Shown in pieces: positions 1 through 64,000 of a stretch of DNA of 64,000 nucleotides. Source of the DNA: SAR202 cluster bacterium. Its GTDB lineage: Bacteria; Chloroflexota; Dehalococcoidia; Lucifugimonadales; UBA3495. A program made the translations under genes and the position numbers. Positions within the stretch are counted from its first letter, which is position 1. Each line of letters starts with the position of its first letter. The notes under the pieces were generated by a model. The model did no database searches. It had not been told where the DNA came from and was given only the letters and a program-made list of their open reading frames with translations. The stretch covers positions 7,294 to 71,293 of the forward strand of contig VGZV01000003.1 of the NCBI GenBank assembly GCA_016872385.1, written 5' to 3'.

Positions 1-194
1 CCCTTATTGTGCGGGTCAAGGGCCACGAGACCAAGCCCATGTCTCCGGAAGAGGCGGTGGAAGCCATGGAGTTGCTGGGCCACGACTTTTTCTTCTTCCT
101 CAACGGCGAGACTGGAATCCACAACGTGGTTTACCGCCGACGGGAAGGCGGCTACGGGCTGATTGAGCCGGCCGCTGCTGGCGCGCCGGGTTAG
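1..194 (+). CDS. hpf: Ribosome hibernation promoting factor (long-form HPF), C-terminal dimerisation domain only; 5' part lies upstream of the window
   Basis: Frame is open to the window edge. KPMSPEEAVEAMELLGHDFFFFLNGETGIHNVVYRRREGGYGLIEP matches the conserved long-HPF C-terminal domain pattern (MELLGHDFF.F.N..T...NVVYRR..G.YGLIEP). Confidence 0.8.
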   Translation, partial: LIVRVKGHETKPMSPEEAVEAMELLGHDFFFFLNGETGIHNVVYRRREGGYGLIEPAAAGAPG

Positions 195-220
195 CCGCTG
201 CCCTCTGCTGGGAGGTCGCC

Positions 221-1345
221 ATGATTATTGGCGTGCCCAAGGAGATTAAGGACCACGAGTACCGGGTGGCGCTCACGCCCCGGGGCGCGGCGCGGTTAGT
301 GCATGAGGGGCACCGGGTGCTGGTGCAAAGCTCTGCTGGCGCGAGCAGCGGCTTTGCCGATAGAGAGTACCAGGCCGCCGGTGCGGTGCTGCTGGATACT
401 CCCGCCCAGTTGTTTGCCCAAGCTCAACTGGTGGTCAAAGTAAAAGAGCCCCTGGGGCCGGAACTGGACTTGCTGCGCCCTGGACTCACGCTGTTCACTT
501 ATCTGCACCTGGCCGCTGCTCCAGAGGCGGCCCATGCTCTTTTGAAACATAAGGTTACAGGCATCGCCTATGAAACGGTGGAACTGCCCGGAGGCGATTT
601 GCCGCTGCTTACCCCAATGAGCGAGGTAGCAGGCCGGTTAGCCGTTCAAATCGGCGCCCATTATTTGGAGAAGGCCCAGGGCGGTGCTGGCGTCCTTTTG
701 GGAGGAGTGCCGGGGGTGCTCCCCGGTCGAGTGGTGGTGCTGGGCGCTGGAACGGTGGGCAGCCATGCCGCCGCCGTGGCCCTGGGCATGGGCGCCACCG
801 TGACGCTGATTAACCGTGGTGTGGCAAGCTTGCGCCGTCTTAGTCAGGTGCTGCACGGCAGCCTGGAGACTCTGGTAGCTACTCCTGAGGCCATTGGCCC
901 GGCAGTAAAATCCGCTGACCTGGTGGTGGGGGCAGTCCTGGTTCCGGGGTGCAGGGCGCCGGTGCTGGTGACCCGGCAAATGGTAAAGGCCATGCGCCCA
1001 GGCTCGGTTATTGTGGACGTATCGGTGGACCAGGGCGGGTGTGTGGAGACGGCGCGGCCCACCAGCCACAGCAACCCGGTTTACGTTGCAGAAGGGGTCA
1101 TCCACTACTGTGTGCCCAACATGCCGGGCGCGGTGCCCCGAACTTCCACCCAGGCTTTGTGCAATGCCACCCTGCCCTACATTGCCAACATGGCGCGCTA
1201 CGGCGTGGCGGAAAGTCTGCGCTGGGATCCGGCACTGGCCAAGGGGCTGAACACATGGGACGGGAGCCTGACCCACAGGATGGCCGCGGAAGCGCTGGGG
1301 CTGCCGGCTATTTCCCTGGAGCAAGCCCTCAGCGACAGGGCATAA
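221..1345 (+). CDS. ald: L-alanine dehydrogenase
   Basis: 374-aa ORF with GGGAGG about 5 nt upstream. N-terminus MIIGVPKEIKDHEYRVALTP and Rossmann motif VVVLGAGTVG are typical of alanine dehydrogenase. Confidence 0.9.
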   Translation: MIIGVPKEIKDHEYRVALTPRGAARLVHEGHRVLVQSSAGASSGFADREYQAAGAVLLDTPAQLFAQAQLVVKVKEPLGPELDLLRPGLTLFTYLHLAAAPEAAHALLKHKVTGIAYETVELPGGDLPLLTPMSEVAGRLAVQIGAHYLEKAQGGAGVLLGGVPGVLPGRVVVLGAGTVGSHAAAVALGMGATVTLINRGVASLRRLSQVLHGSLETLVATPEAIGPAVKSADLVVGAVLVPGCRAPVLVTRQMVKAMRPGSVIVDVSVDQGGCVETARPTSHSNPVYVAEGVIHYCVPNMPGAVPRTSTQALCNATLPYIANMARYGVAESLRWDPALAKGLNTWDGSLTHRMAAEALGLPAISLEQALSDRA

Positions 1346-1545
1346 AAAAGCCGAGCCAACCTTGTTACGGGCTGGTCGGTGCGCCCTGCGGCGTTGCTGC
1401 CCCGGCTCGGCTTTGCCCCCAGAACCTACCTGTTTCGGTTCTCGCTGGGGTTTTCGGGCAGGACTGCCGCGGGGGGAATCCCCCTTTCTTTTCCACTAAT
1501 ATTATACCATATTGGGTTCCAGATTGCCTGGAATGTTCGTCTTGG

Positions 1546-1682
1546 GTAGTGTATCCAATTAGCCCTTCGTCGTTCCGGCGCAAGCCGGAACTCAGTGGTG
1601 CGTTTCAGCCATGTCCCTAATCTGGGCACACCGACAAGTCGGGGTGCGACGAGTTGAGTCCTTAAGCAAACTGATACACTAC
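1546..1682. mobile_element. MITE-like element, family A, copy 1 (137 bp)
   Basis: Terminal inverted repeats GTAGTGTATCCAATT / CTGATACACTAC. Internal hairpins TTCCGGCGCAAGCCGGAA and CACCGACAAGTCGGGGTG. Flanked by the 10-bp direct repeat TTCGTCTTGG (1536-1545 and 1683-1692). Related copies at 38520, 52952 and 31152. Confidence 0.8.
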
Positions 1683-1692
1683 TTCGTCTTGG

Positions 1693-1950
1693 GTAGTGGT
1701 TCAGTTTGCGGTGACGGCAGGAAAGAGGTCTATCCGTCACGCCGGCGAAAGCTGTGTCCAGGTATGGGTGAGGCCAAGGCGTGCTTTACTGGATTCCGGC
1801 GCAAGCCGGAATAACGAAAAGCTGCTGAGCATGGGCACAAGAGTAGGAGCGGCGCATGCGCCGCCCCAAGGAAGGTTAAGGAGCAGATTAGATTTCTGTA
1901 CAAGGGTCTGTAAATAGCCCCCACCGCCCAGCAGGGCAAATTGACGGGCT
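1693..1950. repeat. Degenerate or expanded family A copy abutting copy 1
   Basis: Starts with the family A left end GTAGTGGTTCAGTTTGC (identical to 40721-40737) and contains the TTCCGGCGCAAGCCGGAA hairpin (about 1793-1811). The right end is not clearly recognisable (CAAATTGAC near 1936). Confidence 0.4.
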
Positions 1951-2131
1951 GCAGGCTTGTCTGTAGCATTGCGCTCACAGCCAAGGTCCATTGGCCGTTC
2001 ATATACTATTCACGGCGCAGACCCGCATTATCACGCTGCTTTGACACGCCGCCGCCAAGATAATGTTGGAATTGTCCCCGGAGTTCCCGGACTGAAGCTA
2101 AAGTGCAAATTCGTCTTTCAGGAGTGCATTT

Positions 2132-3340
2132 ATGCAGACATCTGGACCAGTCAAGGCTAGTGCCGAGGCCTTGCGCGGCTTGATTCCGCTGGCCCGGTCT
2201 CCCCAGCAATTTCTGAGCGTTTACATGCAGGTCCCCGCCAACGACGATACCATGAACGGCCTGCGTTTGCGTCTGGCCTCCCGGTTGGAAAACCTTGCTC
2301 AGGAGTTGGCTGGCACACCTCTGGCCAAGGCCTTCACCGAAGAACGTCGTGCACTGGAAGGTTTCGTCAAGTCCGTGCGGCCCGGCGGCTCCAGCCTGGC
2401 CATCATCAGTTCCAAGGAAGCGGGGGTGTGGAGCGCGATGTGGCTGCCCAACTCGGCGGAGGACCACGTCCGGTTTGGCCGGGGAGCCTATATATTGCCC
2501 CTGGTGGATGCGCTGGACGAGTGGGAGCCGGTGGGTCTGGTGGAAGTGCATAAGGACAAGGCGCGCATCCTGGTGCTGGAGGCAGACCGGGTTTCCGAAT
2601 CCCACCACTTTGAGGCCGACGTACCTGGCAAGAATCGGGTGGGCGGTGGCGCCGGGGCCAGGTATCGTCCTGGGAGCATCGGGGCTGAAGCCCAGCATTC
2701 CGCGGGGGGTGGGGCGGCTGCGCGGTATGAGCGGCATGTCCAGACCCACGTGGACCAGCACCTTAAAGAGGTGGCCCACGAACTGGATGAAACAGTCCGG
2801 CGCACCAATCTGCGGCGCATTTTTGTCGCTGGCGCCGTAGAGTCACGGACCCAGTTCAGGACGCACCTGAACCATGAACTGGCCGCCAAGCTTATGGGAG
2901 ACTTGCCGGTCAACCCCCGGGGTGGGGACGCGGCCTTGATTGGCCAGTTGTCCCAGGCCTCCCGCCAGGCTGAGCGGGACCAGGAACTGGCCCTGATCCA
3001 GGAGATTGTGACCAGGGCTGAGAAAAATCAGGGTGCGGTGGCGGGTATTGCGCCAACGCTGGCGGCCCTCCAAGACCGTCAGGTCAGGACCCTGGTGCTG
3101 GCCCCAGAGACCAGCCAAGAGGGACGCCAGTGCCCTGCCTGCGAACGGTTGCTTCCCCCGGAAGACATTGTCTGCCCGCGCTGTGACGCCAAGACTCGGC
3201 GGGTGAACTTGTGGGAGGAGCTTCCTGCGGCGGCGATGTCCCTGGATGTGGCTCTGGAGTTGGTGCACGGACAGGCCGCCTCCGACTTGTGGGCCTACGA
3301 GGGAATTGGCGGCTTGTTGAAGCCGCCTGCCGCCCATTAA
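2132..3340 (+). CDS. eRF1/Pelota-like protein (bacterial aeRF1-type, baeRF1) with C-terminal zinc ribbon
   Basis: 402-aa ORF. N-terminal FLSVYMQVP, then PLVDALDEWEPVGLVEVHKDKARILVL, then C-terminal GAVAGIAPTLAALQDRQVRTLVL. These follow the layout I recall for bacterial eRF1-like families and the eRF1/Pelota domain 3. CPAC-x13-CPRC lies near the C-terminus. No GGQ motif seen. Confidence 0.6.
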   Translation: MQTSGPVKASAEALRGLIPLARSPQQFLSVYMQVPANDDTMNGLRLRLASRLENLAQELAGTPLAKAFTEERRALEGFVKSVRPGGSSLAIISSKEAGVWSAMWLPNSAEDHVRFGRGAYILPLVDALDEWEPVGLVEVHKDKARILVLEADRVSESHHFEADVPGKNRVGGGAGARYRPGSIGAEAQHSAGGGAAARYERHVQTHVDQHLKEVAHELDETVRRTNLRRIFVAGAVESRTQFRTHLNHELAAKLMGDLPVNPRGGDAALIGQLSQASRQAERDQELALIQEIVTRAEKNQGAVAGIAPTLAALQDRQVRTLVLAPETSQEGRQCPACERLLPPEDIVCPRCDAKTRRVNLWEELPAAAMSLDVALELVHGQAASDLWAYEGIGGLLKPPAAH

Positions 3341-3393
3341 GTCGGTGGCTTTCATGCCGGTCTATCTTGTACATAAGGTTCAACGCTAGCGCC

Positions 3394-4839
3394 GTGGGGT
3401 TGCTGCTGGGGCCAATACTGGCCCTGGCAGTAGCCCTAACGCCTTTTCCTGGCTTGGCGCCCCAGGCTCATGCTCTGGCCGCAATTTTATGCCTGGTGGT
3501 GGTCTTCTGGGTTACTGAAGCCCTGCCGCTGCCGGTCACCGCGCTGCTGGGCGTGGCGGTGGCCGTCCTGCTGGGCGTGGCCGATTCCTCGGTGGCTCTA
3601 TCCTCACTGGGCAGCGAGGTGGTCTTCCTTTTCATCGGCAGCTTCATGCTAGCCCAGGCCATGTCGGTACATGGGCTGGACCGGCGGCTGGCGTACGCGC
3701 TGCTCTCCCTCCCTGGCGCCCAGCGCAGCCCGCTGCTCATGCTGCTGCTTCTGGGAGTGACGGCGGCGGGCCTTTCCATGTGGGTCAGCAATACGGCCGC
3801 CACTGCCATGCTCTTGCCAATTGCCCTGGCCATTGGCCGCCACAGCCTTGGGGAGCAGTCTGAACCTGCTGCGGCGCGGTACACTTTGGCGCTCTTGTTC
3901 ACATTGGCCTATTCTGCATCCATTGGGGGACTGGCTACCCCTGTGGGCACCCCGCCCAACTTGATTGGCATTGGCCTGATTCACACGATATTGGGCCAGG
4001 ACATCACCTTCTTCCAGTGGATGCAGATGGCGCTGCCCCTAACGCTGTTGATGTTCGTGGGAGCCTTTGGATTATTGGTGTGCCTATACCGGCCACCCCT
4101 TTGGCAGGCCGCCCGCCAGGAGGGATATTTCGAGTCACAGCGCGCCGCCCTGGGGCCGGTCACGGCGGGGGAACGCAATGTCGCAGTGGCCTTTGGCGTC
4201 GCGGTGGTCTTGTGGCTCCTGCCCGGTGCGGCGGCCCTGGCGCTGGGCCAGGACTCTGCCTTTTACCAGGAGTTGCAGCAGCGGCTGCCCGAGGGCGTGG
4301 TGGCGTTGGCCGCAGCCCTGCTATTGTTCCTGCTTCCCATAAGCTGGAAGCCGCGGCGGGCTACCCTTACCTGGGAGCAGGCGGTGGTTATTGACTGGGG
4401 CACGGTGCTGCTCTTTGCCGGGGGCATTGCCCTGGGCCGCATGATGTTGGATACGTCCCTGGCTGGTTCCCTGGGCACTGCCTTGGTGGCGGGCACCGGC
4501 CTTACAGGCGAAAGCGGCATTATAGCTGGGGCAGTGGGTGGGGCGGTGTTGGTCAGCGAGGCGGCTTCCAACACCGCTTCGGCCAACATTGTCATTCCGG
4601 TGATGACGTCCATCGCCAAATCGGCAGGAATAAATGAGCTGCTTCCTGCCTTGGGAGCCACCCTGGGCGCCAGCTTTGGGTTTATGCTTCCAGTGTCCAC
4701 GCCGCCCAACGCCCTGATTTACGGCACGCGGCAGGTGCCCATTTGGCACATGGTCCGCAATGGCGTGCTGCTGGACCTGGCGGGCGGCGTCATTCTGTGG
4801 GCCTATCTAGTTTACCTGGCTCCGGCTTGGGCCAGGTGA
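3394..4839 (+). CDS. DASS/SLC13-family anion:sodium symporter (CitT/NadC-like)
   Basis: The tracked ORF (3211) starts inside the upstream gene. An in-frame GTG at 3394 follows that gene's stop at 3340. The protein is highly hydrophobic and multi-helix, with duplicated SNTA motifs (VSNTAATAMLLP and ASNTASANIVIP) typical of DASS transporters. Confidence 0.8.
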   Translation: MGLLLGPILALAVALTPFPGLAPQAHALAAILCLVVVFWVTEALPLPVTALLGVAVAVLLGVADSSVALSSLGSEVVFLFIGSFMLAQAMSVHGLDRRLAYALLSLPGAQRSPLLMLLLLGVTAAGLSMWVSNTAATAMLLPIALAIGRHSLGEQSEPAAARYTLALLFTLAYSASIGGLATPVGTPPNLIGIGLIHTILGQDITFFQWMQMALPLTLLMFVGAFGLLVCLYRPPLWQAARQEGYFESQRAALGPVTAGERNVAVAFGVAVVLWLLPGAAALALGQDSAFYQELQQRLPEGVVALAAALLLFLLPISWKPRRATLTWEQAVVIDWGTVLLFAGGIALGRMMLDTSLAGSLGTALVAGTGLTGESGIIAGAVGGAVLVSEAASNTASANIVIPVMTSIAKSAGINELLPALGATLGASFGFMLPVSTPPNALIYGTRQVPIWHMVRNGVLLDLAGGVILWAYLVYLAPAWAR

Positions 4840-4853
4840 AGGGCCGGATTCCC

Positions 4854-5008
4854 TCAGAGCGCCTAACAAAATGAAGGACGTCATTCTGAGGAGTCCCGAT
4901 GGCGTCGGGACGACGCAGAATCTGGGGTGGGGCAAACGCCCACCACCCCAGACCCTTCGTCCTTCAGCCGAAGGACTCAGGGTGACAGCTTCGGCATTTT
5001 CTTAGGGT
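4854..5008. repeat. Mosaic hairpin repeat, family B (inverted orientation)
   Basis: Reverse complement of the unit seen at 6090-6245 and 23387-23540. Modules: GTCACCCTGAGTCCTTCGGCTGAAGGACGAAGGGTCT, GGGCGTTTGCCCCACCCCAG, GTCCCGA..TCGGGAC, CAGAATGAC. Confidence 0.85.
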
Positions 5009-5936
5009 TTCTAAGGAACTGCTCCGCCAGGCTGCAAATCCGCTCCAGCCCCTGCCGGGAAGGAATGTGCCGTCCCTCCAGAGTTTCCACAGCGGCCAGG
5101 TTGGGGAGCACGCGCCGGGCCGCTGGCGCCAGGCGCTGTTGCGGAAAGAAGAAGTCCTCTTGGGCCATTATCAGCAGTGTTGGCGCGGTGAACCGGGCCA
5201 GTTGTTCTTTGTGAAAGGGACCGGGCGGCATCACCCACCACTTGACGTGCCTGATGGTGGCATCGAACAGTTCCAGCAGTTGCGGCTCTGGTTCGGCTGC
5301 CAGCCTCTTGATGGTGGATAGCAGCAAGGCACGGCAGGGCCACAGCCGGTGCAACGTCCAAGGCAGGGCCAATTTTAGGGCCAAGGAAAGGATATTGGGA
5401 GTGATGACGCCTGCCGGAGTCACCAGCACGGCCCGCGCGATTCGTTCCGGCGCATATACGGCGGTGTCCATCAGGACGCTGGCCCCAAAGGACATGCTCA
5501 GGAACGAAGCTGTTTCCAGTCCCAGACCGTCCATAGCCTGGGCCACCCAGTGTCCGTAGTGGTGGCCTTGCCGCGGGGGACGGGTCTGGGCGCTCCAGCC
5601 GGGCTGGCCGATGGTGTCCAGGGCGTAAACCCGGTGGGACACAGCCAGTGGGTACAACAGCAGCAGAGTACGGGCTGCTCCCACGTGAATGCCGGACAGC
5701 AGCACCAGGGGCGCTCCACCCGCTGGCCCGGCAGTCAACACCCTGGTGGAGCCGTAGGAAGTGTCCACCATCTGGGACTGGCAGGGAGCTGGCAGTGCGG
5801 CCAGGAACTTCTCGTGCAAGGCCAGCACCTGCTCGCGCCCTGCTGGGCTGCGGTAGATGGACTTCTGGGACAAGGGTTGTGGTGCGACGAGCTTTACTCC
5901 TGGGTATGGCTTGGGAACAAGGATCCCGCGCCCCAT
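4977..5936 (-). CDS. Alpha/beta-fold hydrolase
   Basis: 319-aa ORF with an alpha/beta hydrolase layout: GAPLVLLSGIH oxyanion region and an SMSFGAS nucleophile-elbow-like motif. The last roughly 10 codons lie inside the family B repeat. Confidence 0.7.
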   Translation of the reverse strand: MGRGILVPKPYPGVKLVAPQPLSQKSIYRSPAGREQVLALHEKFLAALPAPCQSQMVDTSYGSTRVLTAGPAGGAPLVLLSGIHVGAARTLLLLYPLAVSHRVYALDTIGQPGWSAQTRPPRQGHHYGHWVAQAMDGLGLETASFLSMSFGASVLMDTAVYAPERIARAVLVTPAGVITPNILSLALKLALPWTLHRLWPCRALLLSTIKRLAAEPEPQLLELFDATIRHVKWWVMPPGPFHKEQLARFTAPTLLIMAQEDFFFPQQRLAPAARRVLPNLAAVETLEGRHIPSRQGLERICSLAEQFLRNPKKMPKLSP

Positions 5937-5969
5937 TGGTGGGGACTGCAGGAGACTTGGCAGTTAGTG

Positions 5970-6390
5970 AACGTCTGAAAGCCTGTGCCAAAAGTGACTG
6001 CTCATGGTTCGACAAGCTCACCACGAGCGGAGCAAAAACCGCTCTCCCGGCCCAGTCGAAGGGTGAGCATGGAAGTATCAACAACCCCTAACAAAATGCC
6101 GAGGCTGTCACCCTGAGTCCTTCGGCTGAAGGACGAAGGGTCTGGAGTGATGGGCGTTTGCCCCACCCCAGATTCTTCGTCGTCCCGATGTCATCGGGAC
6201 TCCTCAGAATGACATCCTTCATTTTGTTGTTAGGCACTCTTAGAATGTGTCTAAAAAGTGCTGTGCACTACCAGCGCTCACCCTTCGACAAGCTCAGCTC
6301 AGGGTGAGCGTCCTTCGGCTGAAGGACCGCTCGTGGTGAGCCTGTCGAACCACGAGCGCCTAGCCTTATTAGACACCCTCTCAGAGCTAT
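5970..6390. repeat. Composite array of hairpin modules (families B and C)
   Basis: Modules shared with 23390-23912, 10330-10730 and 56566-56855: CTCGTGGTGAGCCTGTCGAACCACGAGCG, CACCCTTCGACAAGCTCAG..GGGTGAGCG, GTCCTTCGGCTGAAGGAC, TTAGACACCCTCTCAGAG. Confidence 0.85.
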
Positions 6391-6569
6391 CCTAAAAACT
6401 CACCGCTGAGTACGCGGAGACCATGAGATAAAAGGAATCCGGTGCAAACTCTCCGCATTCTTTGCGCTCTCTGCGATTATTAGGGATAGGCGCTCAATGC
6501 CAGCCCCCACACCGGCAAAACTTGGCACACAAGGCAAGGCCCTGGCCCGAAGGCTGGCAGTTGCCCCCG

Positions 6570-7097
6570 TCAGCTGAGGCCTTCGGGCCGGATAATCATC
6601 ACCGGCGCAATGCGCTGCCCCACCATCTTGGCGGCATGGCTGCCCAGCACCACCCGCGACATGCCAGTGCGGCCGTGGCTCGCCATCGCGATCATGTCCA
6701 CGTTGCGCTGCCTGGCAAACTTGGCTAGCTCGGCATCCACGTCGTCACCCACCAGGGCTACCAGCTCCGGCTTAATAGGGGCAAATTTGCCTGCCAAGGT
6801 GCGGAGATAGTCCCGCGCCGTTTGGGCAACCCGGTCCAAGGCCTGACCAAAAGATTCTGCCATTGGGGGTGGAGTCACCGGTCCGGCATCGGGCAAATGC
6901 ACCCCTTCCGGAGTGTATTCGGCGCGCACCGCCTCCGCCGCCATTTCTGCGCCGCCGCTCTGGGTGCTGCGCACTTGGGAAAGCTCCACAACCTGGACCA
7001 GAAACACCTCCGCCTTGGCGTCTTTGGCCAGCTTGGCTGCAGGTCCAATGACTGCCTCCGCAAACTTGGATCCATCCAAGGCCACCATAATTTTCAT
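6570..7097 (-). CDS. Universal stress protein (single USP domain)
   Basis: MKIMVALDGS N-terminus and the ATP-binding type motif SHGRTGMSRVVLGS. Confidence 0.85.
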   Translation of the reverse strand: MKIMVALDGSKFAEAVIGPAAKLAKDAKAEVFLVQVVELSQVRSTQSGGAEMAAEAVRAEYTPEGVHLPDAGPVTPPPMAESFGQALDRVAQTARDYLRTLAGKFAPIKPELVALVGDDVDAELAKFARQRNVDMIAMASHGRTGMSRVVLGSHAAKMVGQRIAPVMIIRPEGLS

Positions 7098-7175
7098 GGT
7101 CCAGCCTCCTCAATTCAGGTCTTGCTTAAACCTGCCCTGGCGTACTGGCGGGCAAGCTCCATGATGGTATTACTA

Positions 7176-8111
7176 TTACCCGGCGGCGGACGGACGGACC
7201 ACCAACACCGGGCCTCCGGAGTTCCGCACTACCCGGTCCGCCACGCTGCCCAGCACCCACCGCCCCACTCCGGAACGCCCGTGGGTAGTCATCACCACCA
7301 GGCTGTTAACCGTGGCCTGGGCCAGGTCCAGGATGGCTCCTGCCGCATCGCCGCGGCCCACCCGTGTGCCTGCCACGGAGACCCCCTCGTTCTTGAGGCG
7401 GGCCGACACCTGGTCCAGGTATTCCGTTGCTGTATCCTCTTCCGCCTGGAGCAATTCTTCGTAGGCGGCAGAGGGGTAGTCCATCATCCCCAGGTAGTAG
7501 CCGGTGGTGGGCACTACCCGCACCAGCGTAACCTTTGCCCCCAGGGCCTTGGCCATTGCGGTGACATGGGGCAGGGCCTGTTCAGCAATGTCTGACCCGT
7601 CTACTGGGGCAATAATATTCTCGATGCGGGCCTCCGCTCCGGGCGCCAACCCATCCCTGGGGCGGATAATCAACAATGGGTTACTGGTGGCGTGCAGCAC
7701 CTTGTCCGTTACACTGCCCATGACCCACCGGGTAATACCGGAACGTCCGTGGGTGGACATGGCGATTAGCGTGTCCGGCTGGCGTTCCGCCTGGGAAACA
7801 ATCAGGTCAGCGGCACTGCCTTCCTGCACCGCCTGGGACGTGCGCAGCCCTGCCCTGGTGAGCGGGCTGGCCAGACCTTCCAGGTACTTCTTGGCCTGGC
7901 TTTGCAGCCCGGCAGAAATCTCGTGGGGGTACTTTCCCCGGAGAATGTCACCCACATTTTCGGGCACGGGTTCAGTAACCCGCAGCAAGTCAACCGTTGC
8001 TTTCAAGCCCTTGCCCAGCAGCCGGGCGTAAGGAACCACCTGCTCGGCCAACTCCGAGCCGTCCAGGGGCACCAGAATATGCCGGTACATGGTCAAGACC
8101 TCCACCATCAC
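7176..8111 (-). CDS. Tandem-domain universal stress protein
   Basis: Two USP units (HILVPLDGS...STHGRSGITRWVMGS and IIAPVDGS...TTHGRSGVGRWVLGS). The true start is probably the internal MYRHILV. Confidence 0.85.
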   Translation of the reverse strand: MMVEVLTMYRHILVPLDGSELAEQVVPYARLLGKGLKATVDLLRVTEPVPENVGDILRGKYPHEISAGLQSQAKKYLEGLASPLTRAGLRTSQAVQEGSAADLIVSQAERQPDTLIAMSTHGRSGITRWVMGSVTDKVLHATSNPLLIIRPRDGLAPGAEARIENIIAPVDGSDIAEQALPHVTAMAKALGAKVTLVRVVPTTGYYLGMMDYPSAAYEELLQAEEDTATEYLDQVSARLKNEGVSVAGTRVGRGDAAGAILDLAQATVNSLVVMTTHGRSGVGRWVLGSVADRVVRNSGGPVLVVRPSAAG

Positions 8112-8124
8112 TTAGTGCCAGATT

Positions 8125-9267
8125 TCAGCGCATGTGCGCCCGGGTTTTCCGAAACTCGAACTTGGGGCACCGGTTGCCGGGGTTTGGCTCCGTGACAAAC
8201 TGCAACTGAAGCGTGCAGCCTGTGCCATCGTAATTCACGCAGTTGCCGCAGGCCTTGAGCAGGTAGCCGCAGCGGGCGCAGTGGTGCTGAGCGTTAAAGC
8301 TGTCCCGGTAGGTGCGGCGTCCGCAGTGGTGGCAGTGGTAAGCCAGCGGCCCTTGCAAGTATGACGGAGCTGCGGTAGTGATGTTAGATGGCGTGAGGAG
8401 CACCGGCACGGGAGAGCTGTGCAGCACCTGGTCCGCCACGCTGCCCAGCACGGCGCGGGCCAGCCCAGTGCGGCCGTGAGAGGACATGACCACCACATCC
8501 GCCTGAACGCGCTCAATTTCCTGAACAATTCCCTCCGCCGGGTGGCCCGTGCGAATTTCATGCATAACCGCCACTCCGGCGGCCGCCAGGTTAGGCAGCA
8601 GAGTCTTCAAATAGGCCAGGGTCTCCCGGCGCTGCTGCGTTATGATTCCGGCGGTGGCCGCGCCTTCTGACGTGGAGGCCGGGGGGTGCTCCACATACAA
8701 TATGGTGACCTGGGCGCCGGGAGTCCGGGCCAGCACTTCCACGTGGGGCAACGCCTGTTCCGCCAGGGGTGAGCCGTCCACCGGCGCAAGAATGCGCTTA
8801 ATCTGGGCGGGCTGCCGCAGGGGTACGTCGGAGGCGCGCACCAGGAAAAGGGGTAAATCCGCGCCCCGCAGCAGTTTCTCCGCCACACTGCCCATGCTCC
8901 ACCGGTCGAATCCCGACCGCCCGTGGGTGCACAGCACCATCAGGTCTATGTCGCTATCCTCGGCAGTCCTGAGGATGACCCCAGGCACTCCGGCGATGGG
9001 CGCCCGCACCGCAATCACATTGATGTTGGGGGCCGTAAAGCCCTTGGGCCAGGCCCGCTTAAGCAGGGTTGCCTGGTTCTGCAGGTAGCCTTCCGACATC
9101 TTGAGCTGTTCTGGCGTGGCCTCTTCCACCACTGTGAGCAAAGTCACTTGGGAGGCCCCGCCGGCGGTGGCAATTACCGGCACCCAAGGCATCACCTTTT
9201 CCGCTATTGGCGATCCATCCAGGGTTACAAGAATCTTGTCGTACATGGCCAACGTCCTATGTGTCAA
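8125..9267 (-). CDS. Tandem-domain universal stress protein with C-terminal Cys-rich (zinc-ribbon-like) extension
   Basis: Two USP units (KILVTLDGS...THGRSGFDRWSMGS and ILAPVDGS...SHGRTGLARAVLGS). Followed by CHHCGRRTYRDSFNAQHHCARCGYLLKACGNCVNYDGTGC....NRCPKF. Confidence 0.8.
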   Translation of the reverse strand: MTHRTLAMYDKILVTLDGSPIAEKVMPWVPVIATAGGASQVTLLTVVEEATPEQLKMSEGYLQNQATLLKRAWPKGFTAPNINVIAVRAPIAGVPGVILRTAEDSDIDLMVLCTHGRSGFDRWSMGSVAEKLLRGADLPLFLVRASDVPLRQPAQIKRILAPVDGSPLAEQALPHVEVLARTPGAQVTILYVEHPPASTSEGAATAGIITQQRRETLAYLKTLLPNLAAAGVAVMHEIRTGHPAEGIVQEIERVQADVVVMSSHGRTGLARAVLGSVADQVLHSSPVPVLLTPSNITTAAPSYLQGPLAYHCHHCGRRTYRDSFNAQHHCARCGYLLKACGNCVNYDGTGCTLQLQFVTEPNPGNRCPKFEFRKTRAHMR

Positions 9268-9298
9268 TGTCTAGAGGAGTGTTTGGTTTCCGCCCTGC

Positions 9299-9910
9299 TT
9301 AGAACCGCCACCAGGACTCATGTTCCTGCAATGGCAATTCCATCATCACCAGGTCCTGATAGTTGCCCCACATATCCCGGATCCGGCCTTTCAAAGTGGC
9401 CACCACCTGGAACCCCACGCTTTCGGCAGCCATAATGGCGGCGGTTTCCCGCTGGGCCACCAGTTCAAAGGTGGCCTTATTCAGGCCCATTTCCGAGGCG
9501 ATGTCCAGAAGCTCCCGGATTAGCCGGCGGCCCAAGCCCAGCTCGCGGAACTCCGGGTCCACCACCACCCGCAATTCGCCCACGTGGCGGCGCGCCGGAG
9601 CCCGGCTGCGGTGCAAGGTGGCGTCGGCCACAATCTGGTCGTTGGAAATGGCTACCAGGGGCACCACACGGTCAAAGTCAATATTATTGGTCCAGTGGGC
9701 AATTACCTCAGGAGAGGTAACATTTTCCTTGAGGTAGTAGCGCTCCGATTCCGGGATGCGCTCAAAAAAATGGGCCAGCCGGATTTTATCCCCGTCTTGC
9801 AGGGGTCGTATTTCTACTGCGGTGCCATCCCGCAGGCGGCTTACCTTGGGGTATGCATCAGCGTTGGGTAGCGGCGCCATCTTTCCTCCCTTCAGGCTGT
9901 GGCTTATCAA
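9299..9910 (-). CDS. GNAT-family N-acetyltransferase (Pat-type protein acetyltransferase-like)
   Basis: RLRDGTAVEIRPLQDGD...ESERYYL N-terminal pattern and acetyl-CoA motif A (VVVDPEFRELGLGRRLIREL). Same strand as the three USP genes, with a 31-nt gap to the first. Confidence 0.75.
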   Translation of the reverse strand: MISHSLKGGKMAPLPNADAYPKVSRLRDGTAVEIRPLQDGDKIRLAHFFERIPESERYYLKENVTSPEVIAHWTNNIDFDRVVPLVAISNDQIVADATLHRSRAPARRHVGELRVVVDPEFRELGLGRRLIRELLDIASEMGLNKATFELVAQRETAAIMAAESVGFQVVATLKGRIRDMWGNYQDLVMMELPLQEHESWWRF

Positions 9911-10329
9911 GTGATATGAGGGACTTCTTATGCGCCCCAGCCAACAGCATTACCATAGCTTCCGGGTGTGGTCTATCCATGAAGATTCAAGGCCCCTGCT
10001 GTGAAAGTCTTGTGAATGCCCGTCAGCATCCAGAAGTTGCTAAACTTGGAGATATGCAGAGGGTGGGATCACCGGGGCAGCCTTTCCTGTTGGACGAGGG
10101 CACTCTGCCGCTGCAAATTGCTCACGCGGCGTTCACGCTATAGCTCCTCAATTTCACGGACTCTGCATGGCTGCCGGTTAGGCTCAAACTACTACAAGCG
10201 TGGGGTGCAGGTCCGTTCTTAACGTCAGTGGCAAGGATACCTGGTGTGGGCAACCTTGGCAACTATAGCCAGGGAGTTGCCAGGGCGGTTTCATTCTCTG
10301 GCCTGGGGGAATACATTGTGGGTTGAGTG

Positions 10330-10730
10330 GTCCCGATTTTATCGGGACGTATCGAAATCAACAGTAACATGGTCTCGATACGTCCCGACGGTGTCGGGAC
10401 ACTCGATCATCAGATGCTGGCAAATGAAACGGCCCTGGGTGTTGCAGCCTAAGACCGTGTTTAAAAAGTCATTGCGAGGGGCGTAGCCCCGAAGCAATCG
10501 CGTGCCCAGGACAAGATTGCTTCGCTTCACTCGCAATGACCAGAGGCAATCTTTTTAGACACATTCTAAGAGGGTGTGTGACAATTCCCGCTGGTGGTGA
10601 GTCCCGACGTATCGGGATCCCGACCAGGTCGGGGCTTGTCGAACCATGAGCGGGCTAAAAGCTACGCATCCTTCGACAAGCTCAGGATGAGCGGGCTGGG
10701 TAGACGGCATTTCTCACACAGGCTCTAAGG
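10330..10730. repeat. Composite array of hairpin modules (family C plus nested modules)
   Basis: Contains the reverse copy of GTCATTGCGAG..AAGCAATC..GATTGCTTCG..CTCGCAATGAC (10470-10545). Also contains the nested unit CTGGTGGTGAG[TCCCGACGTATCGGGATCCCGACCAGGTCGGGGCT]TGTCGAACCATGAG, shared with 31060-31119. Confidence 0.85.
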
Positions 10731-10740
10731 AGGTGCGAAT

Positions 10741-11010
10741 ATGTGGTGGTGGAATATGCACGACGGGTTTGGCTGGGGCGGCGGCTGGTGGATGCTGGCG
10801 AACGTGGTGTGGATGCTGCTGTTTTGGGGTGGCATAATCTGGCTGGCGGTTTGGGGCATCAATAAACTGGCGGGCGGCAGGGCCAAAGAAGAGACGCCCC
10901 TTAAAATTGCGGAGCGCCGCTATGCCCGCGGCGAGATTACTCGCGATGAGTTTGAGAATATCCGCAAGACCCTGGCCGGCGGCGGGCCAACCCCGGCGGC
11001 GTCACCATAG
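10741..11010 (+). CDS. SHOCT-domain small membrane protein
   Basis: AAGGAGG RBS. Trp/Gly-rich hydrophobic N-terminus, and a C-terminal RRYARGEITRDEFENIRKTL matching the SHOCT (short C-terminal) domain pattern. Confidence 0.75.
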   Translation: MWWWNMHDGFGWGGGWWMLANVVWMLLFWGGIIWLAVWGINKLAGGRAKEETPLKIAERRYARGEITRDEFENIRKTLAGGGPTPAASP

Positions 11011-11024
11011 GATTGGATATCTGA

Positions 11025-12431
11025 GTGGTGGCCCGCCCCCAAGTAGGAGATCGAGGTTCCATGTCTGGTTCAGGCGCGCCTGGTAACGGGAATGGAGCGC
11101 CGCATTTGCGGCGAAGCGTGAACGCCTTTGAGTTGACCGCCACCGGCGTAGGCATAATTGTGGGGGCGGGCATCTTTGTGCTGCTGGGCCTGGCCGCTGC
11201 CATGGCGGGCGGGGCCATCTGGATTCCCTTCTTGCTGGCTGCCGCGGCCGCAGCCGTAACGGGCCTCAGCTATGCGGAGTTATCTTCCATGTTCCCCAGC
11301 GCTGGGGCGTCATTCTACTATGTGCGCCAGGCCTTTGGGGCCAACCCAGCCTTCATGGTGGGATGGCTAATGGTCTTTGCCAACGTCATCTCCGCTTCGG
11401 CGGTGGCACTGGGGTTCTCCGGATACCTTTCGTCTTTCACCGTGGTGGCCCTGGCTCCGGTGGCCATAGCGCTAATTCTGGTGGCGGGTGTCATCCTGGT
11501 CATTGGAGTCAAGGAGTCGGTGAGCCTGGGTGTGGTGTTCACGGGGATTGAGGTCTTGGCGCTGATCATCGCCGTGGCAGTGGGCGTGCGGTTTATCGGA
11601 CGGGTGGACTATCTGGAAATGCCTTTGGGCATGGCTGGAGTGCTTCAAGCCACTACCCTGGTGTTTTTCGCCTATCTGGGGTTCGAGCAAATTGCCAGCC
11701 TCAGCGAAGAGGCCAAGAACCCTGCCAGGAGCATTCCGGCGGCCATTTTGCTGGCGGTGGCCATTACGACGGCATTGTACGTGGCGGTGGCCGTAACCGC
11801 GGTAAGCGTGCTGGGGTGGCAGGAGCTTAGCCGTTCTCCCGCTCCCCTGGCGGAAGTGGTCCGCAGGGCCACGGGCGCCCATGTGGGTGTGGTGGTGGGG
11901 ATTATGGCGCTGTTTGCCACTGCCAATACGGTGCTGTTCTTGTTGCTGACCTCGGCGCGGCTTACCTATGGCATGGCTGTGGCGGGCAGTCTCCCCAAGG
12001 TGTTAAGCGCCGTCCATCCCAGGCGCAAGACCCCCTGGTTGGCGACGCTGGCTACCGTGGTTATTGGGGTGGTTTTCGTCTTTTTTGGCGACATTGAAGA
12101 CGTGGCCCAGTTAAGCAACTTTGCCATAATCGCAGCCTTTCTGCTGGTCAATGCTGCGCTCATTTACCTGCGGTACACCAGCCCTGATGCGCCCCGTCCT
12201 TTCCGGACCCCTGGCAGACTGGGCAGAATGCCGGTGACCCCCCTGCTGGGCATTGGTCTCTCACTGTTCATGCTGGCCCAGTTGGAGGCGCGTGTGCTTG
12301 CCTATGGCGCGCTTATTGCCCTGGCCGGTCTGGCGGTGTCCATGCTGCTGCGCCGGGTTGGGCTGGCGGGGGATGAGGCATTGCCTCCACGGTCAACTGC
12401 CCGGCAAACTTCACCAGGCGGAGATAGTTAA
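11025..12431 (+). CDS. APC-superfamily amino acid permease
   Basis: 468-aa polytopic protein. FELTATGVGIIVGAGIFVL N-terminal signature typical of APC permeases. The start may be the internal MSGSG. Confidence 0.8.
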   Translation: MVARPQVGDRGSMSGSGAPGNGNGAPHLRRSVNAFELTATGVGIIVGAGIFVLLGLAAAMAGGAIWIPFLLAAAAAAVTGLSYAELSSMFPSAGASFYYVRQAFGANPAFMVGWLMVFANVISASAVALGFSGYLSSFTVVALAPVAIALILVAGVILVIGVKESVSLGVVFTGIEVLALIIAVAVGVRFIGRVDYLEMPLGMAGVLQATTLVFFAYLGFEQIASLSEEAKNPARSIPAAILLAVAITTALYVAVAVTAVSVLGWQELSRSPAPLAEVVRRATGAHVGVVVGIMALFATANTVLFLLLTSARLTYGMAVAGSLPKVLSAVHPRRKTPWLATLATVVIGVVFVFFGDIEDVAQLSNFAIIAAFLLVNAALIYLRYTSPDAPRPFRTPGRLGRMPVTPLLGIGLSLFMLAQLEARVLAYGALIALAGLAVSMLLRRVGLAGDEALPPRSTARQTSPGGDS

Positions 12432-12443
12432 GGCAGCGGAATA

Positions 12444-13097
12444 ATGGCGCGGGATTTTTTGGCTCCGCTGCTGTTAAATGAAAAGGAGACTGGTAATTTG
12501 GACTGGCAAGGCGGCCTGTCGGCCTTTGGACTGCTGATTTTGATGGAACTGGGTGACAAAACCCAGCTCCTGGTGATGAGCCTCACCGCCCAGACATCCA
12601 GGGGCGCCGCCGTATTTGTGGGCGGCGCCCTGGCCCTGGCCGTCCTCACTCTGGCGGCGGTGGTGGTGGGAGTATTGGCCGGAGAATTGGTGCCGGTGGT
12701 CTGGCTTTCCCGTGCGGCCGGGGTATTATTTCTGGGTATTGGCGCTTTAACCCTCTGGTCTAACCGTCCCGGGGCGCATGGCGATGAGGAAGGCCACAAG
12801 AATGGCGCTGCTCCCCGCCGCCGGAGCGCGCTGGGCACTCTGGCGGCTGCTTTTGGGCTGCTGCTGGTGGCGGAAATGGGGGACAAGAGCCAATTGGCGG
12901 TGCTGGGCCTAACGGTAAAGACCAGCAGTCCGGTGGCGGTCTTTGTGGGCGCCACCCTGGCCCTGGCGCTGCTGACCCTCCTGTCTGTTCTGGTGGGCAA
13001 GATTGTGGCGCGGCTGGTGCCCCAGCGCACCGTGTCCCTGGTTGGCGGGCTTATCTTTGTAGTGGTGGGCATCCTGACCCTGGCTGGGGTTTTCTGA
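12444..13097 (+). CDS. GDT1/TMEM165 (UPF0016) family cation (Ca2+/Mn2+) transporter
   Basis: Two copies of the family signature E-x-G-D-K-(T/S): MELGDKTQLLV and AEMGDKSQLAV, in a two-repeat membrane protein. Confidence 0.85.
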   Translation: MARDFLAPLLLNEKETGNLDWQGGLSAFGLLILMELGDKTQLLVMSLTAQTSRGAAVFVGGALALAVLTLAAVVVGVLAGELVPVVWLSRAAGVLFLGIGALTLWSNRPGAHGDEEGHKNGAAPRRRSALGTLAAAFGLLLVAEMGDKSQLAVLGLTVKTSSPVAVFVGATLALALLTLLSVLVGKIVARLVPQRTVSLVGGLIFVVVGILTLAGVF

Positions 13098-13111
13098 AGC
13101 CCTGACAGGAG

Positions 13112-14230
13112 GTGGCAAGAGTGGCCGCTGCATATCCAGCGCTAGTCCAGGCCTTGCTCCAGCCCCAGGCATACCCTGGGGGTGTGACCTCGGTGGAACT
13201 GGTGGAAACCCACGTGTCCTACATATTCCTTACGGGAGAGCACGCCTACAAAGTAAAGAAGCCAGTAAACTACGGCTTTCTGGACTTTACCACCCTGGAG
13301 AAGCGGCGCTACTTTTGCGGACAAGAGGTGGCGCTAAACCGCCGTATGGCCCCGGAGGTATATTTGGGAGTGTCTGAGGTGCGGGAGCAGGCCGGAAACA
13401 TTGGCATGGACGGGCTTGGCCGCACTGTAGAGTACGCAGTGCGAATGCGCCAGTTGCCCCGCCACCGGGCCATGAATGTGCTGCTTCCCCTGGGGCGGGT
13501 GTCTAAAGCCCATGTGCGCCGCCTGGCAGCAAAAATAGCCCGGTTCCATGCCAATGCCGCCGCCACTTCAGAAATCGCCCGGCTGGGCGGGTTGGAGCGT
13601 GTGCGCCAGAATGTCCAGGAGAACCTGGCCCAAATGCAGCCCTATGTGGGCTGGTGTCTTTCGCAGCAGGTCTTTGACACTTTATCGGCCTACAGTAACA
13701 GCTTCTTGATGGCAAAGGCAGGCCTATTCCAGTCCCGGGCCAGCCAGGGCCGGGTCCGCGACTGCCACGGCGACCTGCATACCGCCCAAATTTTCTTGCT
13801 GTCCGAGCCACAGGCAGAAGGTGGTTGGGACGGCATCAGCATCATTGACTGCATTGAGTTCAATGAGCGGTTCCGCTACTGCGACGTGGCCGAGGACATT
13901 GCCTTTCTAGCCATGGACCTGGACTACTACCAGCGCCCCGACTTGTCCCAATGCTTTGTCCAAGCCTACGTTGCCGAGTCTGGGGACCCCGGCGTGCTGG
14001 ACTTGCTGGACTTCTTCAAGGTCTACCGTGCCTGCGTCCGGGGCAAGGTCACTGCTTTTCGCCTGAATTTGCCTGCCCAGCCGGTGGCCCCCGGTGTATG
14101 GGCTGACCGGGTGGACAACGAACAGCGCCAACTCATGGCCGCGTCCAGGGTCTATTTCCAGTTGGCCGCCAGTTACGTTCCGGGGGAATCTGGCCCAGGC
14201 TCACCCGCTGTCCAGGAAGGCAAGGCATAA
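13112..14230 (+). CDS. APH/choline-kinase-fold phosphotransferase-like protein (COG2187-like)
   Basis: GGAGG RBS with a GTG start. VETHVSYIFLTGEHAYKVKKPV N-terminus and a catalytic-loop-like DCHGDLHTAQIF (HxDxxxxN-type). Confidence 0.55.
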   Translation: MARVAAAYPALVQALLQPQAYPGGVTSVELVETHVSYIFLTGEHAYKVKKPVNYGFLDFTTLEKRRYFCGQEVALNRRMAPEVYLGVSEVREQAGNIGMDGLGRTVEYAVRMRQLPRHRAMNVLLPLGRVSKAHVRRLAAKIARFHANAAATSEIARLGGLERVRQNVQENLAQMQPYVGWCLSQQVFDTLSAYSNSFLMAKAGLFQSRASQGRVRDCHGDLHTAQIFLLSEPQAEGGWDGISIIDCIEFNERFRYCDVAEDIAFLAMDLDYYQRPDLSQCFVQAYVAESGDPGVLDLLDFFKVYRACVRGKVTAFRLNLPAQPVAPGVWADRVDNEQRQLMAASRVYFQLAASYVPGESGPGSPAVQEGKA

Positions 14231-14266
14231 CTATGCTCCGGCACGTTATGGAGCAACGTACCGTAT

Positions 14267-17008
14267 ATGGCCCAATGGCGGCGCTGGGCGCCCCCTGGCG
14301 TCCCGAATCCTCTTACTTCCGATGGAGGCAGGGTGGCGTCTGAGCCGGTACGGCAAACTCCCCCGGTGGCGGGGCGAAAGTCCCCTGCCTGGCACGCCAT
14401 GCCTGCGGCGGCAGCCTTGGCGGAGCTGGGTTCCAGCGCCCAGGGTCTCTCCAGTCAAGAGGCTGACCAGCGTCTCCGGCTCACCGGCCCCAACCAACTC
14501 CAGTCCGCCCCTCCGGCCTCGGCTTTGCTGCTCTTTTTGGCGGAGTTCCGCAGCCCCCTCATTCTGGTGCTGCTGGCCTCTGCCGTCCTCCTTTTCGCGG
14601 TGGCCTTTGTGGGCCACGATCCAGAACAGAACATTGACGCCGCGCTAATCCTGACCATTGTCCTGATTAACGGCATTCTGGGCTTTGTCCAGAATTTCCG
14701 GGCCCAACGGGGCATTGAGGCGTTGCAGCGCCTGAGCGCACCCACGGCGTCATTTCTGCGGGATGGAGTGGTCCGCTCCGGCCCTGCGTCCATGCTGGTG
14801 CCTGGCGACGTGGCGCTGCTGGAGGAAGGCGACCGGGTGCCCGCCGATGGCCGCCTCATCGAAGCCTATGACCTCCGGCTGGACGAGTCCCCTTTGACGG
14901 GAGAAAGCCTTCCGGTGGCCAAGGATATTGCGCCGCTGCCTGGCGCGGCCGCCCTGGCGGACCGGACCAACATGGCCTATCTGGGCGCCACGGTCATGCG
15001 GGGCCGCGGCCGCATGGTGATTGCCGCCACCGGCATGATTACCGAGGTGGGCCAGATTGCCCGGGAGATTCAGGCCGCCCCAGATGGCCCCACGCCCTTC
15101 CAGCGCCGGGTAGCCCAACTGGGCCGGTGGATAACCATTATTATTGCCGGGCTGCTGGTGATTATCGCCAGCCTGCAACTGCTGGTGGGCCACTTCTCCC
15201 TGCTGGAGACCTTTGTGGCCTCTGTGGCGCTGGCAGTGGCCGCCATCCCCGAAGGCTTGCCGGTGGTGCTCACCCTGGCTCTGGCCCTGGGCACCCGGCG
15301 GATGCTGGAACGGCGGTGCCTGGTGCGGTCCCTGCCCGTGGTGGAAATTGTGGGTTCTGCCGACGTTATCTGCTCCGACAAGACCGGCACTATTACCGAG
15401 GGGCGCATGAGTCTGCGGACGCTGTTCTGGCAGGAGCGCTTCCTGGAAGTTACCGGCGAAGCGGCCGCTGATACCGGTCAGTTCCTGGACCAGGGGACCC
15501 CCACCGACCAGCGGGACAACCCGGCCCTGCTGGCTGCCGGACTGTGCAACAATGCCCAGCGCAACCCTGACGGAGTATATCAAGGAGACCCCACCGAGAC
15601 GGCGTTGCTGGCGGGTGTGCATAAGGGAGGGGTTGACCTAGCGGCCTGGACCCGCACCGATGAAATTCCCTTCTCTTCGGAACGGCGGATGATGAGTGTG
15701 GTTGCCCGCCGTGGAGCGGAGCACCGCGTTTTTGTGAAGGGGGCGCCGGAGGTGGTCATCCGTCGGTGTACACGGGTGCAGACCCCAGATGGCCCGGCGC
15801 CGCTCACTGATGAGGCCAGGGAGCATCTGTTGCAAGTGACCAGCCAGCTGGCTGGTCAGGCCCTGCGGGTGCTGGCCCTGGCCGGCAAAGACGGCCTGCC
15901 GCCGTCCAGGGAGCAGGTGGAGCAAGACCTGGTGTTCCTGGGGTTTGCCGGGCTTAACGACCCGCCCAGGGAGGCTGCCCGCCGAGCGGTGGCTGATGCG
16001 GCCCAGGCAGGCATCCGGGTAGTAATGATTACCGGGGACAACCTGGCCACCGCCCTGGCCATTGCCCGGGAGGTGGGGATTAGTGGGGAGGGGGTGGAAG
16101 GCAGCGCGCTTAACGACCTGGACGACGCAGCTGTGACCAGCTTGGTCAACCGGGTCAGTGTGTTTGCCCGCGCCGAGCCGGTGCACAAGCTGCGGCTGAC
16201 CCGCGCCCTGCAGGAGTCCGGGCAGGTAGTGGTGATGACCGGCGACGGCGTCAATGACGCCCCAGCCTTGAAAGGGGCCGACGTGGGCATCGCCATGGGC
16301 GTGCGCGGCACCGACGTGGCCCGGGACGCTTCCGACATGGTCCTGTTGGACGACAACTTTGACAGTATTGTGGCGGCGGTGGAAGAGGGCCGCCGCACCT
16401 TCGCCAACATCAAAAAGTTCGTGACCTACCTGCTGGTGAGCAACCTGGCCGAGGTGCTGGTGGTGCTGGCCGCGTCGCTGTTTGGCATTTTGCCGGTGAC
16501 CGCGGTGCAAATCCTGTGGATTAACCTGGTGACCGATGGCATCCCAGCCATGGCCCTGGGCCTGGACCCCGCCGCGCCAGGGCTGATGGGCCGTGCGCTG
16601 AAGGAGCGGAGCATAATTGGGCGGGGCATGATCGGCCACATCCTGGGGGTTGGCCTGGTGCAGACCGTTATTACCCTGGGCAGCTTTGTGGCGGGGCTGG
16701 TGTTGTTTGACCTGGAGACGGCCCGCACCATTGCATTCACTTCCTTCCCGCTCCAAGAATACGGCCATCTGGTGGTGCTGCGCCGGTTAGAGGGCGCGCC
16801 CCTGCTGAAAAACCGGTGGCTGGTGCTGGCGGTGGCGGCCAGCTTGTCGTTGCAGCTTTTGGTAATTTACTCTCCGCTGGGCGGGCTGTTTGGAGTGATT
16901 CCCCTGGGCCTGATAGAATGGGGCATCTTGCTGGGCGGCATGGCGGCTGGTCTGCTGGCCTCCATCCTGGTGGCCCAGTGGTGCCGCCGCTGGCTGGGCG
17001 AAATCTGA
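14267..17008 (+). CDS. P-type cation-transporting ATPase (type II, Ca2+/Mg2+-ATPase-like)
   Basis: Motifs present: TGES, CSDKTGTITEG (phosphorylation site), MITGDN, MTGDGVNDAPALK. About 10 TM segments. Confidence 0.9.
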   Translation: MAQWRRWAPPGVPNPLTSDGGRVASEPVRQTPPVAGRKSPAWHAMPAAAALAELGSSAQGLSSQEADQRLRLTGPNQLQSAPPASALLLFLAEFRSPLILVLLASAVLLFAVAFVGHDPEQNIDAALILTIVLINGILGFVQNFRAQRGIEALQRLSAPTASFLRDGVVRSGPASMLVPGDVALLEEGDRVPADGRLIEAYDLRLDESPLTGESLPVAKDIAPLPGAAALADRTNMAYLGATVMRGRGRMVIAATGMITEVGQIAREIQAAPDGPTPFQRRVAQLGRWITIIIAGLLVIIASLQLLVGHFSLLETFVASVALAVAAIPEGLPVVLTLALALGTRRMLERRCLVRSLPVVEIVGSADVICSDKTGTITEGRMSLRTLFWQERFLEVTGEAAADTGQFLDQGTPTDQRDNPALLAAGLCNNAQRNPDGVYQGDPTETALLAGVHKGGVDLAAWTRTDEIPFSSERRMMSVVARRGAEHRVFVKGAPEVVIRRCTRVQTPDGPAPLTDEAREHLLQVTSQLAGQALRVLALAGKDGLPPSREQVEQDLVFLGFAGLNDPPREAARRAVADAAQAGIRVVMITGDNLATALAIAREVGISGEGVEGSALNDLDDAAVTSLVNRVSVFARAEPVHKLRLTRALQESGQVVVMTGDGVNDAPALKGADVGIAMGVRGTDVARDASDMVLLDDNFDSIVAAVEEGRRTFANIKKFVTYLLVSNLAEVLVVLAASLFGILPVTAVQILWINLVTDGIPAMALGLDPAAPGLMGRALKERSIIGRGMIGHILGVGLVQTVITLGSFVAGLVLFDLETARTIAFTSFPLQEYGHLVVLRRLEGAPLLKNRWLVLAVAASLSLQLLVIYSPLGGLFGVIPLGLIEWGILLGGMAAGLLASILVAQWCRRWLGEI

Positions 17009-17029
17009 GGGCGGTAGTAGCCCGGCGCT

Positions 17030-17125
17030 TTCGTCATTCCGGCGCAGGCCGGAATCCAGGGTCTCCGAGGAGATGCTCGCTCAGTTGCCATACTGGGTTC
17101 CGGCTTCCGCCGGAACGGCGGTGGC
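17030..17125. repeat. Pair of GC hairpins related to family A internal modules
   Basis: ATTCCGGCGCAGGCCGGAAT and GTTCCGGCTTCCGCCGGAAC directly after the ATPase stop. They could act as a terminator. Confidence 0.4.
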
Positions 17126-17151
17126 ATCTTGAAAAGCGTTCTCCATAGCCG

Positions 17152-17943
17152 ATGCAGGAATCACGACTGCCTGGGAGTGTAGGAATTCCACCCATCCTAA
17201 AAGTCACTGACCTGGCCAAGTCCTACAAGCACCTCACCGTGGTGGACCGCATCTCCTTTCAGGTGGAGGAGGGCGAGGTGGTGGGCCTGCTGGGGCCCAA
17301 CGGCGCGGGCAAGACCACCACCATCCATATGCTGCTTTCCCTGGTGAAGCCCAGCGGCGGCAGCATCCAGATTTTCGGCCAGGAGCTGGCCAAAGACCGG
17401 GAAGGCATCCTGGCGCGCATGAACTTCGCTGCTGGCTACGCTGCCCTGCCCTACAACCTCAGCGTGTACGAAAACCTGAACATCTTTTCCCTGCTTTACG
17501 GTATTCCCGACCGCCGCGCCAAAATCGAACAGCTGCTTCAGGAGTTCCAGCTTACCCGCTTCCGCAAGCAGCGCACCGGCGCCCTTTCCAGCGGCGAGCA
17601 GACGCGGGTTGGCCTGGCCAAGGCGTTTCTCAATGATCCCAAGCTGCTGCTCCTGGATGAACCCACTGCATCCCTGGATCCCTCGATAGCCCGTGACCTG
17701 CGCGCCCTGGTGCGGAACAAGATGCGGGCAGTGCAGGGCGCCATCCTGTGGACCTCCCACAATATGCAGGAGATTGAGCGGGTCTGCGACCGCATTATTA
17801 TTCTGAAACAGGGCCGCATTGTGGCCCAGGGCACCTTGGAGCAGTTGCGCCGGCAATTTGAACAGGATGACCTGGAGGAGATTTTTGTGGCGCTGATGGC
17901 CTTGCCGGAGCCTGCAATGGAGCAGACGGAGCGGCCCCGGTGA
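17152..17943 (+). CDS. ABC transporter ATP-binding protein (ABC-2 exporter type)
   Basis: Walker A GPNGAGKTT, signature LSSGEQ, Walker B LLLLDEPT. Confidence 0.9.
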   Translation: MQESRLPGSVGIPPILKVTDLAKSYKHLTVVDRISFQVEEGEVVGLLGPNGAGKTTTIHMLLSLVKPSGGSIQIFGQELAKDREGILARMNFAAGYAALPYNLSVYENLNIFSLLYGIPDRRAKIEQLLQEFQLTRFRKQRTGALSSGEQTRVGLAKAFLNDPKLLLLDEPTASLDPSIARDLRALVRNKMRAVQGAILWTSHNMQEIERVCDRIIILKQGRIVAQGTLEQLRRQFEQDDLEEIFVALMALPEPAMEQTERPR

Positions 17944-18740
17944 ACCGCCAGCACATTTGGGCGGTGCTGCTGCGCAACCTTTACCTGGTGCGCCGCAGCC
18001 AGTACCGGGCCTTCAGCCTGTTCTACTGGGCCACCGTGGAGTTGTTCCTGTGGGGCTTTGTCACCCTGTGGCTGCAGGACATCTCCACTCCCGACGTCAA
18101 GATTACCCTGGTGGCCACGGTCATTGGGGCGTTGGTGTTCTGGGACCTGTTCTTCCGGGTGCAGCAGTCCCTGACCCTGGCTTTTCTGGAGGACGTGTGG
18201 TCCCGCAATATGCTCAACGTCTTTGCCTCGCCCCTGCGGCCCAGGGAACTGGTGGCGGGGTACATCCTGCTGAGCCTGCTGTTTGGGTTCATCTCCTTCG
18301 TGTTTGTGCTGGTGCTGGCATTTTTTCTGTACGCCCTGCACATCTGGAGCCTGGGCTATTACATCCTGCCCTTTGTGGTGAACCTGCTGTTCTTTGGATG
18401 GGCGCTGGGCTTTGTCATCCTGGGGTTCACCATCCGGTATGGGCCGTCGGTGGAAATCCTGGCCTGGTCACTGCCGGTGCTGGTGCAACCCCTTTCAGCG
18501 GTATTTTATCCGGTGAGCATATTGCCCCCGCTGCTGCAAAAGGCGGCTTTCTTCATCCCCACCATGCACCTGTTCGAGGGGATGCGGGCCGTGGTGCTGG
18601 AGGGCCGCTTTGACGTGGGGCACGTGGTGTGGGCCAGTTTGCTGAACGTGGCCTACTTTGCCCTGGCGATTGTGTTCTTCTACTGGATGCTATCCCTGGC
18701 CCGGCGGCGGGGGCTACTGAGCAGGCTGGTGATGGATTAG
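17940..18740 (+). CDS. ABC-2 type transporter permease
   Basis: GTGA start/stop overlap with the ATPase gene. 266-aa protein with about 6 hydrophobic helices. Confidence 0.8.
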   Translation: MNRQHIWAVLLRNLYLVRRSQYRAFSLFYWATVELFLWGFVTLWLQDISTPDVKITLVATVIGALVFWDLFFRVQQSLTLAFLEDVWSRNMLNVFASPLRPRELVAGYILLSLLFGFISFVFVLVLAFFLYALHIWSLGYYILPFVVNLLFFGWALGFVILGFTIRYGPSVEILAWSLPVLVQPLSAVFYPVSILPPLLQKAAFFIPTMHLFEGMRAVVLEGRFDVGHVVWASLLNVAYFALAIVFFYWMLSLARRRGLLSRLVMD

Positions 18741-18741
18741 G

Positions 18742-19833
18742 CTAAATACGGGCGGGCGTTAGGCTGGCAACCCGCGGCATGACTTGCTGGGCTAGCAGCC
18801 GCATGGAGTGTTCCCAACCGGCCTGGTCTTCCCAGTAATCGTAGACCAGCACCAGCAGAGTGCCGAAGCCGCCGGACGCCTGGTAAAGCTGCCGCAGTTT
18901 CCGCTCCACGGTGTCCGGAGAGCCGACCAGCCACAGGTGTTCCGCCATGTACTCGGGCGTGACTGCCGAGTCGGGAAGAGTGGGGTCGTGCTTGAACACT
19001 TTGAGCAGGTTGAAGGAGTCGAAGAGGGGCAGGAGATAGTCCCGCCAGACGCGGCCCAACATGCCATGAACGGCCTGGTGGTACGCCTCTTCGTCGGAAT
19101 CGGCCACGAACACGTCCCGCACTACGCGCCAGTCCCGGCGGGAGGGGGTCCTGCCGGAGCGCCGGGCGCCCTCCTCCACCGCCTCCCAGTGGCTGGCCAG
19201 GTACTCCTGGTTAAGCCCCAGGCTCATGGGGATAAACCCCCGTTCCCCGGCGATTTTCAGCGTCTCCGAGCCGATGCTCACCGAGGCCACGCCGATGGGT
19301 GGGTGGGGTTTCTGGAAGGGGGTAAGGAAGAACTTCAGGGTGCCGTACATGGTGTCGGGGAGGTTGACGTTCCAGAACTTGCCCCGGTACTGGAAGGGGC
19401 CCTGGTTCTCCCAGATTTTGAGGATGATGTCCAGGGACTCTCGGGTCATCTCCCGGTGCTGGCCGGCATTGCCATCCACGTTGAATAAAGCGTAGTCGCT
19501 GGGGAGTCCTCCAGACCCGATGCCAAAGAGAAACCGGCCCTGGGCCAGGTGGTCCAGGTAAGCCACCCGGTGGGCCAGCTCCGCCGGATGGTGGTAGGGC
19601 AGCAGGTGCGCCCCCGACCCCAGCTTGATGCGTTTGGTGCGCAACAGGGCCTGGGCGATCATAAGGTCCGGCGCAGGGATAGGTTCCCAGGGACTGGTAA
19701 AGTGCTCGCCAATCCAGGCCTCGGCGAATCCCAAGTCGTCGGCCAGGCACAGGCAGTCTAGGTCCCACTGGTGGGCCTGGAACAGGTCTCGCTCCGGCGG
19801 GTGGGAGGGCATCATAAAAAGGCCGTACTGCAT
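18742..19833 (-). CDS. LLM-class (luciferase-like) flavin-dependent oxidoreductase
   Basis: 363 aa. LGFAEAWIGEHF and GSGAHLLPYHHP segments typical of luciferase-like monooxygenases. Confidence 0.75.
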   Translation of the reverse strand: MQYGLFMMPSHPPERDLFQAHQWDLDCLCLADDLGFAEAWIGEHFTSPWEPIPAPDLMIAQALLRTKRIKLGSGAHLLPYHHPAELAHRVAYLDHLAQGRFLFGIGSGGLPSDYALFNVDGNAGQHREMTRESLDIILKIWENQGPFQYRGKFWNVNLPDTMYGTLKFFLTPFQKPHPPIGVASVSIGSETLKIAGERGFIPMSLGLNQEYLASHWEAVEEGARRSGRTPSRRDWRVVRDVFVADSDEEAYHQAVHGMLGRVWRDYLLPLFDSFNLLKVFKHDPTLPDSAVTPEYMAEHLWLVGSPDTVERKLRQLYQASGGFGTLLVLVYDYWEDQAGWEHSMRLLAQQVMPRVASLTPARI

Positions 19834-19881
19834 AGCTTCTCCTGGCGCGTCTAGCCACCGCGGTAATGGGACTGGCAGATT

Positions 19882-21261
19882 TTACACCACCGGCCACCGG
19901 GAAGGGTAGGATATGCCCGTGCGGGCCAGTAGGCCCTCGCCCAATGCCTGCACCTTCTGGATAAGCTGCCACTCGTCCACAAAGAGGGGCCGGTGATCCT
20001 CAACCACCACACGGCCATCCACCACCACCGTGTGCACGCTGCGGCCGTCGGCGTTGTACACCAGGTTGTTCACCGGGTTGAACAGCGTCCGCCATTCGGC
20101 CCGGCGCGTGTCAAACAGCGCCAGGTCGGCCTTCTTGCCCGGCTCAATGGAGCCAATGTCATCGCCCAGCCCCAGGGCATTAGCCCCCCCCAGGGTCGCC
20201 AGCTCCAGGGCCGTCTCTGCGGGAATCATCCCCACGTCCTGGCGGGCATCCTTGTAAAGCACCGCCGCCAGGTACATGGAGCGCATGGTCTCCAGCAGGT
20301 TGGAGTTGTTGCCCGCGTCGGTGCCCAGCCCCACGGTGACGCCCCGTTCCAGCATCTCCGGCAGCAAGGCCGTTTTGGTCATGCCCGTGCCGCCCTTGAG
20401 CGCCGCCGTGGGGCACATGACTACGCGCGTGCCGGTGCGGGCCAGGCAGTCCACCTCGGACAGGTCCAGTCCCAGGCAGTGGGCCAGGGTCGTGTTGGGG
20501 CCAAGAATTCCCAGGGACTCCAGGTACTGGGTGGGCCGCAGGCCATGCTGCCGCAGGCAGGCCTCCACGTACTGGGGCGTGTTGATGTGGTGCAGGGTCA
20601 GGCCGGTGTTGTGCCGGTCCGCCAGGGCTTTGGCGGCTTTCAACAGCTCCGGGCTGCACAGGGCGGGCGAGAAGGGCATGGCCCAGGCCCGCACCCGGCC
20701 GTCCAGCCGCCCGTCATACTCCTGGATGACCTGCTCCATGTCCCGCAGGGCGTGGGCCGTGGCGGACACCGGCAGGTTGTTGGGGTTGGGCTGGTCCACG
20801 GCGTGGCGGCCCACAATGATGCGGCAGCCCGACTCCTGATAGGCTTGCATACAGGCGTCCAAGTGCTTGGTGGTGCCCGGCTCCAGGAAGCAGGTGGTGC
20901 CGTGCTTCAGCAGCTCGGTAATGGCCAGCAGGGAGGTGTAATACTCCTCCTGGGCGGTCATGGCGGCCTGGAGCTTGAACACGTTGGGCAGGTAGGCTGG
21001 CCCCAGGTCGTCGGGGAAGATGCCGCGGGTGGCGTGGGCGTAGCTGGCGTGCAGGTGTCCGTTGACAAACCCCGGCGTCGCCACCATTTCGGCAGCGTCA
21101 ATAACCCGCTCCGCCGGGACCTGAGCCAGTTCCTGGACCTTACCCACCTGGACGATGCGGTTCCCCGCGACCAGAATGGTGCCGTCCCGGATAATCCGCC
21201 GCTGGGCGTCCAGGGTGACGACGAACTTGGCTCCCTGGATTTTCAAGGTTGCGTCGGGCAT
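19882..21261 (-). CDS. Amidohydrolase-superfamily deaminase/chlorohydrolase-like enzyme
   Basis: PGFVNGHLHASYA (HxH metal motif), HCLGL and GLGTDAGN motifs typical of the ATZ/TRZ and guanine/MTA deaminase group. Confidence 0.8.
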   Translation of the reverse strand: MPDATLKIQGAKFVVTLDAQRRIIRDGTILVAGNRIVQVGKVQELAQVPAERVIDAAEMVATPGFVNGHLHASYAHATRGIFPDDLGPAYLPNVFKLQAAMTAQEEYYTSLLAITELLKHGTTCFLEPGTTKHLDACMQAYQESGCRIIVGRHAVDQPNPNNLPVSATAHALRDMEQVIQEYDGRLDGRVRAWAMPFSPALCSPELLKAAKALADRHNTGLTLHHINTPQYVEACLRQHGLRPTQYLESLGILGPNTTLAHCLGLDLSEVDCLARTGTRVVMCPTAALKGGTGMTKTALLPEMLERGVTVGLGTDAGNNSNLLETMRSMYLAAVLYKDARQDVGMIPAETALELATLGGANALGLGDDIGSIEPGKKADLALFDTRRAEWRTLFNPVNNLVYNADGRSVHTVVVDGRVVVEDHRPLFVDEWQLIQKVQALGEGLLARTGISYPSRWPVV

Positions 21262-21275
21262 GGCGTCACCAATGT

Positions 21276-21320
21276 AAATCCCCCCTGGCCCCCCTTTGCA
21301 AAGGGGGGTTGGGGGGATTT
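21276..21320. repeat. Nested palindrome, family D
   Basis: AAATCCCCCCTGGCCCCCCTTTGCAAAGGGGGGTTGGGGGGATTT. A near-identical copy lies at 33811-33854. Both sit just downstream of a minus-strand gene. Confidence 0.75.
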
Positions 21321-21395
21321 CTCCCTGTGATGTTTAGATGCCTGGGCAAGGCTAAGAAATCCACGGGAGGCGCCCGCTGGTACTCCCCCTGTCGG

Positions 21396-22319
21396 CTACC
21401 CCTTCACTGCGGGCACCGGCAGGCCCGGTACCTTCACCCGCACCCGGCCCAGGGTGTTGCGGCTGGTAAAGTAAAGCCCCTGCCAGTCCGCGTCGCCCCA
21501 GCACAGGTTGGTGGTGGCGGGCTGGCCGTGGGCGATGATGCCCAGGTGGTTGCCCTTGGCGTCCAGCACCCAGATGCCGCCTGCGCCGCCGCAGTAAACG
21601 TTGCCCTCCACGTCCACTTTCATGCCGTCGGGGATGCCGGGGCGGTCGCCCTTTAACTCGGCAAAGACCCGGTCGCTGGCCAGGGCCACGGTGCCGTTAG
21701 GCATCACGTCGAAGGCGCGGATGTGGCGGCGGCGGGAGTCATTGACGTAAAGAATGCTCTCATCGGGGGAGAAGGCCAGGCCGTTGGGCAGGGCAAAGTC
21801 CTTGACCAGCAGGCTGAGGGTGCCCAGGTCCGGTGACAGCCGGTAAACCCCAGCGAAGTCCAGGTCCCACTGGTTGGGCGGGTCCGGACTGGTCCAGGGG
21901 TCGGAGAAGTAAATGCTGCCGTCGGACTTGACAATCACGTCGTTGGGGCGGTTCAGCCGGCGGCCCTGGAAGCTGTGGGCTACCACCGTCAAGCTGCCGT
22001 CAGGCTCCAGCCGCGTCACACGGCGGGTCAGGTGCTCGCAGGCCAGCAGGCGGCCCTGGCGGTCCCGGGTCAGGCCGTTGGCCTGGTTGGTGCCTTCCAT
22101 AAATACCGAGATTCCTTGCCCCTGCGCCCATTTCATGCGCCGGTTGTTGCCGATATCGCTGAACAGCAGGTAGCTGCCTTCCTTCCACCACAGGGGGCCT
22201 TCCGCCGGGCCTGTAGGGCCGCCAAACCCCGTGCCCAGCTCTTCTATACGCTGATTGCGGGCAATGAGACGTTCTAGTCCGGGCGCTACCTGCTCAATGG
22301 GCATGGCTGCATCCTCCAT
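21396..22319 (-). CDS. SMP-30/gluconolactonase/LRE-family protein
   Basis: EGPLWW, NRPNDVIV, PNGLAFSPDE and PDGMKVD blade motifs of the six-bladed propeller lactonase family. Confidence 0.8.
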   Translation of the reverse strand: MEDAAMPIEQVAPGLERLIARNQRIEELGTGFGGPTGPAEGPLWWKEGSYLLFSDIGNNRRMKWAQGQGISVFMEGTNQANGLTRDRQGRLLACEHLTRRVTRLEPDGSLTVVAHSFQGRRLNRPNDVIVKSDGSIYFSDPWTSPDPPNQWDLDFAGVYRLSPDLGTLSLLVKDFALPNGLAFSPDESILYVNDSRRRHIRAFDVMPNGTVALASDRVFAELKGDRPGIPDGMKVDVEGNVYCGGAGGIWVLDAKGNHLGIIAHGQPATTNLCWGDADWQGLYFTSRNTLGRVRVKVPGLPVPAVKG

Positions 22320-22429
22320 TTATTGCTTTGGGGGATTATAGCATCAAACGTTGACAACTTTTGGGCTTGTGGGTAACTTACCCAAAGATGATGGTGAGCA
22401 GAAAATTCTCTCGGTTCTGGAGGTCTTAA

Positions 22430-23386
22430 ATGGCAGCGCCGAAGATTGGCCTGGTAGTAGTTGCAGCGGATAGCGCCTCAGCCCTGGTGTCCATTGAGCG
22501 GGCTGAGGCCCTGGGCATTCCGGCGGTTTGGTTCACCAGTTCCGGCGCGGGCGGCGGCGACGCCATCACCCTCTTTGCCAGCGCCGCGGTGCGCACCCAG
22601 CGAATCCTGATGGGGACTTCCATCACGCAATTCTACACCCGCCACCCTGTGGCCCTGGCCCAACAGGTGCAGGTGGTGGCCCAGCTTGCGCCGGGCCGCT
22701 TCCGCCTGGGCCTGGGTTCCAGCGGCCAGGCGGGCATGGAACGCATGTTGGGAGTAAAGTTCCAGCAGCCCCTGGGCCATTTGCGGGAGTACATGCGCAT
22801 CAGCAAGGCGCTGCTCCAGAAGGGGGCCGTGGACATGGACGGCAAGCACTACCAGGCCCATGCCAAGCTGGCGGGGCCTCTGGACGTGCCGGTGATTGCC
22901 TCTGCCCTGGGGGCCAGCGCCTACCGGCTGTGCGGCGCGGAGGCCGATGGCGCCATTAGCTGGCTGTGCCCAAGCCCTTACCTGCGGGACGTGGCCCTGC
23001 CAGCCCTGCGCGCCGGGGCGCAAAAGGCAGGCCGCGATGCGCCGCCTCTCATTGCCCATGCTGCCGTGTGTGTCCACGCCAGCAAGGACGAGGTGCGGGC
23101 GGCGGTGAAGCAGCAGTTTGGCCACTTTGCCCGTGCCCCCTTCTACCAGAAGATGTTTGCCGCGGCGGGATTCCCTGAAGCGGCGGAGGGTGTCTGGAGC
23201 GACGCCATGTCCGATGCGGTGTGCTTCTCCGGCGACGAGGCGCAAGTCACCCGGCGGCTGCGGGAGTTGTCCTCTATAGGGGCTGACGAGATTTACGTGT
23301 CGGTGGTGGCGGCAGGGGCGGACCGGACTGCCTCCACCGAGCGGGCGCTGCAACTGCTGGGGCATTTGGGGCAGGGGAGCCCCTAA
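22430..23386 (+). CDS. LLM-class flavin/F420-dependent oxidoreductase
   Basis: 318 aa. AEALGIPAVWF and FRLGLGSS segments typical of the luciferase-like family. Confidence 0.7.
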   Translation: MAAPKIGLVVVAADSASALVSIERAEALGIPAVWFTSSGAGGGDAITLFASAAVRTQRILMGTSITQFYTRHPVALAQQVQVVAQLAPGRFRLGLGSSGQAGMERMLGVKFQQPLGHLREYMRISKALLQKGAVDMDGKHYQAHAKLAGPLDVPVIASALGASAYRLCGAEADGAISWLCPSPYLRDVALPALRAGAQKAGRDAPPLIAHAAVCVHASKDEVRAAVKQQFGHFARAPFYQKMFAAAGFPEAAEGVWSDAMSDAVCFSGDEAQVTRRLRELSSIGADEIYVSVVAAGADRTASTERALQLLGHLGQGSP

Positions 23387-23389
23387 CCA

Positions 23390-23912
23390 AATGTCGAAGT
23401 TGTCACCCTGAGTCCTTCGGCTGAAGGACGAAGGGTCTGGGGTGGCGGGCGTTTGCCCCACCCCAGATTCTTTTTCGTCCCAATGAAATCGGGACTCCGC
23501 AGAATGACATCCTTCATTGTTGTTAGGCACTCTTAGAGGTTGTCTAAAAAGATTGTCTCTGGTCATTGCGAGTAAAGCGAAGCAATCTTGTCCTGGGCAC
23601 GCGATTGCTTCGAGGCTACGCCCCTCGCAATGACTTTTTAAACACGCTCTTAGAGGTGTGTGACAATTCCCGCTCGTGGTGAGCCTGTCGAACCATGAGC
23701 GCCTAGCCTTTTTAGACACATTCTTAGAAGTTGTCTAAAAAGATTGTCTCTGGTCATTGCGAGTGAAGCGAAGCAATCTTGTCCTGGGCACGCGATTGCT
23801 TCGGGGCTACGCCCCTCGCAATGACTTTTTAAACACGCTTTTAGAGAGTGTGTGACAATTCCCGCTCGTGGTGAGCCTGTCGAACCACGAGCGCCTAGCC
23901 TTTTTAGACACC
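23390..23912. repeat. Family B unit followed by two tandem 191-bp family C units
   Basis: B unit at 23390-23538. The C unit (GTTGTCTAAAAAG...GTCATTGCGAG...CTCGCAATGAC...CTCGTGGTGAGCCTGTCGAACCA.GAGCGCCTAGCC...TTAGACAC) starts at 23539 and again at 23730, with only a few mismatches. Confidence 0.9.
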
Positions 23913-23915
23913 CTC

Positions 23916-24824
23916 TTAATCTGCTTTCCGCACGGCGTGGCCGCCAAACTGCTGCCGCAGCGCCGCCAGCATCCGCCCGCTCAACGGCTGCTCCTGGCGG
24001 GAGCGGAACCGCTGCTGCAATGCGGCGGTAATCACCGGCAGGGGCACCGCCAGGTCAACCGACTCCTGCACCGTCCAGCGGCCCTCGCCGGAGTCATCCA
24101 CGTAAGCCTGCAAGCTGGACAGGTCATGGTCCTCCGCTAGGGCGGCGGCGGCCAGGTCCAGCAACCAGGAGCGCACCACGCTGCCGTAGCGCCAAGTCTG
24201 GGCAATTTGGGCCAGGTCCAGCTGGAACTCTTCCTTGGCTGCCAGCAGTTCAAACCCTTCGGCGTAGGCTTGCATCAAGCCATATTCGATGCCATTGTGC
24301 ACCATCTTCACAAAATGGCCCGCTCCGCTGCTGCCCATGTAGCTGTAACCACGGTCCGGGCCTGGGGCCAGGGTCTGGAACAGCGGCTCCAGCCGCTCAA
24401 ACACTTCGCGCTTGCCGCCAATCATCAACGAATAGCCGTCCCGCAGGCCCCAGATGCCGCCGCTGGTGCCCACGTCCATAAAGTCTATGCCCAGGAGGGC
24501 CAGCCTCTGGGCGCGGGCCATGCTCTCCTTGTAGTTGGCGTTGCCCCCGTCAATCACCACGTCGCTGGGGGACAGAGCATGGGACAGGGCGTCAATGGTG
24601 GATTCGGTGGGCTGGCCTGGCGGCACCATCACCCACACCGCCCTGGGAGCCGCCAGTTGTTCCACCAGTCCGACCAGCGATGCCGCGCCCCGGGCTCCCA
24701 TGCCGGTCGTACCCTGCACCGCCTCGGCCCTGGGGTCGTAAACTACCACCTGATGCCCGCCATTTAGTAGACGCTGGGCCATGTTGCCGCCCATGCGGCC
24801 CAGGCCAATCATGCCTATTTCCAC
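23916..24824 (-). CDS. gnd: 6-phosphogluconate dehydrogenase, decarboxylating (short ~300-aa form)
   Basis: MEIGMIGLGRMGGNMAQRL Rossmann N-terminus. GHFVKMVHNGIEYGLMQAYAEG is the conserved 6PGDH signature region. Confidence 0.85.
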   Translation of the reverse strand: MEIGMIGLGRMGGNMAQRLLNGGHQVVVYDPRAEAVQGTTGMGARGAASLVGLVEQLAAPRAVWVMVPPGQPTESTIDALSHALSPSDVVIDGGNANYKESMARAQRLALLGIDFMDVGTSGGIWGLRDGYSLMIGGKREVFERLEPLFQTLAPGPDRGYSYMGSSGAGHFVKMVHNGIEYGLMQAYAEGFELLAAKEEFQLDLAQIAQTWRYGSVVRSWLLDLAAAALAEDHDLSSLQAYVDDSGEGRWTVQESVDLAVPLPVITAALQQRFRSRQEQPLSGRMLAALRQQFGGHAVRKAD

Positions 24825-24869
24825 GTTGTAAGCCTCCTTACAGTCAGAACAGAGGCTCCCATTATGCCA

Positions 24870-26518
24870 CTATTGGAGTTCATCAAGCAGCCGCTGCAAT
24901 CCCGCCGTGGGGTCGGCCCCCAGATGCCGGTGCATGGCCGGACGGCCAAGTCTTTGCAGGGTTGACAGGTCCCCTATAGCCTGGGCGGCGGCTAGGACGT
25001 TAAAGCTGTACCCCTGCCCATGGATGGGAATCTCCGTGGGATGGTTCTGGGTAAGCACCAGGAACCGGCCGGTGGCCGGGCCGCCCTTGTGAAGTTGGCC
25101 CGTGGAGTGCAAATACCGGGGTCCGTAGCCCCAGGTGGTGGTCAATCCCCAGCCTTCCAGCACTGCCCGGCGCAGCCTGGGTATCAGTGACTCCACTTCA
25201 GGGCTGGGCGTCAGGTAGGCCAGCGCCGCCAGTAGCTGCCCTGGGGGGCGTTGCCCAGGAAGGAACGCAGGCTTCCTCCCGTGGCGGCGTCTGGCAGCCG
25301 CCCAGACCGGGAGTATGCGGCAAGCGCCTGGTCTGTTGTGTCTTTGGCGCTTTGAACGTCGGGCTGGTCAAAGGGGTTGACTCCCAGCAAGGCCCCGGCC
25401 ACGGCGGTGGCAAACTCCCAGCGGTAAAATTCGCCGCCCAGGTCCATTTTGTCTTGCCAGGTCAAACGCAGCACCGGGTGGCCGGCGGCGGCAATCTTTT
25501 CCAAGGCTGAATCCAGCGCAGAATTGTCATCGCCTGCCAACCGGGCGTAGACAAATACCCGGTCGCGGCCATAGTGTTGCGGCGCAGCCAGCGGCTCGTT
25601 GGCGATGGGAACAATCCCTTTGCCCTCCTTGCCGGTGCTTTCTGCAATGAGTTGCTGCGCCCATAGCCCAAAGCTGCTGAGGGAGGGGGATGCCGCCAGC
25701 GTGAGCTTGTCCCGGCCGCGTCTGGCCAGGCCGCCCAGGGCCGCGCCCAGCCAGATTCCTGGGTTTTTCGCAAGAGGTATTCCGGCGGCGCACCGGGCCT
25801 GCATACTTTGCGCCCTGCCCAGCAAGGCGTGGAGGTTGATGCCCATCAACGCCGCAGGCACCAGCCCGAACAAGGACAGCACTGAGTACCGGCCGCCGAT
25901 GTCAGGCGGGTTCAAAAATACTTTCCGGAACTGATGTTCCCTTCCCAGGGCATCCAGGGGTGTCTTGGGATCGGTGATGGCCACGAAACGGCGGCCCGCC
26001 TGCGATTTGCCTGCTATCTGCTCCGTGCTTTGACGAAAGTGGCGGTAAAGGCTAAGAGTCTCCACCGTGCCGCCGGACTTGGATGCCGCCACGAACAAGG
26101 TGCGGGATGGGTCAATGACCTGGCTGACTTGCTGCACCGTGGACGGCAATACAGAGTCCAGCACCAGCAGTTGCGGGAAGCCCGGGGCGCTGCCCAAGAT
26201 GCGGGCCAGCACTTCCATGCCCAGGCTGGAGCCGCCCATGCCCAGGAGCGCCACATGCTGACAGCCTTCTGCCCGTACTTCTTCGGCAAAGGCCTCCAGC
26301 TCCGGGACTTGGTTGGCCATGTCGCCGGCAATGTCCAGCCAGCCTAGCCGGTCTGCAATTTCGGTGGGGTTGGGCTTCCACAGAGTATGGTCCCGCGCCC
26401 AGATGCGGCCAGCGGCGTTCCGGCGGTCCAGTTCATCCAGGGCCTCTGCCACTGGCGGCGGCAGTGCCCCAATAAATTGGCTATGTCTTAACAAGTCATC
26501 GTCGGACTGTTCCATCAT
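24870..26518 (-). pseudogene. pgi: Glucose-6-phosphate isomerase, split into 435-aa and 108-aa ORFs by a 1-nt frameshift
   Basis: The N-terminal ORF has the SIS/PGI motifs (LLGMGGSSLG, ASKSGGTVET). Shifting frame near 25243-25248 (G6 run on the plus strand) reads FLGNAPPGQLLAALAYLTPSPEVESLIPRL continuously into the 24870-25196 ORF (WGYGPRYLHSTGQLHKGGP). Confidence 0.8.
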
Positions 26519-26605
26519 TCTTCCTCATTATTATGATTGTGGCAGTATGGCCTTGCCCAAAAAGTATGGATTTCGATAGTTAGTAACGTTTTGCATACAA
26601 TTATT

Positions 26606-26702
26606 GTCACCCTGAGTCCTTCGGCTGAAGGACGAAGGGTCTAAAATGCCAGGATTTTAGATTCTTCGTCCCGATGCAATCGGGGCTCAGAATGACATTT
26701 TG
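26606..26702. repeat. Short family B unit
   Basis: GTCACCCTGAGTCCTTCGGCTGAAGGACGAAGGGTCT...TCCCGATGCAATCGGGG..CAGAATGAC. Confidence 0.8.
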
Positions 26703-26825
26703 GGCAAAGCCGTGGCAGTATTATGATTGTGGCAGTCCGGCATGGCACACGCTGCCGGCATTAGTTGGAACCTTTTGGCTTGTGCCGGAGTCTTTTTATT
26801 ATAATGGCAGCAGGAGTTCCTTATC

Positions 26826-27980
26826 ATGGCTAAGATACGATCTCCCCTGCTCCGGTGGATTGCAGTCCTTTCCCTGATGGTGGGCCTGGCGATTTGGCTG
26901 GAGGCCTGTGGCGCGGCGGCCACTCCGGAACCGCCGCAGGACACCGTATTCGCGCCCATCGAAAGCGTCAACCTGGAGTACGGCGCGGGCGCATCGGCCC
27001 AATCATTCCTGGTAATAGTCTCCGGTTTGCCCGACGGCTGCACCAAGTTTGAGAAGTACACTTTCTCCCGCAGTGGCGACACCTTCCAGGTGGCTGTGAC
27101 CAACCAGAGGCCGTCTGACCCCAACCTCGCCTGCACCCAGATTTATGGTATGGTTACGACTCGGATTCCGCTGGGACAAGACCTTGAAGCTTGCAAATTC
27201 TACACTGCGGTGGTCAATGGGAAGAGCTACCAGGTGCAGGCCATCGGCCTGGCGGTGCAGTGCAGCGCAGAACCCCCCATGTCGTCCGTTCCTGCACCTA
27301 TCGAAAGCGTCAACCTGGAGTACGGCACGGGCAGCCCTGCCCAGTCCTTCCTGGTCATCGTGTCTGGCCTGCCCGGCGGCTGCGCCAAGTTTGAAAAATA
27401 TGTCTTCTCCCGCAGTGGCGAGACCTTCCAGGTCACTGTCACTAACCAGATGCCGTCTGATCCCAACGTGGCGTGCACCAAGATTTACGGCTACGTCACC
27501 ACGCGGATTCCACTGGGATTGGATATTGAGGCCTGCAAAGTATATACGGCGGTGGTCAATGGGAAGAGTTACCAGGTGCAGGCCATTGGCCCAACCATCC
27601 GGTGCAGCGCTCCCCCTTCCACGTCCTCCATACCTACGCCAAAACCGGGGGAGGTTGAGCTGGCGCTGAAGGTGGGACAAAGCCAACGTGTCAATGACAC
27701 TGAGTTGACCCTCACTCTAGTGGAGATTGCTGGGGACTCCCGCTGTCCATCCGACGTAGTATGCGTTTGGGCGGGCGAGGCCACCGTTGTGGTGCGGGCC
27801 GCCCTGGGCGGGGAGACGAGCACTTTCAAGCTTGTGCTGGGCGCGTGCGCTGAGGGCGGCGCCAAGGCCAAGGTGGGAGAATACCAGGTGAGCCTGGTAA
27901 AGCTCGACCCCTATCCCGTGAGCGCCAAACCCATTCTGCCTACAGATTACATTGCCACGGTGCGGGTGTCCAGCGCATAA
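26826..27980 (+). CDS. Putative lipoprotein with an internally duplicated 114-aa domain plus a distinct C-terminal domain
   Basis: Signal peptide with a lipobox-like LEAC. Two tandem 342-bp repeats (APIESVNLEYG.G..AQSFLVIVSGLP.GC.KFEKY.FSRSG.TFQV.VTNQ.PSDPN.AC...YG.VTTRIPLG...EACK.YTAVVNGKSYQVQAIG). The C-terminal domain contains DSRCPSDVVCVWAG. Confidence 0.7.
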   Translation: MAKIRSPLLRWIAVLSLMVGLAIWLEACGAAATPEPPQDTVFAPIESVNLEYGAGASAQSFLVIVSGLPDGCTKFEKYTFSRSGDTFQVAVTNQRPSDPNLACTQIYGMVTTRIPLGQDLEACKFYTAVVNGKSYQVQAIGLAVQCSAEPPMSSVPAPIESVNLEYGTGSPAQSFLVIVSGLPGGCAKFEKYVFSRSGETFQVTVTNQMPSDPNVACTKIYGYVTTRIPLGLDIEACKVYTAVVNGKSYQVQAIGPTIRCSAPPSTSSIPTPKPGEVELALKVGQSQRVNDTELTLTLVEIAGDSRCPSDVVCVWAGEATVVVRAALGGETSTFKLVLGACAEGGAKAKVGEYQVSLVKLDPYPVSAKPILPTDYIATVRVSSA

Positions 27981-27992
27981 AGGCCCCAGATT

Positions 27993-28688
27993 TCATTCGC
28001 CCACCGGCGCAAATTTGTAGCCAATGGTCCGCTCGGTGAGGATGTATTTGGGGTTGGAGGGGTCTTCCTCCAGCTTTTGCCGCAGGTGCTTGATGTGCAC
28101 CTTCAAGTAATTGGTCTCTTCCAGGTACTCCCGCCCCCAGACGCGCCCCAGCAAGGTGCGGTGGGTCATTACCCGGCCCGGGTTTTTGGATAGATGGTAC
28201 AGTAGCTGGTACTCTGTGGGAGTCAGCTTGATGGACTGCCCGCTGCGGAAAACTTCCCGGCGGCCAAAGTCCACTACCAGCTCCCCAAAGTGCAGGGGCT
28301 TTTCATCCCCTTGTGCGCCAGTAGACTGGCAGCGGCGCATCACCGCCTGCACGCGGGCAATCAGTTCAATGGGCCGGAAAGGCTTGGTGATGTAATCATC
28401 GGCGCCCATCTGCAGCCCCTTCACCACGTCCGATTCTTTGTCCCGCACTGTCAGCATCATGATGGCAACGTCGGAAAAACGGCGGATTTCGTGGCACACG
28501 CTGTACCCATCGGTATCTGGCAGGCCCAAGTCCAGAATCACCAGGGTGGGGTTCTCGGTGTCTACCATCTGGATTCCCGCGTCGCCGGTAGCGGCGGAAA
28601 TTATGGTGGCGTCGGGCCACCGCATCTCGAAGGTCAGGGTGACAACTTCAATGATGTCCGGGTCGTCATCTATAACTAGCACTTTCAT
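27993..28688 (-). CDS. OmpR-family response regulator
   Basis: REC domain (MKVLVIDDDPD, LVILDLGLPDTDG) plus winged-helix domain (LTPTEYQLL, TIGYKF). Confidence 0.9.
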   Translation of the reverse strand: MKVLVIDDDPDIIEVVTLTFEMRWPDATIISAATGDAGIQMVDTENPTLVILDLGLPDTDGYSVCHEIRRFSDVAIMMLTVRDKESDVVKGLQMGADDYITKPFRPIELIARVQAVMRRCQSTGAQGDEKPLHFGELVVDFGRREVFRSGQSIKLTPTEYQLLYHLSKNPGRVMTHRTLLGRVWGREYLEETNYLKVHIKHLRQKLEEDPSNPKYILTERTIGYKFAPVGE

Positions 28689-30835
28689 AGCGGCCCCCCA
28701 ATGGCAACGAATAAGAAAACGTACTGCCTTTCCCCACCTGGCTTTCTACCCAAATGCGGCCCTCGTGCAGTTCCACCAGGTACTTGGCTATGGCTAAACC
28801 CAGCCCGCTGCTCTGTCCGGCGCCCCGGCCATCGGCTGCCTCACCGCGGTAATAGACGTTGAAAATCTTGTCCAATTCGTGCTCAGAAATGCCAGGCCCG
28901 TTATCGGTTACGCTGGTAATAATCCATGACTGTTCCACCTTGACCTGGACGAGAATATGGCCCTCAGCCTGGGTGTACTTGTTGGCGTTGGAAATCAGGT
29001 TCAGCAGTATGCGTTCGCACCGCCGCGGGTCTATCAGCACCGGCGGAACAAATTCCGGTATGTTTACTTCCAGCGTCTGGCGCTTGGCCCGGATGGCTGG
29101 ACTGGCAATGCTGATGGTCTCCTCGTACAGTTCCTTCAGATCGGTCAGCTCCAGTTCCAGCTCCAGGTTGGAGTCTTGCATCTTGGCGTAGTCCAGGGAC
29201 TCTTCCACCAGCCGTTCCAGACGCTCTACCCCGCGATTAATGCTGCGCAGCAGCCGGCCCTTGGCGCTGGAGGGCGAAGCCTCTTCCTGAATCTGGAGCA
29301 TTTCCGTGCCCGCTTTGATGGCGGTCAAGGGCGTCTTAATTTCGTGGGAGACGGTCAGCAGCAGGGTCTGCTTCAGTTTTTCCAGCTGTTCCAATTCGCT
29401 AAGGCGCTTGGCTTCCAGGGCATGCAGCCGGGCGTTTTCAATGGCGGTGGCGGTCTGGTCCACCACAGTGCGCAGCAAGTTGATTTCCGAGGCGGCGTAG
29501 TCTTCGTCCGACGGCTTTGGCCCCACCACCAGCACGCCGGTCAATTGCCCCTTGGCTTGAAGGGGAATTAACATCTCCGCCTGAAGCTCGTTCAGTCCAT
29601 TCAGGTCTTCCATATTCAGGGGGCGGAAGTGGGCCACCGAGTCCAGGTCCTTGCGGGCCAGCACGCCTTCATGGTGCCGAAGCCAGGAAAGTATGGGGCT
29701 GTCGTCCCGCAGGCGCACATTATTGGTGGTGGCCAGGCCGTTGGCTGATGCCATGCTGAAATGTGAGCCGCTGGGTTCCGGGAGAAGCAGGCAGGCGCTG
29801 TCCGCCCGAAAAGCCCGGCGCACCAGGCTGGTGAGGGCTTCGGAGAGCGTGGACAGGCTGGTGATGTCCTTGGTCTCCCGGCTAAAATGCTCCAGGATTT
29901 TCAGATGGTCATGCCGCTCCCGGTAGAGCCAGCGGTCTGCCCAGTGCTGCACTTGGGCCAACACCGGCTGGAGGGCAATGGCCACCACGGTGGCAGCAGC
30001 TATGGACGACCACAGCGCCCCAGAACCGTCGCCGGACTGGAACAGGTAGTGAAACAGCGTGAACACCCCCCCATAGACTCCGGCTATCAGGGTGCCCACC
30101 AGCGTATAGGTAACTCCGCTGCGCAGCGCCACCTTGAGCTCCATGAGCTGGTGTTTGAGCATTGCCACGGTGGTCAGGGCGGTGAAATATAGGTTGGCCA
30201 GCATCCCAAAGGGGAAAAAGAGCACGTCCTCTGGGAAGAGGAAGGCGGAGGTTACCCCCCACCAGGAACAGCCCGGCGCCTACCAGCATGTAGAGGATGC
30301 GGTTCCGCTCCTCCGGCGAGCGGATTTCGCGATACGACTGCACCAGGTTGTTAATGCCCAGCAACGTAGCGGCATGCACTGAAGTGATATACACGACGCC
30401 CAGGGCGGTAAAATGGGGCGCCCAACTGCGGTAGTCGCCCACCAGCACCACCGCCATTACGTGGTCAACTATTTGGCCGTTCAGTATCAGCGCCGAAAAA
30501 AGCCCCCATATTCCATAGGCCACTGGCAGCAGGAACCGCCGGGGTTTTATGCTGGAATACAGCGCGGAAAAGTGTAGAAACAGTACGGATACACCCAGCA
30601 CCGCAATCAGCACAAGCTCGTTCCACACCAGGGCAGTGTGGGATGCGCTGAGACGGGATACTGAGCGGACGCCAAATAATGCAAAACCCCACAGGCCCAG
30701 GGCCAGAAGGAGCAAAGCAAACACCCGGTTTCTTGGGCTGTGCCATTCCCGGCGGAGCACCAGGGAAATGAGAAAGATGTTTAACAGGAACGAGAACAGC
30801 GGCAATAGCTTGTAAAAGGTAGGGTACATTGTCAC
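28666..30835 (-). pseudogene. Sensor histidine kinase (7TM N-domain, GAF, HisKA, HATPase), interrupted by a 1-nt frameshift
   Basis: The 29909-30835 ORF is a hydrophobic 7TM region only up to MLVGAGLFLVGG. Shifting frame at the C6 run 30255-30260 reads ...LVG VTSAFLFPEDVLFFPFGMLANLYF into the 28666-30225 ORF, which has the H box SHEIKTPLT and the G boxes. Confidence 0.8.
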
Positions 30836-31038
30836 GTCTGTCCTCGCGCTTGGCCCCGGCGCTCTTTGAGCTTGTTGAGAGTTTTCTCCATTACCCCAAT
30901 GCTACCTACTCGGTACAAACCTGGGCTATGGTGTCGCCCCATGAGGTCTTCGGGTGTATGCTCCCGTAGCTACTGGATCCGACATTGAAAACCAATCAAT
31001 AGGGAAATCTTCACCCGTACCTCGGTCCTCTGAAGTAA

Positions 31039-31150
31039 GAGGGTGTGTGACAATTCCCGCTCGTGGTGAGTCCCGACGTATCGGGATCCCGACCAGGTCG
31101 GGGCTTGTCGAACCACGAGCACCTAGCCTTTTTAGACACCCTCTAAGGGG
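31039..31150. repeat. Nested hairpin-module repeat (family C type)
   Basis: About 95 bp nearly identical to 10570-10660, ending in CCTAGCCTTTTTAGACACCCTCTAAG. Confidence 0.85.
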
Positions 31151-31151
31151 T

Positions 31152-31287
31152 GTTGCCTCAAAAATCTCTGAAGTCTCTGGCCGGACTTTCGGCGTTCCGG
31201 AGAAAGCTGGAACCCATATCTGGCCTAAGCCATCTTGGGCGCTGGGCGCCGGCTTCCGCTGTTGTGACCGTCAAGTTTTGAGGCAAC
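31152..31287. mobile_element. 136-bp element with perfect 12-bp terminal inverted repeats, distantly related to MITE family A
   Basis: GTTGCCTCAAAA (31152-31163) and TTTTGAGGCAAC (31276-31287). The interior shares GTTCCGG...AAGCTGGAACCCA and GGCTTCCGC with copy 52952-53081. Confidence 0.45.
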
Positions 31288-31466
31288 GCTCCTCGATGGG
31301 AAAAAGTTAGGGTGAGGGTGGCCACGCGTTGATATACTGCCCATAAGTGGGAGGAAAGTCCAAGCGCCAGACGAAGGCAATGGCTATGCAAGGCTATGCC
31401 TTCTCAAAAATGTCCTGACGTTAACCCATTCTTGGGGGCGTCACCCAGCGAGTATGCTGCTGCCGG

Positions 31467-32207
31467 TTAGGAGGCTCCAGCAAAGCGGTAGCCGCGGCCT
31501 CGCTCGTTGAGGATCAACTTGGGGTCGTCCAAGTTATCCCCCAGTTTCTTGCGTAGCCGCTGAATGTGAGCTTTGACCAGGCCGGAGCTGTCCAGGTACT
31601 CTTCGCCCCATACCTCTTCCAGGATGGCCTGGTTGGTAAGAATCTGGCGGGGGTTGCGGATGAGGTAGCACAACAGGCGGTACTCGGTGGGTGTTAGCTT
31701 CACCAGCTTGCCTTGGGCTACCACCTGGCGGGTATCAAAGTCCACGGAAAGGTCCTTGCCAATAAATGGGCGGCTTTCCGAAGCCAGGGGGCCCACCTGC
31801 ACTCGGCGCAGCACTGCCCTGATACGCGCCAGCAGTTCCATGGCGCTGAAAGGCTTGGTCAGATAGTCGGAGGCCCCCAGTTCCAGCCCCTTCACCACGT
31901 CCACCTCCCGGTTGCGGGCCGTGACCATGATGATGGGAGTCTCAGAAACGCTGCGGATTTGCTTGCACAGGTCAAAGCCGTGGGAGTCGCCTTCAGGCAG
32001 GGCCACGTCCAGGATTATCACGTCTGGGTGGGATTTCCTTACCATCTCCAGACCTTCGGTGCCGTTGGGCGCGGTGATTACTTCGCTGCCCGGCCAGGTA
32101 GTCTCAAAGGCTACCGAGACCACTTCCCGTATTTCAGGATCGTCCTCAATTACCGCTGCAATCATCTTGGCTGCATCCCTCGGCCTCCGGCGCGTCAATG
32201 GTAACAA
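31467..32207 (-). CDS. OmpR-family response regulator without an adjacent kinase gene, located directly downstream of the glutamine synthetase genes
   Basis: REC (VIEDDPEIRE, VIILDVALPEGDSHG) plus winged helix (LTPTEYRLLCYL, RGRGYRF). The likely start is the internal MIAAVIEDD. Confidence 0.85.
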   Translation of the reverse strand: MLPLTRRRPRDAAKMIAAVIEDDPEIREVVSVAFETTWPGSEVITAPNGTEGLEMVRKSHPDVIILDVALPEGDSHGFDLCKQIRSVSETPIIMVTARNREVDVVKGLELGASDYLTKPFSAMELLARIRAVLRRVQVGPLASESRPFIGKDLSVDFDTRQVVAQGKLVKLTPTEYRLLCYLIRNPRQILTNQAILEEVWGEEYLDSSGLVKAHIQRLRKKLGDNLDDPKLILNERGRGYRFAGAS

Positions 32208-32422
32208 GAGCTGTTACTATCACTATCACACACCCGCCGGCAATACGGTAGGCCGCACCATATTCCCAAACCCAAGTCTCTCCGCCGGCAAACGGTGCAG
32301 TAACTTACGGGGAGCCGGTAGTGCGGAAAACATCGGGGAAAGCAGGGGCCGATTGCCGTGTGGCGTGAAACCAGGTCCGCCCTGGACCAATCAGGGAAGC
32401 CGTAGGGCGCAAGCTTGCGTGT

Positions 32423-33760
32423 TCACAAGATAGGCAGGTACCGGGAGATTTCGTAGTCAGTGACCGCGGCGCGGTACTGACCCCATTCGATTGTCTTGTT
32501 CTGAATCACGCTCTGGAAGATGTGATCACCCAGCGCTTCCCGCAGCATTGCACTGCCTTCAGCCAGCGCCAAGGCTTCGCCCAGTGTGGCGGGCAAGGAC
32601 TTGATGCCCCTGGTGGCGCGTTCGTCGGGGCTCATGGCAAAGACGTTGCCTTCCGTGGGAGGGAACAGGGGATATTCCTCGGTGATGCCCTTCAGCCCGG
32701 CGGCCAGCATCACGCTAAAGGCAAGGTAGGGGTTACAGGCCGGATCTGGCGCACGGTATTCGATACGCACCGAGCTTTCATAACCAGGTTTGAAGGCTGG
32801 GACACGGATAAGGTCAGCGCGGTTTACATAAGCCCAAGAGACATACACTGGGGCCTCGTAGCCCGGCACCAAACGCTTGTAAGAATTCACCCACTGGTTG
32901 GTCACCAGAGTGATTTCTGGCGCATGGCGGATTAGCCCTGAGATGTACCGGCGGGCCAGCAAGGAAAGGTGGTGTTCATCGTCCGGGTCATAAAAGGCGT
33001 TCTGGTTGCCCCTGAACAGGGATTGGTGAGTATGCATGCCGGAGCCGTTGGCTCCCGCAAAGGGTTTGGGCATGAAAGACGCATAAGCGCCTTGAAGCTG
33101 GGCCAGCTCCTTTATCGCCAGCTTGGCCGTCATCAGGTTGTCAGCCATGGTGAGGGCGTCGGTATATTGCAGGTCAATCTCGTGCTGGCTGTGGGCGGCT
33201 TCGTGGTGGGAGTATTTCACCGGAATTCCCATCTCCGCCAAGTTCAGCACCGTGTCCCGGCGCAAGTCTCCAGAGGGGTGGCTGGAAAGCTGGTCAAAGT
33301 AGCCGTCGTGGTCCAGCGGCGCGGGAGTCTGGGAGTTTTGCAGATAAAAGAACTCTACCTCAGGCCCTACATAATAGGTGAACCCCAACTGGGACAGGGC
33401 CTCCAAGTTGCGCTTCAAAGCATGGCGCGGGTCTCCCCCAAAGGGCTTGCCGTCGGGAGTGCAAATGTCGCAGAACATGCGGGCCACGGCGTTCTGCCGC
33501 GGCCGCCAGGGCAGCAGCGCAAAAGTGGAAGGGTCTGGAAAGGCACGCATGTCGCTTTCCAGGCGGCGGGCAAAACCCTCAATGGATGCGCCGTCGAATC
33601 CCACGCCCCGGTAGATGGCGTCTTCCAAGTCTTCGACACTAATGGCGAAGCCCTTTAGGTTGCCCAGAATGTCCGTGAACCACAGCCGGACGAACTTTAC
33701 ATCGTTCTCCCTGGCGCTGCGGATTACGTACTCGCTAGCGGCGGCCCGGTCACCAAGCAT
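32423..33760 (-). CDS. Glutamine synthetase, type I-alpha (Bacillus GlnA / GlnA2-like, 445 aa)
   Basis: VKFVRLWFTDILGNLKGF, FDGASIEGF, GPEVEFF and MHTHQSL motifs. The length and the absence of an adenylylation loop fit GSI-alpha. Confidence 0.85.
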   Translation of the reverse strand: MLGDRAAASEYVIRSARENDVKFVRLWFTDILGNLKGFAISVEDLEDAIYRGVGFDGASIEGFARRLESDMRAFPDPSTFALLPWRPRQNAVARMFCDICTPDGKPFGGDPRHALKRNLEALSQLGFTYYVGPEVEFFYLQNSQTPAPLDHDGYFDQLSSHPSGDLRRDTVLNLAEMGIPVKYSHHEAAHSQHEIDLQYTDALTMADNLMTAKLAIKELAQLQGAYASFMPKPFAGANGSGMHTHQSLFRGNQNAFYDPDDEHHLSLLARRYISGLIRHAPEITLVTNQWVNSYKRLVPGYEAPVYVSWAYVNRADLIRVPAFKPGYESSVRIEYRAPDPACNPYLAFSVMLAAGLKGITEEYPLFPPTEGNVFAMSPDERATRGIKSLPATLGEALALAEGSAMLREALGDHIFQSVIQNKTIEWGQYRAAVTDYEISRYLPIL

Positions 33761-33810
33761 GGAAAAGCCTCCCTGACCCTAATCCGGCCAAGGGGATTGG
33801 CGGGACACTA

Positions 33811-33854
33811 AAATCCCCCTTGCCCCCCTTTGTAAAGGGGGGTTGGGGGGATTT
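33811..33854. repeat. Nested palindrome, family D
   Basis: AAATCCCCCTTGCCCCCCTTTGTAAAGGGGGGTTGGGGGGATTT. Lies between the glnA stop and the start of the next GS gene. Confidence 0.75.
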
Positions 33855-33881
33855 CGTGACAGGTCCAAGGCCCAGCCGGGA

Positions 33882-35306
33882 CTAGGCATCGAAGTAAAGG
33901 AAGAACTCGTAGGGATGGGGCCGCAGCCGGACCGGGTCCAGTTCCCGGCTGCGCTTGTAGTCCAGCCACGTCTCAATGAGGTCGGCAGTGAACACGCCGC
34001 CCCGCAGCAAGAAATCGTGGTCGCGCTCCAGCGCATCCAGCACTTCTTGCAGGCTGCCGGGAACCTGCTTAATCTTGGCAGCCTCTGCCGGAGGCAGTTC
34101 ATACAGGTTCTTTTCCACCGGTTCCGGCGGCTCCAGTTCATTGATAATGCCGTCCAGGCCGGCCATGAGCATGGCGGCAAAGGCCAGGTAGGGGTTGCAG
34201 GACGGGTCCGGGATGCGGTACTCCAGCCGGCGGGAAGCCGGGGAGGTAAAGTATTCCGGAATGCGTATGCAGGCGCTGCGGTTGCGGGTGGAGTAGACCA
34301 GGTTGACCGGGGCCTCATAACCCGGCACCAGCCGCCGGTAGGAGTTGGTGGTGGGCGCAATTATGGCCAGCAGCGCCGGAGTGTGGGCCAGCAGCCCGCC
34401 AATGTAGTGGCGGCACATATCGCTGAGCAGGGCGTAGCCGTTGGCGTCGTAGAACAGCGGCTTGCCATTCTTCCACAGGCTCTGGTGGGTATGCATGCCG
34501 GAGCCGTTGTCCCCAAACAGGGGCTTGGGCATGAAGGTCGCCACCTTGCCGTGGGACTTGGCAACGTTCTTGACGCAGTATTTCTGGATCATGACCTTGT
34601 CGGCCATGGTGGTCAGGGTGTCAAAGCGCATGTCAATTTCGCACTGACCGGCGGTGGCCACTTCGTGGTGGTGCTTCTCCACAATGATGCCAAAGTGCTC
34701 CATCATCTGGACGCACTCAGAGCGGATGTCCTGCAAGCTGTCCGTGGGCGAGACGGGGAAGTAACCTTCTTTGAAGCGGGGGCGGTAGGCCAGGTTGCGC
34801 CCGCCGGAAATGGTGCGCTCTGCGCCGGTGTTCCAGATGCCTTCGTCGGAGTCTATAAAATAGTAGCCGCTGTTGCTGGTTTGGTCAAAACGGGCCGAAT
34901 CGAAGATGAAGTGCTCGGCCTCCGGTCCCCAGTAACTGATATCCGCCAGGCCGGTCTCCTTGAGGAACTTCTCAGCCTTTTGGGCAATGTTGCGCGGGTC
35001 ACGGGAGAAGTACTCCCGGGTGGGTTCCATGACGTTGGCGATTACCGACAGGGTGGGTATGCGGCAGAAGGGATCCACCACTGCGGTATTGGTATCGGGC
35101 ATGAGGAGCATGTCGCTCTCTTCAATGGCCTTGAAGCCACGGATGCTGGAGCCGTCAAAACCGTAGCCGTCGGCGATATTTTCCTCACTCCACTCGCTTA
35201 CCGGCAGAGACAGGTGCTGCCAGGTGCCGGGCAGGTCCGTGAACTTAAGGTCAATGATGCCAATGCCCTTGTCCTTACAAAATTGCACTGCTTCCGCTGG
35301 GGTCAT
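33882..35306 (-). CDS. glnA: Glutamine synthetase, type I-beta (474 aa)
   Basis: IIDLKFTDLPGTWQH, FDGSSIRGF, GPEAEHF and GSGMHTHQSLW motifs. The KNLYELPP loop corresponds to the adenylylation-site tyrosine region. Confidence 0.9.
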   Translation of the reverse strand: MTPAEAVQFCKDKGIGIIDLKFTDLPGTWQHLSLPVSEWSEENIADGYGFDGSSIRGFKAIEESDMLLMPDTNTAVVDPFCRIPTLSVIANVMEPTREYFSRDPRNIAQKAEKFLKETGLADISYWGPEAEHFIFDSARFDQTSNSGYYFIDSDEGIWNTGAERTISGGRNLAYRPRFKEGYFPVSPTDSLQDIRSECVQMMEHFGIIVEKHHHEVATAGQCEIDMRFDTLTTMADKVMIQKYCVKNVAKSHGKVATFMPKPLFGDNGSGMHTHQSLWKNGKPLFYDANGYALLSDMCRHYIGGLLAHTPALLAIIAPTTNSYRRLVPGYEAPVNLVYSTRNRSACIRIPEYFTSPASRRLEYRIPDPSCNPYLAFAAMLMAGLDGIINELEPPEPVEKNLYELPPAEAAKIKQVPGSLQEVLDALERDHDFLLRGGVFTADLIETWLDYKRSRELDPVRLRPHPYEFFLYFDA

Positions 35307-35438
35307 GGGTCTTGGTCCTCCTTAGCAAAGGTTAATGCTCAACAAGTGAGTTTGTGTCGCCGGCGTCAGGCGTGGAAACGTTCAAGCTAAACGCCTGGGC
35401 GCCGTCCTCCTGGGGAACTCCCAGCGGGACGGCACCAC

Positions 35439-35467
35439 ATTATACTGCCAGCGACAGCGTATTGGAA
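35439..35467 (-). promoter_or_regulatory. Candidate sigma70-type promoter upstream of glnA
   Basis: Minus strand reads TTCCAA, 17 nt, TATAAT (-35 at 35462-35467, -10 at 35439-35444), about 130 nt upstream of the glnA ATG. Confidence 0.4.
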
Positions 35468-35501
35468 TCAGCCTGTGCTGTCCTGTGACTGGGCACTCCG
35501 C

Positions 35502-35843
35502 TTACAGAGCCGCCCGGTCCAGCTCGCCGGTCCTCACCCGGATTACTCTTTCCACTGGCGAAATGAAAATCTTGCCGTCGCCAATGTTGCCTGTACGCGT
35601 GGCGTTGATGATAATGTCGCACACCTTGTCGGCGTCGGAATCGTCCACCACCATTTCCAGCTTTATTTTGGGCAGCATGTCAATCTGCACCGATTGCCCG
35701 CCCCGGCCCTGGTGGACAACGCCCCGCTGGGCGCCCCGGCCAGTTACCTGAACGGTATTCATGCCTACAAACCCGGCTTCAGTCAAAGCCTGCTTGAGCT
35801 CTTCCAGCTTTTCCGGCCGGATTATGGCCTCAATCTTCTTCAT
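35502..35843 (-). CDS. glnB: PII nitrogen regulatory protein (GlnB/GlnK family)
   Basis: MKKIEAIIRPEKLEELKQAL...TGNIGDGKIFISPVERVIRVRTGE is the canonical PII fold sequence. Its position next to amt is classic for glnK. Confidence 0.9.
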   Translation of the reverse strand: MKKIEAIIRPEKLEELKQALTEAGFVGMNTVQVTGRGAQRGVVHQGRGGQSVQIDMLPKIKLEMVVDDSDADKVCDIIINATRTGNIGDGKIFISPVERVIRVRTGELDRAAL

Positions 35844-35892
35844 TGGATCACCTCTCTATGGGCGGCTGACGCCGTGGTGTATCTGCCCAGCC

Positions 35893-36015
35893 CTAGCTGG
35901 CAGTGCGGGTGCCGCCGGTCTTGTTGGCAGTGGACTTGCGGTCGCACAGGGGCTCAATCACTATCCAGGTAATCACCATGCCCAGGAACACCACGGTGCT
36001 GATGATCTCAAACAT
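35893..36015 (-). CDS. Candidate small membrane protein (40 aa) between amt and glnB
   Basis: ATG preceded by GAAGGAGAGG with about 5-nt spacing. Encodes MFEIISTVVFLGMVITWIVIEPLCDRKSTANKTGGTRTAS (one hydrophobic helix plus a polar tail). Below the ORF-track size cutoff. Confidence 0.4.
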   Translation of the reverse strand: MFEIISTVVFLGMVITWIVIEPLCDRKSTANKTGGTRTAS

Positions 36016-36070
36016 GACGCCTCTCCTTCAAATTCGCGTTGTCCCAAGGTTCCAGGGATGCTAAAGCCTG

Positions 36071-37318
36071 TTATGACCTTTGTTCCATGGTGTAAGCTGG
36101 CTCGCCATGCTGGGATAGGTCCAGCCCTGTTTCTTCCTCGCTGGACTTGACTGTCAGGCCCATGGTCATGTCCAGCGCCTTGAATATGATGAAGCTGAGT
36201 ATGAAGGTGTAGGCCATTACCACCACCGAGGCCAGGGCCTGCACCCCAAATTGGGCGGCGTTGCCGTAAAACAGGCCGTCTACGCCGGCGGAGTTGATGG
36301 CAACTGTGGCGAGAAGCCCTGTGGCCAGTGCGCCCCACAAGCCGCCCATGCCGTGCACGGCCCACACATCCAGGCTGTCGTCAATCTTCCAGATGCGGGC
36401 GCGGAACTGGAGGGCCAGGAAACAGATGATTCCCGCCCCCAGGCCTATCAAGAGCGCCCCCATGGGCTGCACAAAGCCGGAGGCGGGCGTGATAGCCACC
36501 AGGCCTGCCACTGCCCCGGCTGCTGCGCCAATGACGCTGGCCTTGCCAGTCTGAATCCAGCTCAGGGTCATCCAGGTGACCGCGGCCATGGCGGTGGCTA
36601 CGTGGGTGTTCACAAAGGCGCTGGTTGCCAGGGCGCCAGAGGCCAAAGCGCTGCCCGCATTGAACCCAAACCAGCCAAACCACAGCAAGGCTGCGCCCAG
36701 CACAATGTAGGTCACGTTGTGGGGTTCCATGGCTACCTGGCCCAAGCCCAAGCGCTTGCGGAAGACCAGGGCGGCGGCCAGGGCCGCAAATCCAGCATTG
36801 ATGTGCACCACCGTGCCGCCGGCAAAGTCCAGCGCTCCCAGTCCCCGCAGCCAGCCGCCGGGCGCCCATACCCAGTGGGCCACCGGAATGTAGACCACGG
36901 TTACCCAGATGACGTTAAACACCATTAGGGTGCTGAATTTGACCCGCTCTGCGAAAGCCCCGGTAATAAGGGCTGGGGTGATGATGGCGAACATCATCTG
37001 GAAAATCATAAACGCCTGGTGGGGTATGGTAGCCGCATAGTCCGGGTTTGGTTCAACGCCCACGCCCCGCAACCCGAACCATTCCAAAGACCCAATGACG
37101 CCCCCCCGGTCCGGTCCGAAGGCCAGGGTATACCCCCACAACACCCAGATAACCGAAACTACTCCCACCGTAATGAAACTCTGCATGATGGTGGACAATG
37201 CGCTCTTCCGACGGACAAAGCCGGCGTAGAAGTATCCCAGCGCTGGCGTCATCAGCAGCACTAGCGCTGCTGAAACCAGCACCCAGGCAGTATCGCCCGT
37301 ATCAATCATGTCTTCCAC
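36071..37318 (-). CDS. amt: Ammonium transporter (Amt family)
   Basis: 415 aa. DFAGGTVVHINAGFAAL and VHGMGGLWGAL motifs with the twin-His signature of Amt/Rh proteins. Confidence 0.9.
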   Translation of the reverse strand: MEDMIDTGDTAWVLVSAALVLLMTPALGYFYAGFVRRKSALSTIMQSFITVGVVSVIWVLWGYTLAFGPDRGGVIGSLEWFGLRGVGVEPNPDYAATIPHQAFMIFQMMFAIITPALITGAFAERVKFSTLMVFNVIWVTVVYIPVAHWVWAPGGWLRGLGALDFAGGTVVHINAGFAALAAALVFRKRLGLGQVAMEPHNVTYIVLGAALLWFGWFGFNAGSALASGALATSAFVNTHVATAMAAVTWMTLSWIQTGKASVIGAAAGAVAGLVAITPASGFVQPMGALLIGLGAGIICFLALQFRARIWKIDDSLDVWAVHGMGGLWGALATGLLATVAINSAGVDGLFYGNAAQFGVQALASVVVMAYTFILSFIIFKALDMTMGLTVKSSEEETGLDLSQHGEPAYTMEQRS

Positions 37319-37413
37319 CTCGCAAGTTTTCCGGCGCCTTGGCGCTAGTCACCATAAGCACGCCTTATACCCCACACTTTATTAAACAGGTATTACAGGC
37401 TGATTGCTAATAA

Positions 37414-37436
37414 GTTACAAAAATGTTACATAACAC
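37414..37436 (-). promoter_or_regulatory. Candidate regulator binding site upstream of amt (direct repeat GTTAC-N6-GTTAC overlapping palindrome TGTTA-CA-TAACA)
   Basis: Plus strand reads GTTACAAAAATGTTACATAACAC in an AT-rich stretch about 100 nt upstream of the amt start. Confidence 0.3.
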
Positions 37437-37458
37437 TGTTCGATAATCATTAACATGC

Positions 37459-37490
37459 GACGAGAACAGGATGGCTCTCCTGTCCTCGTC
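37459..37490 (-). terminator. Hairpin downstream of the rhodanese gene
   Basis: 12-bp stem GACGAGGACAGG / CCTGTTCTCGTC (one G-T pair) with an 8-nt loop, about 40 nt after the stop. The following sequence is AT-rich but has no clean U-tract. Confidence 0.4.
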
Positions 37491-37531
37491 GTCACCAGGC
37501 GCATTTTGTTGGAAAGTAGACTAATGTATGT

Positions 37532-38395
37532 TTACTTTTCTATGGGCGCGCCCACAATGCTGCCCCACTCAGTCCAGGAGCCATCGTAGTTGCGCACGTT
37601 GTTGTAGCCCAGAAGCTGGGTCAGCACAAACCAGGTGTGGGCGGAGCGCTCGCCGATGCGGCAGTAGGCAATAGTCTCCTTCCTGCCATCCACGCCCTTG
37701 CCGCCGTAAAGCTGCTTCAGTTCATCGGCAGACTTGAAGGTGGCGTCCTGGTTTACCGCCTGGGCCCAGGGCACGTTGGCGGCGCCAGGTATGTGCCCGC
37801 CCCGCTGGGAGCCTTCCTGGGGCAGGTTGGGCGGCGCCAAAAGCTTGCCGCTGAACTCGTCGGGCGAACGTACGTCCACCAGTGAAACCCGCTTGGCCTT
37901 CACGGCATCCAGCACCTGGTCCCGAAAGGCGCGGATGCCCTGGTTGGGTTCTTTGGCCTGGTAGGTCTTGCGGCGGAAGCTGGGCACCTCGGTGGTGACA
38001 GGCCGGTTTTCCGCCAGCCACTTGGCCCGGCCGCCGTTCATCAGCTTGATGTTCTGGTGCCCGTAGTAGCGGAGCTGCCAGAAGGCCCAAGCGGCGAACC
38101 AGTTGTTGTTGTCGCCATACAGGACGATGGTAGTGTTGTTGTCAATGCCGGAGCTGCCCAGCAGTTGCTCCATGTCGGCCTTGGCAATCACGTCCCGCTG
38201 TACCGACTGCTGCAATTGGGATTGCCAGTTCCAGCCCACCGCGCCGGCAATGTGCCCCTGCTGATAAGCGCTGGTGTCCACGTCCACTTCCACCAACCGG
38301 ACGTTGGCCTCGTTCCCGTGTTCCGACACCCATTGGGTGCTCACCAAGGACTCTGGATGTGCGTAGTCCGCCATAATTTCCTCCTGCTCAAGCAC
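37532..38395 (-). CDS. Thiosulfate/3-mercaptopyruvate sulfurtransferase (tandem rhodanese domains)
   Basis: Two rhodanese domains. Active-site loop CRIGERS in the C-terminal domain. Confidence 0.85.
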   Translation of the reverse strand: MLEQEEIMADYAHPESLVSTQWVSEHGNEANVRLVEVDVDTSAYQQGHIAGAVGWNWQSQLQQSVQRDVIAKADMEQLLGSSGIDNNTTIVLYGDNNNWFAAWAFWQLRYYGHQNIKLMNGGRAKWLAENRPVTTEVPSFRRKTYQAKEPNQGIRAFRDQVLDAVKAKRVSLVDVRSPDEFSGKLLAPPNLPQEGSQRGGHIPGAANVPWAQAVNQDATFKSADELKQLYGGKGVDGRKETIAYCRIGERSAHTWFVLTQLLGYNNVRNYDGSWTEWGSIVGAPIEK

Positions 38396-38519
38396 GGTCC
38401 TGGGGCCTGTGGCCTAATGCCTCGTAATTGTACCTCGTACTTGACGATTTTGTAATAAGGGAGTCAAGTTCCCTGTGGCTGCGCAGGGCTGATTCGTTTT
38501 CAACCTGGGCGCCGGCGGG

Positions 38520-38652
38520 GTAGTGGGTCAATTTGGTCTTCGTCGTTCCGGCGCAAGCCGGAACCTAGTGGCGCTTCTCATCCATATTCTTATCTGGGCA
38601 CCCCGACGAGTCGGGGTGCGATGGATGGCGCCCAAGCAAATTGAACCACTAC
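38520..38652. mobile_element. MITE-like element, family A, copy 3 (133 bp)
   Basis: TIRs GTAGTGGGTCAATTTGG / CAAATTGAACCACTAC. Internal hairpins TTCCGGCGCAAGCCGGAA and CACCCCGACGAGTCGGGGTG. CCGGCGG is present on both flanks. Confidence 0.85.
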
Positions 38653-38728
38653 TTCCGGCGGTTTTGCATTTTCCCAGGCGCTCCTTTAATATAGTGGTAT
38701 CCCCTATTTGTTTTGCTTCTGAAGAAGG

Positions 38729-40702
38729 GTGTTTATGGGCAGCAACCGCTGGTTAAGAAACAGCTTCATTTACCTTCTGATAATCATTGGCGTCATCGTC
38801 ATCATCTACACTCTGCTGCCTGGGTTAGGGGCCAGGAACGAGCGGCCGCTAACTGCGGTTATCACCATGGCCAAGAACCACGAAATCAGCGAGATTATCG
38901 TGGACGGGCAAAAGCTCACCGTAATCCCCAGGTCATCAGGCGGCCTGGGGGCCAGTCAGTTTACCAGCCGCATGGGCGAGGGTACTGACATCATGAAGCT
39001 GCTCCTGGATGCGGGAGTGGACGTATCCAGCGCCAATGGCGTTCAGGTGCGGTTCAAAGGCTCCAGCGGCGTGGGGAGCGTGCTGGGGCTGCTGTTGAAT
39101 TTCCTGCCGTTGATTATTTTCGGCGGGCTAATCCTGTTTATGATGCGGCAAGCCCAGGGTTCCAACAATCAGACCCTGAGCTTTGGCCGCAGCCGGGCCA
39201 GGATGATGCCCTTTAACCGGCCCACCGTCACCTTCGCCGATGTGGCGGGGGTGGATGAGGCCAAGACCGAACTGCAAGAGGTGGTGGAGTTTCTCAAGTA
39301 CCCAGAACGTTTCCTATCCCTGGGGGCACGCATCCCCAAGGGAGTGCTGCTGGTGGGGCCTCCCGGCACTGGCAAGACTCTGTTGGCCCGCGCAGTGGCG
39401 GGAGAGGCGGGCGTGCCCTTCTTCCACATCAGCGGCAGCGAGTTTGTGGAGATGTTCGTAGGCGTGGGCGCGGCCCGGGTCCGGGACCTGTTTGACCAGG
39501 CCAAGCGCAACTCGCCGTGCATCGTCTTCGTGGATGAAATTGACGCAGTAGGCCGGCATCGGGGCGCGGGCCTGGGCGGCGGTCATGACGAGCGGGAGCA
39601 GACCCTGAACCAGATTCTGGTGGAAATGGACGGCTTTGAGACCAACACCAACATTATTGTCATTGCCGCCACCAACCGCCCTGATATTCTTGACCCGGCG
39701 CTGCTCCGCCCCGGCCGCTTTGACCGCCGGGTAACCCTGGACCTGCCCGACGTAGTGGGCCGCAAGGCCATCCTGAAGGTCCACACCGCAGGCAAGCCCC
39801 TGGCCCCTGAAATCAACCTGGATACGGTGGCCAAGGAGACGCCGGGCTTCAGCGGCGCGGACCTGTCCAATCTGGTCAACGAAGCGGCCATTCTGGCCGC
39901 CCGCAAGGGCCAGAAGAGCATCTTCATGTCCGAGTTTGAGGAGGCGGTGGAGCGGGTTATTGCAGGCCCGGAGCGCAAGAGCCGGGTCATCAGCCATCGT
40001 GAGAAGGAAATGACCGCTTACCACGAGGCCGGCCACGCCTTGGTGGCCTGGGCTTTGCCCCACGCCGACCGGGTGCACAAGATTTCCATTGTGGCCCGGG
40101 GCAACATGGGTGGTCATACCACCCTCCTCCCGGAGGAGGAACGCTACCTGTGGACCAAGAACCAGTTTGAGGACATGCTGGCGGTGACCATGGGCGGCCG
40201 GGTGGCCGAGCAGTTGATCTTCGATGAGGTCACTACCGGGGCCAGCAACGACATTGAGCGGGCCACCAAAATTGCTCTGGGCATGGTGAAGCGCTACGGA
40301 ATGAGCGCCGCCTTGGGTCCGCGCACCTTTGGCAAGCGGGAGGAGCTAATCTTCCTGGGACGGGAGATTAGCGAGGAACGCGACTACGGGGACAAGATTG
40401 CCGAGGAGATTGACAGCGAGGTCAAGGTGCTAATCAGCTCGGCTTACAACCGGGCGCAAGACGTGCTGGTTACGCACAAGCCCAGGCTGGTCTCGTTGGC
40501 TGAATACCTGATTGAGCACGAGGCGGTGTCCGGCGAGGAACTGAACCGGCTATTCAACGCCGACGGCCCCGGCGGCGAGCCAGGGACTCCTGCGGTGCCC
40601 AGCAAGCCCGCCCCTTATGCGCCTCCAGCGGCGGTGTCAGCCCAGGGCGGCGCTCCCCAGGCTGCGCCTGCCATGCCCATCCGCACAGAACCCCAGACCT
40701 AG
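38729..40702 (+). CDS. ftsH: ATP-dependent zinc metalloprotease FtsH
   Basis: Two N-terminal TM helices, Walker [12 protein letters not shown] region, zinc motif HEAGHAL. Confidence 0.95.
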
Positions 40703-40720
40703 GAGTGAGGTGCAAACTGG

Positions 40721-41301
40721 GTAGTGGTTCAGTTTGCCATTGCACAAAAGGGATAACAATATATTATAAGAAGGCCGCCTGTCACAGCGTCGGAAGTTTA
40801 GGTTGATGTGTTCTTCTGGATTCTGTCCTTCGGATGCAGTGCCGAATGACAATGTCCAAAGTGAACCAGTGCCACAGATTGACCTTGGTTGACAGGCTAG
40901 TTGGGAGATAAGAAAAGTCAGCATACATCGTCGTGCAGAAGTGGTGATTGACCGGGAACAGATGCAGAAATACATCCCCAAGGCAATTGAAACACTTAAT
41001 GCTCAAGGGGGTGAGGGTCTTGCACTTGCTGAAAACCCAACAGTCCTGGAAGGTAATCCACCGTTTCCACGGCTGATCATCCTCAAGTTTGCCTCACGTG
41101 AGGCGGCGATGGCCTGGTATGAGTCGCCAGAGTACCAGGAAATCCTGCCGTTGCGGCACAATGCTACCCGGGGATTTGCTCTACTTGTAGATGGCCTGGA
41201 CGCTGCGAGTTAATAGCAGGCCACTTTCTGGCAGGCCAAGTGTTTCCTGCTCTTGCATTGCCTACCGCCGTTTTGAGACCGCGTAACGGCGTAACCACTA
41301 C
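40721..41301. mobile_element. 581-bp segment bracketed by family A termini in inverted orientation, carrying the DUF1330 gene
   Basis: Left end GTAGTGGTTCAGTTTGC (40721-40737, identical to 1693-1709). Right end AACCACTAC (41293-41301). The interior 40738-40940 is visibly less GC-rich than its surroundings. Confidence 0.3.
40941..41213 (+). CDS. DUF1330-domain protein
   Basis: 90 aa. RLIILKFASREAAMAWYESPEYQEILPLRHNA matches the conserved DUF1330 core (..EFPS...A..WY.SPEYQ....R). Confidence 0.7.
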   Translation: MVIDREQMQKYIPKAIETLNAQGGEGLALAENPTVLEGNPPFPRLIILKFASREAAMAWYESPEYQEILPLRHNATRGFALLVDGLDAAS

Positions 41302-41302
41302 T

Positions 41303-41701
41303 TCACGATCCGCCAGTCTCGCCTTCTACAGCTGCCCCTGGAGGCTCACCCTCCAGGGGCAGTTCCCGGAAATAAATGCCCCAGGTCTGCATCAGCTCTT
41401 TTACTCGCGGGTCTTTAAGGCTGGTCAATTCCCTGAAGAACCCAGCCAGGGCGTGGGCAGGCCGTAGCTCCTGGCCACACACCCAGCTCCGTTCCGCCGG
41501 GACCACGTAAATCATGCCGCTCTGGTGCTGGCATGAAGCCCTGATTAATGTTAGGTCTTCCCCCATGCGGACTACCAGGCCTTTCTCGGCCATTTCTTCC
41601 CATCCTCCGGTAGAGTCAAGGGCATTATATTGGGGGCAGGTACGGCCAGCAAGGTATGCCTGGCCTCCAATTATCCGCCTCTCCGGGGAAAACTGTCTCA
41701 A
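41303..41701 (-). CDS. Hypothetical protein
   Basis: 132-aa ORF with no recognisable motif. It may start at the internal MAEKG. Called only from ORF length and position. Confidence 0.3.
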   Translation of the reverse strand: MRQFSPERRIIGGQAYLAGRTCPQYNALDSTGGWEEMAEKGLVVRMGEDLTLIRASCQHQSGMIYVVPAERSWVCGQELRPAHALAGFFRELTSLKDPRVKELMQTWGIYFRELPLEGEPPGAAVEGETGGS

Positions 41702-41771
41702 ACCTTCCCAAATGATGGTAGAATGTTATTCATTGACTTGACGCAGTGCGCCTAGCCTAACTATTTACAGG

Positions 41772-42860
41772 ATGCGGAGAATGTATCAACCTGGCGGCTC
41801 CAGGCAGCCGGAAGTGGACCTGGAACAGATAATCGGGCGTATTAGGCAGAACTTTCGCCGCAGCACTGGCAACCTGGGCGGCAGCGGTGTGGTGCTGGCG
41901 GCGCTGGCCATAATTGGCGTGGTGGCGGCCATATGGGCGGCCACGGGCATCTACACCATCAGCCCCGGTGAGGCCGCGGCCTTGCGGTTCTTTGGCGCAG
42001 TGCAGGGAGACCCGGTGGACCAGGATGGCCTCCACTGGTGGTGGCCAGCTCCCGTGGGCAAGCGGGACGTGGTGCTGGTTACCCAGACCAGGAGCATGCA
42101 GTTGGGCTTTCGTTCCACCCCCACAGGGGCGCGCACTCCTTTCCCCACGGAAGCCTTGATGATTAGCGGCGACCTGAACATTGTTGATGTGCAGATGGTG
42201 GTCCAGTACGACATCAAGAGCCTGGTGGACTTCCTGTTCCGAGTGGATGATCCAGGCGAGCCCGCCCGCGGCGTTCCGCCTGGCCAGCCCGACGGTGAAA
42301 CTCTTAAGGATGCCGCCGAGGCGGCTCTGCGGTTGGTAGTAGGCCAGCGTTCTATAGACGATGTGCTGACTGAAGACCGCCAGGGGGTGGAGGCGGCTGC
42401 CAAAACCCGCCTGCAGGAGATCCTGGACATCGCTCAGACTGGCATCAACATTCAGACCATCCAGCTCCAGGATGTAAAGGCCCCAGAAGAAGTGCGGGAC
42501 GCCTTTGATGACGTGCTGCGGGCCAGGCAAGAGCGGGACACCAAAATTAACCAGGCCAGGGCTTACGAGAACGACATCATCCCGCGTGCCCAAGGTGACT
42601 CGGAGAGAATCAAGCGGGAAGCGGAAGCCTTTGCCCAGACCCGCGTGGAGCGTGCCCAGGGTGAAGCGGGCCGGTTCAAGGCCGTGCTGCGGGAGTACCG
42701 CAGCGCCCGAGAGGTGACCCGCCGGCGTTTGTATCTGGAGGCGGTGGAACAGATTATGGCAGGTTCCACCAAGATTATCGTATCGCCCGACGCGGAGTCG
42801 GTGCTGGTGTTGGGCGGCGGCGGGACCGTCACCCCGGTGCCGCTGGGCCCCAAGCCGTAA
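41772..42860 (+). CDS. hflK: FtsH protease modulator HflK (SPFH/band-7 family)
   Basis: N-terminal TM helix and an SPFH domain with a long coiled C-terminus (ARAYENDIIPRAQGDSERIKREAEAFA). Followed by its hflC partner. Confidence 0.85.
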   Translation: MRRMYQPGGSRQPEVDLEQIIGRIRQNFRRSTGNLGGSGVVLAALAIIGVVAAIWAATGIYTISPGEAAALRFFGAVQGDPVDQDGLHWWWPAPVGKRDVVLVTQTRSMQLGFRSTPTGARTPFPTEALMISGDLNIVDVQMVVQYDIKSLVDFLFRVDDPGEPARGVPPGQPDGETLKDAAEAALRLVVGQRSIDDVLTEDRQGVEAAAKTRLQEILDIAQTGINIQTIQLQDVKAPEEVRDAFDDVLRARQERDTKINQARAYENDIIPRAQGDSERIKREAEAFAQTRVERAQGEAGRFKAVLREYRSAREVTRRRLYLEAVEQIMAGSTKIIVSPDAESVLVLGGGGTVTPVPLGPKP

Positions 42861-42870
42861 CCCACATCTG

Positions 42871-43848
42871 TTGCACAGAGGAACTCGGATGCGAGTCATT
42901 GTAATCGCTGTCTTGATTGGGCTGGTAGGCATTGTGGCCGTTACCCAGTCCCTGTTCGTAGTGGATGAGACTGAGCAAGTTATCATCCTGCGCTTTGGCG
43001 AGGTGCGCAACGTCCATACCGTGCCGGGGCTGTACACCAAAGCGCCCTTCACCGATACGGTTAGCGTCTATGACAAGCGCATTCTGCGTATTGACGCTCC
43101 GCCGGTGGCCATGCCGGACAAGGACAAACAGAACCTGGTCATTGACTCTTACGCCCGATACAAAATTGTAGACCCCATCCGCTTCCGGCAGACCCTGCGC
43201 TCGGAGCAGGAAGCCCGCAGCCGCCTGGGGGACATCGTCACCTCCATATTGCGGGATGAAGTGGCGCTGCGTGAACGGTCGGAAATCATTGGCGCCAAGC
43301 CGGTGCTGGACGCCGCCGGCAATCCGGTGGTGGGCGAGGACGGCCTGCCACAGATTGAGGGCACCAACACGCGCTCAGAAATTCTGGAACAGGTGCTGCG
43401 CCGGGTAAAAGAGCGGGTGGCTGGACAGAACTTTGGCATCCAGGTTATTGATGTCCGACTCAAGCGGGCCGACTTCCCGGATTCGGTTACTGCCAGCATT
43501 TACACCCGCATGCGGGCAGAGCGCAACCGCATTGCCACCCGGTTCCGCGCCCAGGGAGATGAGCAAGACTTGCAAATCCGGGCCGACGCCAACAAGCGCC
43601 GGGACATCATCCTGGCGGAGGCTGACCGCAAGTCCAGCGAGCTGCGCGGCTCGGGCGAGGCCGAGGCCATCCGCGTCCTGGCGGCGGCCCACAACCAGGA
43701 CCCGGAATTCTTCGCCTTTTTGCGCAGCCTGGAGACCTACAAGACCATCATCAGCCAGCATGACATCCTGGTCTTGTCCACGGAGGCAGACATCTTTGAG
43801 TTCCTCCAGGGGCCGGGCCAGGCTGCTCCCTCCAGCTCCGGCAAGTAG
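42871..43848 (+). CDS. hflC: FtsH protease modulator HflC (SPFH/band-7 family)
   Basis: N-terminal TM helix and SPFH domain (QSLFVVDETEQVIILRFGE, IQVIDVRLKRADFP). Paired with hflK. Confidence 0.85.
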   Translation: MHRGTRMRVIVIAVLIGLVGIVAVTQSLFVVDETEQVIILRFGEVRNVHTVPGLYTKAPFTDTVSVYDKRILRIDAPPVAMPDKDKQNLVIDSYARYKIVDPIRFRQTLRSEQEARSRLGDIVTSILRDEVALRERSEIIGAKPVLDAAGNPVVGEDGLPQIEGTNTRSEILEQVLRRVKERVAGQNFGIQVIDVRLKRADFPDSVTASIYTRMRAERNRIATRFRAQGDEQDLQIRADANKRRDIILAEADRKSSELRGSGEAEAIRVLAAAHNQDPEFFAFLRSLETYKTIISQHDILVLSTEADIFEFLQGPGQAAPSSSGK

Positions 43849-43870
43849 GCGCCCCTCCTAGAGAGGCTGC

Positions 43871-45025
43871 ATGAAAATCCATGAGTATCAGGCCAAGGAG
43901 ATCTTTGCCCGCCACCGCATAGCGGTGCCCCGCGGTAAAGTGGTCCGCACGGCTCAGGAGGCCCGCCAGGCAGTTGCTGATATGGGCGGCCAGGCGGTGC
44001 TTAAAGCCCAGGTCCACGCCGGAGGCCGCGGCAAGGCGGGCGGAGTCAAGGTAGTACGGTCCGCCGCCGACGCCGAGAAGGCTGCCCGCAGCCTCCTGGG
44101 GTCTAACCTGGTCACCCACCAGACCGACTCCCGCGGCGTGCCGGTCAATTCCTTGCTGGTGGAAGAACTTATGGACATCCGGCGGGAATTGTACCTGGCC
44201 ATTACTATTGACCGGGTGTTCCGCGGGCCCGTTATGCTAGCCTGCGCCGCGGGTGGAATGGATATTGAAGAAGTGGCGGCTTCCCGCCCTCAAGACATAT
44301 TTACTGAACCCATTGAGCCGGTTCTGGGGCTTATGCCCTACCAGACCCGGCGGCTGGCTGCGCGCCTCCAGCTTCCTGGGGCGGCGGCCCAATCGGCGGC
44401 CCAGGTGATGCAGGCTATGTACCGCATCTTCACCGAGAATGATTGCTCCCTGGTGGAGATAAACCCCATGATAATCACCGGCGACGACCGGGTGGTGGCC
44501 TTGGACGCCAAGATGGACGTGGAAGGGGATGCCCTCTTCCGCCACGCCGACCTGCGCGGCCTGCGAGACCGTGCCCAGGAGGACCCCCTGGAAGCGGAGG
44601 CTGCCGATAAAGGCATTGCCTACGTCAAGCTGGACGGCCAGGTGGGTTGCCTGGTCAACGGGGCAGGCCTGGCTATGGCTACCTTGGACGTGACCAACGC
44701 CGCGGGTGCGCCCCCGGCCAACTTTCTGGACGTGGGCGGCGGCGCCGACGACGAGAAAGTAGCCAGCGCCGTGCAGATTATTCTCTCTGACCCGGCGGTA
44801 AACCGCGTGCTGGTGAACGTCTTTGGCGGCATCTTGCGCTGCGATGTGGCCGCCCGGGGCATTGTTCTGGCCTTTCAGCGCAAGGGAGCTGACCTCCCGC
44901 TGGTGGTGCGGATGCTGGGCACCAACGTGGACGAAGGCAAGGCCATTCTCCGGGACTCCGGCCTGAAAGTAACCTTCGCAGACACTCTGAATGAGGTTTC
45001 CCAGGCCATCCGGCGGCGCGGCTAG
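43871..45025 (+). CDS. sucC: Succinyl-CoA synthetase beta subunit
   Basis: MKIHEYQAKEIFARH N-terminus and ATP-grasp domain. GCLVNGAGLAMATLD motif. Confidence 0.95.
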   Translation: MKIHEYQAKEIFARHRIAVPRGKVVRTAQEARQAVADMGGQAVLKAQVHAGGRGKAGGVKVVRSAADAEKAARSLLGSNLVTHQTDSRGVPVNSLLVEELMDIRRELYLAITIDRVFRGPVMLACAAGGMDIEEVAASRPQDIFTEPIEPVLGLMPYQTRRLAARLQLPGAAAQSAAQVMQAMYRIFTENDCSLVEINPMIITGDDRVVALDAKMDVEGDALFRHADLRGLRDRAQEDPLEAEAADKGIAYVKLDGQVGCLVNGAGLAMATLDVTNAAGAPPANFLDVGGGADDEKVASAVQIILSDPAVNRVLVNVFGGILRCDVAARGIVLAFQRKGADLPLVVRMLGTNVDEGKAILRDSGLKVTFADTLNEVSQAIRRRG

Positions 45026-45084
45026 GCCGCGCTGACGCCCTCATAACGCTTGTCGCAGTGAAGTAGCCAGGAGCGAAAGCCAAC

Positions 45085-45972
45085 ATGGGGATTCTGCTGG
45101 ACGAAAGCTCCCGCATCATGGTCCAAGGCATTACTGGCCGTGAGGGCGGGTTTCATGCCCGGGCCTGCATGGCCTATGGCACCAAAGTAGTGGCGGGCGT
45201 CACGCCGGGCAAGGGCGGTCAGGTCTTTGAGAACAAGGTGCCTGTCTTTGACTCGGTGGAAGATGCAGTGCGGGAGACTGGCGCCAACGTGGCCTTGATT
45301 TTTGTGCCGCCTCCCTTTGCCGCCGATGCCGTGGCGGAGTCCGCCGCCTGCGGCGTACCGCTCATCGCCTGCATCACGGAAGGCGTGCCGGTGCAGGACA
45401 CGGTGCGTTTGAGCCGCTATTTGGAACGCCATCCCAATGTGCGTCTCATTGGCCCCAACTGTCCCGGCCTTATTAACCCTGGGGCCAAATGCAAGGTGGG
45501 CATTATGCCCGGCAGCATCCACCGGCCCGGACGGGTGGGCGTGGTTTCTCGCAGCGGCACCCTCACCTACGAAGCGGTGTCCCAGTTGACCAACCTGGGC
45601 ATCGGCCAGTCCAGCTGCGTGGGCATTGGCGGCGACCCGGTCATTGGCACCAGTTTTGTGGAAGTCCTCAAGCTCTACAATGCCGACCCGGACACCGACA
45701 TGGTGGTCTTTATCGGGGAAATTGGCGGGTCTATGGAGCAGTCTGCCGCCGCCTACATCAAGGAGGAGTTTACCAAACCCATTTGCGTCCTCATAGTTGG
45801 GGCCACCGCGCCGGCGGGCAAGCGCATGGGCCACGCCGGGGCCATCATCACCGGTGAGAGCGCCCGCGCTGAAGCTAAAGTGGAAGCCCTGCGTCAGGCA
45901 GGCGCAGCCATTATCCCCACTCCGGCCGACATTGGCAGCACCGCCCAGGCATTGCTGCGCCGCATGCGTTAG
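45085..45972 (+). CDS. sucD: Succinyl-CoA synthetase alpha subunit
   Basis: [18 protein letters not shown] and the phosphohistidine loop GHAGAII. Confidence 0.95.
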
Positions 45973-46054
45973 GGTTGACATTCCCTGGGCATGGGGCCTA
46001 TACTCTCGCCCAAGCTGGACGCCGCCTCTGGTGGCCAGCGCCTTAACAACCCAG

Positions 46055-46225
46055 CATCACTCCCGCGGCGCCGCAAGGCTTAATAGGGAAGGCGGTATAA
46101 ATCCGCCACGGTCGCGCCACTGTATACGGGGAGTTGGCCCGCCAACATGCCACTGTGCCGATATCATCGGCATGGGAAGGCGTGGGCCAGCGTTAATCCG
46201 TGAGTCAGGAGACCTGCCCGGGATG
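46055..46225 (+). promoter_or_regulatory. Cobalamin (B12) riboswitch aptamer
   Basis: Conserved cores in the correct order: AATAGGGAA (46082-46090), GGTATAAATCC (46094-46104), GCGCCACTGTA (46114-46124), GCCACTG (46149-46155), GGGAAGGC (46174-46181), and the B12 box GAGTCAGGAGACCTGCC (46202-46218). Confidence 0.85.
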
Positions 46226-46315
46226 TGGAGTTTCACTCTGCGCCGGACAGAGACTACTCACTGGTGGCGCTATCCTTAACTGAACCTCAGCCCCACCAGC
46301 AAGATACCAGTGTTG

Positions 46316-46348
46316 AACCCTGGACAGCGCAGAGGCCAGGGTTTTTTT
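46316..46348 (+). terminator. Intrinsic terminator (likely riboswitch expression platform)
   Basis: Stem AACCCTGG (46316-46323) / CCAGGGTT (46336-46343), followed by T7 (46342-46348). Lies between the aptamer and the AAGGAGG RBS of the binding-protein gene. Confidence 0.75.
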
Positions 46349-46395
46349 ATTTGTCCGCCATGTTGGCCTGGTATGTGGGAAAAGGAGGATTTGGA

Positions 46396-48021
46396 ATGTC
46401 TGGTAAGGTTCTTGCTGCCCTGTTGTCCGCTTTAGTTGCCTTCATGGTCGTGGCCTGTGGGCCTGTTGCGGCTCCGCCCACGGTTACGCCTGCGGTTCCC
46501 GGGGACCTCCCTGCCGGAGTTACTCCAGTCGCAACACCCACGCCTGCCACTGCTCCAGCCAGGGGGGAAGTCATCCTCCGGGTGGGCGTGCCTTTGTTAC
46601 TCCAGCCGCCTGATCCCATTAAAGGCGGAGGCTTTAATGCCATTAACACCGGCCTGGGGGAGACTCTCTACAAGCTGAACAGCAAGCTGGAGCCGGAGCC
46701 CTGGCTGGCCGCCCGCGCCCGGCAGCTGGATGAAAAGACCTGGGAAATCTCTCTGCGCCAGGGCGTCAAATTCCACAATGGCGTGCCACTGGATGCCGCT
46801 AAAGTGAAAGCCTCCCTGGACCGGGCCATCGCCAAGTCTGCTACGGCTAAAGCTCTGCTTGATGCGGCACAAATTGAGGCCAAGGATGCAGTCACGCTTG
46901 TTGTCGTCACCAACAAGCCCAACCTCATATTGCCTGCCATTCTGGCAGAACCGTCCACGGTGATTGTGGAGGCGGCCGCGGCTGACGCCCTTGGCGACGC
47001 CTTTGCTGAAAAACCTGTATTGACCGGCCCATTCAAGATGGACCGGTTTCAGCAAGACAAGGAATGGTCGGTGGTGCGGCACCAAGAATAATGGGGTCAG
47101 CCACCCCAGGCAGACCGGGTGGTATTCTCGGTCCTGCCCGATAACACTACCCGCGTCCTGAGCCTGCAAAGCGGTGACATTGATATTGCCCACTACGTGG
47201 CGCCGGAAAGCGTAGCCACCCTGAACACATCTAGCAACTTGGCGGTTGCTACTGCGCCGCCGGTGGCCCTGGCGTACATGTACATTAACCACCGGCGCGG
47301 GCCATGGCAGGATTTGCGGGTGCGTCAGGCCATTGCCCAAGCCGTTGACCGGGAGGCGTTGGTGCGGGCGGTGATGCAGGGGCAAGCCATTGCTGCCACT
47401 GGCCCCTTTCCGCCGTCGGTACTGGACTGTGGCAGCCGGGTGAAGGGCCAGCCCTTCAATCCGGGCCAAGCCAGGCAGTTGCTGGCCCAGGCAGGCTACC
47501 AGGACAGTTCTGGCGACGGCTACCTGGATAAGGACGGCCAGACCCTGGTCATGACCCTGGTTACTTACCGCCAGCGCCCGGAACTGGTGCCCATAGCCGA
47601 GACTATCCAGGCCAGCCTTAAAAACATTTGCATCAAGGTGGAAGTGCGGATGGTGGAGAACATCAACAACGCGCTGGCCCAGTCCGACTGGGACGGTGGA
47701 ATGTACTTCAATAACATGGCCACCACCGGAGACCCCTACTGGGGGCTTTCCCAGTTCTTTGTAACTGGCGGCCCCGCCAACCGCGGGGGATTCAGCAGTG
47801 CAAAGGTGGATGCCCTGGCCCAGCAAGTATCCCAAACTTCCCTTCGCCAGACTCGCCAGCAGCTAGCCTGTGAAGCATCCCAGGCGGTGGTGGACGAGGT
47901 AGCCACCGTTCCTCTTCTGTACCCGAATTTTAATTACGGCGTATCCAGGCAGGTGACTGGGTTTGGCAGTCCCCATCCCTTCTTCCTTTATTTCCTGGAT
48001 TCAACTCTCGGCAAGCGCTGA
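46396..48021 (+). pseudogene. ABC transporter substrate-binding lipoprotein, family 5 (NikA/OppA/DppA type), interrupted by an in-frame TAA
   Basis: AAGGAGG RBS, signal peptide with lipobox VVAC, and family-5 pattern (PWLAARARQLDEKTWEISLRQGVKFHNG). The 46225 and 47119 ORFs are in the same frame, separated only by TAA at 47089-47091 within ...VVRHQE*WGQPPQADRVVFSVLPDN, where homologues have YWG. Confidence 0.8.
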
Positions 48022-48044
48022 ACTCTGTCGAAAGGAGCCCCTCA

Positions 48045-48984
48045 ATGAAGCCATTTGCGTTGGGTTTAGGACTTTCGCTTATTTTGGCTGCCCTGCTGGC
48101 GGCTGCCTGCGGCCCCACCGCAACGTCTCCCACGGCAGCGCCTGGGCCTGCCGCTACGCCCGCAGGTGTAGCGACTGCTCCAAAAAATGCGACGCTGGTG
48201 GTGGGCCTTCCCTTTATCAGCCAGCCGCCGGACCCAGTGCGTGGCGGGTTTCAGCCGGTCCAAACTGGCGTCGCTGAAACCCTTTTCAAGCTAGGCAGAG
48301 ACCTCAAGCCGGAGCCCTGGCTGGCCACCGGCGCCCGCCAGCTGGATGACAAGACCTGGGAGATTGCCTTGCGTCAGGGCGTCAAGTTCCATGATGGCGC
48401 GGTCATGGACGCAGCGGCGGTCAAGGCTTCCCTGGCCAGGCGGCTGCTGGCGGAGGCGGGATGGGTGGACGCTGACGGCGACGGAGTGCTGGACAAGAAC
48501 GGCCAACCGTTGGCGCTGAAGCTGCTCACTTACAAGCAGCGCCCGGAGCTTCCCCCATGGCTGAGGCCATTCAAGGGGCGCTAAAGGCTGTGGGCGTCAA
48601 AGTAAACGTGGTCACGGTGGAACAGATTGACCCGGCCTTGAAGCAAGGCGACTGGGACGGGGTCATGTACTTTACAACTATGGGTATTTCCGGCGACCCG
48701 TACCTGAACATTGCCCAGTACTTCACCACAGGCGGCGGCGCCAACTTTGGCGGGTACTCCAGTCCCTCGGTGGACCAGGGGGCCTCGCGCTTGAGCGTGG
48801 CTGCGGTAGGCACGGGCGGACGCAACTGGCTTGTGAAGCATCGCGGGCCATTGTGGAGGAGGTGGCTATTGTACCCCTCCTGTACCCCAACTTCCTCTTT
48901 GGAGTTTCCAGCAAGGTCACGGGTTTTGATGCGCCGCACCCCTTTTCTTGGTACTTCATAGACAACCGGCTGGGGAAGCGGTAA
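48045..48984 (+). pseudogene. Decayed paralogue of the family-5 substrate-binding lipoprotein
   Basis: Signal peptide with lipobox AAAC. Aligns to the upstream gene but lacks the equivalent of about 46820-47470 (about 217 codons; junction near 48435). Frame changes at the C5 run 48552-48556 and again near 48800-48825. The last frame ends ...PLLYPNFLFGVSSKVTGFDAPHPFSWYFIDNRLGKR*. Confidence 0.75.
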
Positions 48985-49088
48985 CTTGGGCGCATACTTT
49001 GCCTGCTGGTTGGCGGCCGGGGTTTATCAGTGCGCGACGATCTCTATCCCCGGCCGCCTTGGGGACAGCGGTATAGGAAAGTGAAGGA

Positions 49089-49937
49089 ATGAGCCTTAGG
49101 CCGTTGGGTTTGGACTCCACCGGGCATCCCTTGGTTGAAAGCATGGTTCGCGCCGCGAAGCTGGGGGCGCCCTTCGCCCTGCCGGTGCGTGACGCCGCCG
49201 AAGAGGGCTGGCTGGAGGCCCGCGTCCTGTTTCAGGGGCAAGACCAGGTCCTGGGTGACATGGCGCTGGCCTACGGGCGGGAGCGTTGGGAGTCGTCCAA
49301 TCCCCATGTGGCTGGGTCTGCCTTTCTCATTGCCTACCTGACCCGCGTTATCTGGCCAGTGGTGGGCCAGTACGTGCGCGAGCGGCGGCTGCCCAAGGTC
49401 ACCCTGGACAATCTCTCCCTGCACCGGGATGGTGAGCGCATTGTGGGCACGGCGCTCAATCGTCCCCTTTTTGCCGTGCTGCCCGGCGACCCGGCGGCCG
49501 GCCACCCCGACGCCCAGGTGGCGCCGGACCAGCAGGCCCTCTACGCCTTGCTGAAGCAGTGGCTTTTTGAGGAGAACCTCAGCATGGTAGTCCCGGCCCT
49601 GCACCGGGCGGCCCGCGCCAGCTACCCGGTCTCCCGCAATGCGGTGGCCGCCTCCTTTGCCCAGGCTTTTCACTGGCTGTCTTACGGCGGCGGAGATGCC
49701 CAAGGGCTGCTGCGGGAGGCCCAACGTTTCTTTGCGGATCCTGCTTCTCCCCTGTTCCGGCAGGCAACGGTGGAACTGTTGGAGCAGGATGGCAGGCGGG
49801 GCTTGTTTGCCCGGCGGGCGGGGTGCTGCCTGTGGTGGCGCTCGCCCCGGGCCACGGACTACTGCTCCAACTGCATCCTGGTGCCCAGGGAAGAACAGAC
49901 CCGCCGCTTCCTGGAGTTGCTGGCGGGCGGGAACTGA
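49089..49937 (+). CDS. FhuF-like (2Fe-2S)-binding protein / putative ferric-chelate reductase family
   Basis: 282 aa. The C-terminal cysteine cluster GCCLWWRSPRATDYCSNCILV (CC-x11-C-x2-C) resembles the FhuF C-terminal Fe-S motif. Confidence 0.6.
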   Translation: MSLRPLGLDSTGHPLVESMVRAAKLGAPFALPVRDAAEEGWLEARVLFQGQDQVLGDMALAYGRERWESSNPHVAGSAFLIAYLTRVIWPVVGQYVRERRLPKVTLDNLSLHRDGERIVGTALNRPLFAVLPGDPAAGHPDAQVAPDQQALYALLKQWLFEENLSMVVPALHRAARASYPVSRNAVAASFAQAFHWLSYGGGDAQGLLREAQRFFADPASPLFRQATVELLEQDGRRGLFARRAGCCLWWRSPRATDYCSNCILVPREEQTRRFLELLAGGN

Positions 49938-49941
49938 GGCG

Positions 49942-50889
49942 TTGCACAACTACCTGGCCCGCCGCCTGCTAACCGTGCCTTTGCTGCTGCTGGGCATCTC
50001 CCTAATTACCTTTACCTTGCTGAACCTGGCTCCAGGCGATCCTGCCGACATCTTGCTGCGCTTGCAGAACCCTGGTGTGGAGCCTCCCCGGGAGGCGGTG
50101 CTGGCCTTTCGTCGCGAATTGGGGCTGGATGACCCGCTGTGGACCCGGTACAGCCGCTGGCTGGGCCAGGCGCTCATGGGTGATTTGGGCGTCTCCTACC
50201 GCACCGGCGGCCCCATTGTCAGCGAGCTGGCCCAGCGCCTGCCTGCCACCCTGTTGCTGGCAGGGGCCAGCCTGGGTTTGGCGGTGCTTCTGGGGATTCC
50301 CCTGGGCATTCTGGCCGCAGTTTTTAAAGGCTCCCCGATGGATGGCATGGCAAGACTGTTGGCCTTGGCGGGAGCCACGGTGCCCAGCTACGTGCTGTCC
50401 CTGCTCCTGATTCTGGCCTTTGCCGTTACCCTCCACTGGCTGCCTGCCATTGGGTACGGCGGTATCCGCCACCTGGTCATGCCTGCCGTGGCCTTGTCCG
50501 CTGGGCTGGCGGCCCAGTTGATGCGGCTCAGCCGCGCCAGCCTGCTGGAAACATTGACCCAGGACTACATGCGCACCGCCAGGGCTAAAGGCCTGCGAGA
50601 GCGGACCGTGGTGCTGCGCCACGGTTTCAAGAATGCCCTGCTGCCGGTAGTCACCATTACCGGAATCGGGATGGGCCACTTGCTGGGTGGAGCGGTAATA
50701 GTAGAGACCATTTTTGGCTGGCCGGGGGTGGGCAAGTACGCCGTGGACGCCATCTTCCTCCGGGACTACCCGGTGGTGCAGGCCGTGGTGCTTTACCTGG
50801 CGGTAATCTTTCTGCTGGTGAACTTTGGGGTGGACGTGGTGTACCGCTGGCTGGACCCGCGCTTGGACTTTGCCGGGCGGGCGGGTTAG
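49942..50889 (+). CDS. ABC transporter permease (DppB/NikB/OppB type)
   Basis: The tracked ORF (49639) overlaps the upstream gene. An in-frame TTG at 49942 follows the FhuF-like stop. N-terminus HNYLARRLLTVPLLLLGISLITFTLLNLAPGDP and an EAA-loop region (YMRTARAKGL). Confidence 0.85.
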   Translation: MHNYLARRLLTVPLLLLGISLITFTLLNLAPGDPADILLRLQNPGVEPPREAVLAFRRELGLDDPLWTRYSRWLGQALMGDLGVSYRTGGPIVSELAQRLPATLLLAGASLGLAVLLGIPLGILAAVFKGSPMDGMARLLALAGATVPSYVLSLLLILAFAVTLHWLPAIGYGGIRHLVMPAVALSAGLAAQLMRLSRASLLETLTQDYMRTARAKGLRERTVVLRHGFKNALLPVVTITGIGMGHLLGGAVIVETIFGWPGVGKYAVDAIFLRDYPVVQAVVLYLAVIFLLVNFGVDVVYRWLDPRLDFAGRAG

Positions 50890-50898
50890 GGCCGCCTG

Positions 50899-51756
50899 AT
50901 GCCACAGCCGCTGCAACGGTTTTTGCGAGACCCTTCGGCGTTGCTGGGGTTGGCCATAATTACTGTGGCGGCGGCGGCGGCGCTGCTGGCCCCATTGCTG
51001 GCTCCCCAGGGCCCGACGCTGGTGGACCTGGAGCGGCGGCTGGCCTCGCCAGACAGGCACTTCTGGCTGGGCGCCGACCATCTGGGCCGGGACGTGCTTA
51101 GCCGCGTGCTGTATGGCGCACGTACCACCCTGGGGGCCGCCGGGCTTACATTATCGGTAATCATGGTTATCGCCGTTCTCGTGGGTATCCTGGCCGGTTA
51201 CCACGGCGGCTGGCTGGACACCATGCTAATGGCGCTGGCGGACTTACTGCTGGCTTTTCCTGCCCTGGTGCTGGCCCTGGCCATTGCCGGAACGCTGGGG
51301 CCGAGCCTGCTTAACGTGATGATGGCGGTGGCGCTGGTCTGGTGGGCAGGTTACGCCCGGCTAATTCGGGGTATGGTGTTGTCGGTGCGGCAGCGGGAGT
51401 TTGTGGAGGCGGCGCGGGCCGTGGGCGCTGGCGACTGGCGCATTATGGTGCATCACGTGCTGCGGAACATCCTTGGGCCGATGGTGGTGCTGGTCACCCT
51501 GGACATGGGTCTGATTATCCTGGGGTTGTCCGGCTTGAGTTTCCTGGGCCTTGGCAGCCAGCCTCCCACGCCGGAATGGGGCGCTATGCTCAACGACGGC
51601 CGCCCCTTTCTCCAGTCAGCGCCGCGGCTGATGCTGTATCCAGGCGCAGCCATCTGCCTGGTGGTGCTTGGCTTCAACCTGCTGGGTGATGGCCTCCGGG
51701 ATTTGCTGGACCCCACGGTTGTTCATGGGTGGAAATCCCCGCGTCGCCCGGGGTAA
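50899..51756 (+). CDS. ABC transporter permease (DppC/NikC/OppC type)
   Basis: 285 aa. HFWLGADHLGRDVLSRVLYGAR and EFVEAARAVGAG (EAA loop). Confidence 0.85.
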   Translation: MPQPLQRFLRDPSALLGLAIITVAAAAALLAPLLAPQGPTLVDLERRLASPDRHFWLGADHLGRDVLSRVLYGARTTLGAAGLTLSVIMVIAVLVGILAGYHGGWLDTMLMALADLLLAFPALVLALAIAGTLGPSLLNVMMAVALVWWAGYARLIRGMVLSVRQREFVEAARAVGAGDWRIMVHHVLRNILGPMVVLVTLDMGLIILGLSGLSFLGLGSQPPTPEWGAMLNDGRPFLQSAPRLMLYPGAAICLVVLGFNLLGDGLRDLLDPTVVHGWKSPRRPG

Positions 51757-51759
51757 TAC

Positions 51760-52905
51760 TCACGCCTTAACATGCTCAGCCCCGGCAGCCGCCGCCCGCG
51801 CAATTTCCTCCACCGCCAGGTCAATTTCCGCGTCAGTAGTGTAGCGGCCCACAGAGAAGCGCAGAGTCCCCATAGCATAGTCCAGGGGCACGTTCATGGC
51901 CTTGAGCACGTCGGATATGGATACCTGGTCACTGTGGCAGGCCGCTCCCGCCGATGCCGCCACTCCCCGCAGGCGCGCCAGCACTTCGTTGGCCTTTTCC
52001 CCCCGGAGGCTGATGCTGGAGGTATTGGGGAGGCGGAGGGTTGGGTGGCCGTTGACTCGCAGGTCTGGGAAGCGGCGGCGCAGCCCCTGCTCCAGCCGGT
52101 CGCGCATCCGGCCCATGCCAGACTGGTATTCCTCCAGGTGGCGGCTAATCAATTCGCATGCCTGCCCCAGCCCAACCACTTCAATCACGTTTTCCGTTCC
52201 GGCCCGCCAGCCCATCTCGTGGCTGGCCCCGTGCATCTGCTTCTCCAGTTTGATGCCGCTCCTGACGTATAGCGCGCCTACGCCCTTGGGAGCGTACAGC
52301 TTGTGCCCGGCCACGGAAAGCAAGCCCACCCCCAGGTCATCTACGTTGACCGGAATCTTGCCGATGGACTGGGCGCAGTCGCTGTGGACTATCACGCCAT
52401 GCCGGTGGGCAATGTCGGCAATCTGCCGGATGGGCTGGATGGTTCCCACCTCGTTATTGGCGTGCATGACGGTGACCAGGATGGTGCGGGGCGTAATGGC
52501 CCGCTCCACCGCAGCCGGGTCCACCATGCCGTACTGGTCCACCGGCAGGTACGTTACGGCACAGCCCTGAGTCTCCAGGTGCTTGCAGACTTCGATGACT
52601 GCGGGATGCTCCACGGCGGAAGTGATAATGTGGTTGCCGCGGCTCCGGTATGCTCCAGCCACGCCCTTGATGGCGTAGTTGTTGGCTTCGGTGCCGCCGC
52701 TGGTGAAGACCACCTCCTGGGGAACTGCCCCCAGCAGGGCGGCTACCTGGCCGCGGGCCTGCTCCACCGCCTGTTTGGCGGCTGCGCCGAAGGAGTGGCC
52801 GCTGGAGGGGTTGCCGAAATAGCTGTGGATGTAGGGCAGCATGGCTTGCGCCACCTGCGGGTCAATGGGCGTTGTTGCATTGTAGTCTAGGTAAATTTCA
52901 GCCAT
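51760..52905 (-). CDS. Cysteine desulfurase (NifS/IscS-like, class V aminotransferase)
   Basis: IYLDYNATTP N-terminus, PLP lysine in SVAGHKLYAPKGVGALY, catalytic cysteine in SAGAACHS. Confidence 0.9.
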   Translation of the reverse strand: MAEIYLDYNATTPIDPQVAQAMLPYIHSYFGNPSSGHSFGAAAKQAVEQARGQVAALLGAVPQEVVFTSGGTEANNYAIKGVAGAYRSRGNHIITSAVEHPAVIEVCKHLETQGCAVTYLPVDQYGMVDPAAVERAITPRTILVTVMHANNEVGTIQPIRQIADIAHRHGVIVHSDCAQSIGKIPVNVDDLGVGLLSVAGHKLYAPKGVGALYVRSGIKLEKQMHGASHEMGWRAGTENVIEVVGLGQACELISRHLEEYQSGMGRMRDRLEQGLRRRFPDLRVNGHPTLRLPNTSSISLRGEKANEVLARLRGVAASAGAACHSDQVSISDVLKAMNVPLDYAMGTLRFSVGRYTTDAEIDLAVEEIARAAAAGAEHVKA

Positions 52906-52951
52906 GCTGCACCCCCTTTCCTTCCCCCTTTCCCAAGCCGCCCTGGTCTTG

Positions 52952-53081
52952 GTAGTGGGTCAATTTGGTCTTTGTCGTTCCGGCCCAAGCTGGAACCCAA
53001 TGGCGCCCCTCGTCCATATCTTTATCTGGGCACTGGCTTCCGCCGGTGCAACGGATGGCGCCTAAGCAAACTGACCTCTAC
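52952..53081. mobile_element. MITE-like element, family A, copy 4 (about 130 bp)
   Basis: GTAGTGGGTCAATTTGG ... CAAACTGACCTCTAC. Flanked by a perfect 12-bp direct repeat CCCTGGTCTTGG (52941-52952 and 53081-53092). Confidence 0.8.
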
Positions 53082-53426
53082 CCTGGTCTTGGCATACGGG
53101 TTCCGGTATATTGCGGCATGGTCTGATTGTATCCCTGCCTCGACCGCAGTCAATACCGCAACCTAAGCGAAAAGACCCTTATCCTTGTCGTCAGGCACCT
53201 CCGGCCAAGGGGAAGTCCCTACCTCAAAAAAGGTGTATCGCCTCTTAGCTTTAGTTGCTGGTCTATCTACTCTTTAATTAGCCGGAATTTCAGTTGCCGG
53301 GACGCGGCCCGCTTGCGCCGATTCCCCTGCCGCGGGCCGCAGGGTTGGAGCCATACTGCTGCTTTCCGGCAATATCCTTTCCGCCGGCTCTCGACCAGGG
53401 GAAAGGACCGGCCGGAGGGCAAGATT

Positions 53427-54649
53427 ATGAGCGTGCTAGTAGTGGATGACACGGTAGAAGTGCGTCAGGCCATTGTAGCCATGCTTAAAAGCGCGTGCTA
53501 CAAGGACATTGCCACTGTGTCATCAGCCGTTGAAGCCCTGGCGTTTCTCGGCATTCCCGACAAGCTACACGAACCGTGTTCCGTGGAACTGGTGTTGATG
53601 GATGTAAACATGCCCGGCATAGATGGACTGGAGGGATGCCGCCGCATTAAAGCCGCGCCGGAACGCAAGGACATTCCAGTAATTGTTCTCACTGGAAACA
53701 GAGACCCAGGCATCCTGCAAGCATCCTTCACTGCTGGAGCATCGGACTATCTTGCCAAGCCCCCCCATCCTTTGGAGTTGCTAGCCCGCGTCAAGTCGGC
53801 CCTCGGCCTTAAGCGGGAGATGGACCACCGGAAACTGGCCCATATTTCTGACTTGGAAAACAAGAACCGGGAACTGGAAGTGGCCTACCGGCAGCTGGAG
53901 GCAAAAAACCGCGAGCTGGAGGAAGCCTCCATTGCCAAGACCCAGATTCTTTCCACCGCTACCCACGAGCTAAAGACGCCCCTGACCAGCATGTAGGATA
54001 TGTGGACCGCCTGCTGCACCAGCAGTCCACCGTGGGGGCCCTTAACGAAAGGCAACTGCGGTATCTGGAAACCGTCCAGAAGAACTCCTACCGCCTCAAG
54101 GTGCTGCTGAATGATTTGCTGGATGTTTCCCGCATTGAGGCTGGCAGCCTGGAACTGAAGCTGGAGGCAGTGGACGTGGGCCGGGAAGTGGAAGAGGTGG
54201 TGACGTCCATGCAAACTCAGATTCGCCAGAAGCAGACCCAGGTGTCGGCGGACATTCCTGTTGGGAAGTACCTCGTCAGGGGTGACCGGCTCCGGTTCAG
54301 CCAGGTTATTACCAACCTTCTGAGCAATGCCGTCAAGTATTCCCCTGCCGGGGCGGCGGTGACCCTATCCGCATCCCATGCGGACGGCAATGTGGAGGTG
54401 CGCGTGGCCGATGCGGGCATAGGTATATCGGCGGACAACCAGGCCAGGCTGTTTACCAAGTTTTTCCGGGTGGACAACACCTCAACGCGCCAGGAGTCCG
54501 GCACCGGCCTGGGTCTTTACATAACCAAGCATCTGGTAGAAGCCCACGGGGGCGCAATTCAGGTGGAAAGCCAGGAAGGCAAGGGCACCTCCATGCGACT
54601 GCTCTGGCCCCAGGCAGGGGCTGAGGCAGCTGGCGCCTTGGCGGCGTGA
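53427..54649 (+). pseudogene. Hybrid REC-HisKA-HATPase histidine kinase, interrupted by a 1-nt frameshift in the H box
   Basis: GGAGGG RBS. REC domain (MSVLVVDD, LVLMDVNMPGIDG), coiled coil, H box STATHELKTPLTSM*. A shift near 53991 restores ...LTS(I)VGYVDRLL and continues into the 54002-54649 ORF, which has N, G1 and G2 boxes (NLLSNAVKY, DAGIGI, GTGLGL). Confidence 0.8.
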
Positions 54650-54689
54650 ACAGAACAGCGCGCCAACAGCTTCTTGGACTGCCGCGACA

Positions 54690-54790
54690 GTAGGAGTCTT
54701 TGCGACATTCCCGATCGTGGTGAGCATATCGAACCATGAGCGAGTCAGGGTCAGCTCATCCTTCCACAAGCTCTGGTTGAGCGGCCAATG
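54690..54790. repeat. Degenerate hairpin-module repeat
   Basis: GATCGTGGTGAGCATATCGAACCATGAGCG resembles the CTCGTGGTGAGCCTGTCGAACCACGAGCG module. Confidence 0.5.
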
Positions 54791-54863
54791 TGAATGGCAA
54801 TTCTCACCTGCGCAGTAAGAAACCTGGACCTTTGGCAACTACTCTCTACCGGGGAAGGTTAAC

Positions 54864-56081
54864 ATGCGGAAGAACCTAGTGCTGGTTGCGGAAGATGAGG
54901 ATGACATCCGGACTCTGCTGGCAGACACCCTTGCCGATGCGGGTTTTGATGTCATTCAGGCCCAGGACGGCAGCATTGCGCTGGAAAAAATCCGCTATGA
55001 GCACCCGGATATCGTCCTGCTGGATGTTTGGATGCCGGTGATGGGCGGGTTTGAAGTGTTAAAGAAGCTCCGTGACGATCCGGAAACCAAAGATTTGCCA
55101 GTGGTGATTCTTACCGCCCTTAATGCCCTGGAGGGTGAAAAATCCAGCATGGACCTGGGGGTTACGCACTATATGACGAAGCCCTTGGACTTCGGAGTGC
55201 TGGAGGCCACCTTGCGGGTGGTGGTGCGGGAAAGCCAACGGGAGAACGACGTGGAGGAGACCAGCACCAACGCCGATGAGGCTACGGTGCAGAGCGCCAA
55301 TTCCAAGTTGTTCAATTCCAGCGGAAAGATAGCCTCTTTACGCACTGGCCGCAAAGACGCTGAGGAAGGGAGTAAGGAAAAGGTTCTAGCCATCCGCACG
55401 GCGGACAAGCTGGCAGCCCTGGAACAGAAGCTGGGGGGCGGCATGCCTTTCAACACGGTGACGCTGGTGGAAGGCGCAGCCTCTTCTGGGAAGAGCATCC
55501 TGTGCCAGCATTTCATCTATGGAGCGCTGGAGGGTGGCGTGGACACCACCTACTTCACCTCAGAACATTCTGAAAAGTCTCTGATAACTCAGATGAGTTC
55601 CTTAGGCCTGGACGTTTCAGCCCATTTGCGCAGTGGCCGCCTGCAAGTTTACGGCGTGCCGGAGCCTAAAGAGGGAGAAAGCCCAGAGCCGCTGCTGGCC
55701 AGCCTGGCCCAAGCCATGGAAGCCCTGCCCGTGCGGCAAAAATTCATTGTGGTGGACTCCATCACTGACCTGGCTGGTTCCAGCTCAGAGAGCGCCGTAA
55801 TTGCCTTCTTTACCTCCTGCCGCCGCATGTCCAACAAGGGCAGGACGGTGCTGGTTTCCATCCACTCCTACGCCTTTGGCGCTGAAATGTTCAACCGGCT
55901 GCGCAGCCTCTGCGACGGCTACTTGAGCCTCCGGTCAGAAACGGTGGCGGCCAAAGCAGTAAAGACACTGGAAGTGCGCAAAATGAAGGCCAATGACCTC
56001 ACCACTAACAATACCGTGAGCGTAGAAATAGTGCCCCTAACGGGGATGAAGCTCTTGCCGATTTCCCGCACCAAGGCTTAA
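54864..56081 (+). CDS. Response-regulator receiver domain fused to a KaiC/FlaH(ArlH)/RecA-like ATPase domain
   Basis: N-terminal REC (LVLVAEDEDDIR, IVLLDVWMPVMGG, YMTKP), an acidic/Ser-rich linker of about 60 aa, then LEQKLGGGMPFNTVTLVEGAASSGKSILCQHFIYGAL (Walker A) and KFIVVDSITDL (Walker B), as in KaiC-like/FlaH proteins. Confidence 0.7.
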   Translation: MRKNLVLVAEDEDDIRTLLADTLADAGFDVIQAQDGSIALEKIRYEHPDIVLLDVWMPVMGGFEVLKKLRDDPETKDLPVVILTALNALEGEKSSMDLGVTHYMTKPLDFGVLEATLRVVVRESQRENDVEETSTNADEATVQSANSKLFNSSGKIASLRTGRKDAEEGSKEKVLAIRTADKLAALEQKLGGGMPFNTVTLVEGAASSGKSILCQHFIYGALEGGVDTTYFTSEHSEKSLITQMSSLGLDVSAHLRSGRLQVYGVPEPKEGESPEPLLASLAQAMEALPVRQKFIVVDSITDLAGSSSESAVIAFFTSCRRMSNKGRTVLVSIHSYAFGAEMFNRLRSLCDGYLSLRSETVAAKAVKTLEVRKMKANDLTTNNTVSVEIVPLTGMKLLPISRTKA

Positions 56082-56087
56082 CCAGGC

Positions 56088-56486
56088 ATGGAGGAAGCTA
56101 TGAGTAAAGTGCTGGTGGTGGAGGATGAGGCGGACATTCGGGAACTACTGGCCGATACCCTTGCCGACGCCGGATATCAAGTGGTGCAGGCCACTGACGG
56201 CGGGGAAGGTTTGACCTGTGCCCTTACCAAGAACCCGGACGTGGTCTTGTTGGACGTGATGATGCCGGTGCTGGATGGCTTCCAGGTGCTGGAGCAACTG
56301 AAGGGTAACGCCGGAACTAGCAAGTTGCCAGTCATCATGGTCAGCGCCCGCGGGCAGGAGGCCGAAGTCCAGAAAGCCTTGCAAGCCGGCGCCTTTGCCT
56401 ACATTATCAAACCCTGGTTGGCCAACGAGGTAGAGGCCAAAGTGCGGGAGGCCCTGCATTCATCTCCGGCGCAGGCTGGTCTCTGA
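56088..56486 (+). CDS. Single-domain (CheY-like) response regulator
   Basis: KVLVVEDEADIRE, VVLLDVMMPVLDG and AYIIKP. Starts 6 nt after the REC-ATPase gene. Confidence 0.9.
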   Translation: MEEAMSKVLVVEDEADIRELLADTLADAGYQVVQATDGGEGLTCALTKNPDVVLLDVMMPVLDGFQVLEQLKGNAGTSKLPVIMVSARGQEAEVQKALQAGAFAYIIKPWLANEVEAKVREALHSSPAQAGL

Positions 56487-56565
56487 GGAGTGGGCAGAAC
56501 GGATGTCTGGAGCGGCTAAAGCAAATTGAATTGGGGTGGTGTTTAATGCACCACCCCAGTAAACA

Positions 56566-56855
56566 CCTCTCAGAGGGTGTCTAAAAAGGCTAGGCGCTCG
56601 TGGTTCGACAGGCTCACCACGAGCGGTCCTTCAGCCGAAGGACGCTCATCCTGAGCTTGTCGAAGGATGAGCGGTGGTAGTGCACAGCACTTTTGAGACA
56701 CATTCTCAGACCTTGTGCTAAAAGGTAGTTAATACTTCCAGGCTCACCCTTCGACACGCTCAGAGCCTGCCCTGAGCAAGCCGAAGGGGTGAGGGGTTTT
56801 TCCCGCTCGTGGTGAGCTTGTCGAACCATGCGCGGCCACTTTTGACACAGGTTCT
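56566..56855. repeat. Composite array of hairpin modules
   Basis: Reverse copies of the TTAGACAC..., CTCGTGGT..ACCACGAG, GTCCTTCAGCCGAAGGAC and CATCCTGAGCTTGTCGAAGGATGAGCG modules. Confidence 0.8.
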
Positions 56856-57145
56856 CAGAACCAGATGCAGGTGACTGTGTTGGTAATGCCCTTGATGGCC
56901 CTTATCTTATTCCGTAGTACAGTCGTGATGTCTTCTTGAGTATCAACCTCCAGTTCCACCACCACGTCATAGGGACCCAGCACTTCCCGAACCACCGTTC
57001 CGGGGATGGCGCGGAGTTGTTCCACCACATGCATTGTCCGCGCCGGTTCAACGTTGACCAGAATGTAAGCGTTGGCCGCCATCTTCCTGACTCCGGCCCT
57101 AAAAAGAATGTCACCACCCGTCCCTCGCCGGAGTTCCTCCGCCAT
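56855..57145 (-). CDS. Stand-alone Lrp/AsnC ligand-binding (RAM-like) domain protein
   Basis: MAANAYILVNVEPARTMHVVEQLRAIPGTVVREVLGPYDVVVELEV pattern. The likely start is the internal M at 57082, giving about 75 aa. Confidence 0.6.
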   Translation of the reverse strand: MAEELRRGTGGDILFRAGVRKMAANAYILVNVEPARTMHVVEQLRAIPGTVVREVLGPYDVVVELEVDTQEDITTVLRNKIRAIKGITNTVTCIWF

Positions 57146-57207
57146 ATGATACCACCTGGCCTCTCTGACTGGCAGATGCTGTAGCTGGTGGCCGGGGTTG
57201 GCGTGTC

Positions 57208-58185
57208 TCAGGGATTGTCCGGCGTTTCTGGAGTGTTCCGGAGAATATCCTCTAAAGTCCGGTCCAGGGCAGGATCCAACTCCACCGGCTCCACAAAAGG
57301 CGCAAAGGTGTGCTCCTCTCGCGCCTTCCGGATAATCTCCCTTGCCTCTTGGTGGTTGGCGGCTATCTGGTCCAAAATGCGTTGCAGGGCGGCGGTGTCG
57401 GTATCGGCGCGGCGCTGCAAGTCGGACAGGTCCAGGTCCAGCCGGAACAGGGAGCGGAGCCGCCGCATGATGTCATAGAAGGAGCGGTGGTCCGTGGTTA
57501 TCCCAACCTGCTTTTTGTTGGGCCCCACAAAAGGGTACATGGGAGCCATAGCCCCCAGCCGGAACATCTCCACCTCTGGGTGCCGGTAGTGGGCAATGGT
57601 CACCAGCGCCATGCCAATGGTTGGCCCCTGGCGCTGGTCGCTGCCAAAGTTGGAGAAGCGCACCCCGTACCGTTCCAGGGTCGGCTTCATCTCCGCCCTG
57701 CTATAGATGCAGTTAATGCTGCGTTCCATGTCCGGCGGGGCCGCGCCAAAGTAGCCTTCTACCGCCACCGTCTGCTGGATGCCCAGGCGGCTGACCGCCT
57801 GGAAAAATGCTTCGCCGTAGATTTCCACATGGCGCCAGGGCTCTTCGCCGATGAAGATAATCAGGCCATTGCCGGCATCGTAAAAGAAGTTCTCCCGGGA
57901 CATATTCTTGGCCGGAAGCCCGTCATGGAAGGCAACCGTGGGCCGGAAAGTGTCGTGGGTCCCAGCTACCTGGAAGGGGTAGCACATCTTGGATACCTGC
58001 GTGCCCATCTCGCCAATCTTGCGGGCGTTGAGCAGCTGCACCAGATAATTGGGCAAGCCGCCGGAGACCTCACCGCCGTCGGACCAGGAGTGACGCCAGC
58101 CTGCAATCAAATACTTGGCCTGGGGCTGGCTTTCCAAAGTCAAAAGTTCATCATCAGCCACGTCCCCCCCTCGAGGCAGGCGCAT
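57208..58185 (-). CDS. PAC2 (proteasome assembly chaperone 2-like) family protein
   Basis: 325 aa. KYLIAGWRHSWSDGGEVSGGLPNYL resembles the N-terminal GW.DAG motif of bacterial PAC2-family proteins. Assignment is from memory of the family pattern only. Confidence 0.5.
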   Translation of the reverse strand: MRLPRGGDVADDELLTLESQPQAKYLIAGWRHSWSDGGEVSGGLPNYLVQLLNARKIGEMGTQVSKMCYPFQVAGTHDTFRPTVAFHDGLPAKNMSRENFFYDAGNGLIIFIGEEPWRHVEIYGEAFFQAVSRLGIQQTVAVEGYFGAAPPDMERSINCIYSRAEMKPTLERYGVRFSNFGSDQRQGPTIGMALVTIAHYRHPEVEMFRLGAMAPMYPFVGPNKKQVGITTDHRSFYDIMRRLRSLFRLDLDLSDLQRRADTDTAALQRILDQIAANHQEAREIIRKAREEHTFAPFVEPVELDPALDRTLEDILRNTPETPDNP

Positions 58186-58493
58186 TCCTGGAAGCGCGAC
58201 AAAGAATGCGGAGCGGCAACCCGAATCCTGCCTACTGCCTATCTAGATATTCCCAGTGTATTCCCGATGCTGGGGGCCTGCAAGGGGAAGGGATCGGGCT
58301 TACCCTAGGCAGGCGCATGAATCAGAGCGCGGCTTGCCATGTTGTCATCCCCGGCGAGCCACCGGCAAAACTGGTCAAATGCCGCCCTGATCCACCTAGA
58401 ATTTCCGTGGGCAGAGCAGGCACAATGTTTCTTGTCATAGTTTTATATCTTTTTTGGATTTCTTCTATTCTAGACCGAGGAGGAATATTCTTC

Positions 58494-59534
58494 ATGGCAA
58501 CCACAAAGGCCGCTCCCCAATCCAAGGACAGACTGGAGTTCAAGGAAGTACCCGCAACCATTAGCGTCATCGGCGTCGGCGGCGGCGGATGCAACACCGT
58601 CATGCGCATGATGAGGGAGAAGCCCATCCCGGGCATTCAGTATATCTGCCTCAATACCGACATCAAGTCCCTGGGCAAGGCCCCCGAGGGAGCCAAGCTG
58701 ATTTTCATTGGCGAGCGGCTGACCCACGGTCTGGGCGCGGGCGGTGACCCCGAAGTGGGCGCCCAGGCTGCTGAGACCGGCAAGGCCGCCCTGCAAAAGG
58801 CAGTAGCCAATAGCGACCTGGTTTTCATCACCACCGGCTTGGGCGGCGGCACCGGCACCGGCGCGGCCCCCATTGTAGCGGAGATGGTCAAGCGGACCGG
58901 AATCCTCACCTTGGCGGTAGCCACTACTCCCTTCTCGTGGGAAGGCGCCCGCCGCATGGAGACCGCCATGGCAGGTATGGCCCGCCTCAAGGAGAAGGTG
59001 GACAACCTGATTCTGGTGCACAACGACAGCCTGCTCAAGATGTGCGCCAAGGACGTGTCCATCCAGGAAGCGCTGAAACTGGTGGACAGCGTGGTAATGC
59101 AGGGAATTCATTCCGTGGCTGAAGTGGTCAACTGCCCCGGCGAAATCAATGTGGACTTGGCCGATGTCAAGACCATTATGAAGATGCCGGGCCGCGCCCT
59201 GATGGCAGTGGGCGAAGGCCAGGGCCAGTACGGCGCCGCCCAGGCCTGCCAGATGGCCATGTCCAACCCCCTGGTCAACCTTTCCATAGAAGGGGCCAAG
59301 GGCGTGCTGTTCAACGTCAAGGGCGGTGCAGGTCTCACCCTGGGTGACGTCAATGCGGTGGGAGAGGCTATTTCCCGCAAGGCTGACCCCAAGGCCGTCA
59401 TCTTCTTCGGCATGGTCAATGACACCGAGTCCCAGAACACATCCCAGAACACCACCAAGCTCACCGTCATTGCCACCGGCATCCCGGATGGGACGCCCGC
59501 CAGCAACGGCAATGGCAACGGCGCTCACCACTAA
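58494..59534 (+). CDS. ftsZ: FtsZ homologue (346 aa) with a very short C-terminal tail
   Basis: GAGGAGG RBS. Tubulin signature GGGTGTGAAP, VIGVGGGGCN, GLGAGGDPEVG, T7 loop NVDLADVKTIM, core ends at LTVIATGI. The tracked ORF start (58206) is an upstream extension. Confidence 0.85.
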   Translation: MATTKAAPQSKDRLEFKEVPATISVIGVGGGGCNTVMRMMREKPIPGIQYICLNTDIKSLGKAPEGAKLIFIGERLTHGLGAGGDPEVGAQAAETGKAALQKAVANSDLVFITTGLGGGTGTGAAPIVAEMVKRTGILTLAVATTPFSWEGARRMETAMAGMARLKEKVDNLILVHNDSLLKMCAKDVSIQEALKLVDSVVMQGIHSVAEVVNCPGEINVDLADVKTIMKMPGRALMAVGEGQGQYGAAQACQMAMSNPLVNLSIEGAKGVLFNVKGGAGLTLGDVNAVGEAISRKADPKAVIFFGMVNDTESQNTSQNTTKLTVIATGIPDGTPASNGNGNGAHH

Positions 59535-59569
59535 GCTCGAATAAACATCCGCTTACCTCCTCTCACTGT

Positions 59570-59612
59570 CCCCCGGCCCTCTTCCCAGGGAAGGCCGGGG
59601 GACTTAATATTT
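59570..59612 (+). terminator. Hairpin terminator candidate after ftsZ
   Basis: Stem CCCCCGGCC (59570-59578) / GGCCGGGGG (59593-59601), followed by ACTTAATATTT. Confidence 0.5.
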
Positions 59613-59672
59613 GTGGGCCACACCAGGGGCTGGCGGTCATGCCAGTTGCACTGGACTTCCAGGAGGTCTTGC

Positions 59673-60635
59673 ATGCGAACTATAGATATTCACGCCCACA
59701 TCTCTCCCAAGCCTTTCCTTGATGCCATGGCCCAGGGCCGGGACTGGCATGGCATTACCCAGGACGCCCGCCAAACCCACCTGCACAACCCCCGGCTGTT
59801 ATGGACTCCGGAGCAGCGTCTGGCGGACATGGACTCCCTGGGGGTGGATGTTCATGTGCTGTCCACCAACGCCGCCTTTTATTACTATGAGAAAGACGCC
59901 GCCACCGTGACCAGGCTGGCCAGGGACTGCAACGACTACGTGGGCAGCCTGGTGCAGGCTTATTCCAGCCGGTTTGCCGGATTCGCCACCCTGCCCATGC
60001 AGGATGTGGCGGCCTCTGTGGCGGAACTGGAACGGTCCGTTACCCGCCTGGGCTTGAAAGGAGCCATGATTGGCGACCACGTGAACGGCCGCACTTATGA
60101 CGACCCCCAATTCCTTCCCCTTTGGCAGGCGGCGGAACGGCTGGGGGCCGTAATTTTCATTCACCAGGGCGGGTCCACCGTGGTCACCCCCAGGTCCAAT
60201 CGCTATCACCTGCCCAACACCATAGGCAACCTGGCCGAGCGGGCAGTGACCTTTGCCTCCTTCGTATTTGGCGGAGTCATGGATCGCTGTCCGGATCTCA
60301 AGGTGTGTCTGGCCCACGGCGGCGGCTATACTTGCTTTGGCATTGGTCGCATGGACCGGGGCTGGCAGGTTCGTTCCGAGGCGCGCGTCCACATCCAGCG
60401 CCCGCCCAGCGCCTACTTGAACAAGTTCTACTACGACTGCCTGACCCACAGCGAGGAAGCCCTGCGGATGCTCATTGACAGCGTGGGGGTAGACCGGGTG
60501 GTCTTTGGCACCGACTGGCCCTTTGATATGGCAGTGGACTGGCCCGTGTCCTGGGTGCTGGGGCTGGAAAGCCTGTCCCAGGCGGAAAAGGACGCCATCC
60601 TGTGGCAGAACTTGGAGCGGATGCTGGGGATTTAG
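59673..60635 (+). CDS. Amidohydrolase-2 family protein (ACMSD-like decarboxylase/hydrolase)
   Basis: MRTIDIHAHI start motif, LAHGGG and FGTDWPF motifs of the PF04909-type amidohydrolases. The tracked ORF start (59613) is an extension. Confidence 0.8.
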   Translation: MRTIDIHAHISPKPFLDAMAQGRDWHGITQDARQTHLHNPRLLWTPEQRLADMDSLGVDVHVLSTNAAFYYYEKDAATVTRLARDCNDYVGSLVQAYSSRFAGFATLPMQDVAASVAELERSVTRLGLKGAMIGDHVNGRTYDDPQFLPLWQAAERLGAVIFIHQGGSTVVTPRSNRYHLPNTIGNLAERAVTFASFVFGGVMDRCPDLKVCLAHGGGYTCFGIGRMDRGWQVRSEARVHIQRPPSAYLNKFYYDCLTHSEEALRMLIDSVGVDRVVFGTDWPFDMAVDWPVSWVLGLESLSQAEKDAILWQNLERMLGI

Positions 60636-62620
60636 CCGCCGGGGCTGACTGTCAATGTGTAGGATGCGGGCTGAAGGGTCTTGGGGGCCAGGGCCGCCAC
60701 CGCCACCACCAGGCGCTCTCCGGCGGCTGGCGCTTCGAGGCGCAGCTGGCCGTAGTTGCTGGCATCCAGCGCCATCGGTGTTACCCGATTGGTGGATCCT
60801 ATGCGCATGACCTGCGCCGAAAACTCCTGGCGGACCCGGTTGTTGGTCAGCACAAACCCCTGGGGCTGCCAGCCCTGGCCGGAGACCGGCGCTGCTATGT
60901 TGCGGAGGCACAGCCCAGCCCCGTTGATCGCATCGTCAGTGACGTAATGGAACCGCACCAGGACTTGCTGTCCCGAATACATTGCAAGGCTGATGGTCTC
61001 GTCCAGCCAGCCCCGGCTTTGGCCAGTGTACCCCGGGCCGAAGCTGTTGCCGATGGGATTGGCTTTGGACATGCGGGGCGTCTCCAGGATACTCCAGGTT
61101 CGTCCCCCATTATTGGAAGCTTCCACGTATCCGTAGTCCCAGTCCTTCTCAATATTGTGCCAGACCTGGTACTTGATTTGAGGGTCGGCAAGCCCGGCCA
61201 GGTCCAGGCTCCCCGTTAGGGAAGAACTTATGGCGTCGCCGGAATTGCTCCACCAGCAGCCTCCGTCGCCTGGACTAACCGGCAGCAGTGGAGTTTCCGG
61301 ATTTCCCTGGAAGCTCAACAGCAAAGGGCCGGTGTTGCCGGTCAGCTCCACATACTGAGCGGCGTACTGGGGCATGTTGGATTTGAGCTGTCCCAGGCCG
61401 CTGATGCTTCTGGGCTGGCGGGGCCTTACGTCCGTCTGAGAATAACCGTAAATGCCCTGGGGTTCATCCAGAAAGTTGGCAACTATCCAGTCCTGGAACA
61501 CCTGGCGAAAGCTGGCGCCCTTGGCGCTCAGGTAATCATCTATTCCCTTATCCCCGTTGGCCTGCTGCATCAGCAGCCCCTTAAAGTCATTTTCGCTGCG
61601 GTAGTGTTCCCACAGGTACTGCATAAACAGCGCAGCGGCCTGGTAATAGTCGGTGATTCTGGACTGGTCCAGGGGCCAATGCAGCAAAGACACCTCGGGT
61701 GTTGTGCGGCCAAAGGAGATGCGGGGCTGGCTGCTAGCCAGGGCGGCGGACAGTTCGGAAAGCCCCTCGTTAACCCAGGTCTCCTCCGCGGGGTCGGCAT
61801 TCCAGTGCACCACGTGCTGCAATTCATGGGCCAGGGTGTATAAGTACTCGCCGGAACCTACCGGCAATCCCCGGATGTTAAGGTAAATAAGTTCCCGCTG
61901 ATTGCTGAATGGGGCAACCTGGGCAGGGAACTCGTCAGCGCCGCTGACGTAGCCGGCCACCCCGGACAAACTGGCGTTGAGTATGGTCAGGCGGGGATCA
62001 TTGTCCACGCCGGGAGACCATTCCTGTCCAAAAATGGCGGTGACTTTGGGATAAATGGCCTGCTCAAACTGGGCCGCTGCTGATTCCAGGGATTGCTGAT
62101 CCACCTGCAAACCCTGCTCCACATACCAGTACGCCCGCGGACTGACCAGCCGCAGCTCGAACGTGCTCTGGTAGGTGCGCAGCGTGGCCAGATCCACCAG
62201 CCAGAAGTTGTCTGTCCGGCCCTGGCTGAGCGGTGCCGCCTCCGGGTTGACGGTGCGGAGCAGGTCAGGATTGATTCCTGGCAATAGCTCCTTGGCAAGC
62301 TGGAACAGGTCCCGGTCTGGAGCAGCGGGAAAGCTCTCGTGGGGCAGCATCGGCGGTGCGGGCGCAGGAGGAGGTACGGCAGTGGGTGGCGGCTTTGGCG
62401 CAGACGTGGCAGTCGGGACGGCAGTTGGAGATGGAGGCGCACTGGTTGCTGAGGGTGCGGTGGTTGGTCCGCCAGCCCCGGCAGGACTGCTGGGGGCAAT
62501 GGTTGGCCCTGGACTGGCGGCGGGCGTGTCTGCCGGTGAAGGCGCAGGCCGGTTAGTGCAGCCGAAAGCGCCAACGGCCAGGGCCAGAAGCAGCCACAGA
62601 AACAGGGCGCGCACGTTCAA
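60632..62620 (-). CDS. Secreted lipoprotein zinc metalloprotease (gluzincin HExxH...E) with an InhA/M6-like C-terminal beta-sandwich region
   Basis: Signal peptide with lipobox-like AFGC, a Pro/Ala/Thr-rich linker, HELQHVVHWNADPAEETWVNEGLSE, and a C-terminal WHNIEKDWDYGYVEASNNGGRTW segment like that of immune-inhibitor-A type proteases. Confidence 0.6.
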   Translation of the reverse strand: MNVRALFLWLLLALAVGAFGCTNRPAPSPADTPAASPGPTIAPSSPAGAGGPTTAPSATSAPPSPTAVPTATSAPKPPPTAVPPPAPAPPMLPHESFPAAPDRDLFQLAKELLPGINPDLLRTVNPEAAPLSQGRTDNFWLVDLATLRTYQSTFELRLVSPRAYWYVEQGLQVDQQSLESAAAQFEQAIYPKVTAIFGQEWSPGVDNDPRLTILNASLSGVAGYVSGADEFPAQVAPFSNQRELIYLNIRGLPVGSGEYLYTLAHELQHVVHWNADPAEETWVNEGLSELSAALASSQPRISFGRTTPEVSLLHWPLDQSRITDYYQAAALFMQYLWEHYRSENDFKGLLMQQANGDKGIDDYLSAKGASFRQVFQDWIVANFLDEPQGIYGYSQTDVRPRQPRSISGLGQLKSNMPQYAAQYVELTGNTGPLLLSFQGNPETPLLPVSPGDGGCWWSNSGDAISSSLTGSLDLAGLADPQIKYQVWHNIEKDWDYGYVEASNNGGRTWSILETPRMSKANPIGNSFGPGYTGQSRGWLDETISLAMYSGQQVLVRFHYVTDDAINGAGLCLRNIAAPVSGQGWQPQGFVLTNNRVRQEFSAQVMRIGSTNRVTPMALDASNYGQLRLEAPAAGERLVVAVAALAPKTLQPASYTLTVSPGG

Positions 62621-63174
62621 TTAAACCGGCTCATGGTCTGGTCAATGCCGTGCTCCAGCAGGCATTCGGCGGCTTGCACCACCAGCACCAAAGCCTGGGC
62701 AATGACCGGCGCCTCGTCTGCGGTGAAGCGCCCCAGCACGTGGGACACCTGGTCCTGCCGCGGCTGGGGCGGCCCAATTCCCACGCGGATGCGCGGGAAT
62801 TCCTGAGTATGCGCCGACTGAATAATGGACTTGATGCCATTGTGACCGGCGTCGCTACCGCTGGGGCGGATGCGCAGCTTGCCCACCGGCAGGGCCGCTT
62901 CGTCATAGATGATTACCAGGTCCGCTGGCTTGGCGCCAAAGCGCGCCAGCAGGTATTCTACGCCTTCGCCGCTATTATTCATGAAGGTGCGGGGCTTGGC
63001 CAGCACCACCTGATGCCCGCTGCGCTGGCCCTGGCCCAGCACTGCCTTGGCCCGGCGCTCTTTCAGCGGAATGCCCCACTGCTGGGACAGCAAGTCTATG
63101 CACTGGAAGCCGATGTTGTGGCGGGTGTTGACGTACTGAGGGCCGGGATTGCCCAGGCCGACGAACAATCGCAT
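62617..63174 (-). CDS. pth: Peptidyl-tRNA hydrolase
   Basis: MRLFVGLGNPGPQYVNTRHNIGF and GHNGIKS motifs. Confidence 0.95.
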   Translation of the reverse strand: MRLFVGLGNPGPQYVNTRHNIGFQCIDLLSQQWGIPLKERRAKAVLGQGQRSGHQVVLAKPRTFMNNSGEGVEYLLARFGAKPADLVIIYDEAALPVGKLRIRPSGSDAGHNGIKSIIQSAHTQEFPRIRVGIGPPQPRQDQVSHVLGRFTADEAPVIAQALVLVVQAAECLLEHGIDQTMSRFN

Positions 63175-63186
63175 GTATTTATTGCT

Positions 63187-64000
63187 TTAGCACGGCACGG
63201 ACAGCATGTTGCGGATAAATGCCACCATCTCCGGACTGATGGTGTTGGACAGGGCTGAAAGGTCGCTGGCCTGGACGATTTTCAGGAAGTTGTCCAGCCG
63301 GTGGTCCGCCTGGCCGTTCAGGATTTGCTGTGTCAGCAGATTGCTCAAGGCGCGGTTCTTGGATTCCAGCGCCACGGCAATGGCTGATCCCCACCGCTCC
63401 AAATCATGGACGGGCAAAGACTGCTCCAGCCGCAACTGGCACTCGGTACAGTGGGGTACGGCCTCCAGGTCCTGCACCGCAGGCACAACTATGCAGGGCG
63501 ACGGGCCTTCCCAGAGCTTGGCCAGGTTTTCGGTCAGGCCTGTACCGGCGGGGGCCCCCAGTTCAGGCAAGGTGTTTAACAACTGCAAGGCCTGTATCTG
63601 TCTTTGGGCATTATCCCGGCAGCGCACGTAGGAAGGCAACTGCCGGTGCAACTTCTGGTGGTGGTCAACGTACGCGGCGGAATAGCGGGACTTGAAATCG
63701 GCCACCTGGTGTTCCAAAGTGTTCCAGCTTGAGGACAGCCGCAGCAGGCTTGCTGGCGAAAGAGATGCCAGGAGCGCCTGGCGCTGCGTAAATAACTCTG
63801 CTTCGGTCTGATGCACAGTGGCTGTTTCGGCATATTGGCGGGCCGCCAGCAATGTTTGACTATGGGTGGCAAGCAGCTGGGCCTGGCGCAGCACCGCCAA
63901 GTCGGCATCCAGATTGGCAATGTGGAGATAGGTCTGGCGCAGGGACTGGTAAATTTCTTGAAAGCCATTCCCAGAGATCACAGATAGCCGGCCAAGGGCA
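63187..64000 (-). CDS. C-terminal part of a larger uncharacterised protein (reading frame open to the window edge)
   Basis: No stop between 63981 and 64000 in this frame. Helical, Gln/Leu-rich sequence with one CxxC (HCTECQ). Ends 12 nt upstream of pth. Confidence 0.4.
   Translation of the reverse strand, partial: ALGRLSVISGNGFQEIYQSLRQTYLHIANLDADLAVLRQAQLLATHSQTLLAARQYAETATVHQTEAELFTQRQALLASLSPASLLRLSSSWNTLEHQVADFKSRYSAAYVDHHQKLHRQLPSYVRCRDNAQRQIQALQLLNTLPELGAPAGTGLTENLAKLWEGPSPCIVVPAVQDLEAVPHCTECQLRLEQSLPVHDLERWGSAIAVALESKNRALSNLLTQQILNGQADHRLDNFLKIVQASDLSALSNTISPEMVAFIRNMLSVPC

Follow-up and report, generated by a model that had tools for sequence, protein, structure and literature searches.

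A full-length class-I cobalamin riboswitch heads an operon of Nik-like transport genes and a FhuF-fold gene in a SAR202 cluster bacterium, and the linkage between this riboswitch and these genes is conserved across related loci, in some of which the same genes are also linked to B12 genes. The analysis covered a 64,000-nucleotide stretch of one contig, referred to here as the window, together with related loci from other genomes. Taken alone, the riboswitch is a textbook example, and predictions of Nik-type transporters under B12 control go back twenty years; in its original form, the observation is not surprising. The partner that is both conserved and novel is not the transporter but the FhuF-like gene. 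In dozens of genomes from uncultured Dehalococcoidia this gene is the most consistent cobalamin-riboswitch target, and it is repeatedly accompanied by genes of cobaltochelatase and of ChuX/HutX-like proteins and by a Nik-like importer. We consider it rather probable that the operon is repressed by B12 and combines cobalt supply with a cobalt-directed reductase. In addition, the window appears to record the decay of the uptake part of this system, whose riboswitch and reductase-like gene persist.

The riboswitch and its expression platform

The aptamer occupies positions 46049-46235 of the plus strand and includes a P6 extension and the B12 box. In an Rfam cmscan, the Cobalamin model RF00174 matched it over its entire length (model positions 1-189 of 189) with 108.4 bits (E = 3.4e-26), far over the gathering score of 31.5, which confirms the first-pass annotation of a cobalamin riboswitch at this site. 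RF00174 was the sole Rfam match of the cmscan in the whole window and the best family within clan CL00101, and a lineage-specific model, R1, scored the aptamer at 157.8 bits. All core motifs quoted in that annotation are present in the order given there. The ligand is probably adenosylcobalamin (AdoCbl). Approximately 45 nt 5' of the aptamer lies a sigma-70-like site, TTGACA-18 nt-TATACT (45975-46004, plus strand), whose hexamers agree with the consensus in 11 of 12 positions, compared with an average of 0.2 such sites in shuffled sequences; judged by this match, it is a putative promoter.

Further downstream, an intrinsic terminator had been annotated as a GC stem and T7 at 46316-46348. The hairpin and U7 are indeed found, at 46316-46350 (plus strand), where AACCCUGG and CCAGGGUU fold into a stem around a 12-nt loop. 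A consensus terminator scan of 45800-46500 returned no match because the scanner only allows loops of 3-8 nt. An equivalent GC hairpin followed by a U-run is present in 21 of 21 related leaders examined, and the stems show compensatory changes between leaders (CCCUGG/CCAGGG vs CCCCGG/CCGGGG). These changes were taken from the explicit stems; the MAFFT alignment set the terminator arm of the window one column off register.

The terminator loop contains GCGCAGAG (46327-46334), a sequence able to pair with CUCUGCGC (46236-46243). The latter lies directly 3' of the aptamer, where a short hairpin, CUCUG-CGCCGGA-CAGAG (46236-46252, plus strand), is a candidate P13/L13 and, by analogy with the known class-I architecture, may serve as the kissing-loop partner. 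The 5' strand of this hairpin doubles as the 5' strand of the antiterminator, and the hairpin takes part in both alternative folds. For the segment 46232-46350, the fold of minimum free energy is the antiterminator with -37.3 kcal/mol, compared with -35.3 kcal/mol for the hairpin plus terminator. For the longer piece 46225-46400, the terminator is favoured instead because a GGAGU/ACUCU pairing with the 3' end of the aptamer competes, and the outcome hence depends on the 5' boundary chosen. The terminator and the two alternative folds are shown by the folding analysis. The exact antiterminator is predicted from thermodynamics and from invariant sequence: ACUCUGCGC..ACAGAG does not vary in 8 homologous leaders, and the invariance of the antiterminator and P13-like sequences in these leaders leaves no covariation for the antiterminator.

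Taken together, the region most likely constitutes a transcriptional OFF switch. Transcribed from the promoter near 45975-46004, the class-I riboswitch would control an operon of approximately 5.4 kb (46396-51756). Without B12, the CUCUGCGC segment would pair with GCGCAGAG in the terminator to form the antiterminator, and RNA polymerase would read through. Upon binding of B12, the segment would be held in the hairpin adjacent to the aptamer, the terminator and U7 would form, and transcription would stop before the ribosome-binding site. This site, AAGGAGG, is read from the sequence at 46382-46388 (plus strand), 7 nt before the ATG at 46396-46398; both had been annotated in the same way.

A Nik-like operon with a probably decaying uptake part

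The operon comprises, in this order, a NikA-like lipoprotein substrate-binding protein (SBP), a decayed SBP duplicate, a FhuF-fold protein, a NikB-like permease and a NikC-like permease. The gaps between the intact genes are short, as in a single operon, and no convincing internal terminator or plus-strand promoter was found in 47900-53200. A convergent class-V aminotransferase gene (51760-52905, minus strand) follows the last operon gene. This cysteine-desulfurase-like neighbour was considered as a conserved partner and rejected, as matches reach only approximately 29% identity and occur in few loci. The gene families initially assigned to the operon, namely a family-5 SBP, a FhuF-like protein and Dpp-type permeases, hold true; the SBP reading frame, however, is broken, a second SBP is present as a remnant, and there is no ABC ATPase gene.

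The gene of the NikA-related family-5 SBP (46396-48021, plus strand; lipobox VVAC) contains an in-frame TAA at 47089-47091 and is probably a pseudogene. The Pfam SBP_bac_5 match continues across the stop without a break (profile positions 137 to 141), and orthologs carry Tyr or His at this position. The same SBP fragment is called on 4 contigs, and one of these (L076) is 100% identical over 20.9 kb, including the TAA. A one-off assembly error is therefore unlikely, the same TAA being present in another assembly from samples that may be related and not fully independent. Selenocysteine incorporation or programmed read-through was likewise set aside, as the codon is TAA and not TGA and replaces a conserved Tyr. 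The tandem paralog that follows (48045-48981, plus strand) retains the lipoprotein signal and shows an internal loss of approximately 210 codons together with two or more frameshifts. It matches positions 1-46 and then 304-366 of the Pfam profile, its tblastn pieces lie in different frames, and its DNA is 75.6% identical to 46660-46819. With a nonsense codon in the SBP gene and only a remnant left of its paralog, uptake has probably been lost, or is being lost, in this organism; what remains intact is the riboswitch together with the FhuF-like gene and both permeases.

The FhuF-fold protein (49089-49937, plus strand) is a putative [2Fe-2S] reductase with 220 homologs. Its AF2 model (pLDDT 86.6) has as its top PDB match E. 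coli FhuF (7qp5; E = 2e-5, TM 0.58/0.66), with which it shares only 14% sequence identity. Both proteins have a four-Cys C-terminal motif, here putatively of the 2Fe-2S type, and both genes adjoin those of an ABC importer, for a metal chelate in E. coli and putatively so here. The cysteine spacing is CC-x11-C-x2-C here, one spacer residue more than the CC-x10-C-x2-C of E. coli FhuF, and C246, C247, C259 and C262 are invariant in 19 sequences. The profile PF11575 matches weakly (14.4 bits vs a cutoff of 20.5). PF06276 (FhuF) gives no match on the window protein; it is precomputed for about half of the homologs and marked 'weak' for the one in L004.

The NikB-like permease (49942-50889, plus strand; BPD_transp_1) begins with a TTG 4 nt after the stop of the FhuF-like gene, and the NikC-like permease (50899-51756, plus strand; OppC_N and BPD_transp_1) is the last gene of the operon. 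The former reaches 365 bits against NF045470 Opp2B (cutoff 350) and 317.8 against TIGR02789 nikB (cutoff 447); the latter reaches 321.9 bits against NF045474 Opp2C (cutoff 300) and 333.3 against TIGR02790 nikC (cutoff 358.45). NikD/NikE-type ATPase genes, searched for as reading frames with Walker A and LSGGQ motifs, were not found near the module, in the window or at any related locus. The search was validated on a MalK fragment and on the only ABC ATPase of the window, which is of the ABC-2 type and lies at approximately 17293. The ATPases serving the NikB/NikC-like permeases would be encoded elsewhere. A riboswitch-controlled importer without an ATPase gene has been described in Chloroflexi, where RibXY takes up riboflavin under an FMN riboswitch (Sun 2013, PMC3766115). 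RibXY and the present operon have in common an SBP and permease under riboswitch control in Chloroflexi, but differ in the riboswitch, the transporter family and the substrate.

The transporter family had further been described as one not normally linked to B12, which was overstated. NikABC(DE) operons under B12 riboswitches, predicted to encode cobalt importers, have been reported both in Clostridium tetani and in Desulfitobacterium hafniense (Rodionov 2006, cited by Zhang 2009, PMC2667541), and the RegPrecise tables list 'nikABC-dppDD-metE' of Clostridium bolteae under a cobalamin riboswitch (Sun et al. 2013, PMC3766115 supplement). Like the present operon, they have a cobalamin riboswitch directly 5' of the genes for a family-5 SBP and a pair of Dpp/Nik-type permeases, and they follow the logic of B12-repressed uptake in the service of B12 supply. 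The likeness is one of gene content: the clostridial and Desulfitobacterium operons have two ATPase genes and no FhuF-like gene, whereas the operon described here belongs to Dehalococcoidia, lacks ATPase genes, contains a FhuF-fold gene and has an inactivated SBP. To our knowledge, none of these B12-regulated Nik systems of Clostridia and Desulfitobacterium has been tested experimentally. The SBP and permeases of E. coli NikABCDE come from the same peptide/nickel ABC branch; that system, however, is regulated by NikR without a riboswitch and includes NikD and NikE, which are absent here.

Linkage across related Dehalococcoidia

Among 66 related FhuF-like loci of Dehalococcoidia, which form our comparative set, a cobalamin riboswitch heads the FhuF-like operon in 32, and in approximately 15 of those it precedes the FhuF-like gene alone. 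Most deep branches of the family tree include riboswitch-linked members. One half of the FhuF-like family lacks a riboswitch, and a clade of 22 DUF7676-FhuF-like loci has neither riboswitch nor B12 neighbours. As for the transporter, the riboswitch precedes the module in L004, L006, L030, L033, L043, L048, L065 and L079. Conservation at orthologous loci had been suggested as a check, and the riboswitch is present at 8/8 transporter-containing loci with intact upstream sequence, as well as at L079.

This conservation bears on the possibility that an ordinary nickel or peptide ABC transporter lies 3' of the riboswitch by chance, or that the riboswitch is a leftover that regulates nothing, which we regard as very improbable. 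Such an explanation would suit an SBP that is a generic family-5 protein (its JGI name is 'peptide/nickel transport system substrate-binding protein') and whose gene is broken in this genome, and it would suit a Chloroflexia SBP ortholog (L078) that has neither the riboswitch nor a FhuF-like gene. It is at odds with the linkage of riboswitch and module among loci whose proteins are only 27-61% identical, with a 108-bit aptamer accompanied by an intact terminator, RBS and promoter, with the two riboswitches of some loci, of which one precedes the SBP and the other the FhuF-like gene, and with the B12 biosynthesis neighbours at other loci.

These neighbours are most evident in L004, L043 and L048, where one riboswitch precedes a tetrapyrrole methylase-CobN-ChuX-like(-CbtA) operon and another precedes SBP-NikB-NikC-FhuF-like-ChlID. 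In L006, the order is FhuF-like-SBP-NikBC-ChuX-like-CbiA..CobA..CobT. An assignment of the CobN protein as an HmuS-type haem dechelatase was considered and set aside, as its operon has a cobalamin riboswitch and a corrin methylase at its head and includes CbtA. At many loci the FhuF-like gene is found together with genes for proteins of the ChuX_HutX/HemS/DUF7676 type, and the reading frames often overlap. In the window, there are no genes for ChuX-like or DUF7676 proteins, CobN, ChlID, CbiA, CobA or CbtA, nor are there any other cob/cbi genes.

An iron or siderophore context was not found for the FhuF-like gene, its neighbours being B12 or ChuX-like genes. In contrast to E. coli FhuF, the FhuF-like gene here is under the control of a B12 riboswitch, not of iron/Fur, and at related loci it is accompanied by cobaltochelatase and ChuX-like genes, not by siderophore genes. 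No B12 link for the FhuF-fold Fe-S family is described in the literature searched. A side observation concerns CbtA, the gene of a cobalt transporter, which is found in the same cluster in L048 and L069; a second Co2+ importer would be partly redundant there, which speaks against the cobalt-supply model. The lack of cob/cbi genes in the window, the riboswitch-free half of the FhuF-like family and the L078 ortholog likewise count against it.

Proposed cobalt supply, corrinoids and the putative reductase

According to the model that we favour, the module would be confined to Dehalococcoidia (Chloroflexota) and linked to the synthesis of B12 de novo along the CobN route. The CobN/ChlID cobaltochelatase would receive its cobalt from the transporter, which would take it up, probably as a chelate. 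The FhuF-like protein may be a cobalt-directed reductase acting on a Co(III) chelate, on a Co(III) corrinoid or on what the chelatase produces. Either cobalt or a corrinoid may be the transported substrate, and cobalt is the one that we propose. The role assigned at the outset, uptake of cobalt, a cobalt chelate or a corrinoid precursor, is a sensible inference for the module; in this genome, with a broken SBP and a remnant of its paralog, uptake itself has probably been lost or is being lost. An SBP-dependent cobalt ABC importer repressed via an AdoCbl riboswitch, CbtJKL, is known from Sinorhizobium meliloti (PMC7689651). It differs in that CbtJ is BtuF-like and not of family 5, and in having its own ATPase and no reductase partner.

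Homology to the nickel/cobalt branch is seen in the permeases, which pass the NCBIfam nickel-permease cutoffs NF045470 and NF045474, and in the SBP, which resembles nickel-binding proteins in overall sequence. The best PDB matches of the SBP are 3t66 (1e-54) and SaNikA (5e-43); its scores remain under the equivalog cutoffs, with 352.8 bits against NF045468 Opp5A_nikA (cutoff 600) and 181.6 bits against TIGR02294 (cutoff 393). Neither the SBP nor its orthologs have any of the E. coli NikA residues Arg97, Trp100, Arg137, Trp398, Tyr402 and His416. At the positions of Arg97, Arg137, Tyr402 and His416, the ligand-site residues used as discriminators by Zhang 2009, the SBP of the window carries A, E, G and G, and none of the four NikA residues is conserved in 12 orthologs. 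Identity to E. coli NikA is only approximately 25%, but the register of this comparison has the support of DP and P anchors flanking these positions. Because the chelate and metal residues of NikA are absent and the SBP stays under the equivalog cutoffs, cobalt binding is unsupported at the residue level.

The ligand site and the neighbouring genes also bear on a different proposal, namely that the module salvages corrinoids (cobalamin, cobinamide or another cobalt-tetrapyrrole) with parts of the haem-uptake type. The SBP would bind a corrinoid in the way HbpA, DppA or NikA bind haem, the ChuX/HutX-like protein would be the cytoplasmic carrier, and the FhuF-like protein would reduce Co(III) to Co(II) before adenosylation. 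We regard this as rather unlikely. The missing NikA metal-chelate residues fit it, as do a score for haem-binding HbpA (114 bits) that nearly equals that for E. coli NikA (117 bits), the report that E. coli NikA binds haem (PMC2667541) and the ChuX_HutX/HemS/DUF7676 companions of the FhuF-like gene. So do the CobA/BtuR adenosyltransferase and CobT adjoining the module in L006, the approximately 15 genomes in which the FhuF-like gene alone is under the riboswitch, which implies a role that needs no transporter, and the lesson of CbtJKL that SBP family membership can mispredict the substrate (PMC7689651). By contrast, the permeases pass the nickel-permease cutoffs NF045470 and NF045474, and the transporter of L004, L043 and L048 shares an operon with ChlID and adjoins CobN, the cobalt-insertion step of de novo synthesis. 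Furthermore, the published B12-regulated precedents of the Nik type are assigned to cobalt, and the window has no ChuX-like gene. The established corrinoid importers BtuFCD, ECF-CbrT and BtuM stand outside the Opp/Dpp/Nik family, in which we know of no corrinoid importer. As a separate observation, the ChuX/HutX/HemS-like tetrapyrrole binders and the HbpA score would fit a corrinoid as the substrate, contrary to the model of cobalt supply.

The same gene neighbourhoods are relevant to a further proposal, which retains cobalt import and assigns the FhuF-like protein to biosynthesis, as a replacement of CobR, the cob(II)yrinic acid a,c-diamide reductase. The protein would act after chelation by CobN/ChlID and before adenosylation by CobA/CobO, and the ChuX-like proteins would carry the corrinoids. 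CobR has been described in very few organisms. The SBP-NikB-NikC-FhuF-like-ChlID arrangement beside CobN-ChuX-like in L004, L043 and L048 agrees with such a role, as does CobA near the module in L006; a monocistronic riboswitch-FhuF-like unit is common, as expected of a pathway enzyme, and riboswitch-linked members occupy most deep branches of the family. Nevertheless, the FhuF family is known for ferric-siderophore reductases, with no member known to act on corrinoids, and the 22-locus DUF7676-FhuF-like clade has neither riboswitch nor B12 neighbours. We judge this assignment improbable.

Returning to cobalt supply with a cobalt-directed reductase, a broader proposal can be put forward tentatively, with somewhat less than even confidence. 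Dehalococcoidia, including SAR202-type and sponge-associated lineages, may have co-opted parts of iron acquisition for cobalt, the FhuF-like protein being a riboswitch-controlled, cobalt-centred reductase that is often found together with a Nik-like importer and a binder of the ChuX/HutX type. Its role would be either to release cobalt from imported Co(III) chelates in 'siderophore style' or to act as the long-missing cob(II)yrinic acid a,c-diamide or cob(III)alamin reductase of organisms with the CobN route. Should this cobalt-directed role hold, the protein would close a gap either in the use of the strongly complexed cobalt, probably Co(III), of natural waters or in the CobN pathway, as the reducer of cobalt corrinoids; either way, it would constitute a new enzyme class in B12 and cobalt metabolism. 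The loci described here provide a concrete set of proteins for expression and testing.

A cobalamin riboswitch and its predicted switch

The sole Rfam match in the entire 64-kb window is RF00174 (Cobalamin) at 46049-46235 (+), which covers model positions 1-189 of 189 at 108.4 bits (gathering score, 31.5; E = 3.4e-26) and is the top-scoring family of its clan at this position. All aptamer motifs quoted in the first-pass annotation were found in the order claimed, as were the terminator platform (46316-46350), the AAGGAGG (46382-46388) and the ATG start codon at 46396. Upstream lies a sigma-70-like promoter (45975-46004; TTGACA, 18 nt, TATACT; 11/12 matches). The terminator hairpin consists of AACCCUGG, a 12-nt loop and CCAGGGUU followed by U7, and was overlooked by a consensus scanner because the scanner's loop limit is 8 nt. 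A GC-rich hairpin and U-run between aptamer and start codon occur in all 21 related leaders examined, eight of which are clearly homologous to that of the window, and the terminator stems vary by compensatory changes (CCCUGG/CCAGGG in the window versus CCCCGG/CCGGGG in the related locus L033). In another locus, L047, a tandem array with units of roughly 23 nt (GCGGGAATGACGYGTGCCTGC; about 9190-9420) separates the riboswitch terminator from the DUF7676 start codon.

The unconstrained minimum-energy fold of 46232-46350 (-37.3 kcal/mol) is an antiterminator, in which CUCUGCGC (46236-43, directly 3' of the aptamer) pairs with GCGCAGAG (46327-34, within the terminator). The alternative fold combines a short hairpin (46236-52) with the terminator (-35.3 kcal/mol), and the outcome of folding varies with the 5' boundary chosen. 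The two folds are nearly isoenergetic and mutually exclusive, as a transcriptional OFF switch requires. The short hairpin lies where class-I riboswitches carry the L13 kissing-loop partner; B12 binding would fix this hairpin, and the terminator would then be free to form. The switching sequences are invariant across the eight homologous leaders and therefore permit no covariation test. A transcriptional OFF switch is the most likely mechanism predicted from these folds, and we firmly conclude that the operon is a member of the B12 regulon, predicted to be turned off by B12.

A transporter without an ATPase gene and with a decaying binding protein

The riboswitch precedes genes for a NikA-related family-5 lipoprotein substrate-binding protein (SBP; 46396-48021), a second, decayed SBP copy (48045-48981), an FhuF-like protein (49089-49937, +), a NikB-like permease (49942-50889) and a NikC-like permease (50899-51756), with no convincing terminator or plus-strand promoter in the operon interior. 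The first-pass annotation regarded this transporter family as not normally linked to B12. This central surprise is already known from published precedents (Zhang et al.; Sun et al., 2013), such as 'nikABC-dppDD-metE' of Clostridium bolteae, which the RegPrecise tables assign to a cobalamin riboswitch (Sun et al., 2013; PMC3766115). The riboswitch is of a standard kind, and the transporter class has precedents. No ABC ATPase gene was found 3' of the permeases in the window, and none of the related loci has one closer than 10 kb to the module; RibXY of Chloroflexi, likewise under a riboswitch, is a published example of an importer whose operon includes no ATPase gene (PMC3766115).

The earlier gene description overlooked that the SBP frame is broken by an in-frame TAA (47089-47091, context HQE*WG). 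The Pfam match continues unbroken across this codon, and orthologs carry Tyr, once His, at its position (EYWG, DYWG, NYW, DHWG), which makes it a nonsense change of a conserved Tyr codon. A 300-aa C-terminal SBP fragment is gene-called on four contigs; the one of these that was examined, L076 (85 kb, from another assembly, JGI 3300020193), matches the window at 100% identity over 20.9 kb and shares the TAA. Furthermore, the second copy, 75.6% identical in DNA to window 46660-46819, retains the lipoprotein signal, lacks about 210 codons and contains at least two frameshifts. It follows that this organism probably has no working binding component; the FhuF-like, NikB and NikC genes appear intact. 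In four related loci, the riboswitch and FhuF-like gene are followed only by short NikB or NikC remnants (L012 3637-3837; L067 5696-5896; L023 10953-11063; L028 11646-12026), so that in other lineages this decay has gone further. Loss of the transporter has occurred repeatedly, with the riboswitch and FhuF-like gene retained.

Just 3' of the operon, at 53127-56486, the L076 gene calls comprise a response regulator, a HisKA/HATPase kinase, a fusion of a response regulator with a KaiC-like ATPase (PF06745) and a further response regulator. The window also contains several families of short dispersed repeats (about 50-170 nt), which lie mostly between genes, share 75-100% identity and occur in either orientation (4853-5010, 6083-6386, 10449-10651, 23380-23918, 26605-26698, 31036-31154 and 56562-56860, and further at 1544-1685, 38518-38655 and 52951-53081); they may be shared regulatory regions or elements of the REP or MITE type.

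The FhuF-like family and its riboswitches

Nearly all of the 220 detectable homologs of the FhuF-like protein come from uncultured Dehalococcoidia/Chloroflexota, SAR202 and sponge-associated MAGs among them. The closest match to the window copy is 67% identical among metagenome sequences and 58% among named genomes; its lineage is therefore poorly represented. All four cysteines of the C-terminal CC-x11-C-x2-C motif are invariant in 19 sequences of the family. The Pfam match of the window copy is weak; its AlphaFold model (pLDDT 86.6) has as top PDB match the crystal structure of E. coli FhuF (7qp5; TM 0.58/0.66, 14% identity), followed by C-terminal domains of NIS siderophore synthetases. The window copy is a distant FhuF-fold protein and at most a candidate ferric reductase. 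Three loci carry the gene split over two reading frames (L063 10001-10824; L069 7720-8515; L070 10001-10833), either as pseudogenes or through indel errors of long-read assemblies.

Gene order in related loci was mapped by tblastn, and riboswitches were searched with Rfam and with a covariance model made for this lineage from 13 aptamers. Wherever a transporter-containing locus has its upstream sequence intact, a cobalamin riboswitch stands at its head (the window, L004, L006, L030, L033, L043, L048 and L065, plus L079), and its retention at orthologous loci, proposed earlier as a check, is thereby borne out. In L030 (9724-9916), L031 (1375-1567) and L033 (9721-9914), an extra riboswitch lies inside the module immediately 5' of the FhuF-like gene, which thus has a B12 switch separate from that of the SBP/permease genes. 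In about 15 genomes the riboswitch controls a monocistronic FhuF-like gene, and four loci show the order riboswitch, DUF7676, FhuF-like. Altogether, the FhuF-like gene is under a riboswitch in 32 of 66 loci. On a neighbour-joining tree these genes sit on most deep branches, and those without a riboswitch fall into a small number of derived clades, of which the largest comprises 22 DUF7676-FhuF-like pairs. A link of the SBP subfamily to B12 is confined to loci that also have the FhuF-like gene. In L078 (9001-12390; Chloroflexia bacterium SDU3-3), an SBP ortholog (48% identical) and NikB-/NikC-like permeases are preceded by a class-III aminotransferase gene; this module has no ATPase genes, riboswitch or FhuF-like gene.

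The interest stems from a B12-riboswitch-controlled FhuF-like family found by comparison, not from the riboswitch-transporter pairing. What is new is the conserved reductase-like partner, the ATPase-less architecture and, in this window, the decaying binding-protein gene. In a literature search with most subscription journals outside its coverage, and hence weak as evidence of absence, no paper connected cobalamin riboswitches with FhuF-like or ChuX/HutX-like proteins. A Roseiflexus operon listed by Sun et al. (2013), 'RoseRS_3103-RoseRS_3102-00-cobN-RoseRS_3098', might be related.

Links to B12 biosynthesis and the transported substrate

In L004, L043 and L048, a first riboswitch precedes genes for a tetrapyrrole methylase, the cobaltochelatase CobN and a ChuX-like protein, and a second precedes SBP-NikB-NikC-FhuF-like-ChlI/D, an operon that in L048 begins with DUF7676-FhuF-like. 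The predicted cobalt transporter subunit CbtA is added to the first operon in L048 (2315-9100) and to its counterpart in L069 (358-7269), both directly 5' of the riboswitch-FhuF-like module. The L006 locus runs riboswitch, FhuF-like, SBP, NikB, NikC, ChuX_HutX-like, CbiA, then CobA/BtuR and CobT. The window itself contains no CobN, ChlI/D, ChuX-like, DUF7676, CbiA, CobA or CbtA gene. In L004, a DDE transposase gene (2433-4214) interrupts the cobaltochelatase cluster between CobN and the ChuX-like gene.

The permeases exceed the NCBIfam nickel-permease cutoffs (Opp2B, 365 versus 350; Opp2C, 321.9 versus 300); the top NCBIfam family of the SBP, Opp5A_nikA, scores 352.8 bits, under the cutoff of 600. 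Its nearest solved relatives are nickel-binding proteins (3t66, 1e-54; S. aureus NikA, 5e-43), and its matches to E. coli NikA (about 7e-33) and haem-binding HbpA (5e-32) are near-equal. This nickel/cobalt-branch homology, together with co-transcription with cobaltochelatase subunits and the published precedents, leads us to favour cobalt, possibly chelated, by a modest preference. However, none of the ligand-site residues of E. coli NikA (Arg97, Trp100, Arg137, Trp398, Tyr402, His416) is kept in the SBP, CbtA is already encoded in two clusters, and tetrapyrrole-binding ChuX/HutX/HemS-like proteins accompany the FhuF-like gene; a corrinoid is a possible, if less probable, substrate, and anything else is improbable. 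CbtJKL cautions that SBP family is no guide to substrate (PMC7689651). The cobalt, cobalt-chelate or corrinoid link drawn in the first-pass annotation therefore remains sensible, without the novelty it gave the transporter family. Fold, cysteine motif and gene context suggest that the FhuF-like protein is a cobalt-directed reductase, with a Co(III) chelate, cob(III)alamin and cob(II)yrinic acid a,c-diamide as candidate substrates.

Follow-up and report, generated by a model that had tools for sequence, protein, structure and literature searches.

A response regulator with a predicted ArlH-like ATPase output domain in a SAR202 bacterium and its possible link to the archaellum

The product of a gene in this SAR202 cluster genome is predicted to be a response regulator with an ArlH paralogue as its output domain. 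ArlH is a KaiC-like ATP-binding protein which, as a hexamer, docks on ArlI, the archaellum's motor ATPase. The fusion protein (REC-ArlH) is quite possibly a phosphorylation-gated ArlH paralogue that acts on ArlI. This connection to the archaellum is one that we infer, and we consider it plausible but a little short of probable. The gene is part of a conserved two-component cassette and lies within the 64-kb stretch of DNA that was analyzed (the window). The features of the locus are listed in Table 1.

Table 1. Features of the REC-ArlH gene, its product and the neighboring genes and elements (positions are those of the window).
Feature	Position	Strand	Details and basis
Cognate hybrid histidine kinase (REC, coiled coil, HisKA, HATPase_c), split	53427..54649	+	Pfam, junction sequence, orthologue alignment
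Dispersed intergenic repeat copy	54724..54807	.	Repeat search, family D9 and related families
REC-ArlH-like fusion gene	54864..56081	+	ATG start, 405 aa; ORF check and profile searches
REC domain, aa 1-133	54864..55262	+	Pfam PF00072, E 1e-23; AF2 model
Disordered low-complexity linker, aa 134-170	55263..55373	+	AF2 pLDDT <50
ArlH/FlaH-like single RecA-fold ATPase, aa 176-402	55389..56069	+	NCBIfam, PDB, Foldseek, residue conservation
Walker A GAASSGKS, G204-S211	55473-55496	+	Translation
TSEH (T232-S233-E234 motif at 55557-55565)	55557-55568	+	Translation
Walker B FIVVDSI (D298 codon 55755-55757)	55743-55763	+	Translation
Stand-alone single-domain response regulator, 132 aa	56088..56486	+	Pfam PF00072, E 1e-28
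G+C-rich hairpin, 10-bp stem, between the cassette and a convergent AsnC-like gene	56532..56558	.	Terminator-like consensus match only

An earlier note on this DNA had described a receiver fused to a KaiC- or FlaH-like ATPase at 54864-56081; our analysis confirms this, and the open reading frame is exactly as given there. The identical 405 amino acid protein is also called in independent JGI, ENA, and Logan assemblies. It has a receiver (REC) domain, a disordered linker, and one RecA-fold ATPase domain, in that order. The REC and KaiC-type domains give Pfam matches far above chance level. A search of positions 52900-57300 found no match in Rfam, and a promoter scan of the plus strand found nothing above the shuffle expectation.

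The Response_reg family (PF00072) covers aa 6-117 at 84.1 bits (cut-off 30.2; E 1e-23). In the AF2 model the domain has a (beta-alpha)5 fold (pLDDT 85-98), with strands at residues 5-9, 29-33, 50-54, 80-84, and 102-105 and five helices between them. The active-site residues are E10/D11, D54, T84, and K106-P107, and the phospho-acceptor Asp54 (codon 55023-55025) lies in the motif VLLDVWMPV (55014-55040). D11, D54, T84, K106, and P107 are invariant across 47 aligned homologues, and about 100% kept in 84 cassette-type REC domains. Both the Pfam match and these invariant residues agree with the canonical N-terminal REC domain, with its acceptor Asp in IVLLDVWMP, that had been noted before. In the various members of the REC-ArlH family, 102 to 200 residues separate this Asp from Walker A.

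Within the KaiC superfamily, the ATPase domain is predicted to fall in the ArlH/FlaH branch, and specifically to be an ArlH paralogue, not a generic KaiC. The Pfam family PF06745 (KaiC/ATPase) covers aa 186-398 with E 2e-25, and its 90 bits exceed the cut-off of 27. With NF004723 (PRK06067), the NCBIfam subfamily model for FlaH, the score is 201.9 bits, above its cut-off of 194 (E 1e-60). On the ArlH equivalog model NF052589, the domain scores 163.1 bits, under the cut-off of 215; a genuine operon ArlH of SAR202 (locus L037) reaches only 208.9 bits on the same model. The best PDB match by sequence is Sulfolobus acidocaldarius FlaH (4YDS). This structure is also the first in Foldseek (E 8e-21, TM 0.90, rmsd 2.0 A), where chains of 4WIA (Methanocaldococcus jannaschii FlaH) take ranks two and four.

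The nucleotide-binding and catalytic residues of the domain are all intact. Walker A K210 and Walker B D298, which align with K33 and D122 of 4YDS, are kept in all 81 members of the cassette clade (described below). T232-S233-E234 is equivalent to T55, T56, and E57 of SaArlH, a Thr/Ser pair and a catalytic Glu beside the ATP site (10.1101/2021.03.19.436134). The E234 position holds Glu in 73 of the 81 cassette members and in every operon ArlH compared. These results bear out the earlier reading of the C-terminal part as a KaiC-like/FlaH ATPase with Walker A and B motifs, on which PF06745, the FlaH model, and the 4YDS fold agree. That reading would have failed had another P-loop family matched better or had Walker residues been lost; the RecA, RadA, DnaB, and Hda models give E > 1e-3 against 1e-60 for FlaH, so we see no refutation, and the Walker residues are in place.

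The protein resembles the known ArlH proteins (4YDS, 4WIA, and Pyrococcus furiosus ArlH) in its single RecA/KaiC-fold domain of about 230 amino acids, with Walker A GKS, Walker B hhhhDS, and a T-[TS]-E motif beside the ATP site. Unlike them, it begins with a phosphorylatable REC domain, followed by a disordered linker, and its gene belongs to a two-component cassette instead of lying between arlF/arlG and arlI. It also falls in a clade separate from operon ArlH.

The three genes of the cassette occur in a conserved order: a REC-histidine kinase, REC-ArlH, and a small REC protein. A kinase gene with HisKA and HATPase domains is directly upstream of REC-ArlH in all cassettes. The small REC gene, the third conserved member, begins 6 nt past the REC-ArlH stop. 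Its product has 44-46% identity to the fused REC, and it has orthologues at the same position in loci L025, L028, L029, L034, and L038. This arrangement supports the two-component operon context proposed before (a REC-HisKA-HATPase kinase upstream and a stand-alone REC 6 nt downstream), with the qualification that the kinase is frameshifted. The hairpin beyond the small REC gene likely marks the end of the transcription unit. The dispersed repeat sits inside the gap of 214 nt between the kinase and REC-ArlH genes; the same gap is 6-90 nt in other cassettes. We also found fragmented SBP_bac_5 genes near the cassette in the window.

The kinase gene is present as two open reading frames (53427-53996 and 54002-54649), the first with Response_reg and the start of HisKA, the second with the end of HisKA and HATPase_c by Pfam. 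A 1-nt deletion near 53993/53994 separates them; it falls right behind the H-box and is identical in the JGI, ENA, and Logan assemblies, whose source metagenomes are JGI 3300020193, ERZ27247963, and SRR16108669. With one G inserted, the gene encodes a 407 amino acid kinase that is co-linear with the intact orthologues in L025, L028, L029, and L038; the repaired junction reads TSMVGYVDRLL, compared with TSIVGYVDRLL in the orthologues. A programmed frameshift was considered and rejected, as the site (AGC ATG TAG) has no slippery sequence. Because of this, and because a single G restores the consensus TSMVGY, the most economical explanation is the loss of 1 nt.

The survey of REC-KaiC fusions that the earlier note had suggested gave about 80 protein clusters of full-length REC-ArlH homologues, nearly all from Dehalococcoidia and other Chloroflexota. 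The contig search used an alignment of the ATPase domains; a whole-protein query gave only REC-domain matches in Proteobacteria. The cassette is found in loci L001, L025-L029, L034, L038, L039, and L041, and the orthologous kinases score 285-740 bits. Cassette REC-ArlH proteins form one clade within the ArlH family (neighbor-joining bootstrap 84/100, in a tree whose backbone is not resolved), and this clade is on a long branch. The long branch is compatible with a new function of the cassette clade.

It is now established that archaella were acquired in the bacterial lineage Chloroflexota. The first demonstration of a functional archaellum in a bacterium came in 2025, for Litorilinea aerophila, and archaella were reported in 243 of 3,780 Chloroflexota species, about 6% (PMC12488501). 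In Dehalococcoidia, unfused homologues of about 238 amino acids are encoded within canonical arlB...arlG-arlF-arlH-arlI-arlJ operons. None of arlB, arlCDE, arlF, arlG, arlI, or arlJ is found in the window or in the roughly 17 kb beyond it (about 85 kb around the gene). In the 12 GTDB cassette loci, archaellum genes never adjoin the cassette and there is no arlI within 10 kb.

The two systems do occur in the same genomes. At least 5-6 of the 12 cassette-bearing species genomes also carry an archaellum operon apart from the cassette, and that operon encodes an ArlH of its own (DAOUHE, JADFPM, MUCP01, CBDFGE, and CBDFJT; CBDFGQ is ambiguous). In SAR202 Io17-Chloro-G2, for example, REC-ArlH is at locus L041, and ArlH and ArlI are at L037. 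Archaellum genomes are enriched among cassette carriers (5-6 of 12 among the matches listed, versus about 6% phylum-wide, a comparison uncorrected for phylogeny). Among the matches listed, the archaellum operon was not recovered for the other 6-7 of the 12 MAGs, and in three of these (CBDDEH, CBDDBY, and CBDDEJ) the cassette is on contigs of 1-2.5 Mb. A physical link is seen on the metagenomic contig L291, where a cassette-like REC-FlaH gene lies 4.4 kb upstream of a SAR202-type archaellum operon in the same orientation. It is the only cassette-type locus seen near an archaellum operon, and its REC-FlaH gene carries an in-frame TAG. A search for REC-FlaH and ArlI on one contig gave no case among the 120 listed of 7,948 matches. 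The cassette kinase scores 160-230 bits against archaellum-operon kinases, and unrelated proteobacterial and actinobacterial kinases score alike, so there is no specific kinship between the two.

A second lineage of REC-ArlH fusions takes the ArlH slot of the archaellum operon itself, directly upstream of arlI-arlJ. These fusions were found in at least 16 and at least 30 loci, among the matches listed, in two scans with overlapping sets, and in more than 30 operons overall (Anaerolineae, Ardenticatenaceae, Promineifilaceae, Candidatus Aquidulcis, and Candidatus Trichofilum). They share with the window protein the order of REC and ArlH, the occurrence in Chloroflexota, and the presence of REC-containing hybrid kinases and small REC proteins alongside. 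They differ in their position in the operon, in their short linkers, and in their total length of 351-365 amino acids, and they form an independent clade that is excluded from the cassette clade in 100/100 neighbor-joining bootstraps. Their receivers are degenerate: 30 of 31 lack D11, 21 of 31 have Ala in place of T84, and 9 of 31 lack the acceptor Asp. The window family, in contrast, has a fully canonical receiver. Caldilineaceae and Litorilinea have an unfused pair of genes, REC and then ArlH, at the same place in the operon.

We weighed other functions for the protein. An ArlH duplicate could serve as the KaiC-like output of a relay that has nothing to do with the archaellum, with REC phosphorylation controlling ATP-dependent oligomerization or autophosphorylation and a non-archaellum partner; we regard this as a serious possibility, though less likely than not. 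It would fit a self-contained cassette that is away from arl genes in 12 of 12 GTDB loci and in the window, and that is sometimes amplified (tandem REC-FlaH copies in L028, additional solo FlaH copies in L027 and L039) or preceded by large hybrid kinases and Hpt (L026 and L027). The long branch, the low equivalog score, and the MAGs in which no archaellum was detected among the matches listed point the same way. There are precedents in archaea for regulatory KaiC-like paralogues, such as CirA of Haloferax volcanii (PMC12642392), and for KaiC-REC fusions, described from six genera of Methanosarcinaceae only (Galperin et al. 2018, PMC5847659). KaiC-like ATPases of archaea have been proposed as signal transduction hubs (Makarova, Galperin and Koonin 2017, as cited in PMC5847659). 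These proteins likewise combine a single-domain KaiC-superfamily ATPase with two-component domains, but the window family is bacterial, has REC before the ATPase, and belongs to the ArlH branch. The enrichment of archaellum genomes among cassette carriers, the linkage on L291, the use of a REC-ArlH fusion as the operon ArlH by other Chloroflexota, and the retention of all ArlH-specific residues argue instead for a connection to the archaellum.

It is unlikely that the cassette is a decaying remnant in the window genome, with a kinase pseudogene and an intact REC-ArlH that no longer signals. The split kinase, seen identically in three assemblies, the repeat between the kinase and REC-ArlH genes, the fragmented SBP_bac_5 genes, and the in-frame stop in the L291 gene would be consistent with decay. 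However, neither REC-ArlH nor the small REC is truncated, both keep all of their catalytic residues, and Asp54 could be phosphorylated by other kinases. The kinase itself has no second lesion, and its alignment with the orthologues spans the full length; a single lesion in an otherwise alignable gene indicates that the event is very recent, polymorphic, or an error. A role in a KaiC-type timer (hourglass or clock) is very improbable. The domain matches PF06745 and KaiC structures (E 1e-15 to 1e-22), it aligns with both halves of KaiC, and the nearby kinase and response regulators are loosely like SasA and RpaA. In cyanobacteria, too, a KaiC-fold ATPase or autokinase is functionally linked with histidine kinase and response regulator proteins (SasA, CikA, and RpaA). 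That KaiC forms a hexamer of double-domain subunits, has KaiA and KaiB as partners, and carries phosphosites at S431/T432; the window system shows none of these features. The window protein has one RecA domain of about 230 amino acids instead of a CI-CII tandem (about 500 amino acids), it scores 27-63 bits on KaiC equivalog models with cut-offs of 408-546 (61 bits where 408 are required, and 27 where 546 are), KaiA and KaiB Pfam families are absent from the genes within 10 kb on either side, and FlaH models and structures fit clearly better. Barely credible is a RadA- or RecA-like DNA repair ATPase, or an anti-phage defense ATPase, under two-component control. It has in its favor the RecA-superfamily membership and weak PADLOC matches, but the latter are limited to the REC and HATPase domains (E 1e-6 to 1e-9), the RecA, RadA, DnaB, and Hda models match poorly, and the examined context has no nuclease, helicase, or defense-island genes. 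Model scores and architecture led us to reject both the KaiC-clock and the RecA/RadA readings.

For a phosphorylation-gated ArlH paralogue that acts on ArlI, we propose the following mechanism. An upstream sensor would gate the soluble kinase through its N-terminal REC, and the kinase would autophosphorylate on the His of THELKTPL. The phosphoryl group would then pass from the kinase to Asp54 of REC-ArlH; the small REC might also be phosphorylated by the kinase and act as a competitor or phosphate sink. The phosphorylated, flexibly tethered REC may alter the ATP-dependent oligomerization or partner binding of the ArlH-like domain. This step is suggested by the biochemistry of ArlH, where ATP binding is needed for binding to ArlI and phosphorylation lowers it (10.1101/2021.03.19.436134). 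The likeliest partner would be the ArlI/ArlH motor complex of an archaellum whose genes lie elsewhere in the genome. Two-component signaling would thereby be coupled to the assembly or rotation of the archaellum, in a phylum without CheF. Because the kinase is frameshifted in the window genome, the relay there may be disabled or served by another kinase.

Euryarchaeota use CheF as an adaptor: free CheY-P binds to it, and CheF in turn binds ArlCDE (PMC7534055). The proposed logic is similar in that a phosphorylated receiver would signal to the cytoplasmic motor complex of the archaellum. The window receiver differs in being covalently fused to an ArlH-like subunit, with a link to the motor that is proposed from context, and its system has no CheA, CheW, MCP, or CheF. 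CheF is absent in Chloroflexota; the authors of the Litorilinea study expect that another component passes signals to the motor, and name the control of the bacterial archaellum explicitly as an open question (PMC12488501). A later preprint contests the CheY identity of the single REC protein in the Litorilinea aerophila archaellum locus. In the literature searched, we found no paper on REC-ArlH fusions, in agreement with the earlier statement that a phosphorylation-controlled KaiC-like ATPase in a bacterial operon has not been characterized experimentally.

Chloroflexota lack CheF and, for the most part, Che systems. A more speculative possibility is that REC-ArlH could provide the coupling device that is missing for the bacterial archaellum. 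A receiver phosphorylated by a dedicated REC-histidine kinase relay, fused to or beside an ArlH subunit, might let that subunit exchange with or block canonical ArlH on the ArlI hexamer, and so switch assembly or rotation. The cassette would then be a trans-acting version with a fully functional receiver, and the fusions inside operons, whose receivers are degenerate, would be a built-in version. If true, this would be a form of motor control unlike both bacterial CheY-FliM and archaeal CheY-CheF-ArlCDE.

In Chloroflexota, ArlH is repeatedly fused to or paired with receivers, hybrid histidine kinases are in or beside these loci, and the separate clade that includes the window gene has a fully canonical phosphorylatable receiver in a three-gene cassette. 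Together these observations make the fusion a concrete and testable candidate for archaellum control. As its receiver is fused to a copy of ArlH, the protein is a candidate for the wiring of two-component signaling to the archaellum in this phylum. A response regulator with a KaiC/ArlH-type ATPase output belongs to a class without a characterized member. The family may represent part of a horizontally acquired archaeal machine that was rewired into bacterial-style signaling and, if the archaellum link is wrong, it would remain an uncharacterized bacterial KaiC-like signaling module.

In the protein encoded by the REC-ArlH gene, a flexible linker connects a canonical receiver (REC) with an ArlH-type domain whose nucleotide-binding and catalytic residues are intact. 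Both parts match Pfam far over the curated thresholds, the receiver (PF00072) at residues 6-117 (E 1e-23) and the KaiC-family ATPase (PF06745) at residues 186-398 (E 2e-25). The earlier note had claimed a receiver with its acceptor aspartate and a KaiC/FlaH-like ATPase with Walker A and B motifs, and all of this holds: VLLD54VWMP is present, as are GAASSGK210S and FIVVD298S where the note placed them. The AlphaFold2 model, based on an alignment of 47 homologues, has a mean pLDDT of 87. D11, D54, T84, and K106-P107 show no variation across this alignment and are essentially invariant among 84 cassette-type REC domains. We predict that the receiver is a phosphorylatable response regulator and not a pseudo-receiver. 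The spacing from the aspartate to Walker A ranges from 102 to 200 residues in the family.

The ATPase domain belongs to the ArlH/FlaH branch and is not a generic KaiC. It passes the NCBIfam FlaH subfamily model PRK06067 (201.9 bits, cut-off 194) and falls below a stricter ArlH "equivalog" model (163 bits, cut-off 215). The closest solved structure is S. acidocaldarius FlaH (4YDS), by sequence (E 2e-24) and by fold (Foldseek E 8e-21, TM 0.90, rmsd 2.0 Å), and M. jannaschii FlaH is the next fold match. The HMM searches and structure prediction proposed in the earlier note place the domain on the FlaH branch; KaiC, RecA, RadA, and Hda were rejected as identities, with model scores far under the FlaH score. 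Residues important in ArlH are the Walker A Lys, the Walker B Asp, and the T55-T56-E57 motif of SaArlH (10.1101/2021.03.19.436134). Their equivalents (K210, D298, and T232-S233-E234) are all present in the window protein and are kept in 73-81 of the 81 members of the cassette clade. The protein shares the Lys, the Asp, and a T-[T/S]-E motif with ArlH and differs in its added N-terminal receiver.

A search of 5.8 billion proteins found ~80 clusters with the REC and PF06745 architecture (31-65% identity). A KaiC-REC fusion limited to six archaeal genera, all Methanosarcinaceae, is listed in PMC5847659 with no study of its function, whereas the phyletic survey suggested by the earlier note gave named sources in Dehalococcoidia or Chloroflexota, plus one "Binatia". 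Annotation of the REC-ArlH proteins in databases is automatic only (JGI names: "archaellum biogenesis ATPase FlaH / CheY-like"). The two-component operon setting recurs across loci, with a conserved order of a soluble hybrid kinase (REC-HisKA-HATPase, ~400-450 aa), REC-ArlH, and a stand-alone REC (~130 aa); it is present in long contigs and GTDB species genomes (L001, L025-L029, L034, L038, L039, and L041). The cassette kinases are orthologues of each other (285-740 bits); a kinase of its own and a second receiver accompany the REC-ArlH gene. A large hybrid kinase precedes the cassette in L026 and L027, the latter with an annotated Hpt protein, an arrangement that indicates a phosphorelay of several steps. 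Some cassettes are amplified: L028 (5491-7833) has two tandem REC-FlaH genes, and in L027 (9995-11989) and L039 (10046-11963) the neighbour of REC-FlaH is a FlaH paralogue that is unfused and belongs to the same clade.

In the window, the small REC gene begins 6 nt past the REC-ArlH stop codon. The kinase gene (53427-54649) is split by a 1-nt deletion right behind the H-box; the site (53990-54004) reads ATG-TAG versus ATG-GTA-GGA in orthologues, and one G added after 53993 gives a full 407-aa REC-HisKA-HATPase kinase co-linear with them. The lesion is identical across three independent assemblies (JGI, ENA, and Logan). Two paralogous SBP_bac_5 genes (peptide ABC substrate-binding; 46225-48961) are both fragmented, into pieces of 231-300 and 134-179 aa. 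Together with the kinase frameshift, the fragments suggest that this population has a number of recent pseudogenes, or else that assembly errors recur in it.

The gap between the kinase and REC-ArlH genes is unusually long and contains a dispersed repeat copy. Such MITE- or REP-like intergenic repeats (~60-150 nt, both orientations) flank and interrupt the cassette, and they have no Rfam match in 52900-57300, which covers the three copies there. One copy of a second, ~83-nt family lies just upstream of the kinase gene. Directly downstream of the cassette (56855-59534) are genes for an AsnC-type small regulator, a PAC2-family protein, and FtsZ, left out of the system because they are not kept at other cassette loci. 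Elsewhere, a 402-aa protein (2132-3340, +) matches bacterial eRF1-like families (baeRF_family10 and relatives); its gene adjoins an alanine dehydrogenase/PNT-type gene and a universal stress protein cluster. Two tandem 300-nt copies (26952-27593, 80% identity) lie inside ORF 26826-27980, so its protein contains an internal repeat.

Features of the window and its REC-ArlH protein, and comparison loci (L numbers) and MAGs
Feature	Position or members	Strand	Remark
REC-ArlH ORF	54864-56081	+	ATG start, 405 codons
REC domain	aa 1-133	+	well folded, AlphaFold2 model
Linker	aa 134-170	+	disordered, pLDDT <50, AlphaFold2 model
RecA-like domain	aa 176-402	+	well folded, AlphaFold2 model
G+C-rich hairpin	56532-56558		downstream of small REC
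~60-150-nt repeat, copies at cassette	54724-54807, 56562-56710, 56786-56859		first between kinase and REC-ArlH genes
~60-150-nt repeat, other copies	4865-5010, 5974-6386, 10449-10717, 23380-23918, 31036-31154		
~83-nt repeat	1546-1628, 38519-38601, 52951-53033		second dispersed family
Cassette and archaellum operon	DAOUHE, JADFPM, SAR202 Io17-Chloro-G2, CBDFGE, CBDFJT		MAGs
Possible sixth MAG	CBDFGQ		solo ArlH, atypical context
In-operon REC-fused ArlH	L095, L121, L124, L127, L129, L137, L139, L142, L146, L152, L153, L156, L159, L161, L162, L183, L187-L213, L215, L223, L264, L327, L330, L347		
Dehalococcoidales two-component block	L059, L063, L066, L068-L074, L076, L079-L081, L083, L087, L088, L090, L091, L094, L097, L101, L102, L104, L105, L107		

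Only one bacterial phylum, Chloroflexota, is known to have gained archaella; they occur in 243 of its 3,780 species, with function demonstrated in Litorilinea aerophila (PMC12488501). When GTDB species genomes were searched with the ATPase domain, the matches listed were of two kinds of locus, REC-fused cassettes and unfused ArlH (~238 aa) inside canonical arlB, arlCDE, arlG, arlF, arlH, arlI, arlJ operons of Dehalococcoidia, SAR202, and Archaeoglobi. Pfam confirms ArlI in these operons (T2SSE) and finds archaellin-like folds for ArlF and ArlG. All trees are neighbour-joining only; in the one built from 154 ArlH domains, a single clade inside the ArlH family holds the cassette proteins (bootstrap 84/100, backbone unresolved).

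We propose tentatively that the cassette kinase would phosphorylate Asp54, that the small REC would compete as a sink or alternative output, and that the phosphorylated receiver would change how the ArlH-like domain oligomerises or binds its partner, which would be the ArlI/ArlH motor complex. In ArlH, ATP binding is required for binding to ArlI, on which ArlH hexamerises, phosphorylation weakens the interaction, and Walker and E57 mutants are non-archaellated (10.1101/2021.03.19.436134). In at least five MAGs, the cassette coexists with a complete archaellum operon at another site, which has an ArlH of its own. An archaellum occurs in at least 5-6 of 12 cassette-bearing species versus ~6% of the phylum, an excess that is suggestive and phylogeny-uncorrected. 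On metagenomic contig L291, a cassette-like REC-FlaH (330-1475) with a canonical receiver lies 4.4 kb upstream of a SAR202-type archaellum operon in the same orientation, with further two-component genes between; its in-frame TAG (…ARQVE*MAANF…) could be a pseudogene, read-through, or a sequencing error.

The main evidence against this chain is the lack of arl genes in ~85 kb around the window gene and within 10 kb of cassette-type REC-ArlH at 12 of 12 GTDB loci, along with the divergence of the clade. Among the matches listed, an archaellum was also not recovered in several cassette-bearing MAGs. We give the full chain to the motor a little under an even chance; an archaellum-independent, KaiC-like signalling role for REC-ArlH is a strong but somewhat less probable competitor, and local decay or other readings share the minor remainder.

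Scans that started from ArlI and continued with the in-operon fusions themselves showed that, in more than 30 species (including Anaerolineae, Ardenticatenaceae, Promineifilaceae, Ca. Aquidulcis, and Ca. Trichofilum), a REC-ArlH of 351-365 aa takes the ArlH slot of the archaellum operon, immediately before arlI-arlJ. The usual upstream genes encode a REC-HK-REC kinase and a small REC. Fused and unfused ArlH lie side by side in L183, L199, and L203. All in-operon fusions fall outside the cassette clade (100/100 bootstraps). Their receivers have degenerated: of 31, 30 lack D11, 21 carry Ala in place of T84, and 9 have lost the acceptor Asp. This separation and degeneracy argue, at the sequence level, for at least two origins of the receiver-ArlH association in Chloroflexota, with the window's clade as the one that appears to have kept a fully functional receiver.

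Unfused REC (128-143 aa), ArlH, and ArlI follow in order at the same place in L216 (Caldilineaceae SJ28), L217 (Litorilinea sp. MAG), and L230 (CFX7); this REC is probably the counterpart of the "CheY" that was reported from the archaellum locus of L. aerophila. In Dehalococcoidales, operons with unfused ArlH precede a conserved four-gene block, ~3-8 kb past arlH, that encodes HK (~500 aa), REC-REC (~250), REC-HK (~538), and REC (~235); we found no mention of it in the literature. In L055 (8855-9900), one protein (348 aa) has both an ArlCDE-like region and a REC domain. Its gene comes immediately before ArlH-ArlI and follows two genes for HK-REC hybrid kinases, possibly another way to wire receivers to the motor.

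Response regulators with enzymatic outputs are common, and both parts of the window protein are known families, the CheY-like receiver and ArlH. Receiver-ArlH fusions, two-component kinases at the loci, and the cassette go unmentioned in the papers about bacterial archaella and in a 2026 preprint about chemosensory coupling. REC-ArlH bears directly on the control of a horizontally acquired archaeal motor in bacteria without CheF.
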